64,000 bases of DNA. It comes from an uncultured Leptolinea sp. (lineage in GTDB: Bacteria > Chloroflexota > Anaerolineae > Anaerolineales > Anaerolineaceae). Below are positions 1-64,000 of this stretch, in pieces. The notes beneath the pieces are model-generated. The model searched no databases. It was not told the origin of the DNA and was given only the letters and a program-made list of their open reading frames with translations. A program made the position numbers and the translations under genes. Where the stretch lies: NCBI GenBank assembly GCA_964387025.1, contig CAYLUZ010000003.1, positions 261,828-325,827 of the forward strand, read 5' to 3'. The stretch's first letter is position 1; each line of letters begins with the position of its first letter.

Positions 1-65
1 AAAGAGGTTCTTTGAGATGATTTTTTATTTCTGTAGTTGGCATTTGAATTAGGATATTACATAAG

Positions 66-797
66 ATGACAGACCATAAAATAGTGTACTCTAGCGAGGC
101 TGATCGATATGACAGACTTGTTGCCTGCGAGGATTTTGCTGGTAACATTCTCAAAAATATTGAAAAAGTATCAACCATATTTCAGAAGGATGTCGTTGAA
201 TTTGGGGCAGGGACAGGCCGGTTGACCACCCTTCTGGCCCCTATTGTTAATAGTATTCAGGCTTTTGATTCATCATCAGAGATGCTAGGTGTGGCGGAAA
301 ATAAGTTAAAGATTTCCCCTAATAATAACTGGTATTTGGGGCAAGCCGATAACCGGTCCATTCCTGTTCCTGATCATTGTGCAGATATTGTGATATCAGG
401 ATGGAGCATATGTTACTTTGCATCCTGGAGTGGGGCGGAATGGGTAAAGGATATAAATAAGTCGCTCTCAGAAATGAAAAGGATCCTGCGGCCTGGAGGA
501 AAAATGATCCTTCTGGAAACAATGGGGACGGGATTTGAGCGGCCAACCCCACCTCCGCACTTACGGGAATATTATCAACTATTATCAACATACGGATTCA
601 AATCAGATTGGTTCAGGACTGATTACAAATTTGCCAGCCTACCAGAGGCAGTCGACCTTGTTAGGTTTTTTTTCGGAGACGAACTGGCCGGTGAAGTAGG
701 AAAAAAAGGAAGCCATGTTTTGCCGGAATGCACTGGAATTTGGTGGATTGATTCTAAGGATTTACTATATCCCGAAGATCCTGAGGTGGTTAGATAA
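66..797 (+). CDS. Class I SAM-dependent methyltransferase
   Basis: 243-aa ORF with glycine-rich SAM motif I 'VVEFGAGTGRLT' and downstream 'ILRPGGKMILLE', typical of Rossmann-fold methyltransferases. Confidence 0.75.
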   Translation: MTDHKIVYSSEADRYDRLVACEDFAGNILKNIEKVSTIFQKDVVEFGAGTGRLTTLLAPIVNSIQAFDSSSEMLGVAENKLKISPNNNWYLGQADNRSIPVPDHCADIVISGWSICYFASWSGAEWVKDINKSLSEMKRILRPGGKMILLETMGTGFERPTPPPHLREYYQLLSTYGFKSDWFRTDYKFASLPEAVDLVRFFFGDELAGEVGKKGSHVLPECTGIWWIDSKDLLYPEDPEVVR

Positions 798-1425
798 GGA
801 AGGGGTTATGAACTCTTTCTTCTCCAACTGTTGTAGCTGCTCCGTGACCGGGGTATAGACGAACATCATCCGGAAGAGATAATATGTACTTTTCTATACT
901 TTGGATCAATGTCCTGGCTGACCCACCTGGCAAGTCGGTTCGACCAACACCATGATAAAAAATGAGATCTCCACAGAATATTGTTTTTTCTTCAGGCAAA
1001 TAGTAGACGACATGACCAGAAGTATGCCCTGGAGTATGGTAAACCCGAATAATGTTTTTCCCTAAATAAATAGTTCCTTGATCTAATGCAGGTTTGGGGT
1101 TAATAACAGGTAGTTCAAGATAAAATCCAAACTCTTTAGCTCCTCCTCCGGTGTCCCACAATCCCTGGTCATCAGGTTGTATGTAAATATCCAATGATTT
1201 TGACGTCGATTGAACCAATGTATTTACTCCCCCTATATGGTCAAAATGTGCGTGTGTGAGCAGTATCTTTTGAAGATCGAGCTTTTGGTTTTCTATATGT
1301 TTTATTATTGTTTCAACACCATAAGGCGGGTCAATCAATGCTGCTAATTTGGATTGATCATCTATCAAAAGATAGCAGTTGTTTTGCAGAGGTCCGAGTG
1401 TAAATACTTTAATAATTATGGGCAT
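790..1425 (-). CDS. MBL-fold metallo-hydrolase (glyoxalase II-like)
   Basis: HxHxDH zinc motif 'THAHFDHIGG' and later 'HTPGHTSGH'. ATG at 1425 (MPIIIKV...) preferred over the upstream TTG at 1443. Confidence 0.8.
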   Translation of the reverse strand: MPIIIKVFTLGPLQNNCYLLIDDQSKLAALIDPPYGVETIIKHIENQKLDLQKILLTHAHFDHIGGVNTLVQSTSKSLDIYIQPDDQGLWDTGGGAKEFGFYLELPVINPKPALDQGTIYLGKNIIRVYHTPGHTSGHVVYYLPEEKTIFCGDLIFYHGVGRTDLPGGSARTLIQSIEKYILSLPDDVRLYPGHGAATTVGEERVHNPFLI

Positions 1426-1550
1426 ATTTTCATTAATTAACAAATTTGGATGGAATTAACTAAATCTTAACATAAATTTATTCAATTCATAACTTGATGA
1501 TTGTATTCTATCAATAGTTGACCGATATTAGGGATATAAGGATACTTTAT

Positions 1551-2198
1551 ATGTCAAGAAGTGGATTCATCAGTAAGTCATCTTTTCTCACACACGACGT
1601 CACCGAAGTAGTTTGTATACCTCAAAATCGAAGTGAGAAAATTGCCAGATGGGTATCAGATTACTTTAGCCCACCGGTAATGGCAGCTGCTTCTTTACTT
1701 ATGGTTGCCATTTTTGCCGGTAGTTCCGTTGTTTGGGGCAGTATAAGTGTGTTCATTCTATTTGGTATAGGACTCCCTACATTATATGTTTTTTGGCTGG
1801 TTAAGAAAAAATTGGTATCAGATTTTCATATTCCTATTCGAAGTCAGCGTATCCGTCCAATGGTATTTATGTTGGTGACGACCGTGATCTCAATTTTCCT
1901 ATTAATAGGACTTCATACGCCACGGTTCGTGATGATATTAAGCTTAGCTGCTTTTGGACAATTAATAATAATTTTTATGATCACATTGAAATGGAAGATA
2001 AGTGGACATGCCGCTGCAGTCAGTACTTTTTCGGCATTATGCTGGTTATTTTATGGTTCTCTCGCAGGCTTTGTATTTATTCTTATCCCAATTGTTATTT
2101 GGGCAAGGCTGCGCTTAAAAAGACATACTCCATTGCAAACCTTGGGTGGCACTGTCCTGGGACTACTCACACTAGTGGTTACCATATACATTTTATAA
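1551..2198 (+). CDS. Integral membrane protein, loosely PAP2-phosphatase-like
   Basis: Multi-TM ORF with loose PAP2-type motifs 'RSQRIRP', 'SGHAA' and 'RLRLKRH'. ATG at 1551 is preceded by AAGGA; the track ORF starts at a TTG at 1518. Function tentative. Confidence 0.4.
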   Translation: MSRSGFISKSSFLTHDVTEVVCIPQNRSEKIARWVSDYFSPPVMAAASLLMVAIFAGSSVVWGSISVFILFGIGLPTLYVFWLVKKKLVSDFHIPIRSQRIRPMVFMLVTTVISIFLLIGLHTPRFVMILSLAAFGQLIIIFMITLKWKISGHAAAVSTFSALCWLFYGSLAGFVFILIPIVIWARLRLKRHTPLQTLGGTVLGLLTLVVTIYIL

Positions 2199-2200
2199 AA

Positions 2201-3355
2201 TTATTCTCTTTCCGGAGTGATCATTATTTCTTCGGTGGTTCGTAATTCTTTGGATATAAATTTTAAGCTCCCAAGGAAAATGAGTCCTATCGTTACTATA
2301 GCCACAAGGTAGATCATTTCCGGTTGATCTTGATATATGAAACCTGCAATCGGTGGGGCAATAATGAATGCAATTGAAGAAACAGTCTCAATAAACCCGT
2401 AGGCAATTCCCATTTGGGAAACGTGAATTAATGGTCTGGCTAGTGCCATTGAGAGCGATTTACATACCCTGAACCCGCCCAGGAAGAAGTATCCCAGCAT
2501 ATACCATGGCAAACCAGTTCCTTTCCAAATGATCATTGACGCCAGAAGAACAGCCAATTGGCCTGCTAAAAATCCTACCTTCGCGTTAATTGTTCCTAAA
2601 ACTATCGCAAGGAAAGCATTACCCAGGCTTCCTATTGATCCAAGTGTGCCAATTTGACTCAAGGTCAGGTGCCGGTAATCTTGCATAAAGTTTGACGTTA
2701 ATGGTTGAGGCAGGTAAGTACTTAGCATCGTGAAGAAAAGAACGCCAAGCAAAGTTAGGAACCTTCCATTATGGGTCAGGCGTTGGTGGTTTTCTTGTTT
2801 GTGATCCTTTTCAATGGATTGCTTCTGGGCAAAAAATACCATTATAGTGGAAATCACTAATATTCCGGTGGCGATCAGGTACACCATCTTTAATCCCAGA
2901 TCGTCGGCAATTGCCCCACCGATCATTGGTCCAATGACAGCACCAAGACTGAATGCAGCAGATGCTGTTGTGAGGGCTCTGCCAATAGACCAATGACCTC
3001 TGGCATGGGTGATATAACTGTTCATGGGAGCCATGACAAATGAAGTGGCACCATATAATAACAAACCAATAATAAATCCGTTCAGGTTGGTAGAGAGTGC
3101 CATGATTCCTGCTGAAAGGGTTCCCAACCCCCACGAGGCCCACATAAGCGGAAGCCTCCCAAATTTATCACCAAGATAACCCGCTGGAATCTGAGTGACT
3201 GCCATAGCGATTCCCATCCCACCAAACACAGTTCCAATTAAAAGGGGACTTGCACCCAATTGTTTCAGATAAATGGGTTGGAAATAAATGAACATCCCTT
3301 CACCGATTCCCCAGGTGAACAATGAAATGGCTATTATCTTGAGGTTACGGTCCAT
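2201..3355 (-). CDS. MFS transporter
   Basis: 384-aa polytopic protein with MFS motif-A-like 'GDKFGRLPLM' between predicted TM2 and TM3. Confidence 0.7.
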   Translation of the reverse strand: MDRNLKIIAISLFTWGIGEGMFIYFQPIYLKQLGASPLLIGTVFGGMGIAMAVTQIPAGYLGDKFGRLPLMWASWGLGTLSAGIMALSTNLNGFIIGLLLYGATSFVMAPMNSYITHARGHWSIGRALTTASAAFSLGAVIGPMIGGAIADDLGLKMVYLIATGILVISTIMVFFAQKQSIEKDHKQENHQRLTHNGRFLTLLGVLFFTMLSTYLPQPLTSNFMQDYRHLTLSQIGTLGSIGSLGNAFLAIVLGTINAKVGFLAGQLAVLLASMIIWKGTGLPWYMLGYFFLGGFRVCKSLSMALARPLIHVSQMGIAYGFIETVSSIAFIIAPPIAGFIYQDQPEMIYLVAIVTIGLIFLGSLKFISKELRTTEEIMITPERE

Positions 3356-3410
3356 AAATCTCTAAGATCCTAATGCTTGAAATTTCCTATGAAAATTTGA
3401 ATTCAATTAA

Positions 3411-4523
3411 CTAATTACCAGATAAGGTGATCAATTCCCTATCCATTGTACTGAGTGATTCACAGCCATCTTCTGTAACGACAATATCATCTTCAATTCT
3501 CACCCCACCCCTGCCTGGAAGATATATACCTGGTTCGATTGTAAAGGTCATTCCCGGTGTGAGAATCATTTCATTCTCAGAAAACATATATGGTTCTTCA
3601 TGAGCTTCCAGCCCCAATCCATGCCCTATTCGATGAGTAAACTGGTTGCCATAACCTGCACCTACGATAACTTTTCTTCCAGAACGGTCGACATCTCCGG
3701 CAGGTATTCCAGGTTTAGCCGTATCCCGTCCAGCTTGATTGGCGTGTTTGACCGTTTCATATATTTTCGATAATTCTTCATCCAGGGGGCCTATGGCAAT
3801 TGTCCTTGTAAGGTCAGATAAATAGCCTTGATGTGAAGCACCCCAATCGATCACAACTGTTTCGCCAGTTTGAATTATTCTATCTGATGGCTCAGCATGC
3901 GGATTGGCGCTGTTGGGACCACTTGAGACGATTGGTGGAAATGGCAATTCAGGATCAGATCCTGCCCTGAGCATGTTAATTGTTAACTCTGCGGCAATAC
4001 TCTTTTCGCTCATGCCAATTTTTATAAGGGGAAGAGTATTCTTCAATGCTTGTTGTGCTATTTCAACTGCAGTACGCATCCGTTCAATTTCTGTCTGATC
4101 TTTTTGGATCCTCATTGAAGAGATTAAAGGTTCAATGGAAGAAAACTGTGGCGCCTGTACCGATTGTTGGATGAAATTTAATTCCAGGTATCTCATTCGG
4201 TTAGGTTCAATTCCTATCCGGGGAGAAGATAACTGATAGCCATTAAAAGCTGTTTTAATTACTGTACCCCAGAGCCCCGGATTATCGTTGTAGGTAAAAC
4301 ATTCCATGTCGGGTAAAGTTGAATTTAATTTTAATACTTCCAATTCAGGTAAAATCATGGCTGATTTACCTTGAGAGCTTAAAATGAACAGGGTTGGTCG
4401 TTCCATGAGGTGAAATTGCATGCCTGTTAAATAGACCATTGTTGGCCCGGGGTTTAAGACGATCAAATCCAGGGGACTTTTTTTGAGAAGGGTAGCAAGT
4501 CTTGAAATTCGGTTCACATTCAT
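3411..4523 (-). CDS. M24 family Xaa-Pro aminopeptidase/dipeptidase
   Basis: Pita-bread metal-ligand blocks 'DWGASHQGYLSDLTRT', 'HRIGHGLGLEAHEEP', 'TIEPGIY', 'RIEDD'. Confidence 0.8.
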   Translation of the reverse strand: MNVNRISRLATLLKKSPLDLIVLNPGPTMVYLTGMQFHLMERPTLFILSSQGKSAMILPELEVLKLNSTLPDMECFTYNDNPGLWGTVIKTAFNGYQLSSPRIGIEPNRMRYLELNFIQQSVQAPQFSSIEPLISSMRIQKDQTEIERMRTAVEIAQQALKNTLPLIKIGMSEKSIAAELTINMLRAGSDPELPFPPIVSSGPNSANPHAEPSDRIIQTGETVVIDWGASHQGYLSDLTRTIAIGPLDEELSKIYETVKHANQAGRDTAKPGIPAGDVDRSGRKVIVGAGYGNQFTHRIGHGLGLEAHEEPYMFSENEMILTPGMTFTIEPGIYLPGRGGVRIEDDIVVTEDGCESLSTMDRELITLSGN

Positions 4524-4596
4524 ATATTATCCCGAAGACCAATCAATATCTGCGCTGGTCAATTATTATCGTGCTTATTACTACACAAGCTATAAG

Positions 4597-6231
4597 TTAA
4601 CTGTTGTTTCTTGGAAGGGATATTATAAAGGTCGTCCCAGCGCCGGTAAGACTGTCAACCTGAATAAACCCACCATGCTGCTTGACAATTCGATGACAAA
4701 TAGATAGACCGAGACCTGTTCCCCGCCCTGGATCCTTTGTTGTAAAAAAGGGTTCGAAAATCTTGGTAACTTTATCTGGAGGAATTCCCACCCCATTATC
4801 AGAAAACCTTACCTTAAACTCTTCATCCAAGAATGCTGTACTGATTTGAATAACACCTTTTCCCGATTCCATTGAATCCAATGCATTCAAGATAATATTT
4901 ATCCAAACACTCTGCAGGTGGTCTTTACTGGCATGGATCATCGGCAGGTCTTCCTGCAAATTCGTTTTAATTTCCATTGAACGGCTTGCTAATTCATGCT
5001 TAACCAGTGACAATGCGTTGAGGACGGTTTCATTTAGGTCAATCGCAACAAAGTCATATTGTTCTTTCCTGGCAAATCCCATCAAATTTCGAACAACCTG
5101 AGAAGCGCGCAATCCCGCAATTTCAATGAGTTCCACTGATTCGCGTGCATCCAAAGAGTCTTCCGGCAGATCACGGCGGAGCAATTGTGCATTTGCGATC
5201 ACAGCCGACAATGGGTTATTAATTTCATGTGCGACACCTGCAGCTAGTTGGCCGACAGCAGCCAGTTTTTCGGATTGTATCAGGTTAGCTTCCAGTCGTT
5301 TCTCCTGGGTTACGTCCTGTTCAAAGATGATCACCTGTGAAGGTTCATCCGACTCATCCAGAATTGCATAGGTCGATATCTCCCAATCGGTGATTTGATC
5401 ATTTTTTATCCATTGCCGATCAGAGCGAATGGTACTTTTTTTAGATAGAAAGGTCTCATTTACACGGCAGCCCTGGCAAGGCTGACTATGATTGTAAAGT
5501 ACTTCATAACAAATTAGTCCGACAAGATTATTTGGTTTTTGTTCAGCCCTGATCGATCGGCTTGTATTAATTGCTACAATCTTATATTTTCCATCAACTA
5601 TATATATTGAAGTAGGTATGCTATCAAACATTGCACGCAGAGTATTGCGTGATTGCATTAATTCCCAACGCCATGCTTCCAGATTCGCATTATCGATTTT
5701 TTGTTGACGTACCATGTCGAAGTTTTTCATACTGAGCGTATAACACTCTGCAATGGTGTTTAGTATCCCCATTCTTTCTGACGTTACTTCTTTTTTGGCA
5801 TTGAACGCTTGAATCAATCCAACAAACTCAGCATTTTTCTTTAACGGGAGCAATAAAGCTGATCGATAGGGTTGATCATTCAATTCATATAGATGATCAA
5901 ATTCATTACCTGGTTTTACTAGATCCAGATAAAATGAGGTTTTGTTTGAAAGTTTATCAAAGAGGAATTGATCCTGGACTTGAAAACTATCTTCCAGAAA
6001 CCAATCGTTACCTCCCCGGTATATCTTACGTTGAATTAGTCTTTTATCTTCTGGATCAAGAAGCAATATTACGGTGGCTTCTGATTGGCAAAACTTATAG
6101 ACCAATTCGCAAAACCCTATTTGAACATGTTTGCTGTCGAGGTCTTGGTTTAATAGGTTGATAAGTAATTGAAAGATTTCGATTTCTTCTTGCATATCCA
6201 TATCTTTGATGTTTTCAATACCAATATTCAT
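4597..6231 (-). CDS. Cytoplasmic sensor histidine kinase (GAF-like + PAS-like + HisKA + HATPase)
   Basis: H-box '[11 protein letters not shown]'; N/G boxes '[10 protein letters not shown]', 'DNGVGIP', 'GTGLGLS'. No TM segments. PAS-like region carries '[15 protein letters not shown]'. Confidence 0.8.
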
Positions 6232-6306
6232 AATTTATCCATTATCGTAATTTTACCTCACCAAAGGTGTAATAGTAGATCCAATAATTTTTTGAGGAAT
6301 AAAATT

Positions 6307-6329
6307 CCCCGAAAATAAGTTCTTCGGGG
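6307..6329 (-). terminator. Putative intrinsic terminator between the response regulator and kinase genes
   Basis: 7-bp stem CCCCGAA/TTCGGGG. On the - strand it is followed by AATTTTATT. It lies 48 nt downstream of the regulator stop. Confidence 0.4.
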
Positions 6330-6376
6330 ATAAGGTCAATACGTGGATTAATTAAGGGTTATCTCGATTTGTTCGG

Positions 6377-7195
6377 TTAATTCTCATTTGTTCGAATAGT
6401 ATATCCGTACCCTGGCACTGTTTCAATAAAAGTTGGTGCGTGAGGATCATCCTCAATGCGTTCCCGAAGGTTTTTTATATGAACACGAACCAGGTCCGGA
6501 CTACCCGCATCAGTCGGATAATCCCATACTTCATCAAGCAACCGGGTGGGAGAAAAAATTTCACCGGGATGACTCATCAGGTGATATAGAAGGTCAAATT
6601 GTACTGGTGTCATACGTAACTTATTGTTTTTAGGTGTTATAAGTTCATATGTCTGTGTATCCAGTGTATGACCCCGGATACTGATCGCATGGGATGGTGG
6701 AGCCTGTTTTTCCTCTACTTGTTTTCCTTTTAACATGCCTTTGGCTTTGGGGAAAATATCTCCAAATGAAAAAGATTTTGCGGGTTCTTCAGCTTTAAAT
6801 TTTACCTGGTTTTTTGTACGCCGGAGTATGGCCCTAATTCTTAACAATAATTCATCAAGATTAAATGGTTTGCTCAGGTAATCATCTGCTCCAGCGGTTA
6901 AACCAGTTATTTTATCTTCGTCTTTGGATTTTGCCGTCAAGAAAAGAATTGGAGTATCTTTCAACAACGGATCTGCTCGAACCTCGCGACAGACCGCATA
7001 ACCATCCATCCCAGGCATGATCACATCAAGAATGATTATCTCGGGTGGTCTTCTCCTTGCAGATTGAAGTCCTTCGACTCCGCTATTTGCTATAGTTACA
7101 TGAAACTCATCTCCCCGCAGACATCGATCTATTGTCCGCGACACAATCTCATCATCTTCAATTACAAGGATGTTAGTTTGTTTCATGTGCCCCAT
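6377..7195 (-). CDS. OmpR/PhoB-family response regulator with an unusually long linker
   Basis: Receiver 'ILVIEDDE', 'IIILDVIMPGMDG', 'LTAKS', 'YLSKPF'. Winged helix 'VRVHIKNLRERIE...IETVPGYGY'. A ~45-aa Lys-rich linker sits between the domains. Confidence 0.8.
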   Translation of the reverse strand: MGHMKQTNILVIEDDEIVSRTIDRCLRGDEFHVTIANSGVEGLQSARRRPPEIIILDVIMPGMDGYAVCREVRADPLLKDTPILFLTAKSKDEDKITGLTAGADDYLSKPFNLDELLLRIRAILRRTKNQVKFKAEEPAKSFSFGDIFPKAKGMLKGKQVEEKQAPPSHAISIRGHTLDTQTYELITPKNNKLRMTPVQFDLLYHLMSHPGEIFSPTRLLDEVWDYPTDAGSPDLVRVHIKNLRERIEDDPHAPTFIETVPGYGYTIRTNEN

Positions 7196-7461
7196 TTCTA
7201 ATACAGTGACTAATGTATATGTAGATATTAAATTAAAAACGAAAAAAATACAAGTGTTTGTATTAGTGCAATTTTTGTTCCAGTGAATTTACTATTGTTA
7301 ATTGACAAATTTCAGATTAGGAATAGGAAAATAAATTATGCGTAAAGAAACAAGACCAGTTTTTAGATTCATTTAACTCTGCTTTCACGAACTATTTATA
7401 CCTTACATTATTACGAAGTGCTATTTTTATACCGGACTTCTAAATTTACTTTCCAGTATCT

Positions 7462-7698
7462 ATGAAAGGTAGTGGCGTGATTCTCGTTACCCGATTGAAT
7501 GGTTCGCAGTTTTATATAAATGCAGAGATGATTGAGGTGGTTGAATCAACCCCTGATACTGTTATTAGTTTAACTTCAGAGACCAAAGTTGTTGTAAAAG
7601 AAAATTCAGAAGAAGTCATTCGCCGGATCATTGAATACAAACGATTAATACTAGAAACTCCAATCAACAAGCAACAAAGTAGTCGTCGAGGAGCATAA
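7462..7698 (+). CDS. flbD: Flagellar protein FlbD
   Basis: 'VTRLNGSQFYINAEMIEVVESTPDTVISL' matches the FlbD family signature. Sits directly upstream of motA, as in Firmicutes and spirochaetes. Confidence 0.8.
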   Translation: MKGSGVILVTRLNGSQFYINAEMIEVVESTPDTVISLTSETKVVVKENSEEVIRRIIEYKRLILETPINKQQSSRRGA

Positions 7699-7700
7699 GC

Positions 7701-8501
7701 ATGGATCTAGGTACTATTTTAGGAATTGCCTTAAGTCTAGCAATTGTTGTTATGGTTATGATCCTGGATGGCGGTAATCCACTAGAACTTGTTTCTTTAC
7801 CAGCACCAATTCTCTTGACCCTTGTCGGATCCATGATGGCAACCATGGCTACGACATCATTAAGTAGTATGTTAAAGCTGCCAAAATATTTCATCATTGC
7901 CATTAAAGAACCCCATTACAAGACAGAAGAAGCCATTGAAACACTTGCAAAAATGGCTGATAAAGCCCGTCGTGAGGGATTACTAGCGCTAGAAGAAGAA
8001 AGCAAAAAGATTAAAGATCCATTTTTGCAAAAAGGGATCATGCTGGTTGTGGACGGTGTCGACCCAGCCCAGGTGCGTGCGATCTTACACACACAGATAG
8101 AACACATGCAAAAAAGGCATGAAGTAGGAATTCATATATTTAATACTGCTGGTGGTTTTGCTCCTACTTTTGGAATTATCGGTACAGTTATGGGCTTGAT
8201 CTCTGTGTTGAAGGAATTGGATAATCCCGCAAAATTAGCCGGATCCATTGCTTCTGCATTTCTGGCAACTCTATGGGGATTATTATCCTCAAATATGATT
8301 TTCCTTCCTCTTGGAGGAAAACTACAACACAAGGATACAGAAGAAGTAGCATTCAAAACCATGCTTCTGGAGGGAATATTGTCACTTCAAGCCGGGGAGA
8401 ATCCACGAATTGTCCGTGAAAAATTACAAGCATTCCTACCACCTTCTGCGGTTGCTAAAGCTGCCGCAGGTACAGCAAAGAAAGAAAAGGCAAAAGCATG
8501 A
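7701..8501 (+). CDS. motA: Flagellar stator protein MotA
   Basis: 4-TM MotA/TolQ/ExbB-type protein with 'GGFAPTFGIIGTVMGLI' and 'ATLWGLLSSNMIFLPL'; ATGA-coupled to motB. Confidence 0.85.
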   Translation: MDLGTILGIALSLAIVVMVMILDGGNPLELVSLPAPILLTLVGSMMATMATTSLSSMLKLPKYFIIAIKEPHYKTEEAIETLAKMADKARREGLLALEEESKKIKDPFLQKGIMLVVDGVDPAQVRAILHTQIEHMQKRHEVGIHIFNTAGGFAPTFGIIGTVMGLISVLKELDNPAKLAGSIASAFLATLWGLLSSNMIFLPLGGKLQHKDTEEVAFKTMLLEGILSLQAGENPRIVREKLQAFLPPSAVAKAAAGTAKKEKAKA

Positions 8502-9250
8502 GTCACGGAGGCGGTGGAGACCGCTGGTTGGTCAGTTACTCTGACTTCATTACCCTGTTGATGGTATTGTTTGTTGTTCTTTACTCCATGGGACAGGTGG
8601 ATGTAGAAAAGTATAAAATGCTGGCCGAGAATTTACGCTCTGCTTTTGCGGGTGGCGGACCAGTAAAAGTTGTTGCCGCACAAATCAGTACAGCTGGAGG
8701 AAATTCCAAGGATGGAGCGCCAAATCCGATTGTAGTTCCTGGTATCCCAGAAAAACCACCTGTTTCAGAAGAAGTTGCCGGTGATCTATCCCAAATGCTT
8801 TCTGCGGCTAACTTAGGTTCAGAAGTAAGCGTGCAAACAAGTGTCGATGGAGTGCTGATTTCACTTAGCGAAAAATTATTATTTCCATCAGGATCTTCGT
8901 CTCTTCAGGAATCTGCTTACCCTGTTCTGGATACGATAATTGGTATGTTAAAAACAACAGAACATCAGATCAAGATCGTTGGTCATACGGATGATACACA
9001 ACCATTAAATTCTGAATATTCCAATAATTGGGAATTATCCATAGCTCGGGCAATGATGATAAGTGATTATATGATTAAATCTGGTATCTCGCCTAAAAGA
9101 ATGATAATTTCAGGAAGGGGAGAGTTTGATCCTATTTTTCCAAATGACACACCAGAACATCGTGCTTTAAACAGCCGTGCAGATATTGTTATTGTATATC
9201 AGATTGATTCAAACCTAATTACCTCAGGTAGTAAATTAAGCACCCCTTGA
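8498..9250 (+). CDS. motB: Flagellar stator protein MotB (OmpA-like C-terminus)
   Basis: N-terminal 'WLVSYSDFITLLMVLFVVLYSM' with the conserved Asp, and a C-terminal OmpA-like 'IVGHTDD...SNNWELSIARA...NSRADIV'. Confidence 0.85.
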   Translation: MSHGGGGDRWLVSYSDFITLLMVLFVVLYSMGQVDVEKYKMLAENLRSAFAGGGPVKVVAAQISTAGGNSKDGAPNPIVVPGIPEKPPVSEEVAGDLSQMLSAANLGSEVSVQTSVDGVLISLSEKLLFPSGSSSLQESAYPVLDTIIGMLKTTEHQIKIVGHTDDTQPLNSEYSNNWELSIARAMMISDYMIKSGISPKRMIISGRGEFDPIFPNDTPEHRALNSRADIVIVYQIDSNLITSGSKLSTP

Positions 9251-9266
9251 TAAGAGGGAGGAAAAA

Positions 9267-9875
9267 ATGAAAAAAGTATTAAAGATTTTTGGGATCATCG
9301 GACAGGTATTTTTGATCACCTTGGTAGTTGTTAGCAGTCTTCTTAGTCTGGCGTTGGCGTATATTGTTTTCGCACCGGATGATTTGCCTAAACCATTTTA
9401 CTTAAACTATATTTACCCCACACCAGAACCCACATCTGATCCGCTAAACCTGCCATTGGAAGAGATTGCAACTGAAATTCCGGAGAAAGAAACATTGCCT
9501 GGCGAAGGGATCATGATCGACACTGGAACAAAGATAATCAACCTGGCTGAGCCAGGCGGAAGGAGATACATCCGTATTGGTGTCGTTTTGGAATTTGTCC
9601 CACCAGAGGAAGACCCTGAGGCAAAACCAGCCGCAGCAGAGGGTGAAGGTGAAGCAATAGATCCCGTAGTCGAAGAATTCACAAATGAAGTGAACGCAAG
9701 ATTGCCGATGATCAATGACACTGTGATCACATTATTATCCTCTAAATCTTTTGAGCAATTATATACAACTGAAGGGAAAGAAGCATTAAGGATTGAAATT
9801 AAGGAAAAAATCCAATCACTGATGCCGCATGATGAACTTCTTGGCGTATATTTTACTGAATTTGTAGTGGAGTAA
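9267..9875 (+). CDS. fliL: Flagellar basal-body-associated protein FliL
   Basis: Single N-terminal TM segment, 'INLAEPGGRRYIRIGVVLEF' and 'INDTVITLLSSKSFEQL...GKEALRIEIKEKI'. Contains an acidic/Pro-rich insert. Confidence 0.7.
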   Translation: MKKVLKIFGIIGQVFLITLVVVSSLLSLALAYIVFAPDDLPKPFYLNYIYPTPEPTSDPLNLPLEEIATEIPEKETLPGEGIMIDTGTKIINLAEPGGRRYIRIGVVLEFVPPEEDPEAKPAAAEGEGEAIDPVVEEFTNEVNARLPMINDTVITLLSSKSFEQLYTTEGKEALRIEIKEKIQSLMPHDELLGVYFTEFVVE

Positions 9876-9883
9876 AGAATTTT

Positions 9884-10948
9884 ATGCTGACACAAGCAGA
9901 AATTGATGCTTTATTAAGTGGTGCAATTGCCATCGAAGGAAAAGATGGTGGTGCTGATGTTAATTTGGCAGACATCATGGGCGGTGGAGCGCCAACTTCA
10001 GTTAAAGAACAACCTGACCCAGGTAGTAAAAAAATTACCGCATATAATTTTTGGTCACCTGACCGGTTTTCAAAAGAACAAATGCGTGCAGTTGAATTGG
10101 TCCATGAAGATCTTGCTGAAAAGCTGACAACCTCCATACCCACCTTTTTACGAACAAATTTGAAACCCCGGTTAGTACATACAGAACAGGGTAGATTCCA
10201 CGATTTTTTAAAAGACTTACCCCCAAATGCATTGTTTCATATGATCACTCTGGCACCATTACCCGGGTACATGGTGGTTACTATCAGTCCCAACGTAAGC
10301 TACCTGATTCTCGAACAAAGACTTGGCGGGAAAATTGAAGGTGAGGCAAAAGAACGTCCATTGACAGATATAGACCAATCTTTGCTGCGTGGATTGGTCG
10401 AACACATGTTAAACGATCTTAAAAGTGCCTGGAGTAAACTGGTACCGCTCGAACCATCACTGGAAGACAGCACTATAAACCAGCATTGGGTTCAGATGGT
10501 GATGGGAAATGAAAAAGTGATGCTCCTCACTTTTGAGTTAACCATCCAGGGCACCACAGGTACGATGAATGTATACCTTCCATTTAGTACATTGAAACCG
10601 ATCTCGGGTGTTCTTAATCCGCATGTTTGGATCTCTGGCAGAAAAGAAAAAGTGGTTGATAACACTTCCCGTGATATAGCCATGAAAAGTCTCTATAATG
10701 TACAGCTTCCCGTTCAAGTTCTGATGGGATCTGTAAGACTACAACTTGGGGAGATTATGAATCTGCAGTTGGGAGACATTATTCAACTAGATACAAAAGT
10801 AGATCAGCCTATCGTAATGCAAATAGCCAATCAGAAATTATTTAAAGTTTTCATCGGCAAAATCGGTACTCAGGTGGCGGTTCAAGTAGCCTCCTCGATG
10901 CAGGATGAAAACACAGGTAATAGATTAATGAATGAGGTAACCGTATGA
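9884..10948 (+). CDS. fliM: Flagellar motor switch protein FliM
   Basis: N-terminal 'LTQAEIDALLS' CheY-P-binding-type motif, 'YNFWSPDRFSKEQ', and a C-terminal SpoA-like domain 'LQLGDIIQLD'. Confidence 0.85.
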   Translation: MLTQAEIDALLSGAIAIEGKDGGADVNLADIMGGGAPTSVKEQPDPGSKKITAYNFWSPDRFSKEQMRAVELVHEDLAEKLTTSIPTFLRTNLKPRLVHTEQGRFHDFLKDLPPNALFHMITLAPLPGYMVVTISPNVSYLILEQRLGGKIEGEAKERPLTDIDQSLLRGLVEHMLNDLKSAWSKLVPLEPSLEDSTINQHWVQMVMGNEKVMLLTFELTIQGTTGTMNVYLPFSTLKPISGVLNPHVWISGRKEKVVDNTSRDIAMKSLYNVQLPVQVLMGSVRLQLGEIMNLQLGDIIQLDTKVDQPIVMQIANQKLFKVFIGKIGTQVAVQVASSMQDENTGNRLMNEVTV

Positions 10949-11274
10949 CTGAATTAAATCCGCAGGAAATCAGCACCACTACCACAGGAGCAATGCAAAC
11001 CAATGACCAGAAGCCACAAACATCTTTAGAGATGTTGATGGATGTTCCATTGAATATCTCTGTTGAACTAGGTCGAAGTCACATGACTTTACGCCATACA
11101 TTGGAATTGGTACAGGGATCGGTGATCGAATTGGACCGGTTGGCAGGAGATGCAGTGGATATATTGGTAAATGAACGTTTATTAGCGCGAGGGGAAGTTG
11201 TTGTTGTGGATGATAAATTTGCAGTCCGCATCACCGAATTAATTGATCCAAAATTGAAGCAGAATGCAGGTTAG
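10945..11274 (+). CDS. fliN: Flagellar motor switch protein FliN
   Basis: SpoA domain 'VPLNISVELGRSHMTLRHTLELVQGSVIELDRLAGDAVDILVNERLLARGEVVVVDDKFAVRI'. Confidence 0.85.
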   Translation: MTELNPQEISTTTTGAMQTNDQKPQTSLEMLMDVPLNISVELGRSHMTLRHTLELVQGSVIELDRLAGDAVDILVNERLLARGEVVVVDDKFAVRITELIDPKLKQNAG

Positions 11275-11289
11275 GAAGAATTGAACAAA

Positions 11290-11790
11290 ATGGATTGGTA
11301 TCAGAACTTCCTCAAATGGTTCACTTCCAGGCCTCGTTGGATGCAAGTTGTTTTCATTCTCTTGCTGTCAGTTCTTGTTGTCATTGGTTTTTGGTTGACA
11401 GACTATCAAACAGGAGATTCAACCGCATCCATGGTAGATTCGACTGCCTGGATCCTCAGCGCAATTCTTAAATTTGGAATAGTTCTCCTATTGATCTACG
11501 GTGCAGCAATTATTTTACGCCGCTGGCAAGTGGGTGGCATAAAAAAGAATAATCGCCGGATGAAAATTCTAGAAATATCAGCATTGACGCCTAGACGGGC
11601 TATATATTTAGTTCAGGTGGATGGACAAACATTCATGCTTGGAGCTACTGACCAAAGTGTAAACCTGATCGCAGAAATTGACCAAATGGAAGCAGCTGTT
11701 ATTGAACCATCTAGTATTTTTGCCGATGTCCTAAACCAAGCTGGAGACCGCCTTGATGTTCTTCCTGGAAAATCAAATGAATCGAAATAG
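11290..11790 (+). CDS. fliO: Flagellar biosynthesis protein FliO/FliZ-like
   Basis: Position between fliN and fliP, a TM region, and 'LEISALTPRRAIYLVQVDGQTFMLGATDQSVNLI', typical of FliO. ATG at 11290 used; the track ORF starts at TTG 11281. Confidence 0.55.
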   Translation: MDWYQNFLKWFTSRPRWMQVVFILLLSVLVVIGFWLTDYQTGDSTASMVDSTAWILSAILKFGIVLLLIYGAAIILRRWQVGGIKKNNRRMKILEISALTPRRAIYLVQVDGQTFMLGATDQSVNLIAEIDQMEAAVIEPSSIFADVLNQAGDRLDVLPGKSNESK

Positions 11791-12544
11791 AAATCGCATC
11801 ATAATCATCATATTTGCTGCCTTTGCAACGTTGCTCTTAAGTTCCTGTGCAGCCAACCCTGAACTCGCTGCACCAGGCGTGACTTTATCGGTAACTCCGG
11901 ATGGCCAACCACAGCAGGTAACAACAGGCGTCCAACTGCTTGTTCTATTAACAGTCCTCTCCGTGGCACCTACGATCCTCATCCTGGCAACTTCATTCAC
12001 CCGAATTGTAATTGTTCTTTCGATGTTGCGAAATGCGATCGGGACTCCTTCCATTCCACCAAACCAGGTTGTTATTGGTTTATCGCTATTATTGACGTTT
12101 TTCATCATGTCACCGGTTTATGGGAAGATCAATGAAGAAGCAATTCAACCCTATGTAAAAAACGAGATCACCCAGGAAGAGGCGTTTACCCGTGCGGTTG
12201 ACCCGATTCGGGAATTCATGTTCAAACAGACTAGGGAAAAAGATATTGCTCTTTTTATGGATATGAGCGGTAAAGAGAGGCCAAATACTGTAGCAGATAT
12301 TGATACTGTGGATCTTTTTCCTGCATTCGTGATCAGTGAGCTGAGAACAGCTTTCACCATGGGCTTTATTATCTATATACCTTTCCTGATCATTGACCTG
12401 GTTATTTCAAGTGTATTGTTATCCATGGGTATGATGATGCTACCTCCTTCCCTGATATCTTTACCTTTTAAAGTCCTTCTTTTTGTTTTGGTAGATGGCT
12501 GGTATTTGATTGCAAAATCCCTGATGTTAAGTTTTATGAATTAG
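11756..12544 (+). CDS. fliP: Flagellar export gate protein FliP
   Basis: 'LLVLLTVLSVAPTILILATSFTRIVIVLSMLRNAIGT...PNQV' and 'GFIIYIPFLIIDLVISSVLLSMGMMMLPP'. Start uncertain (11753, 11756 or 11777). Confidence 0.9.
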   Translation: MFFLENQMNRNRNRIIIIIFAAFATLLLSSCAANPELAAPGVTLSVTPDGQPQQVTTGVQLLVLLTVLSVAPTILILATSFTRIVIVLSMLRNAIGTPSIPPNQVVIGLSLLLTFFIMSPVYGKINEEAIQPYVKNEITQEEAFTRAVDPIREFMFKQTREKDIALFMDMSGKERPNTVADIDTVDLFPAFVISELRTAFTMGFIIYIPFLIIDLVISSVLLSMGMMMLPPSLISLPFKVLLFVLVDGWYLIAKSLMLSFMN

Positions 12545-12551
12545 AGGAATC

Positions 12552-12821
12552 ATGACGGAATCTTATGTTCTTTCTCTCGCTCAAAATGCTGTCACAGTCA
12601 TGCTCATTCTTGCCGGACCTGTTTTACTGGTAAGTTTAATTATAGGAAGTCTGATATCCCTGGTTCAAGCAGCCACCCAGATAAACGAAGTGACCATGAC
12701 CTTTGTGCCCAAACTTATTGGGATTGGTCTGGTAATGGCGCTACTTGGTTCCTGGATGTTGCAGCGCCTATTGGTTTTTACTTCAAACATTTTTACCAGC
12801 TTACCCAACTTTGTGAAGTAA
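12552..12821 (+). CDS. fliQ: Flagellar export gate protein FliQ
   Basis: 89-aa two-TM protein, 'GPVLLVSLIIGSLISLVQAATQINEVTMTFVPKL'. Confidence 0.9.
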   Translation: MTESYVLSLAQNAVTVMLILAGPVLLVSLIIGSLISLVQAATQINEVTMTFVPKLIGIGLVMALLGSWMLQRLLVFTSNIFTSLPNFVK

Positions 12822-12832
12822 GGATAAAACTT

Positions 12833-13675
12833 ATGATATCAGGAAAATTGGATCAAATCCTTGCACAAGTGGAAAAAATGCGCCCTATGCCAATGAGCGT
12901 TACGCGGATTTTAAATGCTCTGGAAGACCCTAATAATACTGCAAGTGTTATAAGTGATTTAATCGGCTTGGATCAAGCTCTGGCAGCTTCGGTGTTGCAG
13001 ATGGCTAATTCAGCCGGGATGGGCTATAACGCAGTGTGTTCGTCTTTGACAGACGCTGTCATGAGGTTAGGGATTAAGAGGGTGAAAATCCTGGTTTTGG
13101 GCGCAGCTTCATCTGGACCTCTGACTCGCAGGTTGAATGGTTACCGCCTTGGAGCAGGAGAGTTGTGGAATCATTCTGTTTCCACAGCCATGATAGCACA
13201 ATGGGTATCCAGATATTTACATTATCCAGATCCCGAAGAAGCGTATGTCGCTGGTTTATTACATGACATGGGAAAACTGATCCTCGATCAATATATGATG
13301 GTTGATTATTCCAGGTTACTGGATATGATGCAGCAATATAACCTTGCGATGTGGCAGGTTGAAGAAAAATTGCTTGGTATTGATCACCCTACTATTGGTT
13401 CACTGATGGCGAAAAAATGGAATTTTCCAGTGATCCTGGTGGATGCAATTCGTTATCATCACGCTCCTTCATTAGCCAGAACCATGCATAAGCTGGGGGC
13501 AATAATAAACGTGGCGAATGTTTTCAGTAAAGACAGTAAGTACATTTCATCAGACCCTAATGGGGGAAGGGTTCACCCGGAATCTTTACAGATATTGAAC
13601 ATGGATGATGTGATGTTTGATCGAATGCGGATTCAATTACAGGATTTTAGGGCGAATCAAGGGAGTCGGGGTTAA
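12833..13675 (+). CDS. HDOD domain protein
   Basis: 'MPMSVTRILNAL...' N-terminus, 'LWNHSV', 'AGLLHDMGKLILD', 'HPTIGSLMAKKWNFP', 'IRYHHAP' are characteristic HDOD (HD-related output domain) blocks. Confidence 0.75.
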   Translation: MISGKLDQILAQVEKMRPMPMSVTRILNALEDPNNTASVISDLIGLDQALAASVLQMANSAGMGYNAVCSSLTDAVMRLGIKRVKILVLGAASSGPLTRRLNGYRLGAGELWNHSVSTAMIAQWVSRYLHYPDPEEAYVAGLLHDMGKLILDQYMMVDYSRLLDMMQQYNLAMWQVEEKLLGIDHPTIGSLMAKKWNFPVILVDAIRYHHAPSLARTMHKLGAIINVANVFSKDSKYISSDPNGGRVHPESLQILNMDDVMFDRMRIQLQDFRANQGSRG

Positions 13676-13679
13676 ATTA

Positions 13680-14060
13680 ATGATGGGAACTTTATCTCCA
13701 TACGCTGTAATATTAATGCCGGATCCAGTTGAGCGTGACCTGGTGGCATTAACTTTGTTGCGTTTAGGCTGTTCTGCGGTGGCGTGCAAAGATATTATTG
13801 CAGCCGATGAAGCCATTGAAGTTCGTAAGGTCGACCTATTAATCATTGATGTAATTCTGCCTGGTGGAAGTGGCCTGGATCTTATTATTGAATGGAAAAT
13901 GAGGAAAAACCTGTCCAATTGTCGGATCATCATAATATCCGCAATGCGATTTCCTGAAATTGTGAACCACGCCAAACTTGCCGGGGCAGTAGATTTTCTT
14001 GTGAAACCAGTAGATGTAGATATGATCATCCAACGGATATCTAAATGGATAGAAAAGTGA
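13680..14060 (+). CDS. Stand-alone receiver (CheY-like) domain protein
   Basis: 'DLLIIDVILPGGSG' (phospho-acceptor Asp), 'IIIISAM' (Ser/Thr position), 'FLVKPVD' (Lys). The N-terminal acidic pair is reduced to 'MPD'. ATG at 13680 follows a GGGAGTCGGGG SD; the track ORF start at 13617 overlaps the HDOD gene. Confidence 0.75.
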   Translation: MMGTLSPYAVILMPDPVERDLVALTLLRLGCSAVACKDIIAADEAIEVRKVDLLIIDVILPGGSGLDLIIEWKMRKNLSNCRIIIISAMRFPEIVNHAKLAGAVDFLVKPVDVDMIIQRISKWIEK

Positions 14061-14158
14061 GTTATCGGTAATCGTAAATAAAACTTTAATTAATTCCACG
14101 ATTTTTTTACGCTTAATTTAGACCTGCTTCATCTCCCCTTTACTGACAATAAAAACCA

Positions 14159-14187
14159 TAAGAATTATTCTAATATCAGACCGATAA
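14159..14187 (+). promoter_or_regulatory. Possible sigma-28-type promoter upstream of fliR
   Basis: 'ACCGATAA' at 14180-14187 matches 7 of 8 positions of the sigma-28 -10 consensus GCCGATAA. The -35 is poor (AGAA at N15, TAAG at N17). Confidence 0.25.
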
Positions 14188-14199
14188 AGAGCGGCTATT

Positions 14200-14961
14200 A
14201 TGATTGTATCAATTGCCCAAACACAAATATTTATACTGGTTTTCACCCGGATCATGGCCATGGTTATTCCTGTACCAATTCTGGGTGGGCAATCAATCCC
14301 TGCTCAAGTCAGGATAGGTTTAGGTATTATTCTCAGTGTAATCCTGATTCCCTGGCAACCCCTTGGGCCTGAAGTACAGGAGCTTGGGTTACTAGCCTTT
14401 GCAGCTGCAATATTGCAGGAATTGATCATCGGCACGTTAGCTGGTTTTGCAGCTACACTCACATTTGGTGCGATACAAATAGCTGGCGAAATGATGGGAC
14501 TCGTAAGTGGATTTGGAGCAGGGAATATTCTTAACCCAGCCCTTGGCTCAAGCGGATCAGCACTCGATCAATTATTTATCATGGTCGGTATGATGCTGTT
14601 CATTGTTCTTAATGGACATCATTATTTCCTAATGGCTGTTCAAAAATCGTTCACAATTCTACCAGTCCACTCGACACTACCTTTAACGGATCCGTTAATC
14701 CTGATAACTATGACAGCTAAGCTAATCACCACAGGAATTCAACTTGCTCTACCGGTGATTGGTGCATTGCTGTTGGCGGATATCAGTATGGGTCTGTTAT
14801 CAAGAGTAGCGCCGCAAATCCAGATCTTCTTTTTAGGATTGCCTGCCAAAATTGGATTGGGTATGTTTGCGGTCGGATTGACATTCAGCGTCGCATTTCC
14901 AATTATGCGGGAATTATTCTATAAGACAGGTCCCAGAGTTCTGGAACTGATAGCAAAGTAA
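14200..14961 (+). CDS. fliR: Flagellar export gate protein FliR
   Basis: 253-aa polytopic protein, 'FILVFTRIMAMVIPVPILGG...P', 'LQELIIGTLAGF', 'LALPVIGALLLADISMGLLSRVAPQIQIFFLGLP'. Confidence 0.85.
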   Translation: MIVSIAQTQIFILVFTRIMAMVIPVPILGGQSIPAQVRIGLGIILSVILIPWQPLGPEVQELGLLAFAAAILQELIIGTLAGFAATLTFGAIQIAGEMMGLVSGFGAGNILNPALGSSGSALDQLFIMVGMMLFIVLNGHHYFLMAVQKSFTILPVHSTLPLTDPLILITMTAKLITTGIQLALPVIGALLLADISMGLLSRVAPQIQIFFLGLPAKIGLGMFAVGLTFSVAFPIMRELFYKTGPRVLELIAK

Positions 14962-14964
14962 AAA

Positions 14965-16038
14965 ATGTCAGATAAAACTGAAGCCCCAACCCAGAGAAGA
15001 TTAGATGAAGCCCGAGAAGAGGGTAAGGTTGCCCGCAGTACTGAGCTAAATACTGCTGCGATCATGCTGGTAGGCGCATTCTTACTTAAAGGTCCCGGGA
15101 CTGCCATGGTCAATGTAATCAAAGAATTGATTATTACAACCATTAATACATTACCGACAGCAATAATCACAGAGGCCAGCCTGCGTACAAAGCTCTTTTC
15201 TCTGGTCACAACGTTTGCACCCGCATTGGGTGTGATCATGATTGGATTGTTGGTTACAGGTGTGGCTGTAACTGTAGTACAAACCGGGTTTTTATGGTCA
15301 GGAAAAAAGATCGGTTTTGACTTTAAACGTCTTAATCCGATTACCGGGTTACAGCGCATATTCTCCGGGTCAGGTCTGATCGAACTTGGGCGTGCTTTAC
15401 TTAAGCTAGTCCTTGTTGGATGGGTGGTTTACTCATACTTAAAGAATCAAATTTCCGCATTGACCGACCTGGGACAAATGGATCTTGCCACCGGAGTTTC
15501 CAAATGGATCGATCTTGCTTCCACATTGGCAATAAGGGTCGGATCAGCCTATGTGGTGCTTGCAGTAGCTGATTATGCTCTTCAACGCTATCGTTTTATG
15601 CAGTCTATGCGGATGACAAAAGAAGAGATCAAAGAAGATTACAAACGATCAGAAGGCGATCCTTTCTTACGTGGCAGGATCCGTGCTCAACAAAGAAGGA
15701 TTGCCAGAAACCGGATGATGTCCAATGTTCCAAAAGCGAAAGTAGTCATCACCAACCCGACACATTTTGCCATCGCCCTGGACTACAATCCGGATAGTAT
15801 GACTGCACCGAGGGTATTGGCCAAAGGTGCGTTCCATGTTGCACAAAAGATTGTCGATATTGCCAGGCAAAATAATGTCCCAATAGTACAAAATATTCCA
15901 CTGGCAAGAGCATTATATAAAGCTGTAGAAGTAGATCAAGAAATATCACCGGAACTTTATCTGGCGGTTGCCGAAGTACTCGCTTATGTATACCGGTTAA
16001 AAACACCAGTTACTCGCATGCAGCCTTCTGCTGCCTAA
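14965..16038 (+). CDS. flhB: Flagellar export switch protein FlhB
   Basis: 'SDKTEAPTQRRLDEAREEGKVARS', 'MTKEEIKEDYKRSEGDP', and the autocleavage site 'NPTH' in 'VVITNPTHFAIAL'. Confidence 0.9.
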   Translation: MSDKTEAPTQRRLDEAREEGKVARSTELNTAAIMLVGAFLLKGPGTAMVNVIKELIITTINTLPTAIITEASLRTKLFSLVTTFAPALGVIMIGLLVTGVAVTVVQTGFLWSGKKIGFDFKRLNPITGLQRIFSGSGLIELGRALLKLVLVGWVVYSYLKNQISALTDLGQMDLATGVSKWIDLASTLAIRVGSAYVVLAVADYALQRYRFMQSMRMTKEEIKEDYKRSEGDPFLRGRIRAQQRRIARNRMMSNVPKAKVVITNPTHFAIALDYNPDSMTAPRVLAKGAFHVAQKIVDIARQNNVPIVQNIPLARALYKAVEVDQEISPELYLAVAEVLAYVYRLKTPVTRMQPSAA

Positions 16039-16063
16039 AGTATTAGAGGAGAGAAATTCGATC

Positions 16064-18145
16064 ATGGTAGCAACAACACCGTCAAAACCATTTTCTTCGC
16101 TGCAAAATCTGTTAAAGTCGAAAGACCTGGCGCTGGCTTTCGGATTGATCATCATTGTTGGATTATTGATCATCCCCATGCCGGCATCGGCTGTGGATCT
16201 ACTTGTTGTTGCAAATCTCGCCCTCTCCATCGGTGTCATTTTGCTGACGATGTATATTTCCCAGCCAATGGAATTCTCTGTATTTCCGACTTTCCTGCTG
16301 CTGGTTACTCTACTTAGATTGGGTATTAATATTTCTGCAAGCCGGTTAATCCTGCTTGAAGCGAATGCCGGAAAAGTCATAGAAACATTTGGAACAATGA
16401 TCGTTGGCGGCAATTATGTGGTTGGAGTTGTCATCTTCCTCATGCTGATGATCATTCAATTTGTGGTTATTAACAGCGGTGCCGGCCGGGTGGCAGAAGT
16501 GTCGGCCAGGTTTACATTGGATGCCATGCCTGGTAAACAACTCTCGATCGATGCCGACCTTAACGCAGGACTGATCGATGAGACAGATGCACGTGCCCGC
16601 CGCCGGGCGATAGAAACTGAAGCAGATTTCTACGGGGCAATGGATGGCGCAAGTAAGTTCGTACGTGGAGATTCGATCGCTGCCATCATTATTATGCTCG
16701 TTAATGTCATCGGCGGATTCATTATTGGCATGCTACAGCACAATATGGATATTATGAAAGCATTACAGACCTATACCCTTTTGACAGTAGGTGCTGGTTT
16801 GGCTATTCAGATCCCTGCCCTTCTGGTTTCCTCCGCAGCAGGCTTGATCGTTACCCGTTCTACATCTGAAAAATCACTGGGAACAGACCTGTTTGGACAA
16901 CTTTCCAATTTTAATTCCCTCACCGTTGGTGCTGGAATAATCGGTTTGATGGTTTTCGTGCCCGGATTACCCAAGTTACCAATTATCCTGGTCAGCGGTG
17001 GATTAGGGACAGCAGCCTATATTGTTCAGCGAGCCAAAGAAAAAGAGAGACTACAAATTGCTACCCCTGCGGTAACAGCGGTTGCAGAAGAACCTGAAAC
17101 ACCGGAAGATATGTTGAATATGGTGGTCATTGATCCGATGGAATTAGAGATCGGCTATAACCTTATTCCTTTAATTGATAATGATGCTTCAGACAATTTG
17201 CTGCGTCGAATCACCGGAATACGCAGACAGATCATGGCTGAGCTAGGGTTGATCTTGCCAGTTGTACGCATCCGTGACAACCTTCGATTACAACCCACCC
17301 AGTATCGGATCAAGATCCGCGGACAGGAAGTAGCCAAAGGTGAGTTAATGCTCGATCATCAACTTGCCATACCGGGTTCTGAGGCAGATGAAAATATGAA
17401 GGGCATAAAGACCACCGAACCTGCTTTTGGTCTTCCAGCCTTATGGATCACTGATGCCGAGCAGGGTCGTGCGGAATTGATGGGGTACACAGTTGTAAAT
17501 TCACTCTCTGTATTAAGTACCCATCTGACAGAACTGGTTCGGGGCTATGCACCGGATCTATTGAACCGCCAGATGGTCCAGGAAATGTTGAATCAACTAA
17601 AAGCGCGCAGCCCGGCTTCTGTTGAAGGAGTCATTCCTGAGTCAATTACGCTAAGTGATTTCCAATCGATTTTACGCAACCTGCTCCGTGAACGGATTCC
17701 GATTCGCGATCTTAGTGGAATTTTGGAAGTGGTTGCCAATAATTCTTCCGTTACCAGAGATCCTAATATTCTTGCTGAGGCAGTCCGTCAGACTATGGCA
17801 CATACTTTATCATCGCTCTACAGGGATGATACAGGCACATTACACGTATTTACGCTGGCACCCCAATTAGAATCAGCTCTACGCAGTTCATTAGGGGCTA
17901 CAGATACAGGTGTTGGATTCCAGATCGATGCTTCGCTTGCGCAGGCAATATTGAATAAAACAGGTGAACAAATGGAAGTTATTGCACATCTGGGATTTAT
18001 GCCGTTACTGCTATGTCCACGTGAACTGCGGCTGGCTTTCCGTCGTTTAGTGGAGCAAACATTACCAAATTTGATCGTTCTGGCGTATTCCGAAGTAAGC
18101 ACTGGTACAAAAGTAAAAGCTCACGGTATGGTTGAAATGAATTAG
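16064..18145 (+). CDS. flhA: Flagellar export gate protein FlhA
   Basis: 693 aa with 'FPTFLLLVTLLRLGINISASRLIL', 'VVINSGAGRVAEVSARFTLDAMPGKQLSIDADLNAG', 'FYGAMDGASKFVRGD'. Confidence 0.95.
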   Translation: MVATTPSKPFSSLQNLLKSKDLALAFGLIIIVGLLIIPMPASAVDLLVVANLALSIGVILLTMYISQPMEFSVFPTFLLLVTLLRLGINISASRLILLEANAGKVIETFGTMIVGGNYVVGVVIFLMLMIIQFVVINSGAGRVAEVSARFTLDAMPGKQLSIDADLNAGLIDETDARARRRAIETEADFYGAMDGASKFVRGDSIAAIIIMLVNVIGGFIIGMLQHNMDIMKALQTYTLLTVGAGLAIQIPALLVSSAAGLIVTRSTSEKSLGTDLFGQLSNFNSLTVGAGIIGLMVFVPGLPKLPIILVSGGLGTAAYIVQRAKEKERLQIATPAVTAVAEEPETPEDMLNMVVIDPMELEIGYNLIPLIDNDASDNLLRRITGIRRQIMAELGLILPVVRIRDNLRLQPTQYRIKIRGQEVAKGELMLDHQLAIPGSEADENMKGIKTTEPAFGLPALWITDAEQGRAELMGYTVVNSLSVLSTHLTELVRGYAPDLLNRQMVQEMLNQLKARSPASVEGVIPESITLSDFQSILRNLLRERIPIRDLSGILEVVANNSSVTRDPNILAEAVRQTMAHTLSSLYRDDTGTLHVFTLAPQLESALRSSLGATDTGVGFQIDASLAQAILNKTGEQMEVIAHLGFMPLLLCPRELRLAFRRLVEQTLPNLIVLAYSEVSTGTKVKAHGMVEMN

Positions 18146-18155
18146 GCGGTGTGAT

Positions 18156-19466
18156 ATGTTGACTAAAACTTTTAGAGCACCCAATATGCTGGAAGCATTG
18201 CAAGAGATCCAAAAAGAACTTGGATCGGATGCAATAGTTCTATCCATGCGCGAAATTCCAGCTGGACCATTATGGCAAGTCTGGAATAAACCGGGGGTTG
18301 AAGTTGTAGCAACCCGTTACATCTCTGGCAATAAGCAACTTGAAAGAGCAGTTGAAGATCAATCCGAACAAAAGCATAAAATACCCGTTACACCAGGGAG
18401 AAAAGAAATTGAAGCGATACTGAATGCCATAGCCGAAAAAAATCAAAATGTATCATTTGATAAAGGACTGGCATCTTCTACAAAATTCAAGAAAAGTGAG
18501 ATTATCGAAGAAACAGAGAAACCACTTTCATGGGAACCACCGATTATACGTAAATCCATAGAACCTCAGCCACAATCTGGAAGTGAAAAACCTGCCATCC
18601 AAGCTCTGGAAAACGTAGTTAGGGAATTAAAAGAAGGACAAAGACCCCATCTTGGAACACTTAGAGAAGAGGTTTTGGAAATTCCTCCTGCCCTGCGAGC
18701 AATTAAAAAAAGAATGCTCGCCCAGGGGATAGATATGGCACTTGTAGAGCATATTATTAGTACCAATCTGAATGCTATTAGCCCGACTATTCTAACTGAT
18801 GAGAATCGGCTAAAAAAATTCATGATGAAACAATTGGAAGCTAGTTTACGCCCCCAGCAGAATTCGATGGCAGTGATTCAAAGTCGGGTGATGTGCCTGG
18901 TAGGATCGAGCGGTTCAGGAAAAACAAGCACGATCGCTAAACTGGCTGCATATTATTCAAAGACCCTGGGTAAAAAAGTTGCGTGGGTTTGCGCAGATAC
19001 AATTAGGGCGGGGGCGATCAGTGAAACTAAAACTTATACAGATGTTATGGAAATCCCCTTATTCTTTACTTATTCACCACAGGAATTAGTGGAAGTTTTG
19101 GAATCTCAGAATGATGCAGACCTCATCCTCGTTGATACTTCTGGAATCAGTATGGTGGATGAGGACAAGATCGTAGAATTAGGTTCTTACCTGTCTGTTC
19201 TGCCGGGCAGATCCATATACCTTACAGCTCCAGCGACGATGAAAGAAGCTGATATCTACCAAGCCATTTCAACATTTAGCCCATTTAAGATCCGCGGATT
19301 GGTGGTAACCAAGATGGATGAAACATTTACTTATGGATCAATTTTTAATGTGACCAATAGATCAAAATTACCGGTTTTGTATTTTACTAATGGCCATCAG
19401 GTTTTAGGAAATCTGCATCAAGGTACCCCGATAGGTCTCATCGCTTATCTGTTTGGGGAAGGATGA
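18156..19466 (+). CDS. flhF: Flagellar SRP-type GTPase FlhF
   Basis: G-domain motifs 'LVGSSGSGKTSTIAKLA', 'LILVDTSG', 'VVTKMDET', with an N-terminal basic/B domain. Confidence 0.85.
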   Translation: MLTKTFRAPNMLEALQEIQKELGSDAIVLSMREIPAGPLWQVWNKPGVEVVATRYISGNKQLERAVEDQSEQKHKIPVTPGRKEIEAILNAIAEKNQNVSFDKGLASSTKFKKSEIIEETEKPLSWEPPIIRKSIEPQPQSGSEKPAIQALENVVRELKEGQRPHLGTLREEVLEIPPALRAIKKRMLAQGIDMALVEHIISTNLNAISPTILTDENRLKKFMMKQLEASLRPQQNSMAVIQSRVMCLVGSSGSGKTSTIAKLAAYYSKTLGKKVAWVCADTIRAGAISETKTYTDVMEIPLFFTYSPQELVEVLESQNDADLILVDTSGISMVDEDKIVELGSYLSVLPGRSIYLTAPATMKEADIYQAISTFSPFKIRGLVVTKMDETFTYGSIFNVTNRSKLPVLYFTNGHQVLGNLHQGTPIGLIAYLFGEG

Positions 19467-19807
19467 TTGCAATGAGCCCGAAAAAAGACTCTTCAAATGT
19501 AAAAGAATCTTCAGCTGGCTCCAAAGGCCAGAGATTGCCAATATTATGGGAAACTATAAATACCTTTTCGAAAATCATAGTGACCCTATTAGGATTAGCC
19601 GTTGCAATTGTCTCATATTATTCCGGCAGTGGGTTCTTGATCTCTTCCATTCGGGCAGGTGCAGCAATGTTAGGTGTTGGATTTTTATTTTGGTTGATCT
19701 ACTGGATGGTGGTCAAAGGATCGATCAGGATGATGAATGACTTGGCCAGAAAACAGGAAGAATTCAATACACAAAACCAAAATGGATTCATGGAATACAA
19801 GGTGTAA
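19463..19807 (+). CDS. Small two-TM membrane protein of unknown function, in the slot usually held by flhG
   Basis: 114 aa. Start shares an ATGA overlap with the flhF stop. Two hydrophobic helices ('IIVTLLGLAVAIVSYY', 'AMLGVGFLFWLIYWMVV'). No Walker A motif. Confidence 0.5.
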   Translation: MIAMSPKKDSSNVKESSAGSKGQRLPILWETINTFSKIIVTLLGLAVAIVSYYSGSGFLISSIRAGAAMLGVGFLFWLIYWMVVKGSIRMMNDLARKQEEFNTQNQNGFMEYKV

Positions 19808-19814
19808 ATGAATC

Positions 19815-20582
19815 ATGATTAATCAGATGAATGAAACCGAGCTGCAAAAACAATACGTTTCCATGAAAGATGTCAATGCACGGGAAGAAATGGTTCTGCG
19901 ATATGTGTCACTTGTCCATTTTGTGCTGGGCAGGCTGGGAATCTCTCAAGGATCCGGGAATGATTATGAAGACCTGGTAAACCAGGGCTTAATCGGATTG
20001 ATCGAAGCTGTTGACAGGTATGATCCAAAATTCAATACTCAGTTCAGCACTTATGCTACCTTCCGTATTCGAGGGAAGATCCTCGATTACTTACGTTCCC
20101 TTGATTGGCTATCCCGAACAGCCAGACATCGAGCACGGGATGTTCGCCAGGCGATTAATTCGCTCACTGACCTAAATCAACGGATACCGACTGATAGCGA
20201 ACTGGCCGAACATATGAATATGGATATTGGAAAAGTTCAACAAGCTTTGATGGATTCGAGCAGGGTAATTGTTTCTCTTGATGCGGTTGTAGATTATGAT
20301 GAGGAAAATGACGCATCTCTTTACGAAACAATTGCAGATGAAAATCAAAACGATCCTTCAGATATCATTGGAGAAAAAGACCTTATATCGAAACTTACTG
20401 AAGTGATCAAACAACTCCCGGAGCGGGAGCAGACACTTCTTTCTCTTTATTACTATGAGGAACTTACTCTAAGTGAGATAGGCACTGTTTTGGGGGTCTC
20501 AGAATCCCGTGCCTGTCAACTACATGCGAGAGCGGTTATGACTCTACAAGCACTCCTGACGAAGGGAGATAATAATGACTAA
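19815..20582 (+). CDS. fliA: Flagellar sigma factor FliA (sigma-28 / SigD type)
   Basis: Region 2 'FSTYATFRIRGKILDYLR', region 4 'LTLSEIGTVLGVSESRACQLHARAV', size ~255 aa, flagellar context. Confidence 0.85.
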   Translation: MINQMNETELQKQYVSMKDVNAREEMVLRYVSLVHFVLGRLGISQGSGNDYEDLVNQGLIGLIEAVDRYDPKFNTQFSTYATFRIRGKILDYLRSLDWLSRTARHRARDVRQAINSLTDLNQRIPTDSELAEHMNMDIGKVQQALMDSSRVIVSLDAVVDYDEENDASLYETIADENQNDPSDIIGEKDLISKLTEVIKQLPEREQTLLSLYYYEELTLSEIGTVLGVSESRACQLHARAVMTLQALLTKGDNND

Positions 20583-20967
20583 CACGATCATTCCCGGTTT
20601 ACTGCACGACACACTGAATTTGGTCCAACTGGCGAGAGAATCTGCCCTGGTACAGGGAAAAGCGAAGCAGGCGAATAAGCTGACTCCTGTAATGGATGAT
20701 CTAAAGAACATGGTTCAAACCTCTGATCAAACAAAACCACCCACGGCTTCCGGTGGTGTTCTGATGCAATCTGATTTCAAGAAACTATTAGATGCAGCCA
20801 AAACTGTAAGCGGTAACCAGAGAGTATCAACCACAACAAATATTGCTGAACGTAATCAAATGGTAAGGGCAATGTCTGGAAGTAACATGCCGGAGGTCGA
20901 TATTGCCCGACAGCTTGGAATGACACGTGAAGAAGTGCGGATGATCACAAGTTTAAGCTCAAGGTAA
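20575..20967 (+). CDS. Hypothetical protein with a C-terminal HTH-like segment, translationally coupled to fliA
   Basis: 130-aa ORF overlapping the fliA stop by 8 nt. The C-terminal 'PEVDIARQLGMTREEVRMI' resembles a sigma region-4-type helix-turn-helix. I cannot assign a family. Confidence 0.45.
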   Translation: MTNTIIPGLLHDTLNLVQLARESALVQGKAKQANKLTPVMDDLKNMVQTSDQTKPPTASGGVLMQSDFKKLLDAAKTVSGNQRVSTTTNIAERNQMVRAMSGSNMPEVDIARQLGMTREEVRMITSLSSR

Positions 20968-20977
20968 GGAGATAGGG

Positions 20978-21736
20978 ATGATTAAAGGACTTTACGCAGC
21001 AGCTTCAGCCATGTTAGCGGGAATTAACCGTCAGCAGGCTATTGCCCATGATGTAGCTAACCTGGATACACCAGGTTTTAAGCAAGTGCTTACCTCTTTG
21101 GATGACTTTAAAACCACCCAGATCATGAGATCCAACCCGAATTCATTATCGGACCCTGTGACCTTTTTGGGCAGGCTGGGTTTGGGAGTGGATTCATCCA
21201 AAGATTCAACAGATTTTTCGCAGGGTGGTTTGAAACAAACTGGCAATGAATTCGATCTGGCTATCGATGGAAATGGTTTTTTTAGAATCAAGACCCAGGC
21301 TGGTGAACGTTATTCACGGGATGGGAGATTCATTAAAGATGCACAGGGTACCCTCACCACAGTTGATGGAAACCAGGTTTTGAACGCCAGTGGTCAGCCG
21401 ATAAAGCTTACAGATGGTGAAGCATCCATAGCACCGGATGGAACAATAACCATCAATGGTACAGCTGCCGGGCAAATCGGTATAGCCAGTTTTCTTGACC
21501 CCGCAGCCCAATTAACCCGGGATGGGGAGAATACATTCGCATCTGCTGGTGCACCCAATGGGACCGAGAAAGGTTCTATGGCCCAGGGGTATCTGGAAAT
21601 GTCAAATGCCAATCCAACCCAATTGATGACCCAGTTGGTAGAGGTTTCGAGATCTTATGAAGCCGCCCAACAAATGGTTCAAAACCAGGATGAATTATTG
21701 GGTAAAACGATTGCTTCGCTAGGTCGTATTGGATAA
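20978..21736 (+). CDS. flgF: Flagellar rod protein (FlgF/FlgG family)
   Basis: N-terminal 'IAHDVANLDTPGFK', central 'FDLAIDGNGFFRI', C-terminal 'GYLEMSNANPTQLMTQLVEVSRSYEA'. Confidence 0.75.
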   Translation: MIKGLYAAASAMLAGINRQQAIAHDVANLDTPGFKQVLTSLDDFKTTQIMRSNPNSLSDPVTFLGRLGLGVDSSKDSTDFSQGGLKQTGNEFDLAIDGNGFFRIKTQAGERYSRDGRFIKDAQGTLTTVDGNQVLNASGQPIKLTDGEASIAPDGTITINGTAAGQIGIASFLDPAAQLTRDGENTFASAGAPNGTEKGSMAQGYLEMSNANPTQLMTQLVEVSRSYEAAQQMVQNQDELLGKTIASLGRIG

Positions 21737-21756
21737 TTACAGAGGAGAAAAATAAA

Positions 21757-22497
21757 ATGACCGGATCACTCTTTCATGTTTTGAACATTTCCCGCATTGA
21801 TATGCTGGCAAAAACAGATGACCTTGATATTGTCAGCAATAACGTAGCCAATATAAACACTGCGGGTTATCGAAGTAACCGTGGCAATTTTCAAGAGATG
21901 CTGCAAAAACTTAACTATGAAGGTGTCAATTTAGCATCCAGTCAGTTAATTGTAAAACAAGGTGCGATCCACCAGACTAAAAATCAATTGGATATTGCCA
22001 TACAGGGTAATGGTTTTTTTGGTGTGACCATCGCTGCAGGAAAAACCGGATATACCCGGGATGGACAGTTCTTACTTGATTCCACGGGAAAGATTGTAAA
22101 TGGAAATGGAAACCCATTAGTCTGGACTGGAACAATTCCTCCGGAAACTACTGAAATTCAGATCCAACCAGATGGTATTGTTCGTGCTTTGGCAGGTGAT
22201 GTGTGGACTGAAGCAGGTACAATTCAACTTACACGGTTTGCGAATGCTAGCGGATTACAAAATTCAGGTAATAATATTCTAGTAGAAACCCCTGCTTCCG
22301 GTACACCACAAAATGGGGCACCTGGATCACCCAATTTTGGATCGCTCCTCTCGCAATCAGTTGAGGACTCGAATGTAAACTATGCCGATGAAGTGACACA
22401 TTTAATGGCACTTCAGAGAGGTTTTCAAATGAGTTCCCGCACTTTTCAGACGACTGACACGATGATCACTCAAGCCATCCACATGAGAAAAACTTAA
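21757..22497 (+). CDS. flgG: Flagellar distal rod protein FlgG
   Basis: 'IVSNNVANINTAGYRS', 'LDIAIQGNGFFGV', 'TRDGQF', C-terminal 'VEDSNVNYADEVTHLMALQRGFQ'. Confidence 0.8.
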   Translation: MTGSLFHVLNISRIDMLAKTDDLDIVSNNVANINTAGYRSNRGNFQEMLQKLNYEGVNLASSQLIVKQGAIHQTKNQLDIAIQGNGFFGVTIAAGKTGYTRDGQFLLDSTGKIVNGNGNPLVWTGTIPPETTEIQIQPDGIVRALAGDVWTEAGTIQLTRFANASGLQNSGNNILVETPASGTPQNGAPGSPNFGSLLSQSVEDSNVNYADEVTHLMALQRGFQMSSRTFQTTDTMITQAIHMRKT

Positions 22498-22520
22498 GTT
22501 TAGAGAAAGATAACCGATAA
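22494..22520 (+). promoter_or_regulatory. Sigma-28-type promoter upstream of flgM
   Basis: TTAA-N15-ACCGATAA compared with the consensus TAAA-N15-GCCGATAA, located 55 nt upstream of the flgM ATG. Confidence 0.45.
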
Positions 22521-22574
22521 CCATATTACGGGTGTTATTGGCAAATGACCGACAAAATTTGGAGGTGAATAATA

Positions 22575-22874
22575 ATGAAAATAGATAATAATATACTCAA
22601 TCAACTGCAAGCTAACAAAGCTGAACCTGCTCAGCAGGCTGAAAAACAGCAGAAACAGGTTGAGAAAGGTTCACAAGCCCCAAAAAAGGATACTCTTGAA
22701 GTTTCCGAGAACGCACGCTTGCTTGCGAAAGCCAGTGCAGCGCTGAACGGCGTTGAAGAATCCCGTTCACAAAAGGTGAATGACCTGAAAGAGTTGGTCA
22801 ACAGTGGAGAATATAAAGTTCCCCATGAGGAATTGGCGAAACGAATCGCATCAAAAATTGACATAAAACGGTAG
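22575..22874 (+). CDS. flgM: Anti-sigma-28 factor FlgM
   Basis: 99 aa. The C-terminal 'KVNDLKELVNSGEYKVPHEELAKRI' is the conserved FlgM sigma-binding segment. Followed by flgN-flgK-flgL. Confidence 0.75.
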   Translation: MKIDNNILNQLQANKAEPAQQAEKQQKQVEKGSQAPKKDTLEVSENARLLAKASAALNGVEESRSQKVNDLKELVNSGEYKVPHEELAKRIASKIDIKR

Positions 22875-22880
22875 AAAAAA

Positions 22881-23402
22881 ATGCCAGAAAATACCCGAAC
22901 CCGCATGCTGCTCCCCAACCTGGAAAATGTTCTTGTCCAGGAATTTAGATTGGTCCAATCCCTGATTGACATTACTCGTGATGAGCGAAATTTCTTACCC
23001 ACATCCAATGCAGAAGATTTGATGAGCCTGGTTGAGAAAAAAGAAAATGTCCTGGATCAAATGAGTTTATTGGAAGAGCGGCGGCGTACATTGCTGATTG
23101 ATCTCGCGCGGGATCTTGGTCTCTCGCTGGAGTCTACATCTCTAGGAGATATACTTCCCTGGTTGGATCCGACCACTGCCGGCAGGTTAAACCGCCTCAG
23201 TGAAGGTATTGCCATGTTAGTCGGACAAGCCCGTGACCTAAATTATGGCAATCGGGCAATGGCTACTTCTGCTTTGGATTGGCTTGAATCGACCAAGGCA
23301 TTTTTGTATGGATATTATCAGAACCAGTTGGCATATACTGCGCCAGGTTCCTCCATTTCACTTGAGCAGCCAGCATCCTGGGATGTGGACCAAAGGGTTT
23401 AA
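22881..23402 (+). CDS. flgN: FlgN-like export chaperone
   Basis: 173-aa helical protein, 'LENVLVQEFRLVQSLIDITRDERNFL...LVEKKENVLDQMSLLEERR', positioned between flgM and flgK. Confidence 0.55.
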   Translation: MPENTRTRMLLPNLENVLVQEFRLVQSLIDITRDERNFLPTSNAEDLMSLVEKKENVLDQMSLLEERRRTLLIDLARDLGLSLESTSLGDILPWLDPTTAGRLNRLSEGIAMLVGQARDLNYGNRAMATSALDWLESTKAFLYGYYQNQLAYTAPGSSISLEQPASWDVDQRV

Positions 23403-23411
23403 AGGGATATC

Positions 23412-25151
23412 ATGCCTAATTTATTTGCAGGTATCAATTTATCTTTACAAGCTCTGCTCAGCCAGCAAACTGCTGTAGAAATTATTGAGCATAATGTAGC
23501 CAATGTGAACACTCCCGGTTATCGCCGGCAGGAAGCAGTATTAAAAGCTGGACTAGCTGTTGCCAGTCCGGGTGCCACATACAATTTGGGTGTAGGTCAA
23601 ATGGGCACTGGGGTATCTGTAGACCGTATTAAGCGCTTCACACTCGACTTTTTTGATACGCGTTACAGGCAAGAAATCGAAGGTTCCAAGCAATGGGAGG
23701 TCCAGAGTAATATTTTGCAGACCCTTGAAGCTGGCTTTGCCGAGACTTCCACTGATGGAGTACTACCCAAACTGGATGCTTTTTGGAGTGGCTGGCAGAA
23801 ACTGAGTGTGGATCCTTCGAACACCAGCCTACGGTCCGAAGTGTTGGATAATGCCAAAGCCCTTGCATCGGCACTGAACTCACGTGCGCAGATGGTATTA
23901 AACCTGCAAATGGAACAGGATCTTGTGATCGATCAGCGAGTGGAGGAGATAAATGGTGCTGCCGACCAAATTGCCAGGTTAAATAGTGAAATTACCCGGG
24001 TCATTTCGATTGGTGAACAGCCCAACGACTTATTGGATCAACGGGATATGTTATTGGACCGACTGGCTGAGATCGCAGGGGCTACATCATCCAAGCAACT
24101 CAACGGTGAGGCGGTTGTAGCAATTAATGGACATGTTCTTGTCCAGGGGCAAACCAGCTTTGGCCTTACTACTGAAATGGATCCAGCTAACCATAATTTT
24201 GCTCAAATAAAATGGGAGGATGGTCAGGTGCTGATCACTCGCACAGGCGAACTGGCCGGTATCCTTGACGCACGTGACAATGTAATGGACGATCAGATGA
24301 CCGGCTTTAATAATCTATCCCAGGCATTGATCTCCAGAGTGAATGAATTACATCGTTCCGGATTTTCTCCCGGTAAAGTTGTCACAACTTCGCTTATTCC
24401 TGCAACCGTAACTAAATTAGGGGGTGGTTCAGTAGCTACCGGTCAAACAGAAATTGCTGCTGGTTCGTATTCAGTTGAGAGTCGACTAAGCGCAGGAGTC
24501 TGGCAGTTCCGGGTATTGGATTCAACCTCAACTGCTGTAAATATTCGATTGTCTGATGGATCCGGTTATAGTGATCAGTGGCAGGATATTCCCTCCTCTT
24601 CTGGAACTGCAGTGCAATATGATACCGGACGCGGATTAACGATCACATTTGGAAGTGATCTGGCACTTTATAGCCAGGCTACTGTAGGTGCAGGAGCAGC
24701 CAGTTTATCATTTACACCGCAACAGGATTTCTTTACCGGTACCAGTGCAATGACCATGCATGTTAATTCAAGTTTGGATGACACTTCATTGATCGCTACC
24801 GGATTAAATCCAAATGCAGCCGGAGATGGCGAATTGGCGCGATTAATTGCCAATATCCGCGGGGAACCATTACTGAACAGCGGGACAGCCACTGCCAATC
24901 AATATTTCACCGGAAAAGTTTCTGATCTTGGGTTGGATGTTGCCCGTTCGAAAGCCAATGCAGAAAATAGAAAATTGGTATCGGATGCTATGAATAACCA
25001 GCGTTTATCGGTGACAGGGGTTTCATTGAACGAAGAAGCTGCAAATTTAGTGAAAGCTCAAAAAGCCTATGAAGCAGCTGCCCGACTGATGAATGCGATC
25101 GATGAGATGTTAGACAGAATAATTAATGGTTTAGGCCTTGTAGGTAGATAA
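23412..25151 (+). CDS. flgK: Hook-associated protein 1 FlgK (with an inserted module shared with FliD)
   Basis: N-terminal 'IIEHNVANVNTPGYRRQ', C-terminal 'LSVTGVSLNEEAANLVKAQKAYEAAARL'. Confidence 0.85.
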   Translation: MPNLFAGINLSLQALLSQQTAVEIIEHNVANVNTPGYRRQEAVLKAGLAVASPGATYNLGVGQMGTGVSVDRIKRFTLDFFDTRYRQEIEGSKQWEVQSNILQTLEAGFAETSTDGVLPKLDAFWSGWQKLSVDPSNTSLRSEVLDNAKALASALNSRAQMVLNLQMEQDLVIDQRVEEINGAADQIARLNSEITRVISIGEQPNDLLDQRDMLLDRLAEIAGATSSKQLNGEAVVAINGHVLVQGQTSFGLTTEMDPANHNFAQIKWEDGQVLITRTGELAGILDARDNVMDDQMTGFNNLSQALISRVNELHRSGFSPGKVVTTSLIPATVTKLGGGSVATGQTEIAAGSYSVESRLSAGVWQFRVLDSTSTAVNIRLSDGSGYSDQWQDIPSSSGTAVQYDTGRGLTITFGSDLALYSQATVGAGAASLSFTPQQDFFTGTSAMTMHVNSSLDDTSLIATGLNPNAAGDGELARLIANIRGEPLLNSGTATANQYFTGKVSDLGLDVARSKANAENRKLVSDAMNNQRLSVTGVSLNEEAANLVKAQKAYEAAARLMNAIDEMLDRIINGLGLVGR

Positions 25152-25161
25152 GTAGAGGTAT

Positions 25162-26055
25162 ATGATGCGGATATCTGATCAGATGGCCACAAATAATGCT
25201 ATTCAGTATATGAACGCAAATAAGGAACGGTTGACAGCGCTGCAAAATCTTGTGGCATCTGGCAAACAATTTCAATCTGCATCAGATAATCCTGCCCGGG
25301 CGGCAGCTTCGCTGACCTTAAAATCCAGCCTGCAGACAGGTCAGAACTACTTGAACAATGCAGGTGAGATCAACGCCTGGATGGAAACCACAGATCTGGC
25401 AATATCACAACTTTCCGATCTTATCACCAAAGCAACTACTGCAGTCACCAAGGGATTGTCCGATACGATCGGGGCCGATGAACGCAGAACCGCCTTAGCT
25501 CCAGAGGTGGATATGCTGCTGGAGAATGCCATCTCGGTAGCGAATACATCACACATGGGAAAGTATATATTTTCCGGTTATCAGATCAATACGAAGCCTT
25601 ACGAGGTATCATCCGTGGATCCGAATATCGTCGAATATCATGGTGATGCTGGCATTATGCAGCATGACCTGGGTCCCGGACAAACAATATCAACAAATGT
25701 AAATGCCGACACTGCATTATCAGCACTATTCAATGCTGTGATCAAGGCAAGGAATGCTTTGTTGGCGAATGATCGCTCTGAGCTTGATGCTAGCCTGGCT
25801 AACTTGAAATCTGCTGAGGATTTTGTTAGCGAGATCAGGTCGACAAATGGAGCGCGGCTGAGGCAGGTCGATGGTGCCATTGATCATTTGGGGAAGACAA
25901 ACCTCACTTTGAAAAGCTTGCTTTCTGAGAGAGAAGATGTTAATATGGCAGAGGCAATTGCTATGATGCAGGGTCAGGAGACAACTTACCAGGCAGTTCT
26001 CGAAGTTGGACAACGAGCGATATCAGCCCTTAATTTATTCGATGTCCTCCAATAA
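25162..26055 (+). CDS. flgL: Hook-associated protein 3 FlgL
   Basis: Flagellin-like N-terminus 'MRISDQM...LQNLVASGKQFQSASDNPARAA' and C-terminus 'VNMAEAIAMMQGQETTYQAVLEVGQR'. Confidence 0.8.
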   Translation: MMRISDQMATNNAIQYMNANKERLTALQNLVASGKQFQSASDNPARAAASLTLKSSLQTGQNYLNNAGEINAWMETTDLAISQLSDLITKATTAVTKGLSDTIGADERRTALAPEVDMLLENAISVANTSHMGKYIFSGYQINTKPYEVSSVDPNIVEYHGDAGIMQHDLGPGQTISTNVNADTALSALFNAVIKARNALLANDRSELDASLANLKSAEDFVSEIRSTNGARLRQVDGAIDHLGKTNLTLKSLLSEREDVNMAEAIAMMQGQETTYQAVLEVGQRAISALNLFDVLQ

Positions 26056-26070
26056 AGGGTAGAAATATAC

Positions 26071-26382
26071 ATGTTAGTTCTTACCAGGCGCATTGATGAA
26101 AGCTTAAATATTGGGGATTCAATTACCATTACCGTTTTATCCATCGATGGCGATAAGGTAAAGATTGGGATCAATGCACCGCGGGAAATTACAATATTAC
26201 GCCAGGAGATATATCAAGCTGTTCAGGAACAAACAAAGCTGGAACAGTGGCTTGCAGAGAAGCCGGAGCCGGAAACTTTTAAAGGCTTAAGGGAATTATT
26301 AGTATCGAATTCCAGTGACGGTTTCGAAGATATCACGCTTTCTAACGATCAAGCTGACGTAGAAAAGCCTGCTCAGCAATGA
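26071..26382 (+). CDS. csrA: Carbon storage regulator CsrA with a long C-terminal extension
   Basis: '[48 protein letters not shown]' is the canonical CsrA fold. A further ~45 aa follow, giving 103 aa in total. Confidence 0.9.
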
Positions 26383-26677
26383 TCTTTCGGTAAGGTATTC
26401 CCCGAATTGTCATCATCATAGCTGCTTCGACGTCATGGACCCTGATGATCCTCCCAACAATATTAAATGGATCACCGTCATGTAAAACTACTGTTGCCTG
26501 GAAAATGTCCCCGGGCAATTTTATTGCTTCCGGGTTGTAAAAGCGGACGCCAATTTCACATATATCGACAATGGAAAATTGAATGCCCCGGATGGTGATT
26601 GCAGGACGGTGTTCCAAGGGGTATTGCACTCTGAAATTAGCTCTGCGTTCACTTCCTTGTTTGGGATTATTTTCCAT
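26342..26677 (-). CDS. Single-domain PilZ protein (putative c-di-GMP receptor)
   Basis: 'RRANFR' (RRxxxR) and 'DICEIG' (D/NxSxxG with Ser replaced by Cys) at canonical spacing. Start overlaps the stop of the upstream FlhBc-like gene by 11 nt. Confidence 0.75.
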
Positions 26678-26984
26678 TGGTTATGATCTCCCTTTGTATT
26701 GTATGCTGGGTCTGAACCCGATAGATATATGCAAAAATCTCTGCGACGACAATATAAAGTTCTGGTGGTATTGCCTGATTGACATTTACCCGACTTAACG
26801 TTTCTGCCAGAATTGGGTCGGGATGGATAGGAATATTATTTTCTCTGGCAGCGGTGAGTATTGCTTCCGCTATTTTACCACGCCCGGATGCAATAACAAC
26901 AGGAGCGTTATCACGATCCGGATCATATCCAAGGGCGGTAGCAGAAATTCGATTGTTTTTTCCAGCCTTGGTTCCTATGCTCAT
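26667..26984 (-). CDS. FlhB C-terminal-domain paralogue (YlqH / COG2257-like)
   Basis: Aligns with FlhB residues after the cleavage site: 'NNRISATALGYDPDRDNAPVVIASGRGKIAEAILTAARENNIPIHPDPILAETL...IPPELYIVVAEIFAYIYR' versus FlhB 'NPTHFAIALDYNPDSMTAPRVLAKGAFHVAQKIVDIARQNNVPIVQNIPLARAL...ISPELYLAVAEVLAYVYR'. NPTH is replaced by NNRI and there is no TM domain. Confidence 0.85.
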   Translation of the reverse strand: MSIGTKAGKNNRISATALGYDPDRDNAPVVIASGRGKIAEAILTAARENNIPIHPDPILAETLSRVNVNQAIPPELYIVVAEIFAYIYRVQTQHTIQREIITNGK

Positions 26985-26986
26985 AA

Positions 26987-28369
26987 TTATGCTTCCAGAT
27001 TGATTCCAACGAGGTCTGATTTGTAATTTAATGAACTTTCATGACCTGTGTTGAGCAATTTCTTCTCGGTTTCCACCTGACTTACTTTGGTTTCATAACC
27101 GAGATGCATGAGTTCTTCCCGCAGGCTCGGCAATTCACTTCTGGCTATATTTGTAAGCTGTGAATTGGAGGTTGATATGGATAATCCTGCATCATGGTCA
27201 ACAACTGAGAAATCCACTTCGATGACATCCCCTTTATCAATATCCATGCGGATCACCAGGCGGGTATAGCGGGGGTCAATGCTAATTGCATCTTCATCCG
27301 GATTACGGGCAATGCGGATACTTGCCGACGGTTGATCTTCAGGGTTTTTAATAAGCTGCGGTGGAGTCATCGGAAAAGTTACCGGGAATTCCATCCTGAT
27401 CCACTGATTTGAAGCAGACTCAGAGGTGGCAGAGGAGTGATAGAGATGCATCAACCTGATGGAATCATTAAATTGATCAATACCTCCTGAAAGTGAGGTC
27501 ATTCCGTGAGAGGCTAGCTCATTCCGTAATCTGGAGAGAACCATCAACCCGCGTTCCAGATTATTTGCCGAGATATTTTTAAAGGGACTACTAATTGTCT
27601 CAAACAGCTCATTTTCCACTGACTTTCCAAGCAGGATGATGGCATTTTGAAGTTTTGTAGTTAAGACTTCCGCTGGTAAACTTGCATCCATGACTGCCTG
27701 ACTTAAGATCTGGAGGGAGGTTTTAGCAAGATCGATTAGCGTTGGTGGCAACCGTCTATCGGAAAGGGCTTGTGTTAGCTGTTGAATGATCTTCAGAACC
27801 TGTCCGCTAACATCCTTTTGGGCATTGAGCATTAAATTAATCGATTCAGGAGTGATGATTATTCCATGCGACTTTAATGTAGCTGCCGCAGTGGCGTGAT
27901 CTTTACCCCAATTGGGGATGTTTCTCAAAGAACTTTTCAAATCATCAACCAGATTGGCTGTGATCGTTAATCCATTGCGGATGGCCGCCTGTGCGATCAA
28001 TTGATTTGACAAATTATCTTCTATCCCGGCCTGGACGAGTAATTTTGATAGAAGCCTGGTGTTATTTGTAGATAGTGTTAACTGGTTAACTGAAGGTTTC
28101 GTTTCCGCCAATTGTAATGTGAGGACATCATTACTCATGTCCTTCACAATAAACTGGGCAAAACGTTTTTCTATGAGGCTTGCAGTCTGTTCTGGGGTGA
28201 TCATCCGTGCCACCAGTTGAACTCCCTGGATTGATAGGATCACCTGCTCATTTTCAACTTTGATAACTTCTCCGGCAATATGCTGGTTTACCTTTAAAAA
28301 CAAAGTGGATTCACTCTGATTTTGGAGTGAACTTTGGGTTACTGCCGGTAAATTCGTAAGGTTAAGCAT
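26987..28369 (-). CDS. Hypothetical protein with a FliK-like (Flg_hook-like) C-terminal domain
   Basis: 460 aa. The C-terminal 'LVIRMDIDKGDVIEVDFSVVDHDAGLSISTSNSQLTNIARSELPSLREELMHLGY' has the same pattern as the FliK C-terminus in this window ('IRIQLHPEDLGQIELRITSSSQGTHVSLIADQ...LKQTLSDAGV'). Sits immediately upstream of the FlhBc paralogue. Confidence 0.4.
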   Translation of the reverse strand: MLNLTNLPAVTQSSLQNQSESTLFLKVNQHIAGEVIKVENEQVILSIQGVQLVARMITPEQTASLIEKRFAQFIVKDMSNDVLTLQLAETKPSVNQLTLSTNNTRLLSKLLVQAGIEDNLSNQLIAQAAIRNGLTITANLVDDLKSSLRNIPNWGKDHATAAATLKSHGIIITPESINLMLNAQKDVSGQVLKIIQQLTQALSDRRLPPTLIDLAKTSLQILSQAVMDASLPAEVLTTKLQNAIILLGKSVENELFETISSPFKNISANNLERGLMVLSRLRNELASHGMTSLSGGIDQFNDSIRLMHLYHSSATSESASNQWIRMEFPVTFPMTPPQLIKNPEDQPSASIRIARNPDEDAISIDPRYTRLVIRMDIDKGDVIEVDFSVVDHDAGLSISTSNSQLTNIARSELPSLREELMHLGYETKVSQVETEKKLLNTGHESSLNYKSDLVGINLEA

Positions 28370-28382
28370 GGAGTTGTTGGAA

Positions 28383-28418
28383 ATCAGGCGGCTGGTAATC
28401 CTTTACCAGCCGCCTGAT
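28383..28418 (-). terminator. Perfect 16-bp inverted repeat between flgE and the FliK-like gene (attenuator, processing or stabiliser hairpin)
   Basis: ATCAGGCGGCTGGTAA-tcct-TTACCAGCCGCCTGAT, 10 nt after the flgE stop. The downstream U-tract on the - strand is weak (TTTCC). Confidence 0.5.
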
Positions 28419-28427
28419 CATCTACTC

Positions 28428-29684
28428 TTAGCGTTTAAGGTTTACAAGTTCCTGAAGGATTTCATCAGAAGTGGTGATCACTCTGGTTGAGGCTTGGAAA
28501 CCACGTTGTGCCAGGATCATACTTGTAAATTCCTGAGCCATATCCACGTTGCTGGCCTCGAGGTAACCACTGGAGATCCAACCACGGCCGCCACCACCTG
28601 CTGAACCAATCTGGGCATCACCTGAGTTTAATCCGGCTTTAAAAAGGTTCTGTCCTGCCCTCAGCAAACCTGTGGGGTTTGTGAAATGAGATAATGCAAG
28701 CTGTCCAACCAATTGTTTTAACCCATTGGAATAAACCAGGTAAATTTCACCGGTATTGGGGGCACCATAAATATCTGTTACAGTTCCAGCAGATAGACCA
28801 TCTTGACTGCGGGCAGAAGCTCCATTGGCTGCATCAAACATGGTCATCTTTTCAAGATTGAGGTTGGATGCATTTACCATATCAATATCCGCTGCACCTG
28901 TGCTGCCTGGAATATGAATGAGGTCACCTGCGTTAATTGTTGAGCCTTGGTAATGACCCTGGTTATCAAAAGTTAATGTTCCAGAACCAGTAATACCTAA
29001 TAGATCTGGATCCTGCAAAGCCCATGTCCATGCATTATTACCTGTTCTTGCAAACTGAACCGTAACTGTATGGAGACTTCCCAGGGAATCATAGACGCCA
29101 AAAGTTGAGTCTACTGTATTGCCTGCTGCAGGAGCGACCGGCGTGGTGGAACTCAGATTGCCGCCAAATTGAACGTTTTGTGTTGCCTGTGCCAGGGTTG
29201 CTTCTAGGGCTACCTGCATATCACCAACAGGCTGGTTCGTATCGACTATCAATCCATTCGGTGGAACTGTCCATCCCTGTATACGCATACCGGTAGAGTT
29301 GTTGACCAGGAAACCTGTGGCGTCAATTTCCAGGGATCCTTCCCTTGAAAAACGCTGCTCATCTCCCGCAGCATATATGAAGAAACCATCGCCCTGGATT
29401 GCCAAGTCAGTACTGCGTCCGGTGCTTTGCAGCATACCCTGGGTAAAAACCGGGGAGACATAACCTAATTTCACACCCAAACCAACCTGGGTAGGGTTGA
29501 TACCACCTGTGGTTGCGGATGGTGCAGAGCCAGAGCTCATGATCTGCGCAAATTGATCTTGAAAGACTACCCGGCTGGACTTATAACCGGTTGTGTTTGT
29601 ATTAGCCAGGTTATCTGCAATAACATCCAAATATGTCTGATGAAGATTTAAGGAACTGATTGCTGTAAACATTGAGCGTATCAT
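28428..29684 (-). CDS. flgE: Flagellar hook protein FlgE
   Basis: 'MIRSMFTAISSLNLHQTYLDVIADNLANTNTTGYK', 'DLAIQGDGFF', C-terminal 'GYLEASNVDMAQEFTSMILAQRGFQA'. Confidence 0.9.
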   Translation of the reverse strand: MIRSMFTAISSLNLHQTYLDVIADNLANTNTTGYKSSRVVFQDQFAQIMSSGSAPSATTGGINPTQVGLGVKLGYVSPVFTQGMLQSTGRSTDLAIQGDGFFIYAAGDEQRFSREGSLEIDATGFLVNNSTGMRIQGWTVPPNGLIVDTNQPVGDMQVALEATLAQATQNVQFGGNLSSTTPVAPAAGNTVDSTFGVYDSLGSLHTVTVQFARTGNNAWTWALQDPDLLGITGSGTLTFDNQGHYQGSTINAGDLIHIPGSTGAADIDMVNASNLNLEKMTMFDAANGASARSQDGLSAGTVTDIYGAPNTGEIYLVYSNGLKQLVGQLALSHFTNPTGLLRAGQNLFKAGLNSGDAQIGSAGGGGRGWISSGYLEASNVDMAQEFTSMILAQRGFQASTRVITTSDEILQELVNLKR

Positions 29685-29759
29685 TATAAACTCTCCTAGA
29701 GGTTGATCTCACAGGCTTCCTCCAAGAGGGCCGGCCTGTAAGGATAATTGTTTTAGGTA

Positions 29760-30179
29760 CTATATATTATTGTTATCGGCAGATTCTTCTGATGTAGAAG
29801 GATCTGCAAATACAACGCTATCAATTTTTGTGAATACACCTTCTCCGCGGTTGTCAGAATCCATGGCGGTAATAACCAATCTATCTTTAATATTTACGAT
29901 GAAAGCCAGGTTATCCATCATCACCAGCGATTCTTTCCCGCCGCGCTTGTCCGCTTTTTCAACGGCACTTGCCAGACGGGCAATTCCATCATCTGATAGA
30001 GTGATATCCCTTATCTCCATACGTTTTTGAGCGTGATTGGAAAATCGCAAATTCTGAACTTGCGCGAGGGTATCCGCAAAATCTGATCCCGCAGCCTTTG
30101 TAGTTTTCGGTTGGTTACCGTTCTGGCTTTGGACCGGTTTTATGGGTTGAGCAGGATTAAACCTGATTGGGTCGACCAT
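29760..30179 (-). CDS. Flagellar operon protein of the family found between flgD and flgE (TIGR02530-like)
   Basis: 139 aa. 'LRFSNHAQKRMEIRDITLS...' and the position between flgD and flgE match my recollection of that family. Not verifiable here. Confidence 0.5.
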   Translation of the reverse strand: MVDPIRFNPAQPIKPVQSQNGNQPKTTKAAGSDFADTLAQVQNLRFSNHAQKRMEIRDITLSDDGIARLASAVEKADKRGGKESLVMMDNLAFIVNIKDRLVITAMDSDNRGEGVFTKIDSVVFADPSTSEESADNNNI

Positions 30180-30180
30180 A

Positions 30181-30606
30181 TTAAGCTTCCTTTACCTCTG
30201 TAACAGATGATAGTAAAGCGGTTTTGTCACCGATGGTAAGGATACAATCCCCGTCGATGATTTCCATTGCGGTTACCTGACCTTCAACAGGCTCTTCGCC
30301 AGTTTTATAGGTCTTCACCTGTTTTCCGATCAGAGAAGCAGCATAACTGGTTTGGGATGCTGCAGCCAGGGTCTTCAATTGGGCAGAGATCGCCTGTAAT
30401 TCATGTAATGAATTAAGTTGGGTCACCTGTCCCATCAGAGCCTTGTCATCCATCGGTTCCATCGGATTTTGGTTTTTTAATTGCGCTACCAGCATTACCA
30501 TAAAATCACTTTCGTCCAAACTGTTGCTGCCGGTTGAAGAAGCTGTCGCAGTCTGTATGGCAGAAGCCGTTTGCGCCATCACTTGAGATATTGGGGTTAT
30601 TGACAT
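30181..30606 (-). CDS. flgD: Hook capping/assembly protein FlgD
   Basis: 'DFMVMLVAQLKNQNPMEPMD' is the FlgD N-terminal signature. Followed by a beta-rich C-terminal domain. Confidence 0.85.
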   Translation of the reverse strand: MSITPISQVMAQTASAIQTATASSTGSNSLDESDFMVMLVAQLKNQNPMEPMDDKALMGQVTQLNSLHELQAISAQLKTLAAASQTSYAASLIGKQVKTYKTGEEPVEGQVTAMEIIDGDCILTIGDKTALLSSVTEVKEA

Positions 30607-30622
30607 TTGAATTCCTCGATTC

Positions 30623-32218
30623 CTAAATTCTATAATCCACTAGGGAATTATTTGGATGTGATTGGGTGGATACAATATCGTTTATACCCATACTGTTTTT
30701 ATTATCATAATTGGTGCTTTGTCTTGGTGAGCTCTGATTGGATTGCGGATCGCGGAAAGATTGCTGCGGAGCCTGCTGCCCAACATGTACGTCTGCCATC
30801 TGTACACCTGCATCAGATAAGGTCTGTTTCAGTTGGGCAATATGGGTTTCGAGCAATTTGCCTGTTACTGCCTGGTCTGCTATGAGAGACACATGGGTAC
30901 CCTGCGATGAGGAGGTAATGCGTAACTCTATCTGGCCCAGGTCTTCGGGGTGAAGTTGAATGCGAATGGTTTGCGAACCGGAATTAGGTGAGCCTGCAAT
31001 CTGACGACTGATCTGTCTCAAGATTTCTGTTGATTGAGCTTCCGCCAGGCGGGCCGGCTCATTGATTTTTCCGGTGAACGGATCTGCCTTCATCCGATCT
31101 GTCACCACTCCAGGTGTTGATGCGGGAGGCGCTTTATCAGGTGAGTCGGGCGGTGTCTCAGGGACTAGTTTTCTTTCAGCTTTATCAGTGTTATTAGTGC
31201 CTTTAACCTCAGCCACTGCTTTTACATCTTCTACCCGATTTTTATTTACAGTAGACACACCAACTGGCTGAACTTCGGTTTTGGAGGGCATCTTACCTTT
31301 GTTATCTGGATCCTGATCAACATTGGTTGACGTAATAAAGCCTTTTTCTTTTGCCACGCTTGATGGTACCGGGTTTGAAGTATTTTCACCATCGATCATT
31401 GTCGAAACAAGATCAACAGATTCTGTTATTTCGTTCTGGTTCCCTATTGATCCTTCAGCTGTCTCATTTACGAGTGGTGCAACAGAAGCTTTACCCTGAT
31501 CTCCAATTGTTGAATTTTGAGATGTTGAAAGAGATTGTGACAGTTTTTCAAAACGGGAGTCTTGTTTTGAGGGAGATATGGACAGTTCGTTTCCTTGAGG
31601 CTGTAATGATTGATCGAGACCTTTAACCTCCTTTGTGTCCTTACCTGCCACTTTTTCTACTGGATCTGTGTGAAGTTTGGAAGGTATTTTTTCTGTTCCG
31701 AAAGCATTCATTACCCGTTCACCTGGTAAAGAACTTATGGCAGACTGGATCTGTTGTGACGTTGGTCCACCGGGAGTTATTGACCCGCTTTCACTTTCTC
31801 CCATCTGATCCTCTTTAGTTTCAGATGTCGCCTCCAGTTTAGTTTGGTCAACTGGAGTAGAGTTTAAAATGAGAATTGGAACTTCCTGGGTTGGAACCTT
31901 CGTTGGAGCCATTTGACAGTTCAATTGTGGTTGGGCATTTTCAATAACCCTGTTTGTCTGTTTATTTTCCTCATCTATTTTTTCAGAATTTTTATCTTCT
32001 CTTGTAGTTTTCACCTCCGACTCAATATTATTTTGGGGTTGAATTTTCACCGCATGATCATTCTGCAATATTCCATCATCTGCTTGCGAAATTTCGCTGG
32101 TTTTCTGTTGAAGGATTTGCTCAAAATCCCCAGATTTTTCCGGCTTGATAAATGATTTTGCCGATTTGACCGATGGCGGTGAGGTCGTTATGATCGGTAT
32201 GTTCATTGGTACTGTCAT
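30623..32218 (-). CDS. fliK: Hook-length control protein FliK
   Basis: 531 aa with a long low-complexity Ser/Thr/Pro/Gln-rich ruler region and a C-terminal Flg_hook-type block 'IRIQLHPEDLGQIELRI...VSLIADQ'. Position upstream of flgD. Confidence 0.7.
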   Translation of the reverse strand: MTVPMNIPIITTSPPSVKSAKSFIKPEKSGDFEQILQQKTSEISQADDGILQNDHAVKIQPQNNIESEVKTTREDKNSEKIDEENKQTNRVIENAQPQLNCQMAPTKVPTQEVPILILNSTPVDQTKLEATSETKEDQMGESESGSITPGGPTSQQIQSAISSLPGERVMNAFGTEKIPSKLHTDPVEKVAGKDTKEVKGLDQSLQPQGNELSISPSKQDSRFEKLSQSLSTSQNSTIGDQGKASVAPLVNETAEGSIGNQNEITESVDLVSTMIDGENTSNPVPSSVAKEKGFITSTNVDQDPDNKGKMPSKTEVQPVGVSTVNKNRVEDVKAVAEVKGTNNTDKAERKLVPETPPDSPDKAPPASTPGVVTDRMKADPFTGKINEPARLAEAQSTEILRQISRQIAGSPNSGSQTIRIQLHPEDLGQIELRITSSSQGTHVSLIADQAVTGKLLETHIAQLKQTLSDAGVQMADVHVGQQAPQQSFRDPQSNQSSPRQSTNYDNKNSMGINDIVSTQSHPNNSLVDYRI

Positions 32219-32220
32219 CC

Positions 32221-32622
32221 TTACCTCGACATGGCGATAGTTTTCAGAAGAGCCAGCTTTTTGCTGATCTCCTGGCTGACAGCCTGGTATTGAATTCCAG
32301 TCTCTGTCATTTCACTAAGCTCTACATCAATATCCACATTATTTTCATCTGCTCTTGCCGTACCTCCAGGACGGTCTTTTGTTTGGTAAAAAGGATGTGA
32401 CCCGGATAAGGCCATATGACCGGGGTTGGACACAGCAAGTTGAACCTGCCCATTGTTTTTCATTGCTCTTTGAATAGCTGACTCAAAACTGACTTCCTGG
32501 GCACGATAACCTGGTGTATCAATGTTGGCGATATTATTGCTGATCAATTGCTGGCGTTTGGAAAGGCCATCCAGCGCCAATTTTGCTGCCTTGATCGAAT
32601 TATCAGAAAATAGACCACTCAT
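32221..32622 (-). CDS. flgB: Proximal rod protein FlgB (displaced from flgC)
   Basis: 'LDGLSKRQQLISNNIANIDTPGYRAQEVSFE' and C-terminal 'ELSEMTETGIQYQAVSQEISKKL'. Confidence 0.8.
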   Translation of the reverse strand: MSGLFSDNSIKAAKLALDGLSKRQQLISNNIANIDTPGYRAQEVSFESAIQRAMKNNGQVQLAVSNPGHMALSGSHPFYQTKDRPGGTARADENNVDIDVELSEMTETGIQYQAVSQEISKKLALLKTIAMSR

Positions 32623-32623
32623 A

Positions 32624-33172
32624 TCACACGCTCCAATCGTTTCCGGCTGAATAAATATCCATTACACGCTCTACATAGACTTTTGTCTCCCGGTAGGGTG
32701 GTATTCCACCATATTTATCTACAGCTCCCGGACCAGCATTATAAGCAGCAAGAGCAAGCCGGGTATTCCCATCATAGCGATCCAACAATTGCGAGAGAAG
32801 CCGAACTCCGCCATCAATATTCTGTGCAGGATCCAGTGAGTTTTTAACACCTAATCCCTTGGCTGTGCCTGGCATCAGCTGCATTAATCCCTGTGCACCA
32901 GCTCTTGAAACAGCATCGGGATCAAAATTTGATTCAGCTTTAATAACCGCATTTACTAAACCCGCATTGACGCTATACTTTTTAGCGGCTTTGTTGATCA
33001 GATCGGAGAATGATCCGCCAGAGATGGATGAGCCGTTTGTACCACCTTCATAGCGACGCAAAACACTTTGGTCATCACTGGTTTGGGATGAAGAAACCTG
33101 TCTCTCAAGAAGTTTTAAGAGCAGGTCAACCATAATTGTTTGGATCTGAGAATTCATGTTATTGCCGATCAT
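32624..33172 (-). CDS. SLT-domain lytic transglycosylase inside the flagellar operon
   Basis: '[30 protein letters not shown]' and '[12 protein letters not shown]' are goose-type/SLT catalytic blocks (Glu in 'AES'). Confidence 0.8.
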
Positions 33173-33174
33173 AT

Positions 33175-33627
33175 TTACACCTCTGTATGTTGGCGCCTAA
33201 ATCCCTGTGAAATATAAATGTCATCTTGAAACCGGCGTTCTTTATCTTTCTCTTCTTCTGCAAATCGGTCAGATTCTTTATTCTTCAATATATTCAAAGA
33301 CTCTTCCGATTTTTTTGCTTCCACTACTTCAATTCGTTTTTGTTCGATGGCCTTTTCAACGACCAGGATCGACTGTTGAACCTGTTGGATCTGGAGTGCT
33401 AAATTGTTGCAATTATTCCGAAGATGACTAATAAGGAATAGATCCATATCTCCATGCATATGTTCATGCAGCTTCTCGTAAAGTGTATCCATTGCTGTAG
33501 CAAGAGCTTCACATAAGGCAACCTTCTGGTGCCTTTCCTGGTTTAATCTACCTAGCTCAATTTCCAGTAATTCAACTTTACTATGGCGAACATCAAGAAC
33601 AGTTTGAAGAGAGAATTTTGGCGGCAT
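33175..33627 (-). CDS. fliJ: Flagellar export chaperone-like protein FliJ
   Basis: 150-aa coiled-coil protein, '[24 protein letters not shown]', immediately downstream of fliI. Confidence 0.6.
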
Positions 33628-33635
33628 TTTTTACC

Positions 33636-34955
33636 TCAATTTTGAGAAACCTGCAATTGGTTTAATGTATCTTCAAATGGTGATACTTCTTTGTTCTCTT
33701 GTTGTAAAAATGCAGTGAGAGCCGGCAAAACCTGTAAGGCCTGGTCTATTTCAGGGTCGGACCCACTGACATACGCACCAATATTTACCAGGTCACGGGC
33801 TTTTTCAAAAGTTGCAAGGTGTTTTCTGGCATTTGCGGCCAGTTGGATGTGCTCCCGGCTGGTGACAGCTGGCATAACTCGGCTGACGCTGTTCAACACA
33901 TCGATAGCCGGGTAGTGGTTTCTGGCAGCTAAAGTTCGGCTGAGGATGATATGACCATCGAGAATACCACGAGCGGCATCACAGATCGGTTCATTGAAAT
34001 CATCTCCTTCAACCAGGACAGTGAAGAATCCAGTTATTGTACCCTTATCACTTGCACCGGCTCTTTCGAGTAACCTGGGCAATAATGCAAAGACCGATGG
34101 TGTGTATCCTTTACTGGCGGGGGGTTCGCCTATTGCCAATCCAATTTCACGTTGTGCCATTGCAAAACGGGTTACTGAGTCCATCAGAAATGTGACATCC
34201 ATTCCATTATCGCGAAAGTTCTCAGCGATGGTCATGGCTACAAAGGCTGCCTTTAGGCGCACCAGTGCAGGTTGATCAGAAGTTGAAACCACGACAACCG
34301 ATCGGGCGAGACCTTCAGGTCCAAGATCGCGCTCTAAAAATTCACGGACTTCACGGCCACGCTCACCTACCAATGCGATTACGCTTACATCTGATCTTGA
34401 ACTTCGAGCTATCGTACCCATTAAGGTGCTTTTACCTACACCTGAACCAGCGAAGATACCCATACGCTGGCCTTTACCACAAGTGAGCATCCCGTCAATG
34501 ACCCGTACACCTGTCACTAAAGGATCTGTGATTGGTGGCCGTGAGAGGGGAGGGGGAGGGTTATTATTCGTTGAGACACGTTCAATCCCTTCCAGGGAAG
34601 GACCATCGTCAATTGGTTGTCCCAATCCATCAAGAACCCGCCCTAGTAGGGGCATTCCAACAGGAGTGCGAAAGTTCTTATAGATAGGATAGACCGAACT
34701 ACCAGGTTGAATGCCTTGCATATCACCTAAAGGCATAAGAAGGACACGATCCTCTTGAAAACCGACCACCTCAGAAAGAAGCGATTCATGTGCTGTACGA
34801 ATTTCACAAACTTCACCAATCTGGCAATCGAGACCGATCGCCTGGATGGTCAATCCAAGCACCTGGTTGACCCTTCCAGAGGTTTTAGTTGTATTAAGCC
34901 TGGATAGGGCTTGTGAAAATCGAGTTAGATCGGGCAATGTTACCGCCATATTCAT
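33636..34955 (-). CDS. fliI: Flagellum-specific ATPase FliI
   Basis: Walker A 'GIFAGSGVGKSTL', Walker B 'VTFLMDSVTRFA', 'PPASKGYTPSVF', 'GSITGFFTVLVEGDD'-like block. Confidence 0.95.
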   Translation of the reverse strand: MNMAVTLPDLTRFSQALSRLNTTKTSGRVNQVLGLTIQAIGLDCQIGEVCEIRTAHESLLSEVVGFQEDRVLLMPLGDMQGIQPGSSVYPIYKNFRTPVGMPLLGRVLDGLGQPIDDGPSLEGIERVSTNNNPPPPLSRPPITDPLVTGVRVIDGMLTCGKGQRMGIFAGSGVGKSTLMGTIARSSRSDVSVIALVGERGREVREFLERDLGPEGLARSVVVVSTSDQPALVRLKAAFVAMTIAENFRDNGMDVTFLMDSVTRFAMAQREIGLAIGEPPASKGYTPSVFALLPRLLERAGASDKGTITGFFTVLVEGDDFNEPICDAARGILDGHIILSRTLAARNHYPAIDVLNSVSRVMPAVTSREHIQLAANARKHLATFEKARDLVNIGAYVSGSDPEIDQALQVLPALTAFLQQENKEVSPFEDTLNQLQVSQN

Positions 34956-34958
34956 AGG

Positions 34959-35840
34959 TTAGCTTTCCACAACACTGGCTTCACTGTCAATAGTGTCCAG
35001 GATTACTTTAAGTTGTGTTTCGATTCTGCCATCCGCGGAACCCCATTGTCCATTTACGTAACATCCGCCGCGGGCAATGGATCCACTCGGAACGATCTCT
35101 ATGGTATGTGTTGTGATCGACTCCTGTAGTTCTCGCCAATATGGGCCTAGATTACTGGCATCTTCAGGATGTACATATATTCGCAAATTTCCAAGCGAAC
35201 GGGCATTTTCAAGGACCTTATTGAAGGTAGCTTGTAAGGTTTCTGAATCCAGGATATAACCCTCGCCAAACATTTTTTGAGCTATATGGCACACAAGATT
35301 CAATATCATCTGTTCGCTTTGAGACATTAAGTTATCACGCCAACCGGATATTTGCTGAACAAGTGTGCTGGCAGTATCCATATGGCTTTTTATCTCACCT
35401 ACAGCGCTGTTCCAACCATCCTGATATGCCTGTTCCTGTATCCCTTTTGCAGTCTTTTGGGCGATTATGATGATTTCTTCAGCTTCTCTTCTAGCATTGC
35501 TAATTAATTCTCGTGCGATATCATGAGGGGCAGTTGTCGTGGCGAACTTAAGCGATGGCTGCCAACCGGGTTTAATTTCGCTGACTGCTGGAATAGTGGA
35601 TGTAATATTAGCGGGTTGCCAATTGCTTGTTACAATATTTTGAGCTTCTTTGATCACTCTGGTTACAGAATCACTTTTTCCGTTAATGTGAACCAGTTTG
35701 GCAAATAGTGCAACAGGTTGCTTTCCTTTGTTCTCTAAGGCAGCATCTGGGTTGGATTCGAGGTTGTTTTGTAGAAAATCAACAGGAGTCCAAATTTGAG
35801 GTTTATTCCCTGACAGCCGGAGATTAGGCGATGACTTCAT
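34959..35840 (-). CDS. fliH: Flagellar assembly protein FliH
   Basis: Position between fliG and fliI, a central helical region, and a C-terminal 'IVPSGSIARGGCYVNGQWGSADGRIETQL' typical of FliH/YscL. ATG at 35840 follows GGAGGTG. Confidence 0.65.
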   Translation of the reverse strand: MKSSPNLRLSGNKPQIWTPVDFLQNNLESNPDAALENKGKQPVALFAKLVHINGKSDSVTRVIKEAQNIVTSNWQPANITSTIPAVSEIKPGWQPSLKFATTTAPHDIARELISNARREAEEIIIIAQKTAKGIQEQAYQDGWNSAVGEIKSHMDTASTLVQQISGWRDNLMSQSEQMILNLVCHIAQKMFGEGYILDSETLQATFNKVLENARSLGNLRIYVHPEDASNLGPYWRELQESITTHTIEIVPSGSIARGGCYVNGQWGSADGRIETQLKVILDTIDSEASVVES

Positions 35841-36846
35841 ATTCGTCACCTCCACTACCCGCAATTACAATCTCACCAGCTTCTTCCAGGGATCTTACCG
35901 CATCAACAATTCTCCGTTGAGCAGTATAAACGTTCTTTGCCAACTGAGGCCCTAATACTTCAATTTCCTCCCGCAGGTTCTCAGCAGCTCGTTCTGATAG
36001 ATTTCTAAAAACCAGTTCTCTTAATTTTTCCTGGGCAGCTTTTAACGAAAGGGCCAGATCTGCTTTGGGGACATCGCGCAAAACACGCTGCATGGTCTTA
36101 TCGTCCAGCTTCACCAGGTCATCAAAAGTGAACATATTGGAGTGGATTTCCTCAACAAGTTTGGGATCGGTAGTATCCAACGCCTCGAAGATCGTTTTTT
36201 GGACACCGCGGTCCACCTGGTTCATCATTTTCACCAGAAAAGATACGCCGCCGGTTGCACGAAAGTCGGCTTCATTTAATACCCCTGAAAGCTTATTCTT
36301 CAGGTTTTTTTCGACTACCTGAACTACCTGGGGAGATACCCTATCCATTGCGGCAAGGCGTAATACCACTTCAATTTGCAGGTCTTTTGGAAAGCTAGTT
36401 AATATATCCGCGGCAACCTTTGCTTCAAGGTAAGAGAGCACCAGGGCAATGGTCTGGGGCAATTCATCCTGCAACAGAGTCGCTACCTGGGCCGGGTTCG
36501 CATTGCGCAGCATCTCAAAAGAGGATAACTGTTGATGAGCAGAAATTCGTTCGAGGATCTCAGCACCACGACGCGGGCCAACTGCTCTGGATAATAGTTG
36601 GCGGCTATATTCTGCACCGCCTCCTTTCATTCCAGCTCCGCTTACAGTTAGTTCGTACGCCTCTTGCATCACCTGCCTGCGAGAATCTGCTGGAACATTA
36701 CCAGCTTTGCTTAATGACATTAATACCTGTTCAATTTCTCCTTCTCCAAGATATTGCAATACTTTTGAGGAGAGATCTACTCCGAGTGTCAGCAACAAGG
36801 CTGTAGCTTTTTCCAAGCCATTGGGGGATAACAAGGCATCAGTCAT
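35824..36846 (-). CDS. fliG: Flagellar motor switch protein FliG
   Basis: 'LEKATALLLTLGVDLSSKVLQYL', 'FTFDDLVKLDDKTMQRVLRDV', 'ERAAENLREEIE'. ATG at 36846 overlaps the fliF stop (TAATG). Confidence 0.9.
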   Translation of the reverse strand: MTDALLSPNGLEKATALLLTLGVDLSSKVLQYLGEGEIEQVLMSLSKAGNVPADSRRQVMQEAYELTVSGAGMKGGGAEYSRQLLSRAVGPRRGAEILERISAHQQLSSFEMLRNANPAQVATLLQDELPQTIALVLSYLEAKVAADILTSFPKDLQIEVVLRLAAMDRVSPQVVQVVEKNLKNKLSGVLNEADFRATGGVSFLVKMMNQVDRGVQKTIFEALDTTDPKLVEEIHSNMFTFDDLVKLDDKTMQRVLRDVPKADLALSLKAAQEKLRELVFRNLSERAAENLREEIEVLGPQLAKNVYTAQRRIVDAVRSLEEAGEIVIAGSGGDEYEVIA

Positions 36847-38474
36847 TAACGGTTCCCGTCTTCCGCCAACCAAAGTTGAATGATCTCAGCAACGCTGGCA
36901 GGGTTTTCTTCTGTCATTCGTGTTAGTACTTTTTGCAATTGCTCATCTTCAGGGTTGTGTTGTTCCATTTTGAAGGTTGATTCGATTTTTGGCTGAGAGC
37001 CTTGTGACTGTTGTAGCAATGGACTAGCTGAATTATTGGTTAACATCGGTGAGTTATGACCGGATAAAGCGGTGGCAGATAATGGTTTCATTACTGGAAC
37101 CCACGCATCTGAAGATGCTAGTCGAAGATTCTTTAGGAGTCTCTGTACATACCATAAGATCAGGAATAGTAATATGACCGCTCCGGCAATTTCACCGATC
37201 TTGTAATACAGTTCTGTATTTGAACTTTTTGATAAAACTTCTTCCTGTTGAGTGGCAAAGCTTGTATCAAAAGTTGTATTTTCAACCACAAGCTTATCGC
37301 CACGGGTTTCATCGATGCCTACAGCAGCGGAGACGGCACTTTTTAAGGTGGTTAATTGAGCCTGATCGGTCACATTATCGACGAGGACACTTAATGAAAT
37401 CCGTTTTACTGTTCCAGGCGAAAATATCTCGTGTGTTTGGGAGGTGGATAACTCATAATTGGTGACTTCATCAGACCTGGTGTAATTGGAAGAACTTGCT
37501 CCTGCGGCGGTAGTTGCCACCGGTGTGGGGAGGTTGCTGCTGGCTCCGGGAACTCCACCGGTTGCACCACCTGATGTAGTGTAATTTTCGGTAGTTTTTT
37601 GCGAACTACGAATGGCTGGTGTAGGTTCTACCTTTTGAGAGGTAGTCTCTTTTTGAGTCCAATCCAAAGATACATCGGCTTGTACAACTGCCCGGTTGGG
37701 ACCCAACACTTGAGCAAGCAGTAGTTCAACTTTATTTTGTATGTTTATTGCTGCTGCACCTTCTGCTGCACGACGGCTGTCTGTTTGGGCAACTGCCGAT
37801 GCCTCACCAGAAGATCCAGCACCAGAAGCCAGCATCCTGCCGGCGGAATCTACGATCACTACATTCTCCGGTTTTAATCCTTCAATACTACTGGCTGCCA
37901 GGTGCGCGATGGCAGAAACTTGGGCTGAATCTAATGTTTTTCCCGGTGCCAGTTTAACCATGATCGAAGCGGTGGTTACAGATTGGTCACCTGTAAGTAA
38001 TGTTTTTTCTGGTGTGACGATGTGCACCTGGACAGCTTGAACCGCACTCAAGCTACCGATAGTTCTTTCCAGTTCACCCTCCAGAGCACGTTGATAATTG
38101 ATCTTTTGGGTAAACTCAGTCATTCCGAGTGTGTTGCTGCCAAATAGTTCGAGGCCGACCGTACCATTTGAAGGTAGTCCGTCTCGCGCCATCTGGAGTC
38201 TGACCTCATAAACCTGATTTTCTGGAACCAGGATGGTACCAGTACCACTTAATTTATAGGGAATATTTGCTTCAGCCAATTTTTGAACAACCTGGCCCGC
38301 ATCTTCTTCAGACATCCCGGTAAATGCAACAGAATAGCTAGGGGCTGTAGCCCAGGTAACGATCAAGGGGATCACTATTACTGCGGCCAGGACCAGGGCG
38401 ATCAGGGTGATCTTCTGCGATGTGCTCTGGTGACTCCAGAATGAGCCTACTTGTTGTTGCAAAGGTGTGGTCAT
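36846..38474 (-). CDS. fliF: MS-ring protein FliF
   Basis: 542 aa with an N-terminal TM segment, 'YQRALEGELERTIGSL' and a second TM segment near 'IGEIAGAVILLFLILWYV'. Confidence 0.9.
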   Translation of the reverse strand: MTTPLQQQVGSFWSHQSTSQKITLIALVLAAVIVIPLIVTWATAPSYSVAFTGMSEEDAGQVVQKLAEANIPYKLSGTGTILVPENQVYEVRLQMARDGLPSNGTVGLELFGSNTLGMTEFTQKINYQRALEGELERTIGSLSAVQAVQVHIVTPEKTLLTGDQSVTTASIMVKLAPGKTLDSAQVSAIAHLAASSIEGLKPENVVIVDSAGRMLASGAGSSGEASAVAQTDSRRAAEGAAAINIQNKVELLLAQVLGPNRAVVQADVSLDWTQKETTSQKVEPTPAIRSSQKTTENYTTSGGATGGVPGASSNLPTPVATTAAGASSSNYTRSDEVTNYELSTSQTHEIFSPGTVKRISLSVLVDNVTDQAQLTTLKSAVSAAVGIDETRGDKLVVENTTFDTSFATQQEEVLSKSSNTELYYKIGEIAGAVILLFLILWYVQRLLKNLRLASSDAWVPVMKPLSATALSGHNSPMLTNNSASPLLQQSQGSQPKIESTFKMEQHNPEDEQLQKVLTRMTEENPASVAEIIQLWLAEDGNR

Positions 38475-38498
38475 AATTCCCTTTTAATAAGAAATATC

Positions 38499-38798
38499 TT
38501 AGATACTCATCCGCATCATTTCGCGGTATGCATCCACTAATTTGTCACGGATGGCGAGGGCGACCCGGAAATTGACATCATTCTCTTCTGTTGCGATCAT
38601 CACCTGGTGGAGGTCAACATCCTGTCCGCTGGCTAACTTGGAAATGAGTCCATCTGTTTCCAATTGGCTTTGATTCAATGAATCCAGAACTTGACCAAAG
38701 GATTGGGTAACCTGATCCAACCCAGATACGTGTTTTTTGGTTAATGTGCGTTCGGTTAAGGTAACATTGTTTACTGATGATATAGATGAAATATCCAT
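38499..38798 (-). CDS. fliE: Hook-basal body complex protein FliE
   Basis: 99 aa. The C-terminal 'LHQVMIATEENDVNFRVALAIRDKLVDAYREMMRM' is the FliE signature. Confidence 0.75.
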   Translation of the reverse strand: MDISSISSVNNVTLTERTLTKKHVSGLDQVTQSFGQVLDSLNQSQLETDGLISKLASGQDVDLHQVMIATEENDVNFRVALAIRDKLVDAYREMMRMSI

Positions 38799-38821
38799 AT
38801 TATTTTCCTCTTAGCGGAAGA

Positions 38822-39283
38822 TCAACGACCAATATCCAATGCTTTTAATGCCATACGTTTGGCGGCATCGATCACACTGAGATTGGCTTCATACGATCGT
38901 GTTGCTGATAGCATATTCGTCATTTCAACGACAAGATTGACATTTGGGTATGTTACATAGCCTTCTTTGTCTGCATCAGGGTGGTTGGGGTCATATACAC
39001 GTGGACCAGCTTCCTGGTCGGTTACCACCTGTGAAACTACGACACCACCAGATTGTTGACCCTGACTGGCTACAGGAGAATTGTTTAATCGTGCTGCGAT
39101 GAAACCGGGCAAGTGAGAAGCTGGACCCTGGGGAGAAAACACAACATCCTGCCTTTTATATGCGCCACCTTCAGCAGTTCTGGTGGTTTGAGCGTTGGCG
39201 ATGTTATTGGAGATCATATCCAACCTTAATCGCTGGGCAGATAATCCGGAAGCACTAATGCGTAAACTATTCCAAAAGCTCAT
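38822..39283 (-). CDS. flgC: Proximal rod protein FlgC
   Basis: 'LRISASGLSAQRLRLDMISNNIANAQTT' and C-terminal 'YPNVNLVVEMTNMLSATRSYEANL'. Confidence 0.9.
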   Translation of the reverse strand: MSFWNSLRISASGLSAQRLRLDMISNNIANAQTTRTAEGGAYKRQDVVFSPQGPASHLPGFIAARLNNSPVASQGQQSGGVVVSQVVTDQEAGPRVYDPNHPDADKEGYVTYPNVNLVVEMTNMLSATRSYEANLSVIDAAKRMALKALDIGR

Positions 39284-39400
39284 ACTATTCTCCAGACGAA
39301 ACTAATTTCTAGTATCATCCTAACACCCTGGAATACTTAGGGCAGTAAAGCTATTGTGAACTTGGAATAAATTTTTTGTAAAGAGGGATTTTAAATACAT

Positions 39401-39424
39401 CCTGGGGCAATGGAATGCCCCTGG
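39401..39424 (-). terminator. Weak hairpin downstream of fliS
   Basis: GGGGCA-atggaa-TGCCCC (6 bp, extendable by 2 bp across one mismatch), 45 nt after the fliS stop. Only a modestly U-rich tail. Confidence 0.3.
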
Positions 39425-39465
39425 CGGATGTCATGTATTGCGAAGAGTCGAGTTTGTGGTGATTG

Positions 39466-39825
39466 TTATGCAGATCTCCGGGTTTGTTGTACTGTAGGAG
39501 CTGCAATGGGAGATAGATTCTTTTCTGTCTGAGCCCAGGCGTTTCGTAAATCTGTAAGGGATGAGATCACACTTTTATAATCACCCTGGCGGATACAATC
39601 CAGGCACCATTGGTAGAGCCTAAACAAGCCGACAGATACTTCAGGATAATCAAAATTCAATGCATCACGTAAAACGGAGATCGACTTTGTGGCACGTTCG
39701 AAATCTTGCTGCTCACAAGCGGTGATTGCCAGGGTATAAGCCATCACCACTAATCGAATTGGGCTGGCGCCCATCACGTCTTGTGTTCGATATTCCTGGC
39801 TTCTGTAAGATGCTTGTTGATACAC
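39466..39825 (-). CDS. fliS: Flagellin-specific chaperone FliS
   Basis: 'ASPIRLVVMAYTLAITACEQ...ATKSISVLRDALNFD...VGLFRLYQWCLDCI'. GTG start preceded by AGGAG. Confidence 0.85.
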   Translation of the reverse strand: MYQQASYRSQEYRTQDVMGASPIRLVVMAYTLAITACEQQDFERATKSISVLRDALNFDYPEVSVGLFRLYQWCLDCIRQGDYKSVISSLTDLRNAWAQTEKNLSPIAAPTVQQTRRSA

Positions 39826-39868
39826 GGCTTTACTCCTGGTTTAATATTTGTTTATCGCTCTGGTTCTG

Positions 39869-39895
39869 TTATCGGCCAGAATATGCATGGCTGAA
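39869..39895 (-). promoter_or_regulatory. Sigma-28-type promoter upstream of fliS
   Basis: On the - strand there is a perfect 8/8 -10 box GCCGATAA (rc of 39869-39876), 44 nt upstream of the fliS start. The -35 at N15 is only TTCA. Confidence 0.4.
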
Positions 39896-39939
39896 CAATC
39901 ATGACGTAAAAAACATCTAAATTTTCAGCAGCCTGATGG

Positions 39940-40272
39940 TCAGGCGAAATAATCGAAGAGATTGCCGCCCTGGAAACTACCCATCTCTTCTGGGGGGATG
40001 GAGCGAATCACTTTCTTACTCTCTCGATCGACCACCAGGATAGTGATCGCATGGGTGTCATCATCGACGAGGAATCTTAAGCTGACATCTCCACTGAGAA
40101 CGGCGGTATGTTTCGGGGGTTCAGGTTTTTTCTCTTCGACTTTATTCTCGACAGGTTTTGCTTGTTGTTCCGGTTGTTTAATTGGAGCGGTTTGCTGTTG
40201 GATAACAATTGCAGCACTACCAGCCTGTCCTATATCTACACTACTTATTTTAGGTACTTGTTCAATTGACAT
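39940..40272 (-). CDS. flaG: Flagellar protein FlaG
   Basis: 'SLRFLVDDDTHAITILVVDRESKKVIRSIPPEEM' is the FlaG family block. ATG at 40272 follows GGAGGG. Confidence 0.75.
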   Translation of the reverse strand: MSIEQVPKISSVDIGQAGSAAIVIQQQTAPIKQPEQQAKPVENKVEEKKPEPPKHTAVLSGDVSLRFLVDDDTHAITILVVDRESKKVIRSIPPEEMGSFQGGNLFDYFA

Positions 40273-40359
40273 TTTGCCCTCCGGCATCCTTGCCTTCGTC
40301 TACTATACTTGCTATCCTTAGCCCGTCTTCGATGCAGTTGTGTTGCTAGGGCGGTTCTA

Positions 40360-42060
40360 CTATCCTGATGTATTGATAGAGCCATAAATACTATTTAACA
40401 TCTGTCTTTCATAGGCCATTGATTGAATTTGATTTTGTGCATCAGTAAATTGGTTGATCAAATTTTGTTGTCGCATTTCCAACCGAACTTTCATACTCTT
40501 GATCAGGTCATCCATTGACTTGGTCTGGGAATCAGTGGAAACAATGGATTGGTCCACATAACTCTTCGTTCCAACATAATTATTCAATTTCGATTGTAAG
40601 TTATTCATTAATCCGTCAAGCAAATACTTGACATCATTCGGGTTTGAGGCCAGCGCTTTTTCAAGCTTCCCTGCATCCGAGAGCATGGCAGTCATACTAT
40701 CACCGATGGTGACACCGATATCGCTTAATTTTTTGAATGTGCCATTGTTGGATATATTCCCGCCAGTCATTCTAAACAGGTCATACCGCAAGGTGGAGAT
40801 CGCCTGGTCAGAAGATAGGGTTCCCCGGGTGTATGTACCGTCTGCATTTTTGGTCACTCCGGCTTTCTGACCGATGAAACTGGTCAGTGCGTTGAACTTG
40901 GTCAGGAAATCATTGAGGGTATTCTTCTGAGGAGAGGAATCTCCACTGATCAGCATGGTGGCGCTTTTTCCCTGGGCATCACTCGCCAGGTTCAAAGTGA
41001 CCCCTGAGATCACATCAGTCAATCCGGTATTGGTGCTGCGTGTAACCAACAGATCGTTCACATAGAATGAAGAGTTTACCCCTGCCTGCATCTGGTTCTT
41101 GAAACCACCCAGAGCGGTCAATACTCCCAATGATTCTAATGGTTCGCCACTGGCAATTACGGAGTGAGCGGTCCCGGATTCATGAGCTGAAAGTATCAGT
41201 TGTTTATCTACGATCGAAGCGCGAACACCCTGACCAACGGCATAAGCAGCATTATTGATCTTCGCCGTGATATCATTCAGCGAATCTGTTGCAACGATCT
41301 CAAGTGATGCGCCTTGTGCTGAATAGCTGATACTGGCAGCCCCGCTTGCTTTTGTTCCCGCCACGAAATCAGCACTGATGTTGAAACTCATTCCGCGGCC
41401 GGTGTCGTAACTTCCAGCTGCAGGCAATGTTTGCCAGCCCGAGGTATACGTTGAACCACCGGATGATTTGATGGATACTGCAGTTCCATTTGAATCTACT
41501 ACTCTGAACTGTTTTACCTCACCGCTAAGTTGGGTCTCAACATAATAACTGCCTGAGCCTAGTTCCTGTTGACCCACGTCAAGATTACTTGTAACAAAAG
41601 TGCTAATTGTGGTGTTGGCTGACTCTGACGCAACAGATCGAGATGCCTGTCCACCAACTATGATTGTTCCTGCAGTTAATCCCAATGCCTGATCTGTGTT
41701 TAATTGTTGATCTGATCTTACCCGATGCTCTTTGGCCAGGGAGATATTAGTTATTTTATATTCTCCTGGAACTGCAGAAGTGCTTACTGCTGCACTGGCA
41801 ACTGTGAAACCTGTTTCAATACTGGTGAAGGAAACTTTCCTTCCCGGGGTGAAGTTGTAAAACGGATCAGTGCTTTTTAATGCTGATACCGAAGATTTCA
41901 ATGAGTCCAAACGGCTTTTGAGATCAATATAGACAGCTCTCTTGATAGCCAGGTCATCCTTTTGTTTGGTCAATCTGGTTAATGGCTGTTCTTCCAATAC
42001 CATCAAATTATTGATGAGATTGGTGAAGACCGGATCAAGATTGCTGATTGTGTTTGCCAT
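40360..42060 (-). CDS. fliD: Filament cap protein FliD (carries the module shared with FlgK)
   Basis: N-terminal 'LINNLMVLEEQPLTRLTKQKDDL', C-terminal 'RLEMRQQNLINQFTDAQNQIQSM'. ATG at 42060 has the same AGGTTTGAAATG context as the flagellin genes. Confidence 0.85.
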   Translation of the reverse strand: MANTISNLDPVFTNLINNLMVLEEQPLTRLTKQKDDLAIKRAVYIDLKSRLDSLKSSVSALKSTDPFYNFTPGRKVSFTSIETGFTVASAAVSTSAVPGEYKITNISLAKEHRVRSDQQLNTDQALGLTAGTIIVGGQASRSVASESANTTISTFVTSNLDVGQQELGSGSYYVETQLSGEVKQFRVVDSNGTAVSIKSSGGSTYTSGWQTLPAAGSYDTGRGMSFNISADFVAGTKASGAASISYSAQGASLEIVATDSLNDITAKINNAAYAVGQGVRASIVDKQLILSAHESGTAHSVIASGEPLESLGVLTALGGFKNQMQAGVNSSFYVNDLLVTRSTNTGLTDVISGVTLNLASDAQGKSATMLISGDSSPQKNTLNDFLTKFNALTSFIGQKAGVTKNADGTYTRGTLSSDQAISTLRYDLFRMTGGNISNNGTFKKLSDIGVTIGDSMTAMLSDAGKLEKALASNPNDVKYLLDGLMNNLQSKLNNYVGTKSYVDQSIVSTDSQTKSMDDLIKSMKVRLEMRQQNLINQFTDAQNQIQSMAYERQMLNSIYGSINTSG

Positions 42061-42095
42061 TTCAAACCTCATTACCGTTATAATTTTATGGCTGA

Positions 42096-42125
42096 GCGGG
42101 GAGCGCCAGCGAAGGCGCCCCCCGC
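42096..42125 (-). terminator. GC-rich hairpin between flagellin 1 and fliD
   Basis: GCGGGGAGCGCC-agcgaa-GGCGCCCCCCGC (11 of 12 pairs) in an otherwise AT-rich spacer. No clear U-tract on either strand. Confidence 0.4.
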
Positions 42126-42132
42126 ATTCGAA

Positions 42133-42159
42133 CCATCGGCGGAACTACAGTGTTATTTG
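42133..42159 (-). promoter_or_regulatory. Possible sigma-28-type promoter for fliD
   Basis: - strand CAAA-N15-GCCGATGG, immediately after the flagellin 1 stop. Confidence 0.3.
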
Positions 42160-42165
42160 CTCCTT

Positions 42166-43413
42166 CTATCTGAAGAGTGAGAGGAGGAACTGTGGTGCGG
42201 CGTTAGCCTGGGCTAACATGGCGGTGGCTGTCTGCTGCAGTATCATCAGCTTGGAAGCATTGACCTGTTCTTCTGCCATGTTGGCGTTCATGATCCGGTT
42301 ATAAGAAGCTTCAACGTTGATCTGTGAAGTGGAGATCTGGTCTTCCTTGAAGTTTAACCGTGATGTGAGTGCGCCGATCTTGGAGAGGTTGGTATTGACG
42401 GTATTGATGGCGGACTCGACAGTATTCATATAGGCTGCGTACTGGTCGTTGGTCGTGGCTGCGATCTGGGCGGTTCCTACTTTAGTGTAGGACACTGCTT
42501 GAACAGCATGGGTTCCGGCAGCAAGGGTATCAGCTGCACCAACGACGACTCTCAAACCGTTACCAAAATCGACTGTACTGGCTGCACCATTGGTATAAGT
42601 GAATGCCAGTGCAGAGCCTGTAGCGCCACCGTCGACGCCATTCGTATCTACATCGACTGCGTTTCCACTAGAGTCGAACAGTTGGGCTGTGCTGGCTCCG
42701 GCTCCACCGCTAGCGCCGATCGTGACGCGAACAGAATAGCTGCCAGTTGCCAATTCGGCCATACCTGCACCGGAATTCGCAAATACTGCATTACCAGCGG
42801 TCGAGCTGCGAACACCGGAAGTTCCAGTTGTTAATCCGGTTGCGTCAAATGAACCGGCAACTTCGGAGGCAAGCAAATTGGTAACCAACCCTAGGGACTC
42901 TGCATCCATATTCGCAATGGCTGCCAGGTCAGTCGTTTCGCCTTCATCTGCACCGGTTTGGAACTTCAAAGTACCGGCGTTACCATCGATCAGTTTGTTG
43001 CCATTCCATTTTGTCTGGGCGACAACGTCATCGATCTGGGCTGCGTAAGCAATTAATTGGTCCTTGATAATGCCGCGCTCAGTTGCACCCATGGTATCTG
43101 ATGCAGCGGCTTCCGCTTTATTACGCATCTGGATGAGGATGTCGCTTAAGCGGCCCATTCCAGATTCAGCAACTGCCATCAGGTTCTTGGCGTCGCCGAT
43201 ATTGGAAAGAGCGGTCTTCAAACCTTCACTACGGGAAAGCATTTTTGTAGCAATCGTCAATCCGGCCGGATCGTCCGCGGCGCTGTTGATACGTTTACCG
43301 GTGGACAACCTGGTGGCATGGACCGAAAGCTGTTTGTTGATATTAGCTAATGCGTTCAGCGCGTTCATCGCGCCGATATTACCAGCGATCCTGGTGACAT
43401 CATTATCTGCCAT
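42166..43413 (-). CDS. fliC: Flagellin (copy 1)
   Basis: N-terminal 'RLSTGKRINSAADDPAGLTIATKM', C-terminal 'MAEEQVNASKLMILQQTATAMLAQANAAPQFLLSLFR'. Confidence 0.95.
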   Translation of the reverse strand: MADNDVTRIAGNIGAMNALNALANINKQLSVHATRLSTGKRINSAADDPAGLTIATKMLSRSEGLKTALSNIGDAKNLMAVAESGMGRLSDILIQMRNKAEAAASDTMGATERGIIKDQLIAYAAQIDDVVAQTKWNGNKLIDGNAGTLKFQTGADEGETTDLAAIANMDAESLGLVTNLLASEVAGSFDATGLTTGTSGVRSSTAGNAVFANSGAGMAELATGSYSVRVTIGASGGAGASTAQLFDSSGNAVDVDTNGVDGGATGSALAFTYTNGAASTVDFGNGLRVVVGAADTLAAGTHAVQAVSYTKVGTAQIAATTNDQYAAYMNTVESAINTVNTNLSKIGALTSRLNFKEDQISTSQINVEASYNRIMNANMAEEQVNASKLMILQQTATAMLAQANAAPQFLLSLFR

Positions 43414-43612
43414 TTCAAACCTCCTTGTTTGTTTGGCCGGGGATCCTTCCCCTTGTACTTCTTTGATATTGTGCGGGCTAATTATTTTCCTGGAAGACGG
43501 TCAGCCCGCTTGTCCCGTCTTCAGCGCTCGATGGTGGACTTCCATTTTCAACTGTAGTGATTTCTCAAATAAGCTGCCTCCTGAAATGATCTCGGAATGA
43601 TGCTTCTTTGTC
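43414..43612 (-). promoter_or_regulatory. Long flagellin 5' leader (copy 1) with CsrA-type GGA sites and a conserved hairpin
   Basis: mRNA sense: GGGGAAGGAUCCCC hairpin (43439-43452) presenting AAGGAU in its loop, 12 nt upstream of the SD AAGGAGG (43420-43426). Further GGA motifs are present. An 8-bp stem GAAGACGG/CCGUCUUC lies at 43493-43522. These blocks are conserved in copy 2. Confidence 0.5.
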
Positions 43613-43620
43613 TGTTACTG

Positions 43621-43647
43621 GTATCGTCAGTATGCTGATAATCTTTA
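43621..43647 (-). promoter_or_regulatory. Sigma-28-type promoter of flagellin 1
   Basis: - strand TAAA-N15-GACGATAC (consensus TAAA-N15-GCCGATAA). Confidence 0.55.
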
Positions 43648-43700
43648 ATTTTGATTTATAAATATTACGTAAAATTTGACATTTGTATTATTTACTCCCG

Positions 43701-44963
43701 TTATTTGAAAAGGGAGAGAAGGAACTGTGGTGCAGCGTTAGCCTGGGCTAACATGGCGGTGGCTGTTTGCTGAAGGATCATCAGCTTGGAAGCATTGACC
43801 TGTTCTTCTGCCATGTTGGCGTTCATGATCCGGTTATAAGAAGCTTCAACGTTGATCTGTGAAGTGGAGATCTGGTCTTCCTTGAAGTTTAACCGCGAGG
43901 TGAGTGCGCCGATCTTGGAAAGATTGGTGTTGACGGTATTGATGGCGGACTCGACAGTATTCATGTAGGCTGCATACTGGTCGTTGGTGGTGGCAGCGAT
44001 CTGGGCGGTACCCACTTTGGTATAGGAGAGAGATTGAAGGGCATGTGTACCGGTTGCAATGGGAGTACCGGGAGTGTCAGAATGGGTATGAACCCTCAGA
44101 CCGTTACCGAAATCCAAGGTTTGACAATCACCATTACTGTCATAAGCGAAGGTCAAAGCAGAACCCACAGCACCGCCATCAATGCCATCAGTATCCACAT
44201 TGATTACATTTCCGTTGGAGTCAAATAACTGGACTGTGCTGTCTGCTGTTGTACCATCTGTCGATCCGACAGTAAGGCGAACTGAATAATTCCCGGAAGC
44301 TAACTCGGTCATTCCAGCACCGGAGTTGGCGAAGACAGCTTCCCCGGCATACATGTACCTTATGCCGGAGGTGGCGGTTGTGTCCCCCGAATTGTCCATA
44401 GTACCGCTATATGAAGAAATGGTTGCATTGGTTACCAGACCGAGGGATTCAGCATCCATATTGGCAATGGCTGCCAGGTCGGTTGTTTCTCCCTGATCAG
44501 CACCGGTCTGGAACTTCAAAGTACCGGCGTTACCATCGATCAGTTTGTTGCCATTCCATTTGGTCTGTGCAACAACATCATCGATCTGAGCTGCGTAAGC
44601 TAGCAACTGGTCTTTGATAATGCCGCGCTCAGTTGCACCCATGGTGTCTGATGCAGCTGATTCCGCTTTGTTACGCATCTGGATGAGGATGTCGCTTAAG
44701 CGGCCCATTCCGGATTCTGCAACTGCCATCAGGTTCTTGGCGTCGCCGATATTGGCAAGGGCGGTCTTCAAACCTTCACTACGGGAGAGCATTTTTGTAG
44801 CAATCGTCAAACCAGCCGGATCGTCCGCGGCGCTGTTGATACGTTTACCGGTGGACAGCCGGGTGGCATGGACCGAAAGTTGTTTGTTGATATTAGCTAA
44901 TGCGTTCAGCGCATTCATCGCGCCGATATTACCAGCGATCCTGGTGACATCATTATCTGCCAT
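43701..44963 (-). CDS. fliC: Flagellin (copy 2)
   Basis: Termini nearly identical to copy 1, with a divergent central domain. Start set at MADNDV (44963) because its SD and leader are the same as in copy 1. Confidence 0.95.
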   Translation of the reverse strand: MADNDVTRIAGNIGAMNALNALANINKQLSVHATRLSTGKRINSAADDPAGLTIATKMLSRSEGLKTALANIGDAKNLMAVAESGMGRLSDILIQMRNKAESAASDTMGATERGIIKDQLLAYAAQIDDVVAQTKWNGNKLIDGNAGTLKFQTGADQGETTDLAAIANMDAESLGLVTNATISSYSGTMDNSGDTTATSGIRYMYAGEAVFANSGAGMTELASGNYSVRLTVGSTDGTTADSTVQLFDSNGNVINVDTDGIDGGAVGSALTFAYDSNGDCQTLDFGNGLRVHTHSDTPGTPIATGTHALQSLSYTKVGTAQIAATTNDQYAAYMNTVESAINTVNTNLSKIGALTSRLNFKEDQISTSQINVEASYNRIMNANMAEEQVNASKLMILQQTATAMLAQANAAPQFLLSLFK

Positions 44964-45164
44964 GTCAAACCTCCTTGTTTGTTTGGCCGGGGATCCTTCC
45001 CCATTTAGTTCTTTTGCCATGGTAAGAGCTTATTATTTTCCTGAAAAACGGTCAGCCCGCTTGTCCCGTCTTCAGCGCTCGATGGTAGACTTCCATTTCA
45101 AAAGTGGTGACGTCTCAAATAAACTGCCTCCTATAATTAGATTTGGAGTTTGTTATTTTTTGTC
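44964..45164 (-). promoter_or_regulatory. Long flagellin 5' leader (copy 2)
   Basis: Same SD, GGGGAAGGAUCCCC hairpin (44989-45002), AGGAGGCAG box (45127-45132) and stem (45044-45073) as copy 1. In this stem two C-to-U changes convert G-C pairs to G-U pairs. Confidence 0.5.
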
Positions 45165-45172
45165 TCCTACTG

Positions 45173-45199
45173 GTATCGTCAAAAACCCTTTTAACTTGA
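45173..45199 (-). promoter_or_regulatory. Sigma-28-type promoter of flagellin 2
   Basis: Identical -10 GACGATAC. The -35 at N15 is TCAA. Confidence 0.4.
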
Positions 45200-45397
45200 T
45201 TTATATTCCATAAAAATTACGTAATATTTTCTTTACACCCCCTGAGTAAGTACTTAATAAGGGAAAGGAAACATCAAAACCAAAACCGATCATTATCCCG
45301 GTCAAATTCGTAAAACCGAAAAAATATCTACCTTCACGTTATAAGGAAAAATTAGGGTAGGAATGGAAGTTTTGAGAAATTATGTACCAGGGAATGA

Positions 45398-45925
45398 TTA
45401 CTGATATCCGGTTATACTCATCGATTTACGTGCTAAAGCCTCAAACAGAAAATCGATTTCATCACCGTTTATGACGCTCGTTTGAAAAAATTCGCTTGAA
45501 TCGATAAAGCATATTCCATAGCTGTAGAGTCATCCTCCTCGATGAGCGGGTCGGATTATTTCCAACAACCACAAAAGTTATTTCAGGGGAGACGGTTACG
45601 TCCTCTTCATACCATTTTTTAGGTCTTCCGGGGTTTCTGGCCAGGTTACATCATACATAGAAGCACATGTATATGCTCCACGGTAAAAACTGGATCGATT
45701 AATGGCATCCGCGTCCAGTACTGAAAGTTCTAACTGGAAAGCTGCACCGTGCCTTCAGAGAAGGAGACTTTCCTCAACTTAAAACCCAATATACTGGTTT
45801 TTACCTGTGATCCTGTCAGTTTACCTGCGTAAAAGTGGTTGATCATGGAAGTCTTGCCTATTACATGATCCCCAGCAGGAGTAGCTTATACTAATGGAAT
45901 TTGATTATTTTCTTTCCCCTGAAAA
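45398..45925 (-). pseudogene. Decayed Ras/Rab-like small GTPase gene
   Basis: Reverse-strand translation across three frames gives YKLLLLG/GDHVIGKTSMINHFYAGKL...SILGFKLRKVSFSEGTVQL / FQLELSVLDADAINRSSFYRGAYTCASMYDVTWPETPEDLK / KKWYEEDVTVSPEITFVVVGNN / SDPLIEEDDSTAMEYALSIQANFF / TSVINGDEIDFLFEALARKSMSITGYQ*. This follows the Rab order: P-loop GxxxxGKT, G3 region, YYRGA-like, VYDVT-like, xVGNKxD-like, and ExSA...F..L. It is broken by at least 3 frameshifts and several stops. Confidence 0.55.
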
Positions 45926-45978
45926 AAATGTCGTACCTTATAAAGCTATAAGTTACTTTTACTCAAACCACAAAAATT

Positions 45979-45999
45979 ATAACTTGGCCAAAAAGTTAT
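45979..45999 (-). terminator. Weak AT-rich hairpin downstream of the GGDEF gene
   Basis: ATAACTT-ggccaaa-AAGTTAT, followed on the - strand by AATTTTTG. Confidence 0.3.
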
Positions 46000-46080
46000 C
46001 AATAATGAAGAATAAAACCAGGTATTAATCGAAATTAGATCTACAACTCAACATGTTCATCGATCAATAAAATTCCAGGT

Positions 46081-47334
46081 TTATGATGCCTGACCATCCG
46101 TTACGCGAGACTGGGCGGTTGTTATAGCTTTTCGTAAGGTGGAAGAATCATTCGCAGTAGATAACCCTATAGCCATTACAAGACTATCGCTTTTCGGCTT
46201 TGCCTGGTTATATCTTACTACGGCCTGGATCACACGTTGAACAGCCCGTTTCCCGATTGATAGCTCAGATAATGGCATCAGAACACCGAATTCATGTGAA
46301 CCGATACGGGCAGAAAGATCTTCCCTTCTGAAACATGCCCTTAATATTCCTGCCGCTTCTTTCACCTTTAAATCATCCACCGGGTATTTTCTGTCTTCAT
46401 TGAATACTTTCACTGATCTCAGTTCGCAGAATAAAACACTGATCGGATAACGCCGGCTGTTTTCCAATCTTTCGACCTCTGCTTCAAAATACACCCGGTT
46501 GAATAAACCTGTGACTGGATCATGAGTGCTAAGGTATTGAAGAGTTTCCTCTGATTTCTTCACCTTTGTGATATCACGAATGGTTTCAACTGCGCCAACG
46601 ATCTCTCCATTTGTATTTTTTAACGGGGCAGCTTTTATCCACAGGTAGATTCCTTCTGGCTTTAATGTGTTCAAAGTGATTTCTGCCGCGAGAGATTCGC
46701 CATCCTCTTCACAGGAAGGATAATGCGACTTTCGCTGATCACTATTCTCCAGGCAATAATCAATCAACATTGGGCGCCGGCTGCCATAGAAGGGGAGTGA
46801 ATACTCGTAATCGGCTTTCCCGAGGATTTCATCCGCTTTGACATGTGTGAGGTCAACCATCGCTTGATTCCATGCGGTCACTTTGCCATGAATATCAATT
46901 AATAACGTTGGATCAGGAAGAAAATCGATAATTCGTAATAATATTGATTGATTTATCTCCTCTTTGGATTCAATTAAAAGGGAACCAGATGCCTTACCCT
47001 GAACCAGGATATATTTGAATTCATTTCCAGATTCTATGATTTTTTTTATGGCTATCTCAGACCAGATACTTTTTTCAGAATCATCGCCATTAAATATGAT
47101 ATTGGTTTCAAGTAACGAGGATTTTGCAAATTGCTCAATTTCATCAGCTGCCCATGGAAAAAATTTTCGAATGGAGTCACCAACAACTGCAGTGTTTCCG
47201 GATCTGGAAACCACAGCATTAAATTCAACGATTTTAAACCTATTATCAATCAAAAGGATCGGGCAGTTTATTGCATCAAAGATCAGTTTAAATTGGTCTT
47301 CCAACATTACTCTACCTCCCGTGCAATCTTTCAT
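46081..47334 (-). CDS. PAS-containing degenerate GGDEF-domain protein (GSHEF, intact RxxD)
   Basis: 'DPVTGLFNRVYF' opens the GGDEF domain. The active-site motif reads 'GSHEF' (46288-46302), with 'RRED' exactly 5 residues upstream. The upstream metal and substrate positions ('CELRSVKVFNEDRKYPVDD') also deviate from DxDxFKxxNDxxGHxxGD. Confidence 0.8.
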   Translation of the reverse strand: MKDCTGGRVMLEDQFKLIFDAINCPILLIDNRFKIVEFNAVVSRSGNTAVVGDSIRKFFPWAADEIEQFAKSSLLETNIIFNGDDSEKSIWSEIAIKKIIESGNEFKYILVQGKASGSLLIESKEEINQSILLRIIDFLPDPTLLIDIHGKVTAWNQAMVDLTHVKADEILGKADYEYSLPFYGSRRPMLIDYCLENSDQRKSHYPSCEEDGESLAAEITLNTLKPEGIYLWIKAAPLKNTNGEIVGAVETIRDITKVKKSEETLQYLSTHDPVTGLFNRVYFEAEVERLENSRRYPISVLFCELRSVKVFNEDRKYPVDDLKVKEAAGILRACFRREDLSARIGSHEFGVLMPLSELSIGKRAVQRVIQAVVRYNQAKPKSDSLVMAIGLSTANDSSTLRKAITTAQSRVTDGQAS

Positions 47335-47538
47335 TAATATACAACTTCATTATATATTGATTATTTCTCAACACAATCTACGATTTGGTAATTATGATGA
47401 AAAAATGTCCTCCAATATTGGCATAAGAAAATAAGATTGGTAAGCTGGATCATAGAAAGTTCTTCGTTTAGGGAACTTTAAGGCAAAACTCCGCGTTAAT
47501 ACGGTTGAGTTCTGATACTTAACCAATTGGAGGGCCAA

Positions 47539-49692
47539 ATGAAAAATTATTTGAAGCGGTTGATATTTCTGTTAACATTAATTGCCTTATTAATTCCCAA
47601 ACCAGTTTTTGCGGATGGATTTATTATCCCGGATCGTCCCATCATGGAGCAATTAGTGATCCGCTACCATCACGTGGATGTGAAGATCACGAATCAGATG
47701 GCGGTGACAACCGTGGATCAGACTTTTTTCAACCCCAATGATTGGACAGTTGAAGGTATTTATTCTTTTCCCATACCGAAGGATGCAGGCATCTCTTCCT
47801 TTAAGTTATGGATCGACGAGAAAGAAGTTGCCGGAAAGCTACTGGATGCTAATCAAGCCAGACAGCAATATGAAGATATTGTGCGAACAATGCGGGACCC
47901 GGCGTTACTTGAATATACAGACCGGGGTGCAGTGCATGTACGTATCTTCCCGATAGCCAGTGGAGAAGAAAGGCGCATCCAGCTGGAATACTCACAGCCG
48001 CTGTTATCCGAAAACGGATTGGTCCGATACACTTATCCATTAAATACTGAAAAATTCTCTATGCAGCCATTGGAGAGTGTCACCGTAAAGGTAAGCATTA
48101 CATCTTTAGAACCGATCCGGGCTGTCTATTCTCCAACTCATAAAATTTCGACCACCCAGGAGGACCCTTTCCATGCTGTGGCTGGTTACGAAGACAGTAA
48201 CGTAACACCGGATACCGATTTCAGCATCTATTATTCTACTGGTACCACTGAGGCTTTTCATCTATTTACTTATAGGAACGCCGATCCGGCTGATCCGGAT
48301 GGTTATTTTATGCTGTTATTATCCCCAAAACCGGAACTGCCCACACAGATCGTTTCAAAGGATGTGATCCTGGTACTCGACCATTCCGGAAGTATGGATG
48401 GGGAAAAATTTCAACAGGTACAGGATGCGGCTGATTTTATCCTGACAAAACTGAACCCGAGTGACCAGTTCAATGTAATTTCATTCAGCACAGCTGCTGA
48501 AGCCTACTCAAGCACCATGCAGCCGGCATCCCGTGCACCTCAGGCTATCACCTGGTTAAAACGATTTTCAGCAGCCGGATCTACCGACATCAACTCGGCA
48601 CTGAAGAAAGCAGCTGACGGGAGTGATACTGAACGACCGACGTACTTGATCTTCCTTACTGATGGCTTGCCAACCGAAGGCATAACAGATACACAACAGA
48701 TCATCCAGAATTTCAATCAAGTTTCACGTAAAAACCTGCGTTTCTTCAGCTTTGGTGTGGGATACGATGTTGATACAGTCCTGCTGGATACCCTTTCCCA
48801 GGAAAATCACGGCAGCAGTACTTACGTTATGCCCGGGCAATCATTAGATGAGATCATAAGCGCGTTCTATTCCCGAATTTCCGCGCCGGTGATGACAGAT
48901 CTGAGCCTCGATTTTGGTTCCATCCAGGTCTATGACATGAATCCTAATCCATTGCCGGATCTTTTTTATGGTTCACAGGTGATGATCACAGGACGTTATC
49001 GAAGCTCCGGGTCGACCAGTATAAGCCTGACAGGGAATGTGAATGGATCAGCACTAACTCTCATGTACCCTGAACAGGTATTTACCGGGACTGCGCTGGA
49101 ACAGGATCCTTCCCTAAATTACCTGCCCGGGTTGTGGGCAACCCGAAAGATTGGCACTCTGTTGAATCAGATCCGCATCAATGGACCGGATAAAGAAACG
49201 ATTGATCAGATCGTAAAATTATCCATCCGATATGGAATTGTGACTCCGTATACTTCCTATCTCGTGACCGAACCTGATTCCCTCGGTGTGGATGCTCAAG
49301 ATCGCATCGTGGAAGAACAATTCCAGGCGATGAGCACCATGCCGGCACCTTCAACCGGGGCTGGTGCGGTAAATAAAGCCGCTGATTCCGGCGCAATGAG
49401 TGCCGCTGAAGCACCCACCCAGGATTATGAGCAAAACAGCCCGGTGAAAGTAATTGGTTCTTCGACATACCTGTTGGTGGATGGTGTTTGGACAGATACA
49501 CGCTTTGATCCCAAGAGTATGACCCCCATTAAAGTTTCGTTCCTTTCAGCGGATTATTTCAAGCTGGCTGGATACAACTTTGATGTTTCGGCTGCTTTGG
49601 CATTGGGAGAGGAAGTCATCCTTATGATCAATGGAAGATCTTATCAGGTTGTGGAAGCCGGTTTATCTCTCCCTGCAATACTTTTACCCTAG
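47539..49692 (+). CDS. Secreted VIT + von Willebrand factor A domain protein
   Basis: Signal peptide 'LIFLLTLIALLIPKPVFA', VIT-like N-terminus, vWA MIDAS 'VILVLDHSGSMDG' and 'LIFLTDGLPT'. ATG at 47539 follows GGAGGG. Confidence 0.8.
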   Translation: MKNYLKRLIFLLTLIALLIPKPVFADGFIIPDRPIMEQLVIRYHHVDVKITNQMAVTTVDQTFFNPNDWTVEGIYSFPIPKDAGISSFKLWIDEKEVAGKLLDANQARQQYEDIVRTMRDPALLEYTDRGAVHVRIFPIASGEERRIQLEYSQPLLSENGLVRYTYPLNTEKFSMQPLESVTVKVSITSLEPIRAVYSPTHKISTTQEDPFHAVAGYEDSNVTPDTDFSIYYSTGTTEAFHLFTYRNADPADPDGYFMLLLSPKPELPTQIVSKDVILVLDHSGSMDGEKFQQVQDAADFILTKLNPSDQFNVISFSTAAEAYSSTMQPASRAPQAITWLKRFSAAGSTDINSALKKAADGSDTERPTYLIFLTDGLPTEGITDTQQIIQNFNQVSRKNLRFFSFGVGYDVDTVLLDTLSQENHGSSTYVMPGQSLDEIISAFYSRISAPVMTDLSLDFGSIQVYDMNPNPLPDLFYGSQVMITGRYRSSGSTSISLTGNVNGSALTLMYPEQVFTGTALEQDPSLNYLPGLWATRKIGTLLNQIRINGPDKETIDQIVKLSIRYGIVTPYTSYLVTEPDSLGVDAQDRIVEEQFQAMSTMPAPSTGAGAVNKAADSGAMSAAEAPTQDYEQNSPVKVIGSSTYLLVDGVWTDTRFDPKSMTPIKVSFLSADYFKLAGYNFDVSAALALGEEVILMINGRSYQVVEAGLSLPAILLP

Positions 49693-49717
49693 ATTTATTT
49701 CGACCTCCGTCCTTTCG

Positions 49718-49751
49718 AAGGATCTCTCCCATTATGGAAGAGATCCTTTGC
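49718..49751 (+). terminator. Putative terminator after the vWA gene
   Basis: 10-bp stem AAGGATCTCT/AGAGATCCTT with an 11-nt loop and a short T-tract. Confidence 0.4.
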
Positions 49752-49829
49752 TATGCTCAGGATGACTGTTGAAATGTAGGTTGGTTTTACATCGTCAGCA
49801 TCCGATGGTCCTCGTAAACTGCACCGCAC

Positions 49830-49838
49830 TGGTATAAT
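49830..49838 (+). promoter_or_regulatory. Extended -10 element (TGgTATAAT) 6 nt upstream of the dinG ATG
   Basis: TGGTATAAT at 49830-49838 and ATG at 49845, with no SD in between. This implies a leaderless or near-leaderless transcript. Confidence 0.4.
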
Positions 49839-49844
49839 CAATCC

Positions 49845-52640
49845 ATGCCCTCAATTGTAGCCATCGACCTTGAAACCACCGGATTAGATCCCGAAATCGA
49901 TACCATTATTGAGATCGGCGCAATCCGATTCAATGAACATCGAATTGAAGATGAATACTCTACGCTGGTAAATCCCAAGCGGCCAATCTCATCTTTCATA
50001 TCCCAATTGACTGGAATTTCAAATGAGATGGTCAGCCACGCCCCTGAACTTCGTCCGACTCTGGCGGAGATCGCAGTTTTTGTGGATAACTCTATTGTCA
50101 TCGGGCATAATGTAAATTTTGATCTGAGCTTTCTCCGGAAACATGGAATTCTGGAAGAAAATCAGTCCATCGATACATACGACCTGGCCAGTGTCCTGCT
50201 TCCCACGTCCACCCGTTATAACTTGACATACCTGGCGGGTTTTTTGACCATCCCTGCGGAAGATATGCATCGGGCATTGAATGATGCCAGGGTAACTATG
50301 CATGTCTATCAAAAACTGCTTGCCAAAGTGGAAGAACTCCCCATTGAATTACTGGCTGAGATCGTCCGTCTCAGCGAACCATTTGACTGGCAGGGTGCTT
50401 ATCCGTTCCAGCAGGTGCTCCGCAAGAAAAGCCGCCAGCCAATACAAGCAAAACGTAGCGGAGGCGGTTTCTCAGGACCTTTATTCGAAAAACTGGTTGA
50501 ACACGCTGCACCATTAAAAGTAAATTCTGAATTTACTCCCATAAATATTGAAGAAGCGGCATCACTTCTTGAGGACGGTGGTCCATTCTCCAAGTATTTC
50601 TCTGAATTTGAGCACCGGTCCGAGCAAGTGGAGATGTTAAAGACCGTCGCTAAAGCATTCAATGACAACGGCCATCTACTGGTCGAAGCCGGCACCGGTA
50701 CTGGCAAATCATACGCTTATCTCATTCCTGCTGCGTTATGGGCGATGAAGAATAACGCCCGGGTGGTTATCTCCACCAATACCATCAACCTCCAGGACCA
50801 ATTGATCAAGAAAGATATTCCCGACCTTACCAAAGCGCTTGGGATTGATCTAAGGGCTGCCGTAATGAAAGGCAAGAACAATTACCTTTGCCCTCGTCGA
50901 CTTGAGGCTGCCCGTTTGCATGTACCGGGTTCTCTGGACGAATTACGTGTGTTGGCAAAGGTATTGACCTGGCTATCTGAAGGCGGAAATGGGGATCGCA
51001 GCGAGATCAATTTGAATGGTCCAGCCGAACGTGACGCCTGGGGAAAGCTCTCCGCAGAGGATGATGCCTGTAAATTGGAAACATGCGTCAAGCGGACAGG
51101 CGGCGCTTGTCCCTTCTACCGGGCTCGAGAGGCTACCCAATCTGCACACATCATTGTCATCAATCATGCCCTGCTCCTGGCAGATATAGCCACCGGCAGC
51201 CGGGTCTTACCCGAATTCTATTACCTGATCGTGGATGAAGGCCATCACTTGGAAGATGCCACGACCAGCGCTTTGAGCTTTAAGAGCAACCAGCCGGATC
51301 TTGAGCGGTTATTACGCGAACTTGGCGGTTCGTCTTCGGGCATCCTGGGCCGCTACTTGACAGCAATTCGTCATACTGCCCCGCCAGCTGATGCAGCCGG
51401 TCAGGAAGTGATTATCCGGCAAACCACCGATCATGCCTTTCAAGTGGAAAATCTCACCCGGCGGTTTTTTAATACCATTGACCTTTTCCTTGAAAATCAG
51501 CGTGAAGGGAAAAAATTGGGGACTTATTCCCAGCAGGTGCGAATAACTGCAGGCACCCGTGTGCAGCCAGATTGGACAGAGGTTGAGATCGTTTGGGATG
51601 ACCTCAATAATTTATTCAAGCAATTGATTTCATCCCTCAATAAGATCTACACCTGGGTCGGTGAAAATTATGCCGATGCCTCTGATGAATTAATGGATAT
51701 CCAGGGTTCCATTGGAAACATGATCCGCCGGCTGATCGAGATCCAGATTAACTTGAATGGGTTGGTGAGTGTTCCGGAAAGTGATCGTATATACTGGGCA
51801 GAACTTGCTCCCAATGGTTACCGATTGAGCTTACAGGCCGCTCCTCTCCACATAGGCTCATTAATGGAACAGCATATGTGGAATCAGAAGAGCAGCATTA
51901 TAGTAACTTCTGCCACGCTTACGACTGCAGGTGATTTTGGATACCTGCGGGGTCGATTGAATGCTAATGATGCCGATGAGCTGGCTGTTGGTTCACCTTT
52001 TGACTATGAAAACTCTGCCCTGCTCTACCTGGTGAATGATTTCCCTGAACCTTCAGAAGCAGACCGGTTCCAGGGTGAGGTCAATAGTGCGGTTATTCGT
52101 TTATGTAAAGCCACCAATGGCCGGACTTTGGTTTTGTTTACTTCTTATGCACAATTAAGGAAAACGTCCCAAAGTATAGGTCCGGCACTAGCCGGCAGCG
52201 GTATTGAGGTCTTTGAACAGGGAGAAGGAGCTTCGGCTACCACCCTACTCGAAAACTTCCGTACTGCCGAAAAAGCGGTGCTATTGGGGACACGCGCATT
52301 CTGGGAAGGTGTGGATATTCCGGGGGAGTCATTGTCGGTCGTCGTGATCGTCAAATTACCGTTCGACGTACCTTCGGACCCGATCATTGCGGCGCGGTCA
52401 GAGACATTTGAAGACCCGTTCAACGAATATCAGATCCCGGAAGCCATCTTAAAATTCCGCCAAGGCTTTGGCCGTTTGATCCGCACTCAATCAGATCGGG
52501 GAGTGGTCGTGGTATTGGATAAAAGGATCTTGAGTAAAAAGTATGGCAAATATTTCATTGAATCGATCCCAAAATGTAAAATGGTCATCGGATCGGTGGT
52601 TGATCTGCCTAAAACTGCAGAAAAGTGGTTGAACCAGTAA
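49845..52640 (+). CDS. dinG: DnaQ-like 3'-5' exonuclease fused to a DinG/XPD-family helicase
   Basis: N-terminal ExoI-III 'VAIDLETTGL', 'IGHNVNFDLSFL', 'HRALNDA'. Helicase 'VEAGTGTGKS', 'DEGHHLED'. Four Cys ('LCPRR', 'ACKLETC', 'ACPFY') in the Fe-S insertion. C-terminal 'FWEGVDIPG', 'QGFGRLIR'. Confidence 0.9.
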   Translation: MPSIVAIDLETTGLDPEIDTIIEIGAIRFNEHRIEDEYSTLVNPKRPISSFISQLTGISNEMVSHAPELRPTLAEIAVFVDNSIVIGHNVNFDLSFLRKHGILEENQSIDTYDLASVLLPTSTRYNLTYLAGFLTIPAEDMHRALNDARVTMHVYQKLLAKVEELPIELLAEIVRLSEPFDWQGAYPFQQVLRKKSRQPIQAKRSGGGFSGPLFEKLVEHAAPLKVNSEFTPINIEEAASLLEDGGPFSKYFSEFEHRSEQVEMLKTVAKAFNDNGHLLVEAGTGTGKSYAYLIPAALWAMKNNARVVISTNTINLQDQLIKKDIPDLTKALGIDLRAAVMKGKNNYLCPRRLEAARLHVPGSLDELRVLAKVLTWLSEGGNGDRSEINLNGPAERDAWGKLSAEDDACKLETCVKRTGGACPFYRAREATQSAHIIVINHALLLADIATGSRVLPEFYYLIVDEGHHLEDATTSALSFKSNQPDLERLLRELGGSSSGILGRYLTAIRHTAPPADAAGQEVIIRQTTDHAFQVENLTRRFFNTIDLFLENQREGKKLGTYSQQVRITAGTRVQPDWTEVEIVWDDLNNLFKQLISSLNKIYTWVGENYADASDELMDIQGSIGNMIRRLIEIQINLNGLVSVPESDRIYWAELAPNGYRLSLQAAPLHIGSLMEQHMWNQKSSIIVTSATLTTAGDFGYLRGRLNANDADELAVGSPFDYENSALLYLVNDFPEPSEADRFQGEVNSAVIRLCKATNGRTLVLFTSYAQLRKTSQSIGPALAGSGIEVFEQGEGASATTLLENFRTAEKAVLLGTRAFWEGVDIPGESLSVVVIVKLPFDVPSDPIIAARSETFEDPFNEYQIPEAILKFRQGFGRLIRTQSDRGVVVVLDKRILSKKYGKYFIESIPKCKMVIGSVVDLPKTAEKWLNQ

Positions 52641-52660
52641 TCTGACTTTGCTCCAGGGCG

Positions 52661-53071
52661 TTACTCTTTTGGTCCGTGCTCCAGTCGTTTCTTTTCCACC
52701 CGGTCGATGAACCTGCCCATGTCAATGATAAAGCGTTCGTGTTCCCCTTCTGCAATCTTCTCCAGATCATCCCATGCTTCCACTTTAAATTTCACCCGTC
52801 GTCCTTCAACTTCCAGCACCTCCGCTCGTGTTCGTACAGTAAAGCCGATCGGCGTGGCAGCCAGGTGCCGAATGTTGACCACTGCCCCCACGCTCCCCTG
52901 TCCTTCAGCAAGAAACGGTAATATCGTATTATGGGATGTCCGTTCGAGCAGACCAATCACCCTTGGAGTGCTGAAAACGGGCGGCAAGGATTCTCCGCCA
53001 CTATAACGGGCAGTATCACTCTCTTGAACGATCAATGTCATTTCTCCGGTTAACCCTGGTTCAATTGGCAT
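52661..53071 (-). CDS. Hotdog-fold thioesterase
   Basis: 136 aa; 'VFSTPRVIGLLERTS', 'HLAATPIG' and 'GEHERFII' resemble the small thioesterase family related to fluoroacetyl-CoA thioesterase. Confidence 0.65.
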   Translation of the reverse strand: MPIEPGLTGEMTLIVQESDTARYSGGESLPPVFSTPRVIGLLERTSHNTILPFLAEGQGSVGAVVNIRHLAATPIGFTVRTRAEVLEVEGRRVKFKVEAWDDLEKIAEGEHERFIIDMGRFIDRVEKKRLEHGPKE

Positions 53072-53167
53072 TTGGTCTCCTCTATTATTTTATTAATTAT
53101 ACATTTCTGCCTTAAGAATTCACAATATTGATATATGAGTTCAATCACAAGAAAAGCCTCAAAATGA

Positions 53168-54019
53168 TTAAGCTTTTTCAGTTCTTTTTAGTGGGAGAAA
53201 TATTCCATTGCCGCTTTTACGCTGGCGTAAATAGAAACGGATGAGTAGAGATAAACCAATCACAAAAAGTGGTGCACCGGAATGAATGTTTCCCGCGATG
53301 ATAACAGCAATCCATGAAAGGATGACTTCTATTGGTCCAATCCATTCAGATAAAACCGATGCCGAATATATATTGGAGAATGGGGAAAATAAATGTAAAA
53401 CTGTGTATGAAAGCTCTTTATCCTTCAGAAGAAAACCCAGGGGTAAAGAGATAATGATCCCAATGATGTATGCGATCAATGTGTAATTTTGAGCGATAAG
53501 CCAATGCAGATTCGAATCATGGCGTGCATAAGTTGTTATTGAGGGCAGGATACTATACCATTCAGATAGCCACGTTGGCCTTATTAAAAAACATATTCCT
53601 AAAAATAATACGGTTAATAATATTATGCCTATCGATTGTCTCCGAGTCAGGTGGCGGATATACCAGGGTGCAATTACAAATCCAATCTGAGGTTTCATGA
53701 TCAATAGGGGAAGAGCCCATGGTCCTATTGAAACCAGAATGAGAGTTACTAACAGATCCAGTTGGCCAACGTATAAACCAAAACAAACCGGAAAACAGAG
53801 TAATGTCCAAATGCATTTCCATCCAAGAAGTCTCCATAATAGCCAGATGCAGACAAGTAGAAAAGCCAGGTACACAAACCATTCGGGTAACCATGCAATA
53901 AGGGCGAAAATTACAGCCACTGGAAATGGTGGAAGGAAATCCGGTACAGTATAAGGAGATATACCGGCTAGGACTGCCTGCCCCCCTAGGAAAAAATTGT
54001 GGAAATCGTAAAGAAACAC
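53168..54019 (-). CDS. Polytopic membrane protein (possibly GT87/DUF2029-like glycosyltransferase)
   Basis: 283 aa and very hydrophobic. The N-terminal 'LYDFHNFFLGGQAVLAGISPY' resembles the DUF2029 loop. GTG start after GGAGA. Function tentative. Confidence 0.4.
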   Translation of the reverse strand: MFLYDFHNFFLGGQAVLAGISPYTVPDFLPPFPVAVIFALIAWLPEWFVYLAFLLVCIWLLWRLLGWKCIWTLLCFPVCFGLYVGQLDLLVTLILVSIGPWALPLLIMKPQIGFVIAPWYIRHLTRRQSIGIILLTVLFLGICFLIRPTWLSEWYSILPSITTYARHDSNLHWLIAQNYTLIAYIIGIIISLPLGFLLKDKELSYTVLHLFSPFSNIYSASVLSEWIGPIEVILSWIAVIIAGNIHSGAPLFVIGLSLLIRFYLRQRKSGNGIFLPLKRTEKA

Positions 54020-54289
54020 TTATTCGTCTCCACTTTAATAATTGAACTTATCTGAGTAATGACTTACGTACAACTTATAATCCAAGCCCTAAACCTCCAT
54101 TTCAAGAATTATATATGTAATTAACTTTCAAGCCAAAGGGTTTCGACACGGAAAAATTTCTAATAACACATCTCATTCATTTTGAGTATATAACTTATTC
54201 TAGCATTCACCTGAAAATATAATCTATCCTTAAGATGAACTATTTAATAATCTTATTGTTTGATATATCTCTTCAATCTTTGATGATGA

Positions 54290-55207
54290 TTATTCAATTT
54301 TCGGTCTTTTCCGCCAGATCTTCCAGATTGACCAACCGAAGAGAATAAAACCAGTGGGTGTTGTTATGAAATATACCAGCCAATTAGTCGGCAAACCTAA
54401 ACCCGATGCAAAATATAAAGTATATAGGACAGAAGAGGTAATTGGTATTAGGAATAATGCAGTGAATCGCCGGGTAGGTACTGGTTCTGCCAGGATTTCC
54501 AACACATTTCCACTAATCTCATCTCTTTGGTTTTTCATTAGGGTGAAATATATGCTCATCATAAATGGTAAAAGTACCAATGCAATGGTCTGACCTGAAA
54601 GAATGATCAGGATATATAAAATCAGAAATATTCCTGCAACGATCCGGATCGCCCATGGAGAAGGAGAAAAAGGTTTCTCGAAAAGCCTCCCAGAGGATAT
54701 TAGACTAATTGCGAGCAACAAAGTTGCAATGAGAACATATCCTGTAAAAATAATCGGATTTACAAATGAATTCGGCTCTTCATACTTCCAGGTAATTCCC
54801 CATAACCAAAAAAAGATGCCGATAAGAACCGCATAAATAAAACTCTGTTTTGTACTTTTTCTTAATGCGACCTGTAATCCATACCAACCGGCTAGGACAG
54901 TGATCAAAGCATGCCAGGCTAACCCGGTGAAAGATATACTGAGGGGAAGATTTTCATAAGTCGTCTGGACAATGATCCCCTCACCGATCCAGCCAAAGAA
55001 AGCTCCAGCCAGGAAGAGTGCGTGGATATTCTTAACGTTGAACCTTGTAATCACAACCAGGAACAGGAATGCCATTAATGAATATGCCAGCCAAGTTTCC
55101 AGCCAGTTGAGTAAATTATCTTCCGGTCTTGGGCGTGCCCAAAAAACGAGTTCGGAAAAATAAAAGAAAACATAACCGGTGCTCAAACTGGCAAGAAGTG
55201 ACCGCAT
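54290..55207 (-). CDS. Polytopic membrane protein, unknown function
   Basis: 305-aa ORF with ~9 hydrophobic segments; no recognisable motif. Confidence 0.4.
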   Translation of the reverse strand: MRSLLASLSTGYVFFYFSELVFWARPRPEDNLLNWLETWLAYSLMAFLFLVVITRFNVKNIHALFLAGAFFGWIGEGIIVQTTYENLPLSISFTGLAWHALITVLAGWYGLQVALRKSTKQSFIYAVLIGIFFWLWGITWKYEEPNSFVNPIIFTGYVLIATLLLAISLISSGRLFEKPFSPSPWAIRIVAGIFLILYILIILSGQTIALVLLPFMMSIYFTLMKNQRDEISGNVLEILAEPVPTRRFTALFLIPITSSVLYTLYFASGLGLPTNWLVYFITTPTGFILFGWSIWKIWRKRPKIE

Positions 55208-55326
55208 GTGTACCTCATCTAGTTAATCAAATTTACCCTTGAGTAAATCGATTGGTTAACGGTTTACCCGCTTTTCTATGCCAGCAACAGTTTGGAATCA
55301 TCCCTTTTATATCCAGGTCCTTACAA

Positions 55327-55878
55327 TTATTTAACCCGTTTGGCCATAATGATATCCGGTTTACCATGTCCATTCGCATCGGGTATTACCCCAACAATTG
55401 AAAATCCCTGTTTGAGGTAGAACTCATAAGGATGATTTTTAAGATTGCGGATATTTACGAGGTTACCCGGAATGTCATCATAGAGATCCTTATCAGCGAG
55501 GGTGGTCATGCCATCCTCGTCGTCCGTTCCCAGGTATATGGTTTCCCCTCCATGGATTTTGACCTGCTGTTCAAGATCAGCAACCAGAGCTTTACCTAAA
55601 CCAACTCTTTGCAGATCAGGCCGCACCACAAGAGGATGAAGTTCCCAGGACAGACCATCAAACTCGCTGATCGCTCCTATCCAACCGAGAATAGTACCTG
55701 TCTCATCCACAGCAGCACGGGCAATTTTTCCTGGCTGAATAGCTTCTGCCACTTCCTTCAAGGCTGATTGCATATCCGGCCAGGCATTAGGCCAGTGGAC
55801 TCTGAATGCATCCACCAACATGTTGGCAGCCTGCTCCATAACCACAGGATTGGCGGATCTTAAATCGATAATCTGCAT
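55327..55878 (-). CDS. GNAT family N-acetyltransferase
   Basis: Acetyl-CoA loop 'VVRPDLQRVGLGKALV' (Q/RxxGxG/A) and C-terminal 'HPYEFYLKQGFSIVGVIPDANGHGKPDIIMAK'. Confidence 0.8.
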   Translation of the reverse strand: MQIIDLRSANPVVMEQAANMLVDAFRVHWPNAWPDMQSALKEVAEAIQPGKIARAAVDETGTILGWIGAISEFDGLSWELHPLVVRPDLQRVGLGKALVADLEQQVKIHGGETIYLGTDDEDGMTTLADKDLYDDIPGNLVNIRNLKNHPYEFYLKQGFSIVGVIPDANGHGKPDIIMAKRVK

Positions 55879-55893
55879 TTGTAGTTATAAAAT

Positions 55894-56310
55894 CTAAGAT
55901 TCATATGATCTCATAGTAGTAAAAGATGCTTTTATCAGCTCTTTGAGGACATTTTGGTCGACATCTTCCAATCTCTTGATATATAAACACCCTTTACCCA
56001 TGGAGTGTTTTCCAAGTTTGGCCATCAATTCTTCATTCTGCTTAAATCCGGACATGATATATAAGGATAGATTTTGTTTACGGGGAGAGAATCCGATCCG
56101 CATCCAATCCGCCTCCTGCCCGCTGGCGTATTTATAATGGTAAGTGCCAAATCCGATAATACTGGTTCCCCACATCTTAGGCTCTTCTCCAGTGACCTCT
56201 TTCATCATGTCGAGGATGGCGAATGAATCCTGGCGTTTCTTATCTTCCGGAATCGTTTTCAAGAAGCTTTCAACGCTGGCATCATTGATTTTGGTTTTCA
56301 GTTCATACAT
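55894..56310 (-). CDS. DUF1801 (YdhG-like) domain protein
   Basis: 'VESFLKTIPEDKKRQDSFAILDMMKEVTGEEPKMWGTSIIGFG...Y' is the typical DUF1801 pattern. ATG at 56310 follows GGGAGG. Confidence 0.6.
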   Translation of the reverse strand: MYELKTKINDASVESFLKTIPEDKKRQDSFAILDMMKEVTGEEPKMWGTSIIGFGTYHYKYASGQEADWMRIGFSPRKQNLSLYIMSGFKQNEELMAKLGKHSMGKGCLYIKRLEDVDQNVLKELIKASFTTMRSYES

Positions 56311-56406
56311 TTCTTCCTCCCTTTCTTGCACCATAAAATACTTAACAACAATTATAAATATTTTAACGGGATGACAAGAGGTATTCCACGATTAGTATCA
56401 CCTTTA

Positions 56407-57132
56407 TCAACTTCCAGGCAGGATGGGAGGAAAATGGATCTTGATTGGATGCACCAAACCTATGATTATCGCAACAGGAATGGAGAATAATACCGGGAAG
56501 AAAATTGCCATTACATAGTGGTACCAAAGCGGTTGCTTTGCCCCACGTTCAGATGGAAGGGTGTATGCGGGTAGGTAGACCATCAACCCGTAAACAAATA
56601 TCCACAAGCCAAATTCAGCGAAAGCCTGGATTCCGCCAAATGATGCTTCAGCAGTGATTCCTGTTAATCCAAACAATAATAGAACAGCATTCGGGCTGAA
56701 ATTATATCTCCGGAGCAACACTGCCCAGCCTATGAACATGGGAATGAAAACTACCACGCTATGCAGGAAAACAACATCCAAATAGTTACTTGAAGCGGTT
56801 ATATAAGCTTCACCGAGAGAAACTCCAAAAATAGGAGCCAGGTTGGTCATTGTGGTTGTGATGGCTTCTTCAATGAGTGCCAGAAGGGTGGCGAATAACA
56901 CAAACTTAAGCTTCCAATCCAATTTTATTCCCAGGATTAAATTACGAATCCGGCTACGGAGTATTATTGTGGCTATTCCACCGATCAATACCCATACGAC
57001 CACCAGACCTGAACCCATCAATAATACAGCCCGAGTATTTGGAGGAGCGCCAACCAAAGCAATCAGAAGAATTACTGCAGTTGAAAGCGCGAGCCAACCA
57101 GCGATTAGTTTGATAACCAAGCTAGATTTCAT
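56407..57132 (-). CDS. Polytopic membrane protein, unknown function
   Basis: 241-aa hydrophobic ORF, adjacent to the CPBP protease gene. Confidence 0.4.
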   Translation of the reverse strand: MKSSLVIKLIAGWLALSTAVILLIALVGAPPNTRAVLLMGSGLVVVWVLIGGIATIILRSRIRNLILGIKLDWKLKFVLFATLLALIEEAITTTMTNLAPIFGVSLGEAYITASSNYLDVVFLHSVVVFIPMFIGWAVLLRRYNFSPNAVLLLFGLTGITAEASFGGIQAFAEFGLWIFVYGLMVYLPAYTLPSERGAKQPLWYHYVMAIFFPVLFSIPVAIIIGLVHPIKIHFPPILPGS

Positions 57133-57185
57133 TTGGAATTTGCACGGATCTTCTTCAATGGGTCCCTGTTATGAGAGAAGAATTG

Positions 57186-58094
57186 TCATCCGCCTCCAGC
57201 AGTGATCGAACCGATTGCCAGAAAGGTAAAGATCATAACATCCTGTAAAAAGTGGATGAACCATGCCCAGAAGAACCCGCGTGTTTCCAACATGGATTTT
57301 CCAAGTATCCAGCCTAAGAAAGTGGCCATTACCACGCCAATGATGCCGTACGGAATTCCGTAAAAATGAAAAATTCCAAAAAAGGCTGCCATTAACAACA
57401 GAGCCTGTTTTTTTCCAACCGGTCCTTCCAGCACCGATAAGAAGCTGGCTTTATAAGTCATCTCTTCATTAAATGCATTCAAGGCAGCAGCCAATAAAAC
57501 GGCTGGCAGGAAAGGCAGTGCTTTAACAACAATATTTAGTGGAGGATGCCCGGCAATGACCAGGAACGCCAGTGTGCCCAAACTAATGCAAATTGAAAGG
57601 ATCAGACCAAATTTTTTCCAATTCTCTCCTTTGCCTACTCCAAGCCAGCGAACTGGCTCGACCGGTGCTGAAATATCCCCTTTGACCAGGAAGAAACCTG
57701 CCCGATTCTTTTTGATCAGATATAAGATGGCGATTATTACCCCCGTTACGATCAGCTTCAGAGATAACTCTGCCACCATGTATATATTAAAGGAAGGGTT
57801 ATCCAGCAAGGACTTATAGAACGGAAGTGTGCCGAGTTGGGTGAATACCACCCATTGGACAAAAACCAGTACCAGGAACAATATTAGGAAGGACCGCAGG
57901 TTGTGCATCGGTTCCCAGATGAAAGATAGAAGTAATCCAATGCTGATCAAACTGGTAGAAATAATTGTCTGGGCGGTAAATGAAACCGTCAGGTGGAAGA
58001 TCTCCTGAGGGATGATTTTTGGCAGCAACGAGGCGCTAAGGACAATGATCCAGGCTGCGATAGTGGTGATTTTAGGGGACTCCAGTGTCTTCAT
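57186..58094 (-). CDS. CPBP (CAAX) family intramembrane glutamic endopeptidase
   Basis: Motif 1 'NEEMTYK' (EExxxR/K), motif 2 'FGIFHF' (FxxxH), motif 3 'HFLQD' (HxxxN/D). ATG at 58094 follows GGAGGA. Confidence 0.7.
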   Translation of the reverse strand: MKTLESPKITTIAAWIIVLSASLLPKIIPQEIFHLTVSFTAQTIISTSLISIGLLLSFIWEPMHNLRSFLILFLVLVFVQWVVFTQLGTLPFYKSLLDNPSFNIYMVAELSLKLIVTGVIIAILYLIKKNRAGFFLVKGDISAPVEPVRWLGVGKGENWKKFGLILSICISLGTLAFLVIAGHPPLNIVVKALPFLPAVLLAAALNAFNEEMTYKASFLSVLEGPVGKKQALLLMAAFFGIFHFYGIPYGIIGVVMATFLGWILGKSMLETRGFFWAWFIHFLQDVMIFTFLAIGSITAGGG

Positions 58095-58125
58095 ATAGCG
58101 TTCCTCCATTTCCGTATTAATAATT

Positions 58126-58165
58126 ATAACGGTGAGCCAAATTTCTGGCTCACCGTTATTTTTCT
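58126..58165 (-). terminator. Intrinsic terminator downstream of fhs (potentially bidirectional)
   Basis: Perfect 13-bp stem ATAACGGTGAGCC/GGCTCACCGTTAT with an 8-nt loop. TTTTCTC follows on the + side and AATTATTAAT follows on the - side. Confidence 0.6.
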
Positions 58166-58192
58166 CAATTCTCAGTTCTTAACTGACTTGCC

Positions 58193-60115
58193 TTAAAACA
58201 AACCAATTACTCTGCCTGTCTCCAGATCCAGATCGATATCATAAAAAGCCGGGCGGGTGGGCAATCCGGGCATGGTGCTCATCTTGCCAAGAAGCGGGTA
58301 CAGGAAACCCGCCCCAACGGAAGCACGGACTTCACGTACACCGATCCTGAATCCGGTGGGAACGCCTTTGATGGTTGGGTCAGCGGTGAGGGATAAGTGT
58401 GTTTTAGCCATACAGATCGGTAATTTATCAAAACCCAACCTTGTATAATCGGCGATCTGTTTCTCTGATTCAGGTGAGTAATCCACTCCGTCCGCCCCGT
58501 ATACTTCCCTGGCGATGGTTTCGATCTTTTCCTTGATGCCAAGATCAAGTGGATAAAGGAATTTAAATTTAGACGGCTTTTCTGCTGCCATGACAACTGC
58601 CTCAGCCAGGTTTTTAGCACCAGAACCACCGGTTGCCCAATGCGAACTGACCACTGAATCTTCCGCTCCGGCAGCTATTGCAGCTTTCCGGATCATCTCA
58701 AGCTCTGCTTCAGTGTCCGGTGCAAAGCGGTTGATGGCAACCACAACCGGGATACCGAATTTGCGGGCGGTCTTTATGTGGTGCAGCAGATTAGGCAACC
58801 CTTTTTCCAGCAGGGGGAGGTTTTCATCCGTGTATGCAGAGTCAAGTGGTTTTCCAGCAACAACTTTTGGTCCACCGCCATGCATCTTAAGGGCACGCAC
58901 TGTGGCTACTAATACGACCACATTGGGAACCAGACCGGATGTGCGGCATTTGATATCGAAGAATTTTTCCATACCGATATCAGCCCCGAAGCCGGATTCT
59001 GTCACCACGTAATCTGCCAGTTTCAACGCAATCTGGTCAGCCAGGATCGAGCTGTTGCCATGGGCGATGTTTGCAAACGGACCAGCATGGACAAAGACGG
59101 GCGTCCCTTCCAGCGTCTGCATTAAATTCGGTTTAATAGCATCTCGCATCAATACGGTAAGCGCACCAGCGATTCCAATATCTTCGGCAGTTACTGGATC
59201 TCCGCTGCGGCTCAATGCCACTACCATCTTACCCAGGCGCTCGCGCATATCCTTAAGACTGGTGGTAAGAGCCAGGACAGCCATGATCTCGCTGGCGACA
59301 GTAATATCAAAACCGGTATCCCGTTCGTGACCAGTTTCTTCAGGTCCGTGTCCTACAGTGATCCCACGTAAAAAGCGATCACTGGTATCCATTACCCGTT
59401 TCCAGGTGACTGTAGAGGGATCGATATCCAACCTGCATAATTTCTTCCGTTCCTCTGGTGACAGGTCGTTCGGGTTGGTTTTTGTGATACCAAGCTTCTT
59501 TACTCGCCCCTGCAATCCCTTGCCAAATATTCGATTTCCTTTTTTATCAGGTGGACAAAGTCGGTTGAACATCTGCTCGTCAGTTGCTTCTGTTTCATGC
59601 AGCATTCTTACATCAATTGCTGCAGCGAGTAAATTATTGGCTGCGGTGATGGCGTGAATATCTCCGGTAAGATGCAAGTTGAAGTCTTCCATGGGTATCA
59701 CCTGGCTGTAACCACCGCCGGCTGCCCCGCCTTTTATTCCAAACGTTGGTCCCTGGCTGGGCTGCCGGATGCAGGTGATCACCCGTTTACCAAGTTCAGC
59801 CCCCAGAGCCTGGCTGAGACCAACTGTGGTAGTGGTTTTCCCTTCCCCAAGCGGTGTGGGGGTAATTGCGGTCACATCAATATATTTACCATTAGGTGCA
59901 TTTTTTAATCGGGTAAGAATATCCAACTTCACTTTAGCTTTAAAGGGCCCATATAGTTCCAACTCATCAGGTAGAACACCCATCTCTGCAGCAACCTGGA
60001 CAATCGGTTTTAATGTTGCGGCCTGGGCAATATCTATGTCTGACGGAACTGGTGTTAATAACTTTAACGTTGTCGGAATGAACTTTTTAGTTTCGGTTTG
60101 ATTTGCTTGAGGCAT
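58193..60115 (-). CDS. fhs: Formate--tetrahydrofolate ligase
   Basis: '[16 protein letters not shown]', '[18 protein letters not shown]', '[11 protein letters not shown]' and '[10 protein letters not shown]' are signature FTHFS blocks. ATG at 60115 chosen; an alternative start lies at 60133. Confidence 0.95.
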
Positions 60116-60206
60116 TATTACCAATCCTTTCAAATTTACAATGAAAATGAATCCTATCTAATTGTGCTATAGCTTTATCACTTTCGCAAGAGGTAATACG
60201 AGCTAG

Positions 60207-60235
60207 TATAAATATTGCTTTAATAGCTTTGTCAA
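60207..60235 (-). promoter_or_regulatory. Possible sigma-70-type promoter of fhs
   Basis: - strand TTGACA-N17-TTTATA, ~90 nt upstream of the fhs start. Confidence 0.3.
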
Positions 60236-60328
60236 AGAAATATATAACTAAAACGGTAAACATTGACGAAATTTGTAAGGAGGCTGTAAGGTTATTTCTA
60301 AAATTTACGAGGTTTCTCTTCTATAATT

Positions 60329-61018
60329 TTGAGGAGCATTACCAGACCCGCACTACTGGAAGGAAATCTCTTGTTCAATAATTACTGGTTGAAAAAACTG
60401 ATACTCATTGTAAACATTATATTCATCGGGGGGCTATTATTTCTAAACAATTCAAGCCTGATTCCCATCACTGGACAGACACTTCCGGCCTTTCAAGCAG
60501 ATACAGTATCTTCAGACATAACTCCTTTTAGGAAATTTGTTGATTCGGTCGTTGATGGAGATTTGAAATTAAAAGGTTTATATATTCCATCTGTCCTGGC
60601 TTTGGAAGTAGTTCAACAACCTAAGTCGCAACCATCTTTCGTTTCCTCGGAACCGGATAAGGCAACTCAGTTCGGATTAGCTTCCACATATGGAACGATC
60701 GGGTTATTGGCACATAATTATGCAGGTGGGGCAGATTTTGATGAAGTAGAAGTAGGCGAGATGATCGATTTGGTTTATGGAGATGGTCGAATCAAAGAAT
60801 ACCGTGTAAGTTCCATTCTAAGATTCCAGGCGATCGATCCAGTAAATACCAAAACAAGCTTCTTAGATCTTGCCACTCAATTAAAGGAGACAGCGGAAGA
60901 CTTGTTCATGAAAGTCTACAGTGGAAAACCGCATCTCACATTGCAAACCTGTATCTCAAATGGTTCTATCAGTTCATGGGGAAGGCTATTTATCATTGCT
61001 GAGCCAATTAGCGATTAA
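60329..61018 (+). CDS. Membrane-anchored sortase-fold protein (paralogue 1)
   Basis: His 'GLLAHNYAGG', Cys 'LTLQTC' (TLxTC) and Arg 11 residues later, 'WGRLFIIA', in the same order and spacing as the sortase triad. N-terminal TM 'LILIVNIIFIGGLLFL'. No ATG near the start: TTG at 60329, or TTG at 60371 which is preceded by GGAAGGA. Confidence 0.55.
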   Translation: MRSITRPALLEGNLLFNNYWLKKLILIVNIIFIGGLLFLNNSSLIPITGQTLPAFQADTVSSDITPFRKFVDSVVDGDLKLKGLYIPSVLALEVVQQPKSQPSFVSSEPDKATQFGLASTYGTIGLLAHNYAGGADFDEVEVGEMIDLVYGDGRIKEYRVSSILRFQAIDPVNTKTSFLDLATQLKETAEDLFMKVYSGKPHLTLQTCISNGSISSWGRLFIIAEPISD

Positions 61019-61134
61019 ATAAAATTAGAAATAAGTTTGTAAGTAGTTTGTAAGTTATTAGATATCTTGTCGTATGATATATAACCTATAATTTACTTTA
61101 GTAATCAATATACGTTCCTTAACAATTTGTTCAC

Positions 61135-61222
61135 GAGAATAGCAAAACCGGTGAAAACCGGTGACGCAAAGCTATGGGTCTTCGATCAGAGAAATCTGAT
61201 AATGATTGCCAGGTTACCGAAA
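61135..61222 (+). promoter_or_regulatory. c-di-GMP-I (GEMM-I) riboswitch aptamer, copy 1
   Basis: GCAAAACC-[ACCGGU GAAA ACCGGU]-GACGCAAAGC-UAUGGGUC...[AUCAGA GAAA UCUGAU]...UUGCCAGGUUACCGAAAG. Shares GCAAAcC, the GNRA-capped P2, GACGCAAAGC and GGUUACCGA with the Vc2-type consensus. Confidence 0.85.
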
Positions 61223-61243
61223 GTACGATTTTTACGTATGACT

Positions 61244-61274
61244 AAGACCCGGCATAAGACCCGGGTCTTTTTTG
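61244..61274 (+). terminator. Intrinsic terminator forming the expression platform of riboswitch 1
   Basis: AAGACCCGG-cataagac-CCGGGTCTT followed by TTTTTTG. The 5' arm AAGACCC is also complementary to the aptamer segment GGGTCTT (61176-61182). Confidence 0.7.
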
Positions 61275-61295
61275 TACACTAACAAAGCATGAACG

Positions 61296-61378
61296 ATAAG
61301 GGCAAAACCGGTGAAAACCGGTGACGCAAAGCTATGGGTCTAACACCGATGAGGTTATGACCGCCAGGCCGCCGAAAT
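61296..61378 (+). promoter_or_regulatory. c-di-GMP-I (GEMM-I) riboswitch aptamer, copy 2
   Basis: The first 40 nt (61302-61341) are identical to copy 1 (61142-61181). The 3' half differs (...GACCGCCAGGCCGCCGAAAU). GACCCAT at 61416-61422 can pair with the aptamer segment AUGGGUC. Confidence 0.75.
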
Positions 61379-61455
61379 AAATATAATACCTTCCCAATTT
61401 TCACTCCAGGCGGTTGACCCATATCTTAGTCAAGCCCTTGTCAGAAAGAGACAAG

Positions 61456-62112
61456 ATGGTTTTTGACTTCAAACGTATGGTAAGAATATTCACACTCACA
61501 GTAGTTTTACTGGCGAGTTTGTTTCCATTTTCACAAGCACAAGCCAACATTCCGGTAACAGCAGATCCCATTCCTGCAGCATCTACAATCGGGACTTCAA
61601 CATCAAAATCATCGGTCATTGCTTTATCCGATTTTGCTGCAGCAATCAATGATGGCAAATCAGTTCTCCGTGGAGTATATGTTCCTGATGTAATGGCTTT
61701 CCGCGTTATCCAACAGCCAAAGAACCAGAGTGGATTTGTTTCAACCATTAGAGGATTGGTCACTCAATTTGGATTGGCCTCAGATTATGGGACGATCGGT
61801 TTACTCGCTCACAACTTCGCTGCTGGATCTGAGTTCTCCAAGGTCCTGGTTGGTAACACAGTCAGCGTAATTTATGGGGATGGGACAATAAAGGAATTTA
61901 TCGTTACAAAAATCGCTCGTTACCAGGCATTACAACCAAATAGCACCAGTTCAAATTTCCTGGACCTGGAAACGAATGAAAAATTATCCGCTGGAACATT
62001 GTTCAAGGCAGTTTATGGTGGAAAAGCTCACCTGACATTACAAACCTGCATCGCACAGGGTAAAGAAAGCTCCTGGGGCAGGTTGTTCATCATTGCAGAA
62101 CCGGTAAAATAA
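61456..62112 (+). CDS. Secreted sortase-fold protein (paralogue 2), downstream of the tandem riboswitches
   Basis: Signal-like 'MVRIFTLTVVLLASLFPFSQAQA'; 'GLLAHNFAAG', 'LTLQTC', 'WGRLFIIAEP'. Start set at ATG 61456; the track ORF start at 61414 lies inside the riboswitch platform. Confidence 0.55.
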   Translation: MVFDFKRMVRIFTLTVVLLASLFPFSQAQANIPVTADPIPAASTIGTSTSKSSVIALSDFAAAINDGKSVLRGVYVPDVMAFRVIQQPKNQSGFVSTIRGLVTQFGLASDYGTIGLLAHNFAAGSEFSKVLVGNTVSVIYGDGTIKEFIVTKIARYQALQPNSTSSNFLDLETNEKLSAGTLFKAVYGGKAHLTLQTCIAQGKESSWGRLFIIAEPVK

Positions 62113-62113
62113 T

Positions 62114-63733
62114 CTACTTCGGATCAACCCACCGATTAAAAAGCATGGTCAAGTCGCAGGAACATGCTTTTTCTGCTGTCTCCTTCATTGTCTTTTCAGT
62201 GGCAATTTCCCATATATTTTGTTCATAATATTTTTTCAAAAATAACGCAAAGTCGGTATCACCTATTTGATCCCTCAAAGTAATAAAGAATATCGGACCA
62301 CGTCCATAAACGATCGCACCGTAGGTTTTTTGGTCATAACTCTTTACGGGCAAACCAATTGGGATTTCCTTTTTGTCCACCCTGTCCCAACGATCGTAAA
62401 ATGAATTAATAAAACTATCTGAAGCTTGATCACCATATCGATCTTTATAATATAAGCTGGTGATGTATTGCGTGATCGATTCATCCAACCAGGGTTGATT
62501 AACCTGATCATTGCCTACAACATTGTAAAACCACTGATGACCGACTTCATGGGCGACAGTAGATTCAAGGTAGATACTGTTTGGGATATTATTCAAATTT
62601 CCACCGGGTCTATAAATATTCTTATTGATTACTGTGACTCCGGGATATTCCACTCCCAATGCTGACGTTGAAGTAGCCAGGATATCAAATTCTTTATATG
62701 GATAATAACCAATAATTTTGTCAAAAATCCTAATTGCAGCAGAGGCTGTATCCAAAGCACTTTTATTGCCATCCATTAAATCACTGCTCGAATAGCTGTT
62801 GACCAAAGTTTCCCCAACTTTCATGCTGGTCTTCTCCAGACCTGCCCCAGCAGCAAGGAAAAAATCACGCATCGGACCACCAGCTAATGTAACCACCTGG
62901 CGGTTTCCTTTAGTCGTTTCCTCCATTATTGAACCAGAGCCCACGAGGATCGCTGTTTGTGGCAAGATCACTTTCACCAGATATAAACTAGCATCAGAGT
63001 AAACAACATCCCCATAAGTTGGAGGGATCTCATCGTGCCACCCATCCTGGTCGTAAACTGCTATGATCGGGTAAAAGTGGGCTAATGTCAGCAGATTATC
63101 TACATATCCTAATACCTGATAATTGCTACTCGGGTCATCAGGCATCTTAATCTGAAGTTCAATTGAGAGAACAATACTTTTCCCAATCCCCAAGTCATTT
63201 TTTAAAGGAAATTCGATCACACTATCATATGATCTTATCAATGGATGGATGTCTGCTCCATTCATTAGAAATTTTGAATACTGGACCTGCGCGCCAAAAA
63301 GCACAGGATACATTCTTAATATGACCTTGTCCAGGTCCCGATCTTCATGATTTGTATACAATACTTCTTCCTTCAAAGTCATGGTTCGATAATCATCAGC
63401 AATATCAACCACTAGATGATAAACACTCCGGTCGAATCGTTCTTTAAGGGTGGTTCTGGAAGGTTTAACAAGACTGATCTCATAAGGGGTCCTATCCTGC
63501 CATGAGGAACTAAATAAATTTGGTGATGGAATATCATCAAGCAATGCATCCGAAACGATTAGAGGGGTGGAATTACGCTCAGAGCTTGGATCCATCATAG
63601 ATTCCGGAAGTGAGCTATTCTGTGCTGGTGATGGGGTTTCACCCTGTTTTATGATTTGGCATCCAGAAAGCAGCATAATCATTAATATAATCATGATCAA
63701 ACATCTCGGGGTCTTCACTGGATTAAAGTTCAT
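62114..63733 (-). CDS. M1 family metallopeptidase (aminopeptidase N-like) lipoprotein
   Basis: Zinc motif 'HEVGHQWF' with 'WLDESITQY' 18 residues later (HExxH-x18-E). Lipobox 'LLSGC'. Confidence 0.85.
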   Translation of the reverse strand: MNFNPVKTPRCLIMIILMIMLLSGCQIIKQGETPSPAQNSSLPESMMDPSSERNSTPLIVSDALLDDIPSPNLFSSSWQDRTPYEISLVKPSRTTLKERFDRSVYHLVVDIADDYRTMTLKEEVLYTNHEDRDLDKVILRMYPVLFGAQVQYSKFLMNGADIHPLIRSYDSVIEFPLKNDLGIGKSIVLSIELQIKMPDDPSSNYQVLGYVDNLLTLAHFYPIIAVYDQDGWHDEIPPTYGDVVYSDASLYLVKVILPQTAILVGSGSIMEETTKGNRQVVTLAGGPMRDFFLAAGAGLEKTSMKVGETLVNSYSSSDLMDGNKSALDTASAAIRIFDKIIGYYPYKEFDILATSTSALGVEYPGVTVINKNIYRPGGNLNNIPNSIYLESTVAHEVGHQWFYNVVGNDQVNQPWLDESITQYITSLYYKDRYGDQASDSFINSFYDRWDRVDKKEIPIGLPVKSYDQKTYGAIVYGRGPIFFITLRDQIGDTDFALFLKKYYEQNIWEIATEKTMKETAEKACSCDLTMLFNRWVDPK

Positions 63734-63841
63734 AATAATCTCTCCATTAATTCGTGTTGATTCAACACCACCTGATTAATATTATACTTGTTCGGATTTT
63801 CTTCATAAAACAACATGGGATATAATTAACAGCATAAACAT

Positions 63842-64000
63842 ATGAATTACCCATTCCGATTGCCTCCCTTTCGATCTGTCCTCCCATTTTCTTTTATTAT
63901 TGGATTTATCGGCTGGGCAGGTCTGGCTTTGGTAGTGATCACCTCATTACCCACGCTTGGTCCACGCTGGCTATTTTTTTTCTTCGTTGTATTGGCACTC
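63842..64000 (+). CDS. Partial ORF for a membrane protein, running off the window
   Basis: ATG at 63842 is open to the end of the window (53 codons). Hydrophobic 'FIIGFIGWAGLALVVITSL' and 'WLFFFFVVLAL'. Confidence 0.3.
   Translation, partial: MNYPFRLPPFRSVLPFSFIIGFIGWAGLALVVITSLPTLGPRWLFFFFVVLAL

Follow-up and report, generated by a model that had tools for sequence, protein, structure and literature searches.

The 3' end of a flagellar hook operon from an Anaerolineae-type bacterium very probably carries the widespread fliK2-flhX pair (ylqG-ylqH) together with a clade-specific gene for a MapZ-like PilZ protein, a putative c-di-GMP receptor. The operon lies in a stretch of 64,000 nucleotides, referred to here as the window. 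An earlier note on this DNA had seen in the first two genes a second copy of the FliK and FlhB-C partners. The domain calls of the note are right, but the pair is already named and widespread, the 460-aa protein is no duplicate of FliK, and only the attached PilZ gene is new. A FliK-like gene paired with an FlhB-C-like gene has been described as the fliK2-flhX operon of Pseudomonas putida (bioRxiv 10.1101/2021.08.29.457346) and as an "flhX-fliK" pair in Campylobacterota (PMC9321776); that the window pair matches the ylqG-ylqH pair of Bacillaceae is shown here by full-length hhalign alignment. Literature searches on YlqG, HP1575, PilZ with FlhB and Anaerolineae PilZ proteins turned up no account of a PilZ-FlhX link and no paper on a link between PilZ and the export switch, in keeping with the novelty that the earlier note had supposed.

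The three genes are tightly packed on the minus strand downstream of flgE, as had been claimed. The open reading frames place fliK2 (460 aa) at 26987..28369, flhX (105 aa) at 26667..26984 and pilZ (111 aa) at 26342..26677; the gap between fliK2 and flhX is 2 nt, and the start of pilZ overlaps the stop of flhX by 11 nt. On its upstream side the trio adjoins the hook-protein gene flgE (28428..29684, minus strand; Pfam Flg_bb_rod, LlgE_F_G_D1, FlgE_D2 and Flg_bbr_C), and the operon reads flgB-like, fliK, flgD, TIGR02530 and flgE, with the trio at its 3' end. The genuine fliK (531 aa; 30623..32218, minus strand) sits at the canonical site before flgD and matches Pfam Flg_hook over residues 405-487 (E 9.5e-19). 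A full-length flhB of 357 aa (14965..16038, plus strand; Bac_export_2, E 2.1e-122), whose translation has an intact NPTH (264-267) and LARALY, thus co-occurs with flhX in the window. Convergent with pilZ, and overlapping its 3' end by 41 nt, is csrA (26071..26382, plus strand; 103 aa with a long C-terminal extension; Pfam CsrA, E 4.8e-25), the last gene of the opposing flgM-flgN-flgK-flgL-csrA operon.

A GC-rich, 17-bp hairpin (28382..28419, minus strand) separates the stop of flgE from the start of fliK2; it is the main feature of the 94-nt segment of flgE 3' end and intergenic DNA for which RNAfold gave -35.5 kcal/mol. Most related loci have a hairpin of different sequence at the equivalent position. 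This element is likely a partial terminator or a 3'-end stabiliser that would lower the expression of the trio. A sigma-28-type promoter (TAAA-N15-CGATA) precedes flgM and fliC; none was found upstream of the trio. The sequencing runs that contain the trio region are all DNA metagenomes (rock, freshwater, sediment and others), with no RNA run among them. A tandem c-di-GMP-I riboswitch in the window at 61131-61377 shows that the organism uses c-di-GMP. A nearby PAS-GGDEF protein was considered as the dedicated source of the nucleotide and rejected, its active site being degenerate (GSHEF).

FlhX is a stand-alone paralogue of the FlhB_CC subdomain, identified by Pfam and NCBIfam, by its identity to FlhB and by its motifs. 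It matches Bac_export_2 at profile positions 262-335 of 335 (E 2.6e-19) and shares 48 % identity over 79 residues with the FlhB of the window (residues 269-347). The alignment sets N264-P-T-H267 of FlhB against N10-N-R-I13 of FlhX, which confirms that the protein begins at the position of the autocleavage site with NNRI in place of NPTH; only nine residues precede this position, and the CN strand is absent. The best NCBIfam match, TIGR00789 (flhB_rel), scores 98.6 bits, under the cut-off of 117.35, but it spans model positions 2-82 of 84, and from this near-complete coverage we read FlhX as a divergent member of the family. Among 131 family sequences NPTH is kept in none, and the tyrosine of LARxLY is lost by a one-residue deletion. 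The family retains A-P and VAE..AY, which we take to be the positions lining the substrate-docking pocket of FlhB. The position of the lost tyrosine is the site of FlhB/YscU/HrcU suppressor mutations that bypass the T3S4 protein (PMC3040844).

The 460-aa protein is assigned to the FliK2/YlqG family by Pfam, hhalign, its AF2 model and its position before flhX. Its C-terminus had been likened to the FliK Flg_hook domain, and this resemblance is weak in the window protein and clearer in the family: residues 365-433 of the window protein match below threshold (E 0.0017; 18.6 bits, where the gathering score is 29.8), and 20 of 27 homologues match at E <= 0.01, the best at E 4.2e-8. Six of the 27 match DUF6240. 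The AF2 model (pLDDT 71.8, with 70-89 in the folded N-terminal parts) predicts a disordered segment (1-21), an OB/S1-like beta-barrel (~30-87), an all-helical domain (~99-311) and a degenerate Flg_hook (T3S4-like) alpha/beta domain (~323-434); the C-terminal tail, ending in GINLEA, is conserved. Compared with the Bacillaceae proteins encoded upstream of ylqH, the family aligned over its full length (family columns 27-435 against 19-537; hhalign probability 98.2 %, E 3e-14). BLASTP of the window FliK against the FliK2 C-terminus found no significant similarity, and the profile comparison with genuine FliK in the Flg_hook region gave E 0.0098 with a probability of 4 %. We rejected FliK2 as a duplicate or orthologue of FliK, since the N-terminal two thirds are predicted to be a folded OB-like and helical region in place of a disordered ruler, and since the 531-aa FliK already occupies the canonical place. 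Foldseek of the whole model against the PDB returned no FliK match, only weak partial OB-plus-helical ones (RuvA, eIF2alpha; TM < 0.3), and neither the FliK2 nor the PilZ family profile recovered anything meaningful from the PDB sequences. An FlhB_CN-like segment that might supply the missing beta-strand was sought in FliK2 and PilZ, and none was found.

The 111-aa product of the third gene is a single-domain, stand-alone PilZ protein with RRxxxR and DxCxxG, as its motifs, AF2 fold and Foldseek matches confirm. Against Pfam PilZ it scores 21.9 bits, just under the gathering score of 22.5. The motifs are R11-R12-x3-R16 and D38-I-C-E-I-G43; the three arginines do not vary across 33 sequences, and DI[C/S]ExG is conserved in the orthologues with D, E and G invariant. 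At position 40 most orthologues have Cys and some (L001, P0039, P0065) have Ser. In the window it is Cys where the canonical DxSxxG has Ser, a point that we count against a c-di-GMP-linked role in export. The AF2 model (pLDDT 86, pTM 0.78) has the six-stranded beta-barrel of the PilZ fold, and Foldseek matched it with a probability of 1.00 and TM 0.5-0.6 to solved PilZ domains, to which it is 10-21 % identical. The top matches were MapZ-CheR1 (5xly/5y4r), PA0012, PA4608, Alg44, MotI, PlzA and YcgR; MrkH was matched with the same probability.

The earlier note had asked whether the trio is syntenic in related genomes. It is, in dozens of independent contigs, and the sister clades and other phyla examined lack the PilZ gene. 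Our scan returned 29 loci and was biased towards Chloroflexi, where fliK2 stands immediately upstream of flhX in 24 of 24 loci. The same order occurs in Bacillaceae, Tissierellia, P. aeruginosa (Flg_hook 9.9e-19, the two genes overlapping by 4 nt) and Cupriavidus, where the pair follows fliD-fliS. The coupling of pilZ to flhX proved tight and conserved: across 25 non-redundant loci the two genes are spaced by -29 to +23 nt, and in 13 of these they overlap. All PilZ relatives of at least 45 % identity with upstream sequence available lie directly after flhX, as do three of 33-39 % identity (L048, L057, L059). The PilZ-bearing loci form essentially one deep Anaerolineae clade, within which FliK2 proteins can be as little as about 27-29 % identical, and of the trio PilZ varies least (59-98 % identity among word-search homologues, against 27-90 % for FliK2). 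pilZ is missing from seven of the 24 Chloroflexi fliK2-flhX loci (L014, L015, L017, L025, L088-L090), and none of the pairs examined outside Chloroflexi has it, so the pair works without PilZ. In this single deep clade of Anaerolineae, pilZ was inserted with flhX on one side and the convergent csrA on the other; sister clades lack it.

How might the three proteins act together? We infer the protein-protein contacts and the direction of regulation as follows. FlhX would be a free copy of FlhB_CC that has kept the docking-pocket residues and lost the NPTH loop and the LARxLY tyrosine. FliK2 is probably a non-secreted T3S4-type protein with a folded N-terminal domain in place of a ruler, comparable to cytoplasmic HpaC, and would engage FlhX in the manner of FliK on FlhB_C; T3S4 proteins are known to bind the C-domain of FlhB/HrcU (PMC3040844). 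Together they may form a soluble switch-like module, which could either exchange with FlhB_CC at the export gate, after the reported "spare part" behaviour of H. pylori FlhX, or bind and hold early substrates. PilZ would be co-translated with FlhX and, in its c-di-GMP-loaded form, bind FlhX or FliK2, thereby relaying the second-messenger state to export specificity. Taken whole, gene identities and PilZ-read module together, this explanation has a probability somewhat short of even. A direct link of PilZ to FlhX or FliK2 is rather doubtful in our estimation, and the full proposition that c-di-GMP-loaded PilZ binds FlhX and/or FliK2 and thereby controls gate occupancy or the substrate specificity of type III export we regard as unlikely. 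That c-di-GMP gates the export switch through the trio is an idea drawn from gene adjacency in a single clade. Control of flagellar export by c-di-GMP is not unprecedented, because FliI binds the nucleotide (review, PMC12564702). Several observations count against the model. An operon end is the easiest site for a gene to insert; the solved structures nearest to PilZ belong to adaptors that act elsewhere (MapZ on CheR1, MotI on MotA); no FlhX-PilZ fusion was found among the best 150 of 992 PilZ subfamily representatives, and the more distant members occur in non-flagellar contexts. For the contact between FliK2 and FlhX, the binding of HpaC required an NPTH motif (PMC3040844), which FlhX lacks.

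A serious competing account, to which we give a little less than an even chance, makes PilZ a general adaptor that links c-di-GMP to motility, serving as brake, clutch or chemotaxis modulator on MotA, FliG/FliM, FliL or CheR/CheA. The hook-operon position would then serve only co-expression with flagellar genes, with no functional tie to FlhX or FliK2. The structural neighbours MapZ (in its CheR1 complex), PA0012, MotI, YcgR and PlzA fit this account, as do the loci in which cheA follows a related PilZ gene (L053, L054) or comes directly after flhX (L017), the absence of pilZ from a share of Chloroflexi loci and from other phyla, and the make-up of the 992-representative subfamily, which is mostly stand-alone or tandem with many non-flagellar relatives. 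There is precedent in Pseudomonas, where flgZ follows flgMN, yet FlgZ acts on the stator; there, the neighbours of a PilZ gene are not its targets. Against the adaptor stand the adjacency of flhX and pilZ, which is strict, often overlapping and maintained through a deep clade in two different downstream contexts, and the 111-aa, one-domain form of the window protein, without the YcgR-N/PilZN domain of YcgR, FlgZ and MotI.

Quite unlikely, in our judgement, is that FliK2 and FlhX have nothing to do with substrate-specificity switching, the pair acting instead as a cytoplasmic holder or chaperone of rod- and hook-type subunits through the retained FlhB pocket, or outside the flagellum, with PilZ regulating that activity. 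Such a role would suit the Bacillaceae and Tissierellia pairs, which lie between rnhB and sucCD or yraN, away from flagellar genes, and the Gemmatimonadetes flhX (L021), solitary after serS. It would also suit a protein that retains A-P and VAE..AY without NPTH and the LARxLY tyrosine. To our knowledge, however, no TIGR00789 member occurs in a genome that lacks FlhB, and the pair is embedded in or co-regulated with flagellar genes in Chloroflexi, Cupriavidus and Pseudomonas. The study that names the operon describes fliK2 as functionally uncharacterised, but it also reports that the Pseudomonas operon is FliA-dependent and that H. pylori FlhX partly replaces FlhB function (bioRxiv 10.1101/2021.08.29.457346). 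Finally, both the 460-aa protein and PilZ score under their Pfam gathering thresholds, which might hint that some or all of the trio are chance reading frames or pseudogenes. We put the probability of this close to nil, and conservation refutes it: full-length homologues of 27-98 % identity keep the same gene order in dozens of independent contigs, so the genes are real, and both AF2 models are confident and the motifs invariant.

FlhX and FliK2/YlqG are widespread, in Bacillota, Pseudomonadota, Campylobacterota and Chloroflexi, and a clade in which the pair is tightly coupled to a putative c-di-GMP receptor offers a concrete biochemical lead. If the module read by PilZ is real, this would be the first PilZ effector on the FlhB/FliK switch and not on the motor, the link would assign a function to the enigmatic FlhX-FliK2 pair, and c-di-GMP may have a second route to flagellar export besides FliI. 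If the target of PilZ is instead the motor or the chemotaxis system, the gene is an ordinary addition to an operon end. Two by-products are the full-length homology that ties YlqG, labelled "glycosyl transferase" in RefSeq, to the FliK2 family, and the family-wide loss from FlhX of NPTH and of the tyrosine at the LARxLY suppressor position.

Among known systems, the closest are P. putida fliK2-flhX (PP_4328-PP_4329) and its P. aeruginosa equivalent, in which, as in the window, a gene with a FliK-like C-domain directly precedes, often with an overlap, one for an FlhB_CC paralogue of ~100 aa, and genuine fliK and flhB are encoded elsewhere in the genome; H. pylori FlhX (HP1575) is a further FlhX counterpart. 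The Flg_hook match is strong in Pseudomonas FliK2 (9.9e-19) and only 1.7e-3 in the window protein. The Pseudomonas pair forms a separate, FliA-dependent operon with no PilZ gene after it, whereas the window pair follows flgE behind a hairpin and lacks a sigma-28-like promoter. Bacillaceae ylqG-ylqH shares full-length FliK2 homology, including the same N-terminal beta-domain motif, and its ylqH matches as FlhX does (Bac_export_2 7e-20). YlqG is about 100 residues longer than the window FliK2, and the pair lies between rnhB and sucC, outside flagellar operons and without PilZ. With the FliK/FlhB_C, YscP/YscU and HpaC/HrcU switches the trio's first two proteins have the domain types in common, T3S4/Flg_hook-like and the FlhB C-terminal fold. 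FliK2 resembles FliK in its beta-beta-beta-alpha-beta pattern and hydrophobic C-terminal tail and differs in having no disordered ruler; FlhX, unlike FlhB, has no membrane domain, CN segment, NPTH or LARxLY tyrosine. A cytoplasmic location is presumed for both; as a non-secreted T3S4 protein, HpaC comes closest to FliK2. The YcgR, FlgZ and MotI brakes are, as is predicted for the window PilZ, c-di-GMP receptors encoded with flagellar genes, but they carry an extra YcgR-N/PilZN domain and act on stator or rotor. The stand-alone PilZ adaptors MapZ/PA4608, PA0012 and Caulobacter DgrA share with the window protein a single beta-barrel of ~110 aa, a C-terminal helix, and the RxxxR and D-x-S/C-x-x-G motifs. 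What sets the window PilZ apart from any characterised PilZ protein is its genomic partner, flhX.

The window, from an uncultured bacterium of the Chloroflexi, contains a complete flagellar region. The bacterium is closest to MAGs labelled Chloroflexia, Anaerolineaceae or Leptolinea; its DNA is present in several types of environmental metagenome, including rock, freshwater and sediment. The first part of the plus strand carries motA, motB, fliL, fliM, fliN, fliO, fliP, an HDOD gene, fliR, flhB (14965-16038), flhA, flhF and fliA, followed by flgF/G, flgM, flgN, flgK, flgL and csrA. Converging on csrA on the minus strand are two flagellin genes, fliD, flaG, fliS, flgC, fliF, fliG, fliH, fliI and fliJ. 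The same strand encodes an SLT lytic transglycosylase, a flgB-like gene, fliK, flgD, a TIGR02530 gene, flgE (28428-29684) and, after it, the trio fliK2 (26987-28369, 460 aa), flhX (26667-26984, 105 aa) and pilZ (26342-26677, 111 aa), whose coordinates match the earlier note exactly. Two nucleotides separate fliK2 from flhX. The pilZ ATG, preceded by a Shine-Dalgarno-like GGGAGA, lies 11 nt upstream of the flhX stop, the very overlap that had been claimed. The HDOD-domain gene (12833-13675, plus strand; E 5.7e-54) lies between fliP and fliR and places a signalling-type domain inside the export-gate operon, which is unusual. Small conserved ORFs flank fliA, one of 114 aa (19463-19807, plus strand) with no Pfam match and one of 130 aa (20575-20967, plus strand) that matches DUF6115 weakly; the synteny of both extends to the related loci L001-L003. 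No flhG/minD-type gene follows flhF in the window.

Between the stop codon of flgE and the start of fliK2 stands a strong 17-bp GC-rich hairpin (28382-28419, minus strand), the main feature of a segment of 94 nt with a folding energy of -35.5 kcal/mol. Its position, with a different sequence, is kept in most related loci (L001, L002, L004-L008, L010, L012, L014, L016, L017, L019 and L025), and its probable role is that of an attenuator, or of a stabiliser at the 3' end of the flgE mRNA. A sigma-28-like promoter of the type found before flgM and fliC was sought before the three genes and none was found. Given this result and the hairpin, the trio is most likely transcribed by reduced-level read-through from the hook operon. 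In the regions 43414-43660 and 45021-45200 (minus strand), the two tandem flagellin genes share a nearly identical 5' leader of ~110 nt. A sigma-28-like TAAA-N15-GACGATA is located at 43647-43622; a similar element, TAAG-N15-CCGATA, precedes flgM (22495-22519).

The C-terminus of the 460-aa protein had been likened to the Flg_hook domain of FliK. At the profile level the likeness shows in the family, with Flg_hook matches in 20 of 27 homologues (best E 4.2e-8; DUF6240 matches in six); the protein's own match is weak (E 0.0017). Its AF2 model (pLDDT 71.8) falls into four parts: at the N-terminus residues 1-21 are disordered, ~30-87 make an OB/S1-like barrel, ~99-311 form a helical domain, and the C-domain (~323-434) has a beta-beta-beta-beta-beta-alpha-beta topology. 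The last three strands and the helix of the C-domain line up with the Flg_hook part of the genuine FliK of the window (minus strand, 531 aa, Flg_hook E 9.5e-19; hhalign E 0.0098). No BLAST-level similarity between the two was found, and Foldseek with the whole model returned only OB-plus-helix partial matches. The decisive comparison was profile-profile: the protein matches over its full length the 560-590-aa proteins encoded directly upstream of Bacillaceae ylqH (probability 98.2 %, E 3e-14), which places it in the FliK2/YlqG family. A duplicated FliK was thus rejected. Members of the family share a conserved extreme C-terminus, ...INLE[AV], which is similar to those of FliK (...VDYRI) and of the Bacillaceae proteins (...VDVRI). 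In Bacillus velezensis (NZ_CP083716.1; locus L086, 2274-3977) the YlqG homologue upstream of an FlhB-like gene is named "glycosyl transferase" in RefSeq, a label that is probably wrong, since profile comparison puts YlqG-like proteins at this position in other Bacillaceae in the FliK2 family.

FlhX matches only the last 74 positions of the Bac_export_2 profile (Pfam, E 2.6e-19). The best NCBIfam model, TIGR00789 "FlhB-like", is covered in full at 98.6 bits, against a curated cut-off of 117.35, and FlhX shares 48 % identity with the FlhB encoded in the window, over residues 269-347 of the latter. Our alignment of the family covered 131 members and two real FlhB C-domains. FlhB N264-P-T-H267 aligns with FlhX N10-N-R-I13, the replacement that had been proposed, and NPTH is kept in none of the 131. 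At the A-P and VAE..AY positions there is almost no variation; work in Salmonella places these in the lining of the FlhB_C pocket where early substrates dock. LARxLY has become L-A-E-x-L, a one-residue deletion having taken out the Tyr, the site of FlhB(Y323D), YscU(Y317D) and HrcU(Y318D), mutations that bypass a missing T3S4 protein (PMC3040844). We infer that FlhX is a docking-competent FlhB_CC without the elements that normally throw the switch.

The fliK2-flhX pair is ancient, and it had a name before this analysis. With FlhX as the seed, a pattern scan across GTDB gave 29 loci, and a FliK2-family gene directly precedes flhX in all 20 from Chloroflexi. The context is ylqF-rnhB-ylqG-ylqH-sucCD in Bacillaceae and rbgA-rnhB-(460 aa)-flhX in a Tissierellia MAG. 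P. aeruginosa has a 4-nt overlap between the gene for a 492-aa "FliK" (Flg_hook 9.9e-19) and that for a 111-aa FlhX; in Cupriavidus, fliD and fliS are followed by a 139-aa ORF, a gene for a FliK-like protein of 447 aa and then flhX. In Halalkalibacter kiskunsagensis a single 87-aa ORF (L030, 898-1161) joins the N-terminus of YlqG to the C-terminus of YlqH, as though the pair had been lost by deletion in this species. PP_4328-PP_4329 was named the fliK2-flhX operon by Leal-Morales et al., FliA-dependent and of uncharacterised function (bioRxiv 10.1101/2021.08.29.457346); "flhX-fliK" was noted in Campylobacterota as well (PMC9321776), and standard flagellar gene lists include FlhX. This prior naming makes the "second copy of both partners" of the earlier note a known though unexplained module. 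The interpretation in that note is supported in part: its domain calls and the tight coupling of pilZ to flhX stand, and the pair itself was already known.

Of the three proteins, PilZ varies least (59-98 % identity across word-search homologues). Both motifs that had marked it as a single-domain PilZ protein are conserved: RRxxxR (R11, R12, R16) is invariant, as are D38, E41 and G43 of DI[C/S]ExG, with Cys or Ser at position 40. The confident AF2 model (pLDDT 86) matches PilZ domains, the best structural matches in Foldseek, all at probability 1.00, being Lpg0364, the MapZ-CheR1 complex, PA0012, PA4608, Alg44, MotI, PlzA, MrkH and YcgR. The subfamily (992 representatives at E <= 1e-3) is mostly stand-alone or tandem; a few members, by our reading of the sequences, are fused to DnaJ-like or SixA-like domains, and no FlhX-PilZ fusion occurs among the best 150 of the 992.

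A metagenome scan seeded with PilZ gave 52 loci. All relatives of at least 45 % identity with upstream sequence available, and three at 33-39 %, directly follow fliK2-flhX; those at 27-39 % otherwise lie in unrelated contexts. The arrangement recurs in 25 non-redundant loci, with -29 to +23 nt between the flhX stop and the pilZ start and an overlap in 13. Among 24 Chloroflexi loci with fliK2-flhX, 17 have pilZ; in the other seven flhX is directly followed by csrA (L014, L015, L025, L088, L089, L090) or cheA (L017). In a neighbour-joining tree of FliK2 the loci with pilZ fall essentially into a single large clade, to which those lacking it are sister or basal. This pattern is consistent with one main insertion of pilZ between flhX and csrA, then long retention, as FliK2 identity within the clade falls to about 27-29 %. 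No paper describing this extension was found in the literature, and on these sequences it is new and limited to one Anaerolineae clade. The csrA gene of the window (26071-26382, plus strand) encodes 103 aa, including a C-terminal extension of ~45 aa, and its 3' end overlaps that of pilZ by 41 nt. Across the loci compared (the window, L001-L003 and L088-L091), CsrA has 101-111 aa and overlaps pilZ in pilZ-bearing loci and has 83-97 aa in pilZ-less ones; fliW is absent between flgL and csrA.

That c-di-GMP signalling exists in the organism is shown by tandem c-di-GMP-I riboswitch aptamers (61131-61221 and 61292-61377, plus strand; Rfam RF01051, 76.9 bits, and RF03167, 67.1 bits), which lie upstream of a 232-aa ORF (61414-62112) with no Pfam match. 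At the edge of the flagellar cluster, beside the flagellin genes, is a PAS-GGDEF gene (46081-47334, minus strand), whose product is probably not an active cyclase, as its active-site motif is degenerate (GSHEF versus GGDEF/GGEEF).

PilZ may merely share the operon and act elsewhere in the flagellar or chemotaxis system, an explanation to which, summed over several targets, we give an appreciable but less than even chance. Its nearest structures are MapZ and MotI, some of its relatives adjoin cheA (two precede it), and the fliK2-flhX pair functions without PilZ in most lineages. In Pseudomonas, flgZ follows flgMN although its product targets the stator. The steady adjacency of pilZ to flhX is the setting for a more specific proposal, the likeliest of its kind and, taken in full, still a tentative one: that FliK2 and FlhX would form a soluble switch-like module coupled to c-di-GMP by PilZ. 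The PilZ-extended trio, known from gene adjacency in uncultured organisms, offers a testable handle on the unexplained module.

Under the proposal of a c-di-GMP-coupled module, FliK2 would be a cytoplasmic T3S4-type protein, for which the non-secreted HpaC of Xanthomonas is a precedent (PMC3040844). FlhX, as a free FlhB_CC, would together with FliK2 swap with FlhB_CC at the gate, a behaviour reported for H. pylori FlhX (bioRxiv 10.1101/2021.08.29.457346), or retain early substrates. PilZ, produced together with FlhX, would link the two to c-di-GMP; FliI provides a precedent for control of flagellar export by this messenger (PMC12564702). The PilZ of the window is of the single-domain adaptor type, whereas the brakes YcgR and MotI are two-domain proteins.

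Follow-up and report, generated by a model that had tools for sequence, protein, structure and literature searches.

The window analysed here (64,000 nt from an uncultured Leptolinea sp. of the family Anaerolineaceae; assembly GCA_964387025.1, contig CAYLUZ010000003.1, positions 261,828-325,827 of the forward strand) contains a sortase_YLP gene whose leader carries two complete GEMM-I-fold aptamers in series. Each aptamer has an expression platform of its own: that of the first is a terminator located between the two, that of the second a start-codon hairpin. Such an arrangement most likely represents a monocistronic leader with two independently acting riboswitches, both of the OFF type. The first checkpoint would be transcription termination and the second translation initiation; with both riboswitches OFF, production of the enzyme would be restricted to times of low signal. 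This core reading, namely two complete GEMM-I riboswitches placed one after the other before a sortase-fold gene, was already contained in the original prediction, and the Rfam matches, our own covariance model (R1, see below), the platforms and the protein fold agree with it. The genes and the main elements of the leader are:

60329-61018, plus strand: upstream paralog of the same family (NCBIfam NF053836, 206.5 bits), belonging to the context and lying outside the switch
61035-61055, plus strand: direct repeat, two copies of GTTTGTAAGT (61035-61044 and 61046-61055), conserved in the window and in loci L001-L004
61087-61092, plus strand: candidate -10 box TATAAT, about 40 nt 5' of aptamer 1
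61131-61221, plus strand: aptamer 1, GEMM-I fold (RF01051, 76.9 bits against a gathering score of 35, E 2e-13; R1, 88.8 bits)
61291-61377, plus strand: aptamer 2, GEMM-I fold (RF03167, 67.1 bits at 61292-61377 against a gathering score of 59; R1, 99.5 bits)
61456-62112, plus strand: regulated gene, 218 aa (NCBIfam NF053836 sortase_YLP, 225.5 bits against a cutoff of 125)

A covariance search with the Rfam models had been proposed together with the original prediction. When we ran it, both aptamers scored above the gathering score, and the matches to RF01051 and RF03167 both spanned the full model; two more matches from the same clan exceeded their thresholds and were masked by clan competition. 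The P1a hairpin of aptamer 1 (ACCGGU-GAAA-ACCGGU) occupies 61146-61161, and the GAAA loop is present in both aptamers of the window. Our comparison set comprised 79 related Anaerolineae loci in addition to the window, and the covariance model R1, trained on 24 of the aptamers from this set, was run on all of them. It found 132 aptamers, every one on the coding strand and immediately 5' of the homologous gene; in the 79 related loci, aptamers lie at most 500 nt upstream of 77 sortase_YLP genes. Across these 132 aptamers, 94.2% of the structure cells are paired, and compensatory changes on both sides were seen for 13 of the 18 pairs, a score attained by none of 500 shuffles. The two-hairpin GEMM-I architecture, with GNRA-capped P1a and P2, is thus supported by compensatory changes.

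Regarding the start of the leader, the picture is more tentative. A simple scan found no sigma-70 promoter before aptamer 1, and the alignment of close relatives showed no conserved -35 element for the candidate TATAAT. What is conserved upstream of aptamer 1 is this TATAAT, with CCTATAA kept in all five close relatives, and the direct repeat at 61035-61055. The latter precedes the putative leader promoter; it is a candidate site for a regulator and may belong to the same system.

Two aptamers were found in 54 loci, with a start-to-start spacing of 147-218 nt. In the window the distance between them is 160 nt, and one 40-mer, GCAAAACCGGTGAAAACCGGTGACGCAAAGCTATGGGTCT (61142-61181 = 61302-61341), is identical in both; both the coordinates and the 40-mer agree with those given originally. 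The identity ends with A 61141 vs G 61301 on the 5' side and with T 61182 vs A 61342 on the 3' side, and the 3' halves of the two aptamers read GGTTACCGA and GGCCGCCGA. Such a perfect identity might suggest a young duplication that left one of the aptamers as a recent, functionless copy, and the greater similarity of aptamer pairs within a locus than across loci (0.747 vs 0.664) could be read in the same way. We nevertheless regard this scenario as very improbable. The 54 tandem loci cover proteins as divergent as about 41-45% identity, and each aptamer scores 65-99 bits and is equipped with its own, different expression platform, while gene conversion between functional copies would better explain the similarity within loci. 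The first of the two proposed riboswitches involves the following elements:

61175-61182, plus strand: anti-terminator strand UGGGUCUU, located in the P2 5' strand of aptamer 1 and predicted to pair with 61244-61251
61244-61273, plus strand: intrinsic terminator with stem AAGACCCGG / CCGGGUCUU, loop CAUAAGAC and a U tract (terminator scan, minimum-energy fold)

The clean terminator that had been described after aptamer 1 was recovered by both the terminator scan and the minimum-energy fold. Its stem (61244-61269) has 9 bp, 6 of them G-C, and an 8-nt loop, and the T tract extends to 61273. The distance from the U tract to aptamer 2 is just 17 nt, so that both aptamers would be part of one transcript. 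In 47 of the 54 tandem loci a terminator comes after the upstream aptamer, and in these the duplexes between the terminator arm and the cognate aptamer are stronger than those with non-cognate aptamers (-13.85 vs -11.73 kcal/mol; permutation p = 2e-4). The terminator 5' arm and an aptamer strand have thus co-evolved, and the implied design is an OFF switch, just as had been proposed for aptamer 1.

The choice of the aptamer strand requires a correction, though. Originally, AAGACCC (61244-61250) was suggested to be captured by the complementary GGGTCTT (61176-61182), and this is indeed the best duplex in the window (8 bp, -11.6 kcal/mol). However, the P2 5' strand is the best partner of the terminator 5' arm in only 6 of the 47 loci (the window and five others), whereas the aptamer 3' strand takes this role in 35. 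Against this family-typical 3'-strand partner, the terminator arm of the window has a C-A mismatch, which we counted against our main model. P2 is also stable by itself, which might hamper its invasion by the anti-terminator, and we counted this in the same way.

Without ligand, the terminator 5' arm would be captured by the upstream aptamer, which uses UGGGUCUU for this in the window and its 3' strand, CCAGGYU, in most relatives; polymerase would then read through. With ligand, aptamer 1 would retain the capturing strand, so that the terminator forms and transcription stops. Folding of the aptamer should free the terminator because the two do not overlap, the terminator starting 23 nt downstream, and because an aptamer strand can pair with its 5' arm. 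The same geometry argues against the opposite possibility that one or both riboswitches are ON and that the ligand promotes sortase expression. Such a direction would not be unusual in itself, as ON switches are numerous among the characterised c-di-GMP-I and GEMM-Ib riboswitches, e.g., in Geobacter (PMC6456294); riboswitch 2 also has to be considered in this respect. Its platform is composed of the following elements:

61295-61303, plus strand: switching strand GAUAAGGGC, the 5' junction strand of aptamer 2 (A18, G19, G20, G21 and C22), predicted to pair with 61434-61442 in the ligand-free state
61409-61423, plus strand: auxiliary anti-aptamer segment (minimum-energy folds)
61432-61442, plus strand: platform motif AAGCCCUUGUC, a shared partner for the 5' strand of aptamer 2 (anti-sequestor) or the start-codon region (sequestor)
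61443-61462, plus strand: purine-rich ribosome-binding stretch AGAAAGAG (61443-61450), sequestor 3' arm (GACAAG 61450-61455 and GGUUU 61458-61462) and AUG (61456-61458), from the local fold

Aptamer 2 had been described as having no classical terminator and as acting near the start codon, and what we found after it is a covarying start-codon platform. In minimum-energy folds, GAUAAGGGC (61295-61303) forms a helix with GCCCUUGUC (61434-61442), with a duplex energy of -16.7 kcal/mol. This helix covaries at three of its pairs over 40 distinct loci (UA 20, CG 11 and UG 8; at position 19, GC 20 and AU 18; at position 20, GC 31, GU 5 and AU 3), and none of 500 shuffles attained its score. The 5' strand of aptamer 2 matches its own motif better than non-cognate ones (-15.31 vs -12.49, p = 1e-4), and so does the motif with respect to the start region (-11.0 vs -7.18, p = 1e-4); a control pairing gave no signal in this test. 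In most loci the motif, YYYTTRTC, lies 15-45 nt 5' of the start codon. Taken alone, the platform of the window folds as a start-codon hairpin (-9.3 kcal/mol) in which the G of the AUG is paired. With 6 + 5 bp this sequestor is short, and AGAAAGAG makes a weak ribosome-binding stretch; we counted both points against our main model. The equivalent start-codon hairpin of Leptolinea loci has 13-14 bp and a U tract.

In the auxiliary segment, minimum-energy folds pair GGCGG (61409-61413) with CCGCC (61369-61373) and GACCCAUA (61416-61423) with UAUGGGUC (61333-61340). The second of these helices includes GACCCAU (61416-61422) and the AUGGGUC of aptamer 2, to which the control of the second riboswitch had originally been assigned. 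The complementarity is real, the GACCCAUA pairing being conserved in L003 and L004 and covarying in the Leptolinea locus L014, where ACCCGUAA pairs with UUACGGGU. Across the whole family, however, the effect is small (-7.99 vs -7.34 kcal/mol, p = 0.001), and we therefore downgraded this pairing from the main switch, a role that passes to GAUAAGGGC/GCCCUUGUC, to an auxiliary helix. Pairing between the 3' strand of aptamer 2 and the platform showed no family-wide signal (-9.46 vs -9.65 kcal/mol, p = 0.78) and is kept as a feature of the window clade.

Thus, in the proposed mechanism, GAUAAGGGC, which includes the pocket residues A18 and G20, would pair with GCCCUUGUC just 5' of the ribosome-binding stretch when ligand is absent, leaving the start codon free. 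Ligand would hold GAUAAGGGC in the pocket, and GCCCUUGUC would then fold back on GACAAG-AUGG and sequester the start codon. It is because the strand that captures the motif holds pocket residues that the ligand would release the motif onto the AUG, and this point weighs against an ON riboswitch 2. Computed accessibility of the ribosome site gives such an ON switch some room, being the same in the free and the aptamer-locked ensembles (mean 0.53 in both over 75 loci; 12 down, 11 up). Since accessibility showed no difference, the OFF direction of riboswitch 2 rests on the mutually exclusive covarying helices and not on energetics. Overall, we consider it very improbable that either riboswitch is ON, and we retain OFF for both.

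The next question concerns the ligands. According to the alignment (Vc2 numbering), the pocket of aptamer 2 is formed by G20 (61301), A47 (61328) and C92 (61372), which is the canonical c-di-GMP pocket, and that of aptamer 1 by A20 (61141), A47 (61168) and C92 (61217). A47 and C92 are invariant throughout the aptamers of the family. In aptamer 1, which reads AAUAGCAAAA, the A at 61141 occupies the equivalent of Vc2 G20, and this is a signature of GEMM-Ib. All three positions have ligand-contact roles, and G20A aptamers are bispecific (PMC6140456, PMC5888326). The original view of both aptamers as c-di-GMP sensors is therefore well matched by the pocket of aptamer 2; for aptamer 1, which has no G20 and carries the A20 of cGAMP-responsive or bispecific GEMM-Ib aptamers, the label is an assumption, and its ligand may be c-di-GMP, 3'3'-cGAMP or both. 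By analogy, we take aptamer 1 to respond to c-di-GMP as well, possibly with another threshold, and this is the least certain of our conclusions.

Rfam itself points to another ligand question. RF03167, the c-di-GMP-I-GGC family, is the top clan member for aptamer 2 and the best match for 14 relatives among L001-L019, so that one could suppose an altered pocket in aptamer 2 and a ligand other than c-di-GMP. We take the letters GGC to stand for positions 20, 47 and 92, a reading that draws on a comparison of the Rfam consensus sequences. The sole difference between the two consensuses at conserved nucleotides is GACGCGAAG in RF03167 vs GACGCAAAG in RF01051. Aptamer 2 reads GACGCAAAG, and A is found at position 47 in all 131 aptamers covering this position. 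With the defining G47 absent and A47 present, aptamer 2 belongs under RF01051; its RF03167 label comes from clan competition and not from the pocket, because RF03167 also models a short P1. A GGC variant is thus extremely improbable here, and the case indicates that canonical aptamers can receive the GGC-variant label through Rfam clan competition.

The distribution of A20 deserves closer attention. It occurs in 19 of the 54 upstream aptamers, in 3 of the 54 downstream ones and in 1 of the 21 single aptamers; in 22 of the 54 tandem loci (about 40%), the window included, an A20 aptamer is accompanied by a G20 partner, and no locus has A20 in both. This last absence was discarded as evidence for two ligands, being not significant: from these counts, about one such locus would be expected by chance. 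Still, it is tempting to suppose a two-ligand NOR gate, in which aptamer 1 would sense 3'3'-cGAMP (c-AMP-GMP) and aptamer 2 c-di-GMP, and the sortase would be made only when both are low. In GEMM-Ib riboswitches A20 pairs with the adenine of cGAMP, and the G20A substitution alone confers cGAMP binding on Vc2 (PMC6140456); likewise, an A-variant aptamer of D. acetoxidans gains cGAMP affinity (PMC9481103). The concentration of A20 in upstream aptamers, always with G20 in the partner, is consistent with such a gate, as is the fact that the 40-nt identity of the window aptamers stops exactly one base from position 20. On the other hand, cGAMP selectivity requires A20 but also needs more than this nucleotide, and many A20 aptamers are bispecific (PMC6140456). 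Moreover, close relatives of the same architecture (L003 and L004, with an 85% identical aptamer) have G20 in the upstream aptamer, and the same holds for L046 vs L032, whose aptamers are 94% identical, a pattern suggestive of drift while the signalling context stayed the same. We thus regard the NOR gate as rather unlikely. If it existed, it would bring Chloroflexota into the range of cGAMP riboswitch signalling, decide on the making of a second, dedicated sortase paralog and represent a ligand pair new to the published natural riboswitch logic gates (PMC9481103, Table 2). Our preferred reading remains that of two OFF riboswitches, with c-di-GMP as the assumed signal of both.

The secreted sortase-fold gene expected downstream of the leader is supported by its score with NF053836, a family described as 'putative sortase', by a triad of invariant residues and by structural matches. 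At the N-terminus of its 218-aa product is a helix, either signal or anchor, which a linker connects to the sortase-fold domain. His119 (LLAHN), Cys198 (LTLQTC, resembling the TLxTC motif) and Arg209 (SWGRLF) are invariant in an alignment of 24 diverse members and, by analogy, would represent the catalytic sortase triad. The regulated gene gave no match to Pfam Sortase (PF04203), and its paralog reached 19.4 bits, below the cutoff of 26.6. A comparison of folds was needed because a sequence-profile search of the PDB returned no sortase, only chance matches to ribosomal protein S20. When the AF2 model (pLDDT 79.2) was compared with the PDB by Foldseek, each of the top 50 matches was a sortase of class A or C (probability 1.00, E 4e-7 to 1e-5, target-normalised TM 0.44-0.66). 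The modelled product thus has the sortase beta-barrel fold, and it may have sortase activity.

No aptamer was found by Rfam or R1 upstream of the paralog at 60329-61018. The layout of a paralog plus a switched gene recurs in 21 other loci. No substrate gene is conserved in the neighbourhood, where genes vary by locus (purB, an M1 peptidase, unrelated ORFs).

Tandem c-di-GMP-I riboswitches are common, a survey having counted 347 doublets and 12 triplets (PMC9481103), and a known case is Bc3-5 of Bacillus thuringiensis, with separate expression platforms (PMC9481103; also PMC12452182, PMC4759541). The present leader resembles tandems of this type, having two complete GEMM-I aptamers with their own platforms, and a steeper, more digital response would be expected from it. 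It differs in its host, which belongs to the Anaerolineae, whereas the enrichment reported for the surveyed tandems names Bacillota (yebA), Thermodesulfobacteriota and Deinococcota (PMC9481103). Other differences from known tandems are the sortase-family target, the separate levels at which the platforms would work (termination for the first, sequestration of the start codon for the second) and pockets that differ (A20 vs G20) in about 40% of the tandem loci, the window among them. Another point of comparison is offered by GEMM-Ib c-AMP-GMP riboswitches such as Gs1761 and Gm0970 of Geobacter and by the bispecific A20 aptamers Vc2 G20A and Cbe 1-2 (PMC6140456, PMC6456294). Aptamer 1 has the same fold and an A at the equivalent of Vc2 G20 or Gs1761 A14, and tandem GEMM-I-type riboswitches occur in Geobacter, too. 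Unlike the Geobacter riboswitches, which are ON and control cytochromes and pili, those described here are predicted to be OFF, and the partner aptamer has G20.

A link between c-di-GMP riboswitches and sortase-dependent surface display has precedents as well. In Clostridioides difficile they control sortase substrates and the protease of these substrates (PMC6200980), and in B. thuringiensis Bc2 controls the LPXTG collagen adhesin Cap/CbpA (PMC4933901, PMC7423583). The pathway appears to be shared, but in those organisms substrates or a releasing protease are regulated, whereas here it would be the sortase-like enzyme itself, predicted to be repressed instead of induced, and an unregulated paralog adjoins the regulated gene. 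Overall, we might say that the design was already known, while the sortase target and its conservation across Anaerolineae appear to be unreported.

The Anaerolineae, largely uncultured filamentous Chloroflexota, abound in sediments and digesters. With respect to RNA biology, the locus provides a mixed design, in which transcriptional and translational control would be combined in a single leader, and a well-covarying switch whose anti-sequestor is the ligand-contacting 5' junction strand itself. The natural series of A20/G20 aptamer pairs could be used for studying the evolution of ligand specificity. The same architecture is found in two cultured relatives, Leptolinea tardivitalis YMTK-2 (L021) and Leptolinea sp. 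HRD-7 (L014), which makes experiments feasible. For the organisms themselves, our scenario would place a single enzyme family, sortase_YLP, under direct second-messenger control in Anaerolineae, and it gives a testable hint that the switched paralog may be wanted only at low c-di-GMP, with the neighbouring paralog standing outside such control.

The Rfam covariance models recovered both aptamers of the leader at full length and above the gathering score, and the original prediction proved correct in its coordinates and strings, including the identical 40-mer GCAAAACCGGTGAAAACCGGTGACGCAAAGCTATGGGTCT at 61142-61181 and 61302-61341. Aptamer 1 (61131-61221) scored 76.9 bits with RF01051, the c-di-GMP-I family (gathering score 35), and the top clan member for aptamer 2 (61292-61377) was RF03167, with 67.1 bits (gathering score 59). 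For the complete leader, the minimum-energy fold had a z of -4.55 relative to shuffles. Rfam clan competition also assigned RF03167, the c-di-GMP-I-GGC variant, to 14 of the 28 aptamers of related loci L001-L019. In the Rfam consensus, a G at position 47 (Vc2 numbering of the ligand pocket, used throughout) sets RF03167 apart from RF01051; since aptamer 2 reads A there, we exclude that it is a true GGC variant, and the variant's G47 occurs in none of the other aptamers so labelled. Automatic annotation would put a wrong label on such aptamers.

The leader and its flanking genes comprise the following elements:

60329-61018, plus strand, second sortase_YLP paralog, directly upstream, without an aptamer in front
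61035-61055, plus strand, perfect direct repeat, GTTTGTAAGT twice with an 11-nt period, about 32 nt upstream of TATAAT
61087-61092, plus strand, conserved TATAAT, candidate leader start
61456-62112, plus strand, regulated sortase_YLP gene, 218 aa, likeliest start ATG 61456

This ATG is preferred because the aligned Met starts the homologues. Pfam gave no family match for the regulated gene and a Sortase match below threshold for the paralog; NCBIfam NF053836 (sortase_YLP, 'putative sortase'; cutoff 125) scored 225.5 and 206.5 bits, respectively. A His (LLAHN), a Cys (LTLQTC) and an Arg (SWGRLF) are invariant in 24 diverse aligned members. A PDB sequence-profile search with the regulated protein returned no sortase among its results; the top 50 Foldseek matches of its AlphaFold2 model (pLDDT 79) were exclusively class A and C sortases (E 4e-7 to 1e-5). 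In the model, the N-terminus forms a hydrophobic helix that leads into a disordered linker, which is how sortases are usually anchored. Family score, invariant residues, structural matches and helix together support the proposal of a predicted secreted sortase-fold enzyme.

Public data contain over 3,500 members of the sortase_YLP family, and our search of a genome collection yielded 79 loci, nearly all in Anaerolineae MAGs, attributed to Leptolinea, Pelolinea, Anaerolinea and 'uncultured Chloroflexia'; L002, the nearest to the window, encodes a 97% identical protein. Of the first 19 loci, 18 had Rfam-detected aptamers ahead of the gene; in the exception (L017), the DNA upstream of the match is limited to 9 nt. 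A family covariance model, trained on 24 aptamers and run against the window and all 79 loci, found 132 aptamers, every one (132/132) on the coding strand: two in 54 loci, one in 21 and three in one, with tandem start-to-start spacings of 147-218 nt. With all paralogs mapped, 77 sortase_YLP genes had aptamers at most 500 nt upstream and 23 had none, 21 of these 23 being the upstream paralog of a window-like layout. The order of unregulated paralog, riboswitches and regulated paralog recurs in 21 loci besides the window, among them L001-L005, L014, L016, L021, L025, L028, L029, L036, L040, L042, L045, L055, L059, L071, L072 and L074; L070 has aptamers before both paralogs. The genes downstream vary from locus to locus, and therefore the regulated unit is a single gene.

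Across the family, 94% of the aptamer secondary structure is paired, and compensatory changes are seen in 13 of its 18 pairs. At tandem loci, aptamers of the same locus are more alike than those of different loci (identity 0.747 vs 0.664, permutation p = 1e-4), and the own-locus partner is the nearest aptamer in 18 of 54, which suggests gene conversion or repeated duplication. In 57 of 126 distinct aptamers (alignment A3, columns 43/133), P2 has A-C in place of A-U as its outermost pair, and the 3' strand is GCCGCC rather than GUUGCC; aptamer 2, with 61329 facing 61370, is among them.

The terminator scan ranked the terminator proposed after aptamer 1 as the strongest such site in the region. 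Its stem (61244-61269) is 9 bp long, rich in G+C and followed by a T tract, and the minimum-energy fold computed for the entire leader contains this hairpin. A strong terminator starts 15-40 nt 3' of the upstream aptamer, without overlapping it, in 47 of the 54 tandem loci. The 5' arm of this terminator matches a strand of the aptamer by complementarity: in 35 of these 47 loci the 3' strand (CCAGGYU...), and in six the P2 5' strand. The window is one of the six; there, the predicted duplex of UGGGUCUU (61175-61182) with AAGACCCG (61244-61251) is present at -11.6 kcal/mol. Duplexes of an arm with its own aptamer are more stable than those with aptamers from other loci (-13.85 vs -11.73 kcal/mol, permutation p = 2e-4), and the two strands change together (e.g., CCAGGCU/AGCCUGG, CCAGACC/GGUCUGG, CCAAGCC/GGCUUGG). 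The aptamer strand would thus serve as an anti-terminator, so that ligand binding would favour termination; pairing and covariation agree with the OFF switch originally suggested.

No classical terminator follows aptamer 2 in the window, as had been noted. In the minimum-energy fold, a nested alternative structure takes the place of aptamer 2, its outermost helix joining GAUAAGGGC (61295-61303) to GCCCUUGUC (61434-61442). As the former strand includes A18, G19, G20 and the G21-C22 pair, this helix cannot coexist with the ligand pocket. In most loci, a motif YYYUURUC lies 15-45 nt upstream of the start codon and covaries with the aptamer strand (AAGGGC with GCCCUU, AAAGGC with GCCUUU, GAU/GAC with AUC/GUC and, in three A20 proximal aptamers, AAGAGC with GCUCUU). 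The pair counts are UA 20, CG 11 and UG 8; GC 20 and AU 18; and GC 31, GU 5 and AU 3, a covariation score reached by 0 of 500 shuffles. The alternative partner of the motif is the start-codon region (e.g., GAGCC...AUGGCUC, GUGCC...AUGGCAC, GGCUCU...AGAGCC; in the window, AAGCCCUUGUC...GACAAG-AU-GGUUU, -9.3 kcal/mol). Both pairings of the motif are better than non-cognate ones (p = 1e-4 each), and the control pairing of aptamer strand with start region gave no signal. Without ligand, the aptamer strand would hold the motif and leave the start codon free; with ligand, the motif would sequester the start codon, and an OFF switch is the simplest reading of these sequences. Ribosome-site accessibility, estimated thermodynamically, failed to tell the two states apart, so the direction is argued from helices that covary and exclude one another. 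The helix originally drawn here, GACCCAU with AUGGGUC, occurs in the same alternative fold; it is shared by the window's clade and shows covariation in L014, and its family-wide support is weak. In Leptolinea-type loci (L014, L016, L020, L021, L025, L028, L029), the start-codon hairpin reaches 13-14 bp about 45-80 nt past the proximal aptamer and is immediately followed by U5-7, encoded by the first codons (MGLF...); with such a U tract, the second riboswitch may end transcription as well as block initiation.

In c-di-GMP-I aptamers, G20 reads one guanine of the ligand, the second guanine forms a pair with C92, and A47 makes a backbone contact, and a G20-to-A change permits binding of 3'3'-cGAMP, often in bispecific aptamers (PMC6140456, PMC5888326). 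A47 and C92 are invariant throughout the sortase_YLP-associated aptamers. Aptamer 2 has the canonical pocket and aptamer 1 has A20, at 61141; the identical 40-mer starts one base after this position, the sole pocket difference. Of the upstream aptamers, 19 of 54 have A20, as do 3 of 54 downstream and 1 of 21 single ones, and a gate with two inputs, cGAMP and c-di-GMP, is a live minority reading of the pair. A20 and G20 alternate even between close relatives (the window vs L003, 85% aptamer identity; L032 vs L046, 94%). It is more likely that both aptamers sense c-di-GMP, A20 perhaps shifting the response threshold of aptamer 1.

The leader seems to begin at the TATAAT. Repeat and TATAAT are conserved in L001-L004, the DNA between them is variable, and comparison with these loci revealed no conserved -35 element; the arrangement looks like an activator-dependent promoter. 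Elsewhere in the window, a VIT-VWA protein (47527-49692) ends in ...AGLSLPAILLP without a membrane anchor. Its best NCBIfam match, TIGR03788 ('marine proteobacterial sortase target protein'), scored 251.9 bits, short of the cutoff of 551.65, and the protein may have a tie to sortase-type processing. At 53168-58109, a minus-strand run of multi-pass membrane proteins without a family match (53168-54019, 54290-55207, 56407-57132) adjoins a CPBP/Rce1-like intramembrane protease (57186-58109), between a helicase gene and a formate-tetrahydrofolate ligase-like ORF (58193-60133). A large cluster of flagellar genes (7701-42072) also lies in the window and is notable for an Anaerolineae-type genome:

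16064-18145, FlhA
18156-19466, SRP54-type FlhF-like GTPase
23412-25151, FlgK
30623-32218, FliK
36846-38474, FliF
40360-42072, FliD

The cluster fits a c-di-GMP-controlled lifestyle switch with low c-di-GMP as the motile state; any connection with the sortase is speculative.

With counts of 347 doublets and 12 triplets, c-di-GMP-I riboswitches form the largest tandem class (PMC9481103); these tandems are statistically enriched (PMC12452182) and have been characterised experimentally in B. thuringiensis. Sortases, Anaerolineae and a c-di-GMP/c-AMP-GMP pair are absent from PMC9481103 and PMC12452182, and a full-text search on Anaerolineae/Chloroflexi with such riboswitch terms found nothing relevant. 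In C. difficile (PMC6200980) and B. thuringiensis (PMC4933901, PMC7423583), sortase substrates are under c-di-GMP riboswitch control; such riboswitches are not known to govern a sortase-like enzyme itself, the probable target in the window. The kind of element is therefore known and its target new: a leader that would combine control of transcription and translation, in an unreported and strongly conserved association with sortase_YLP genes.
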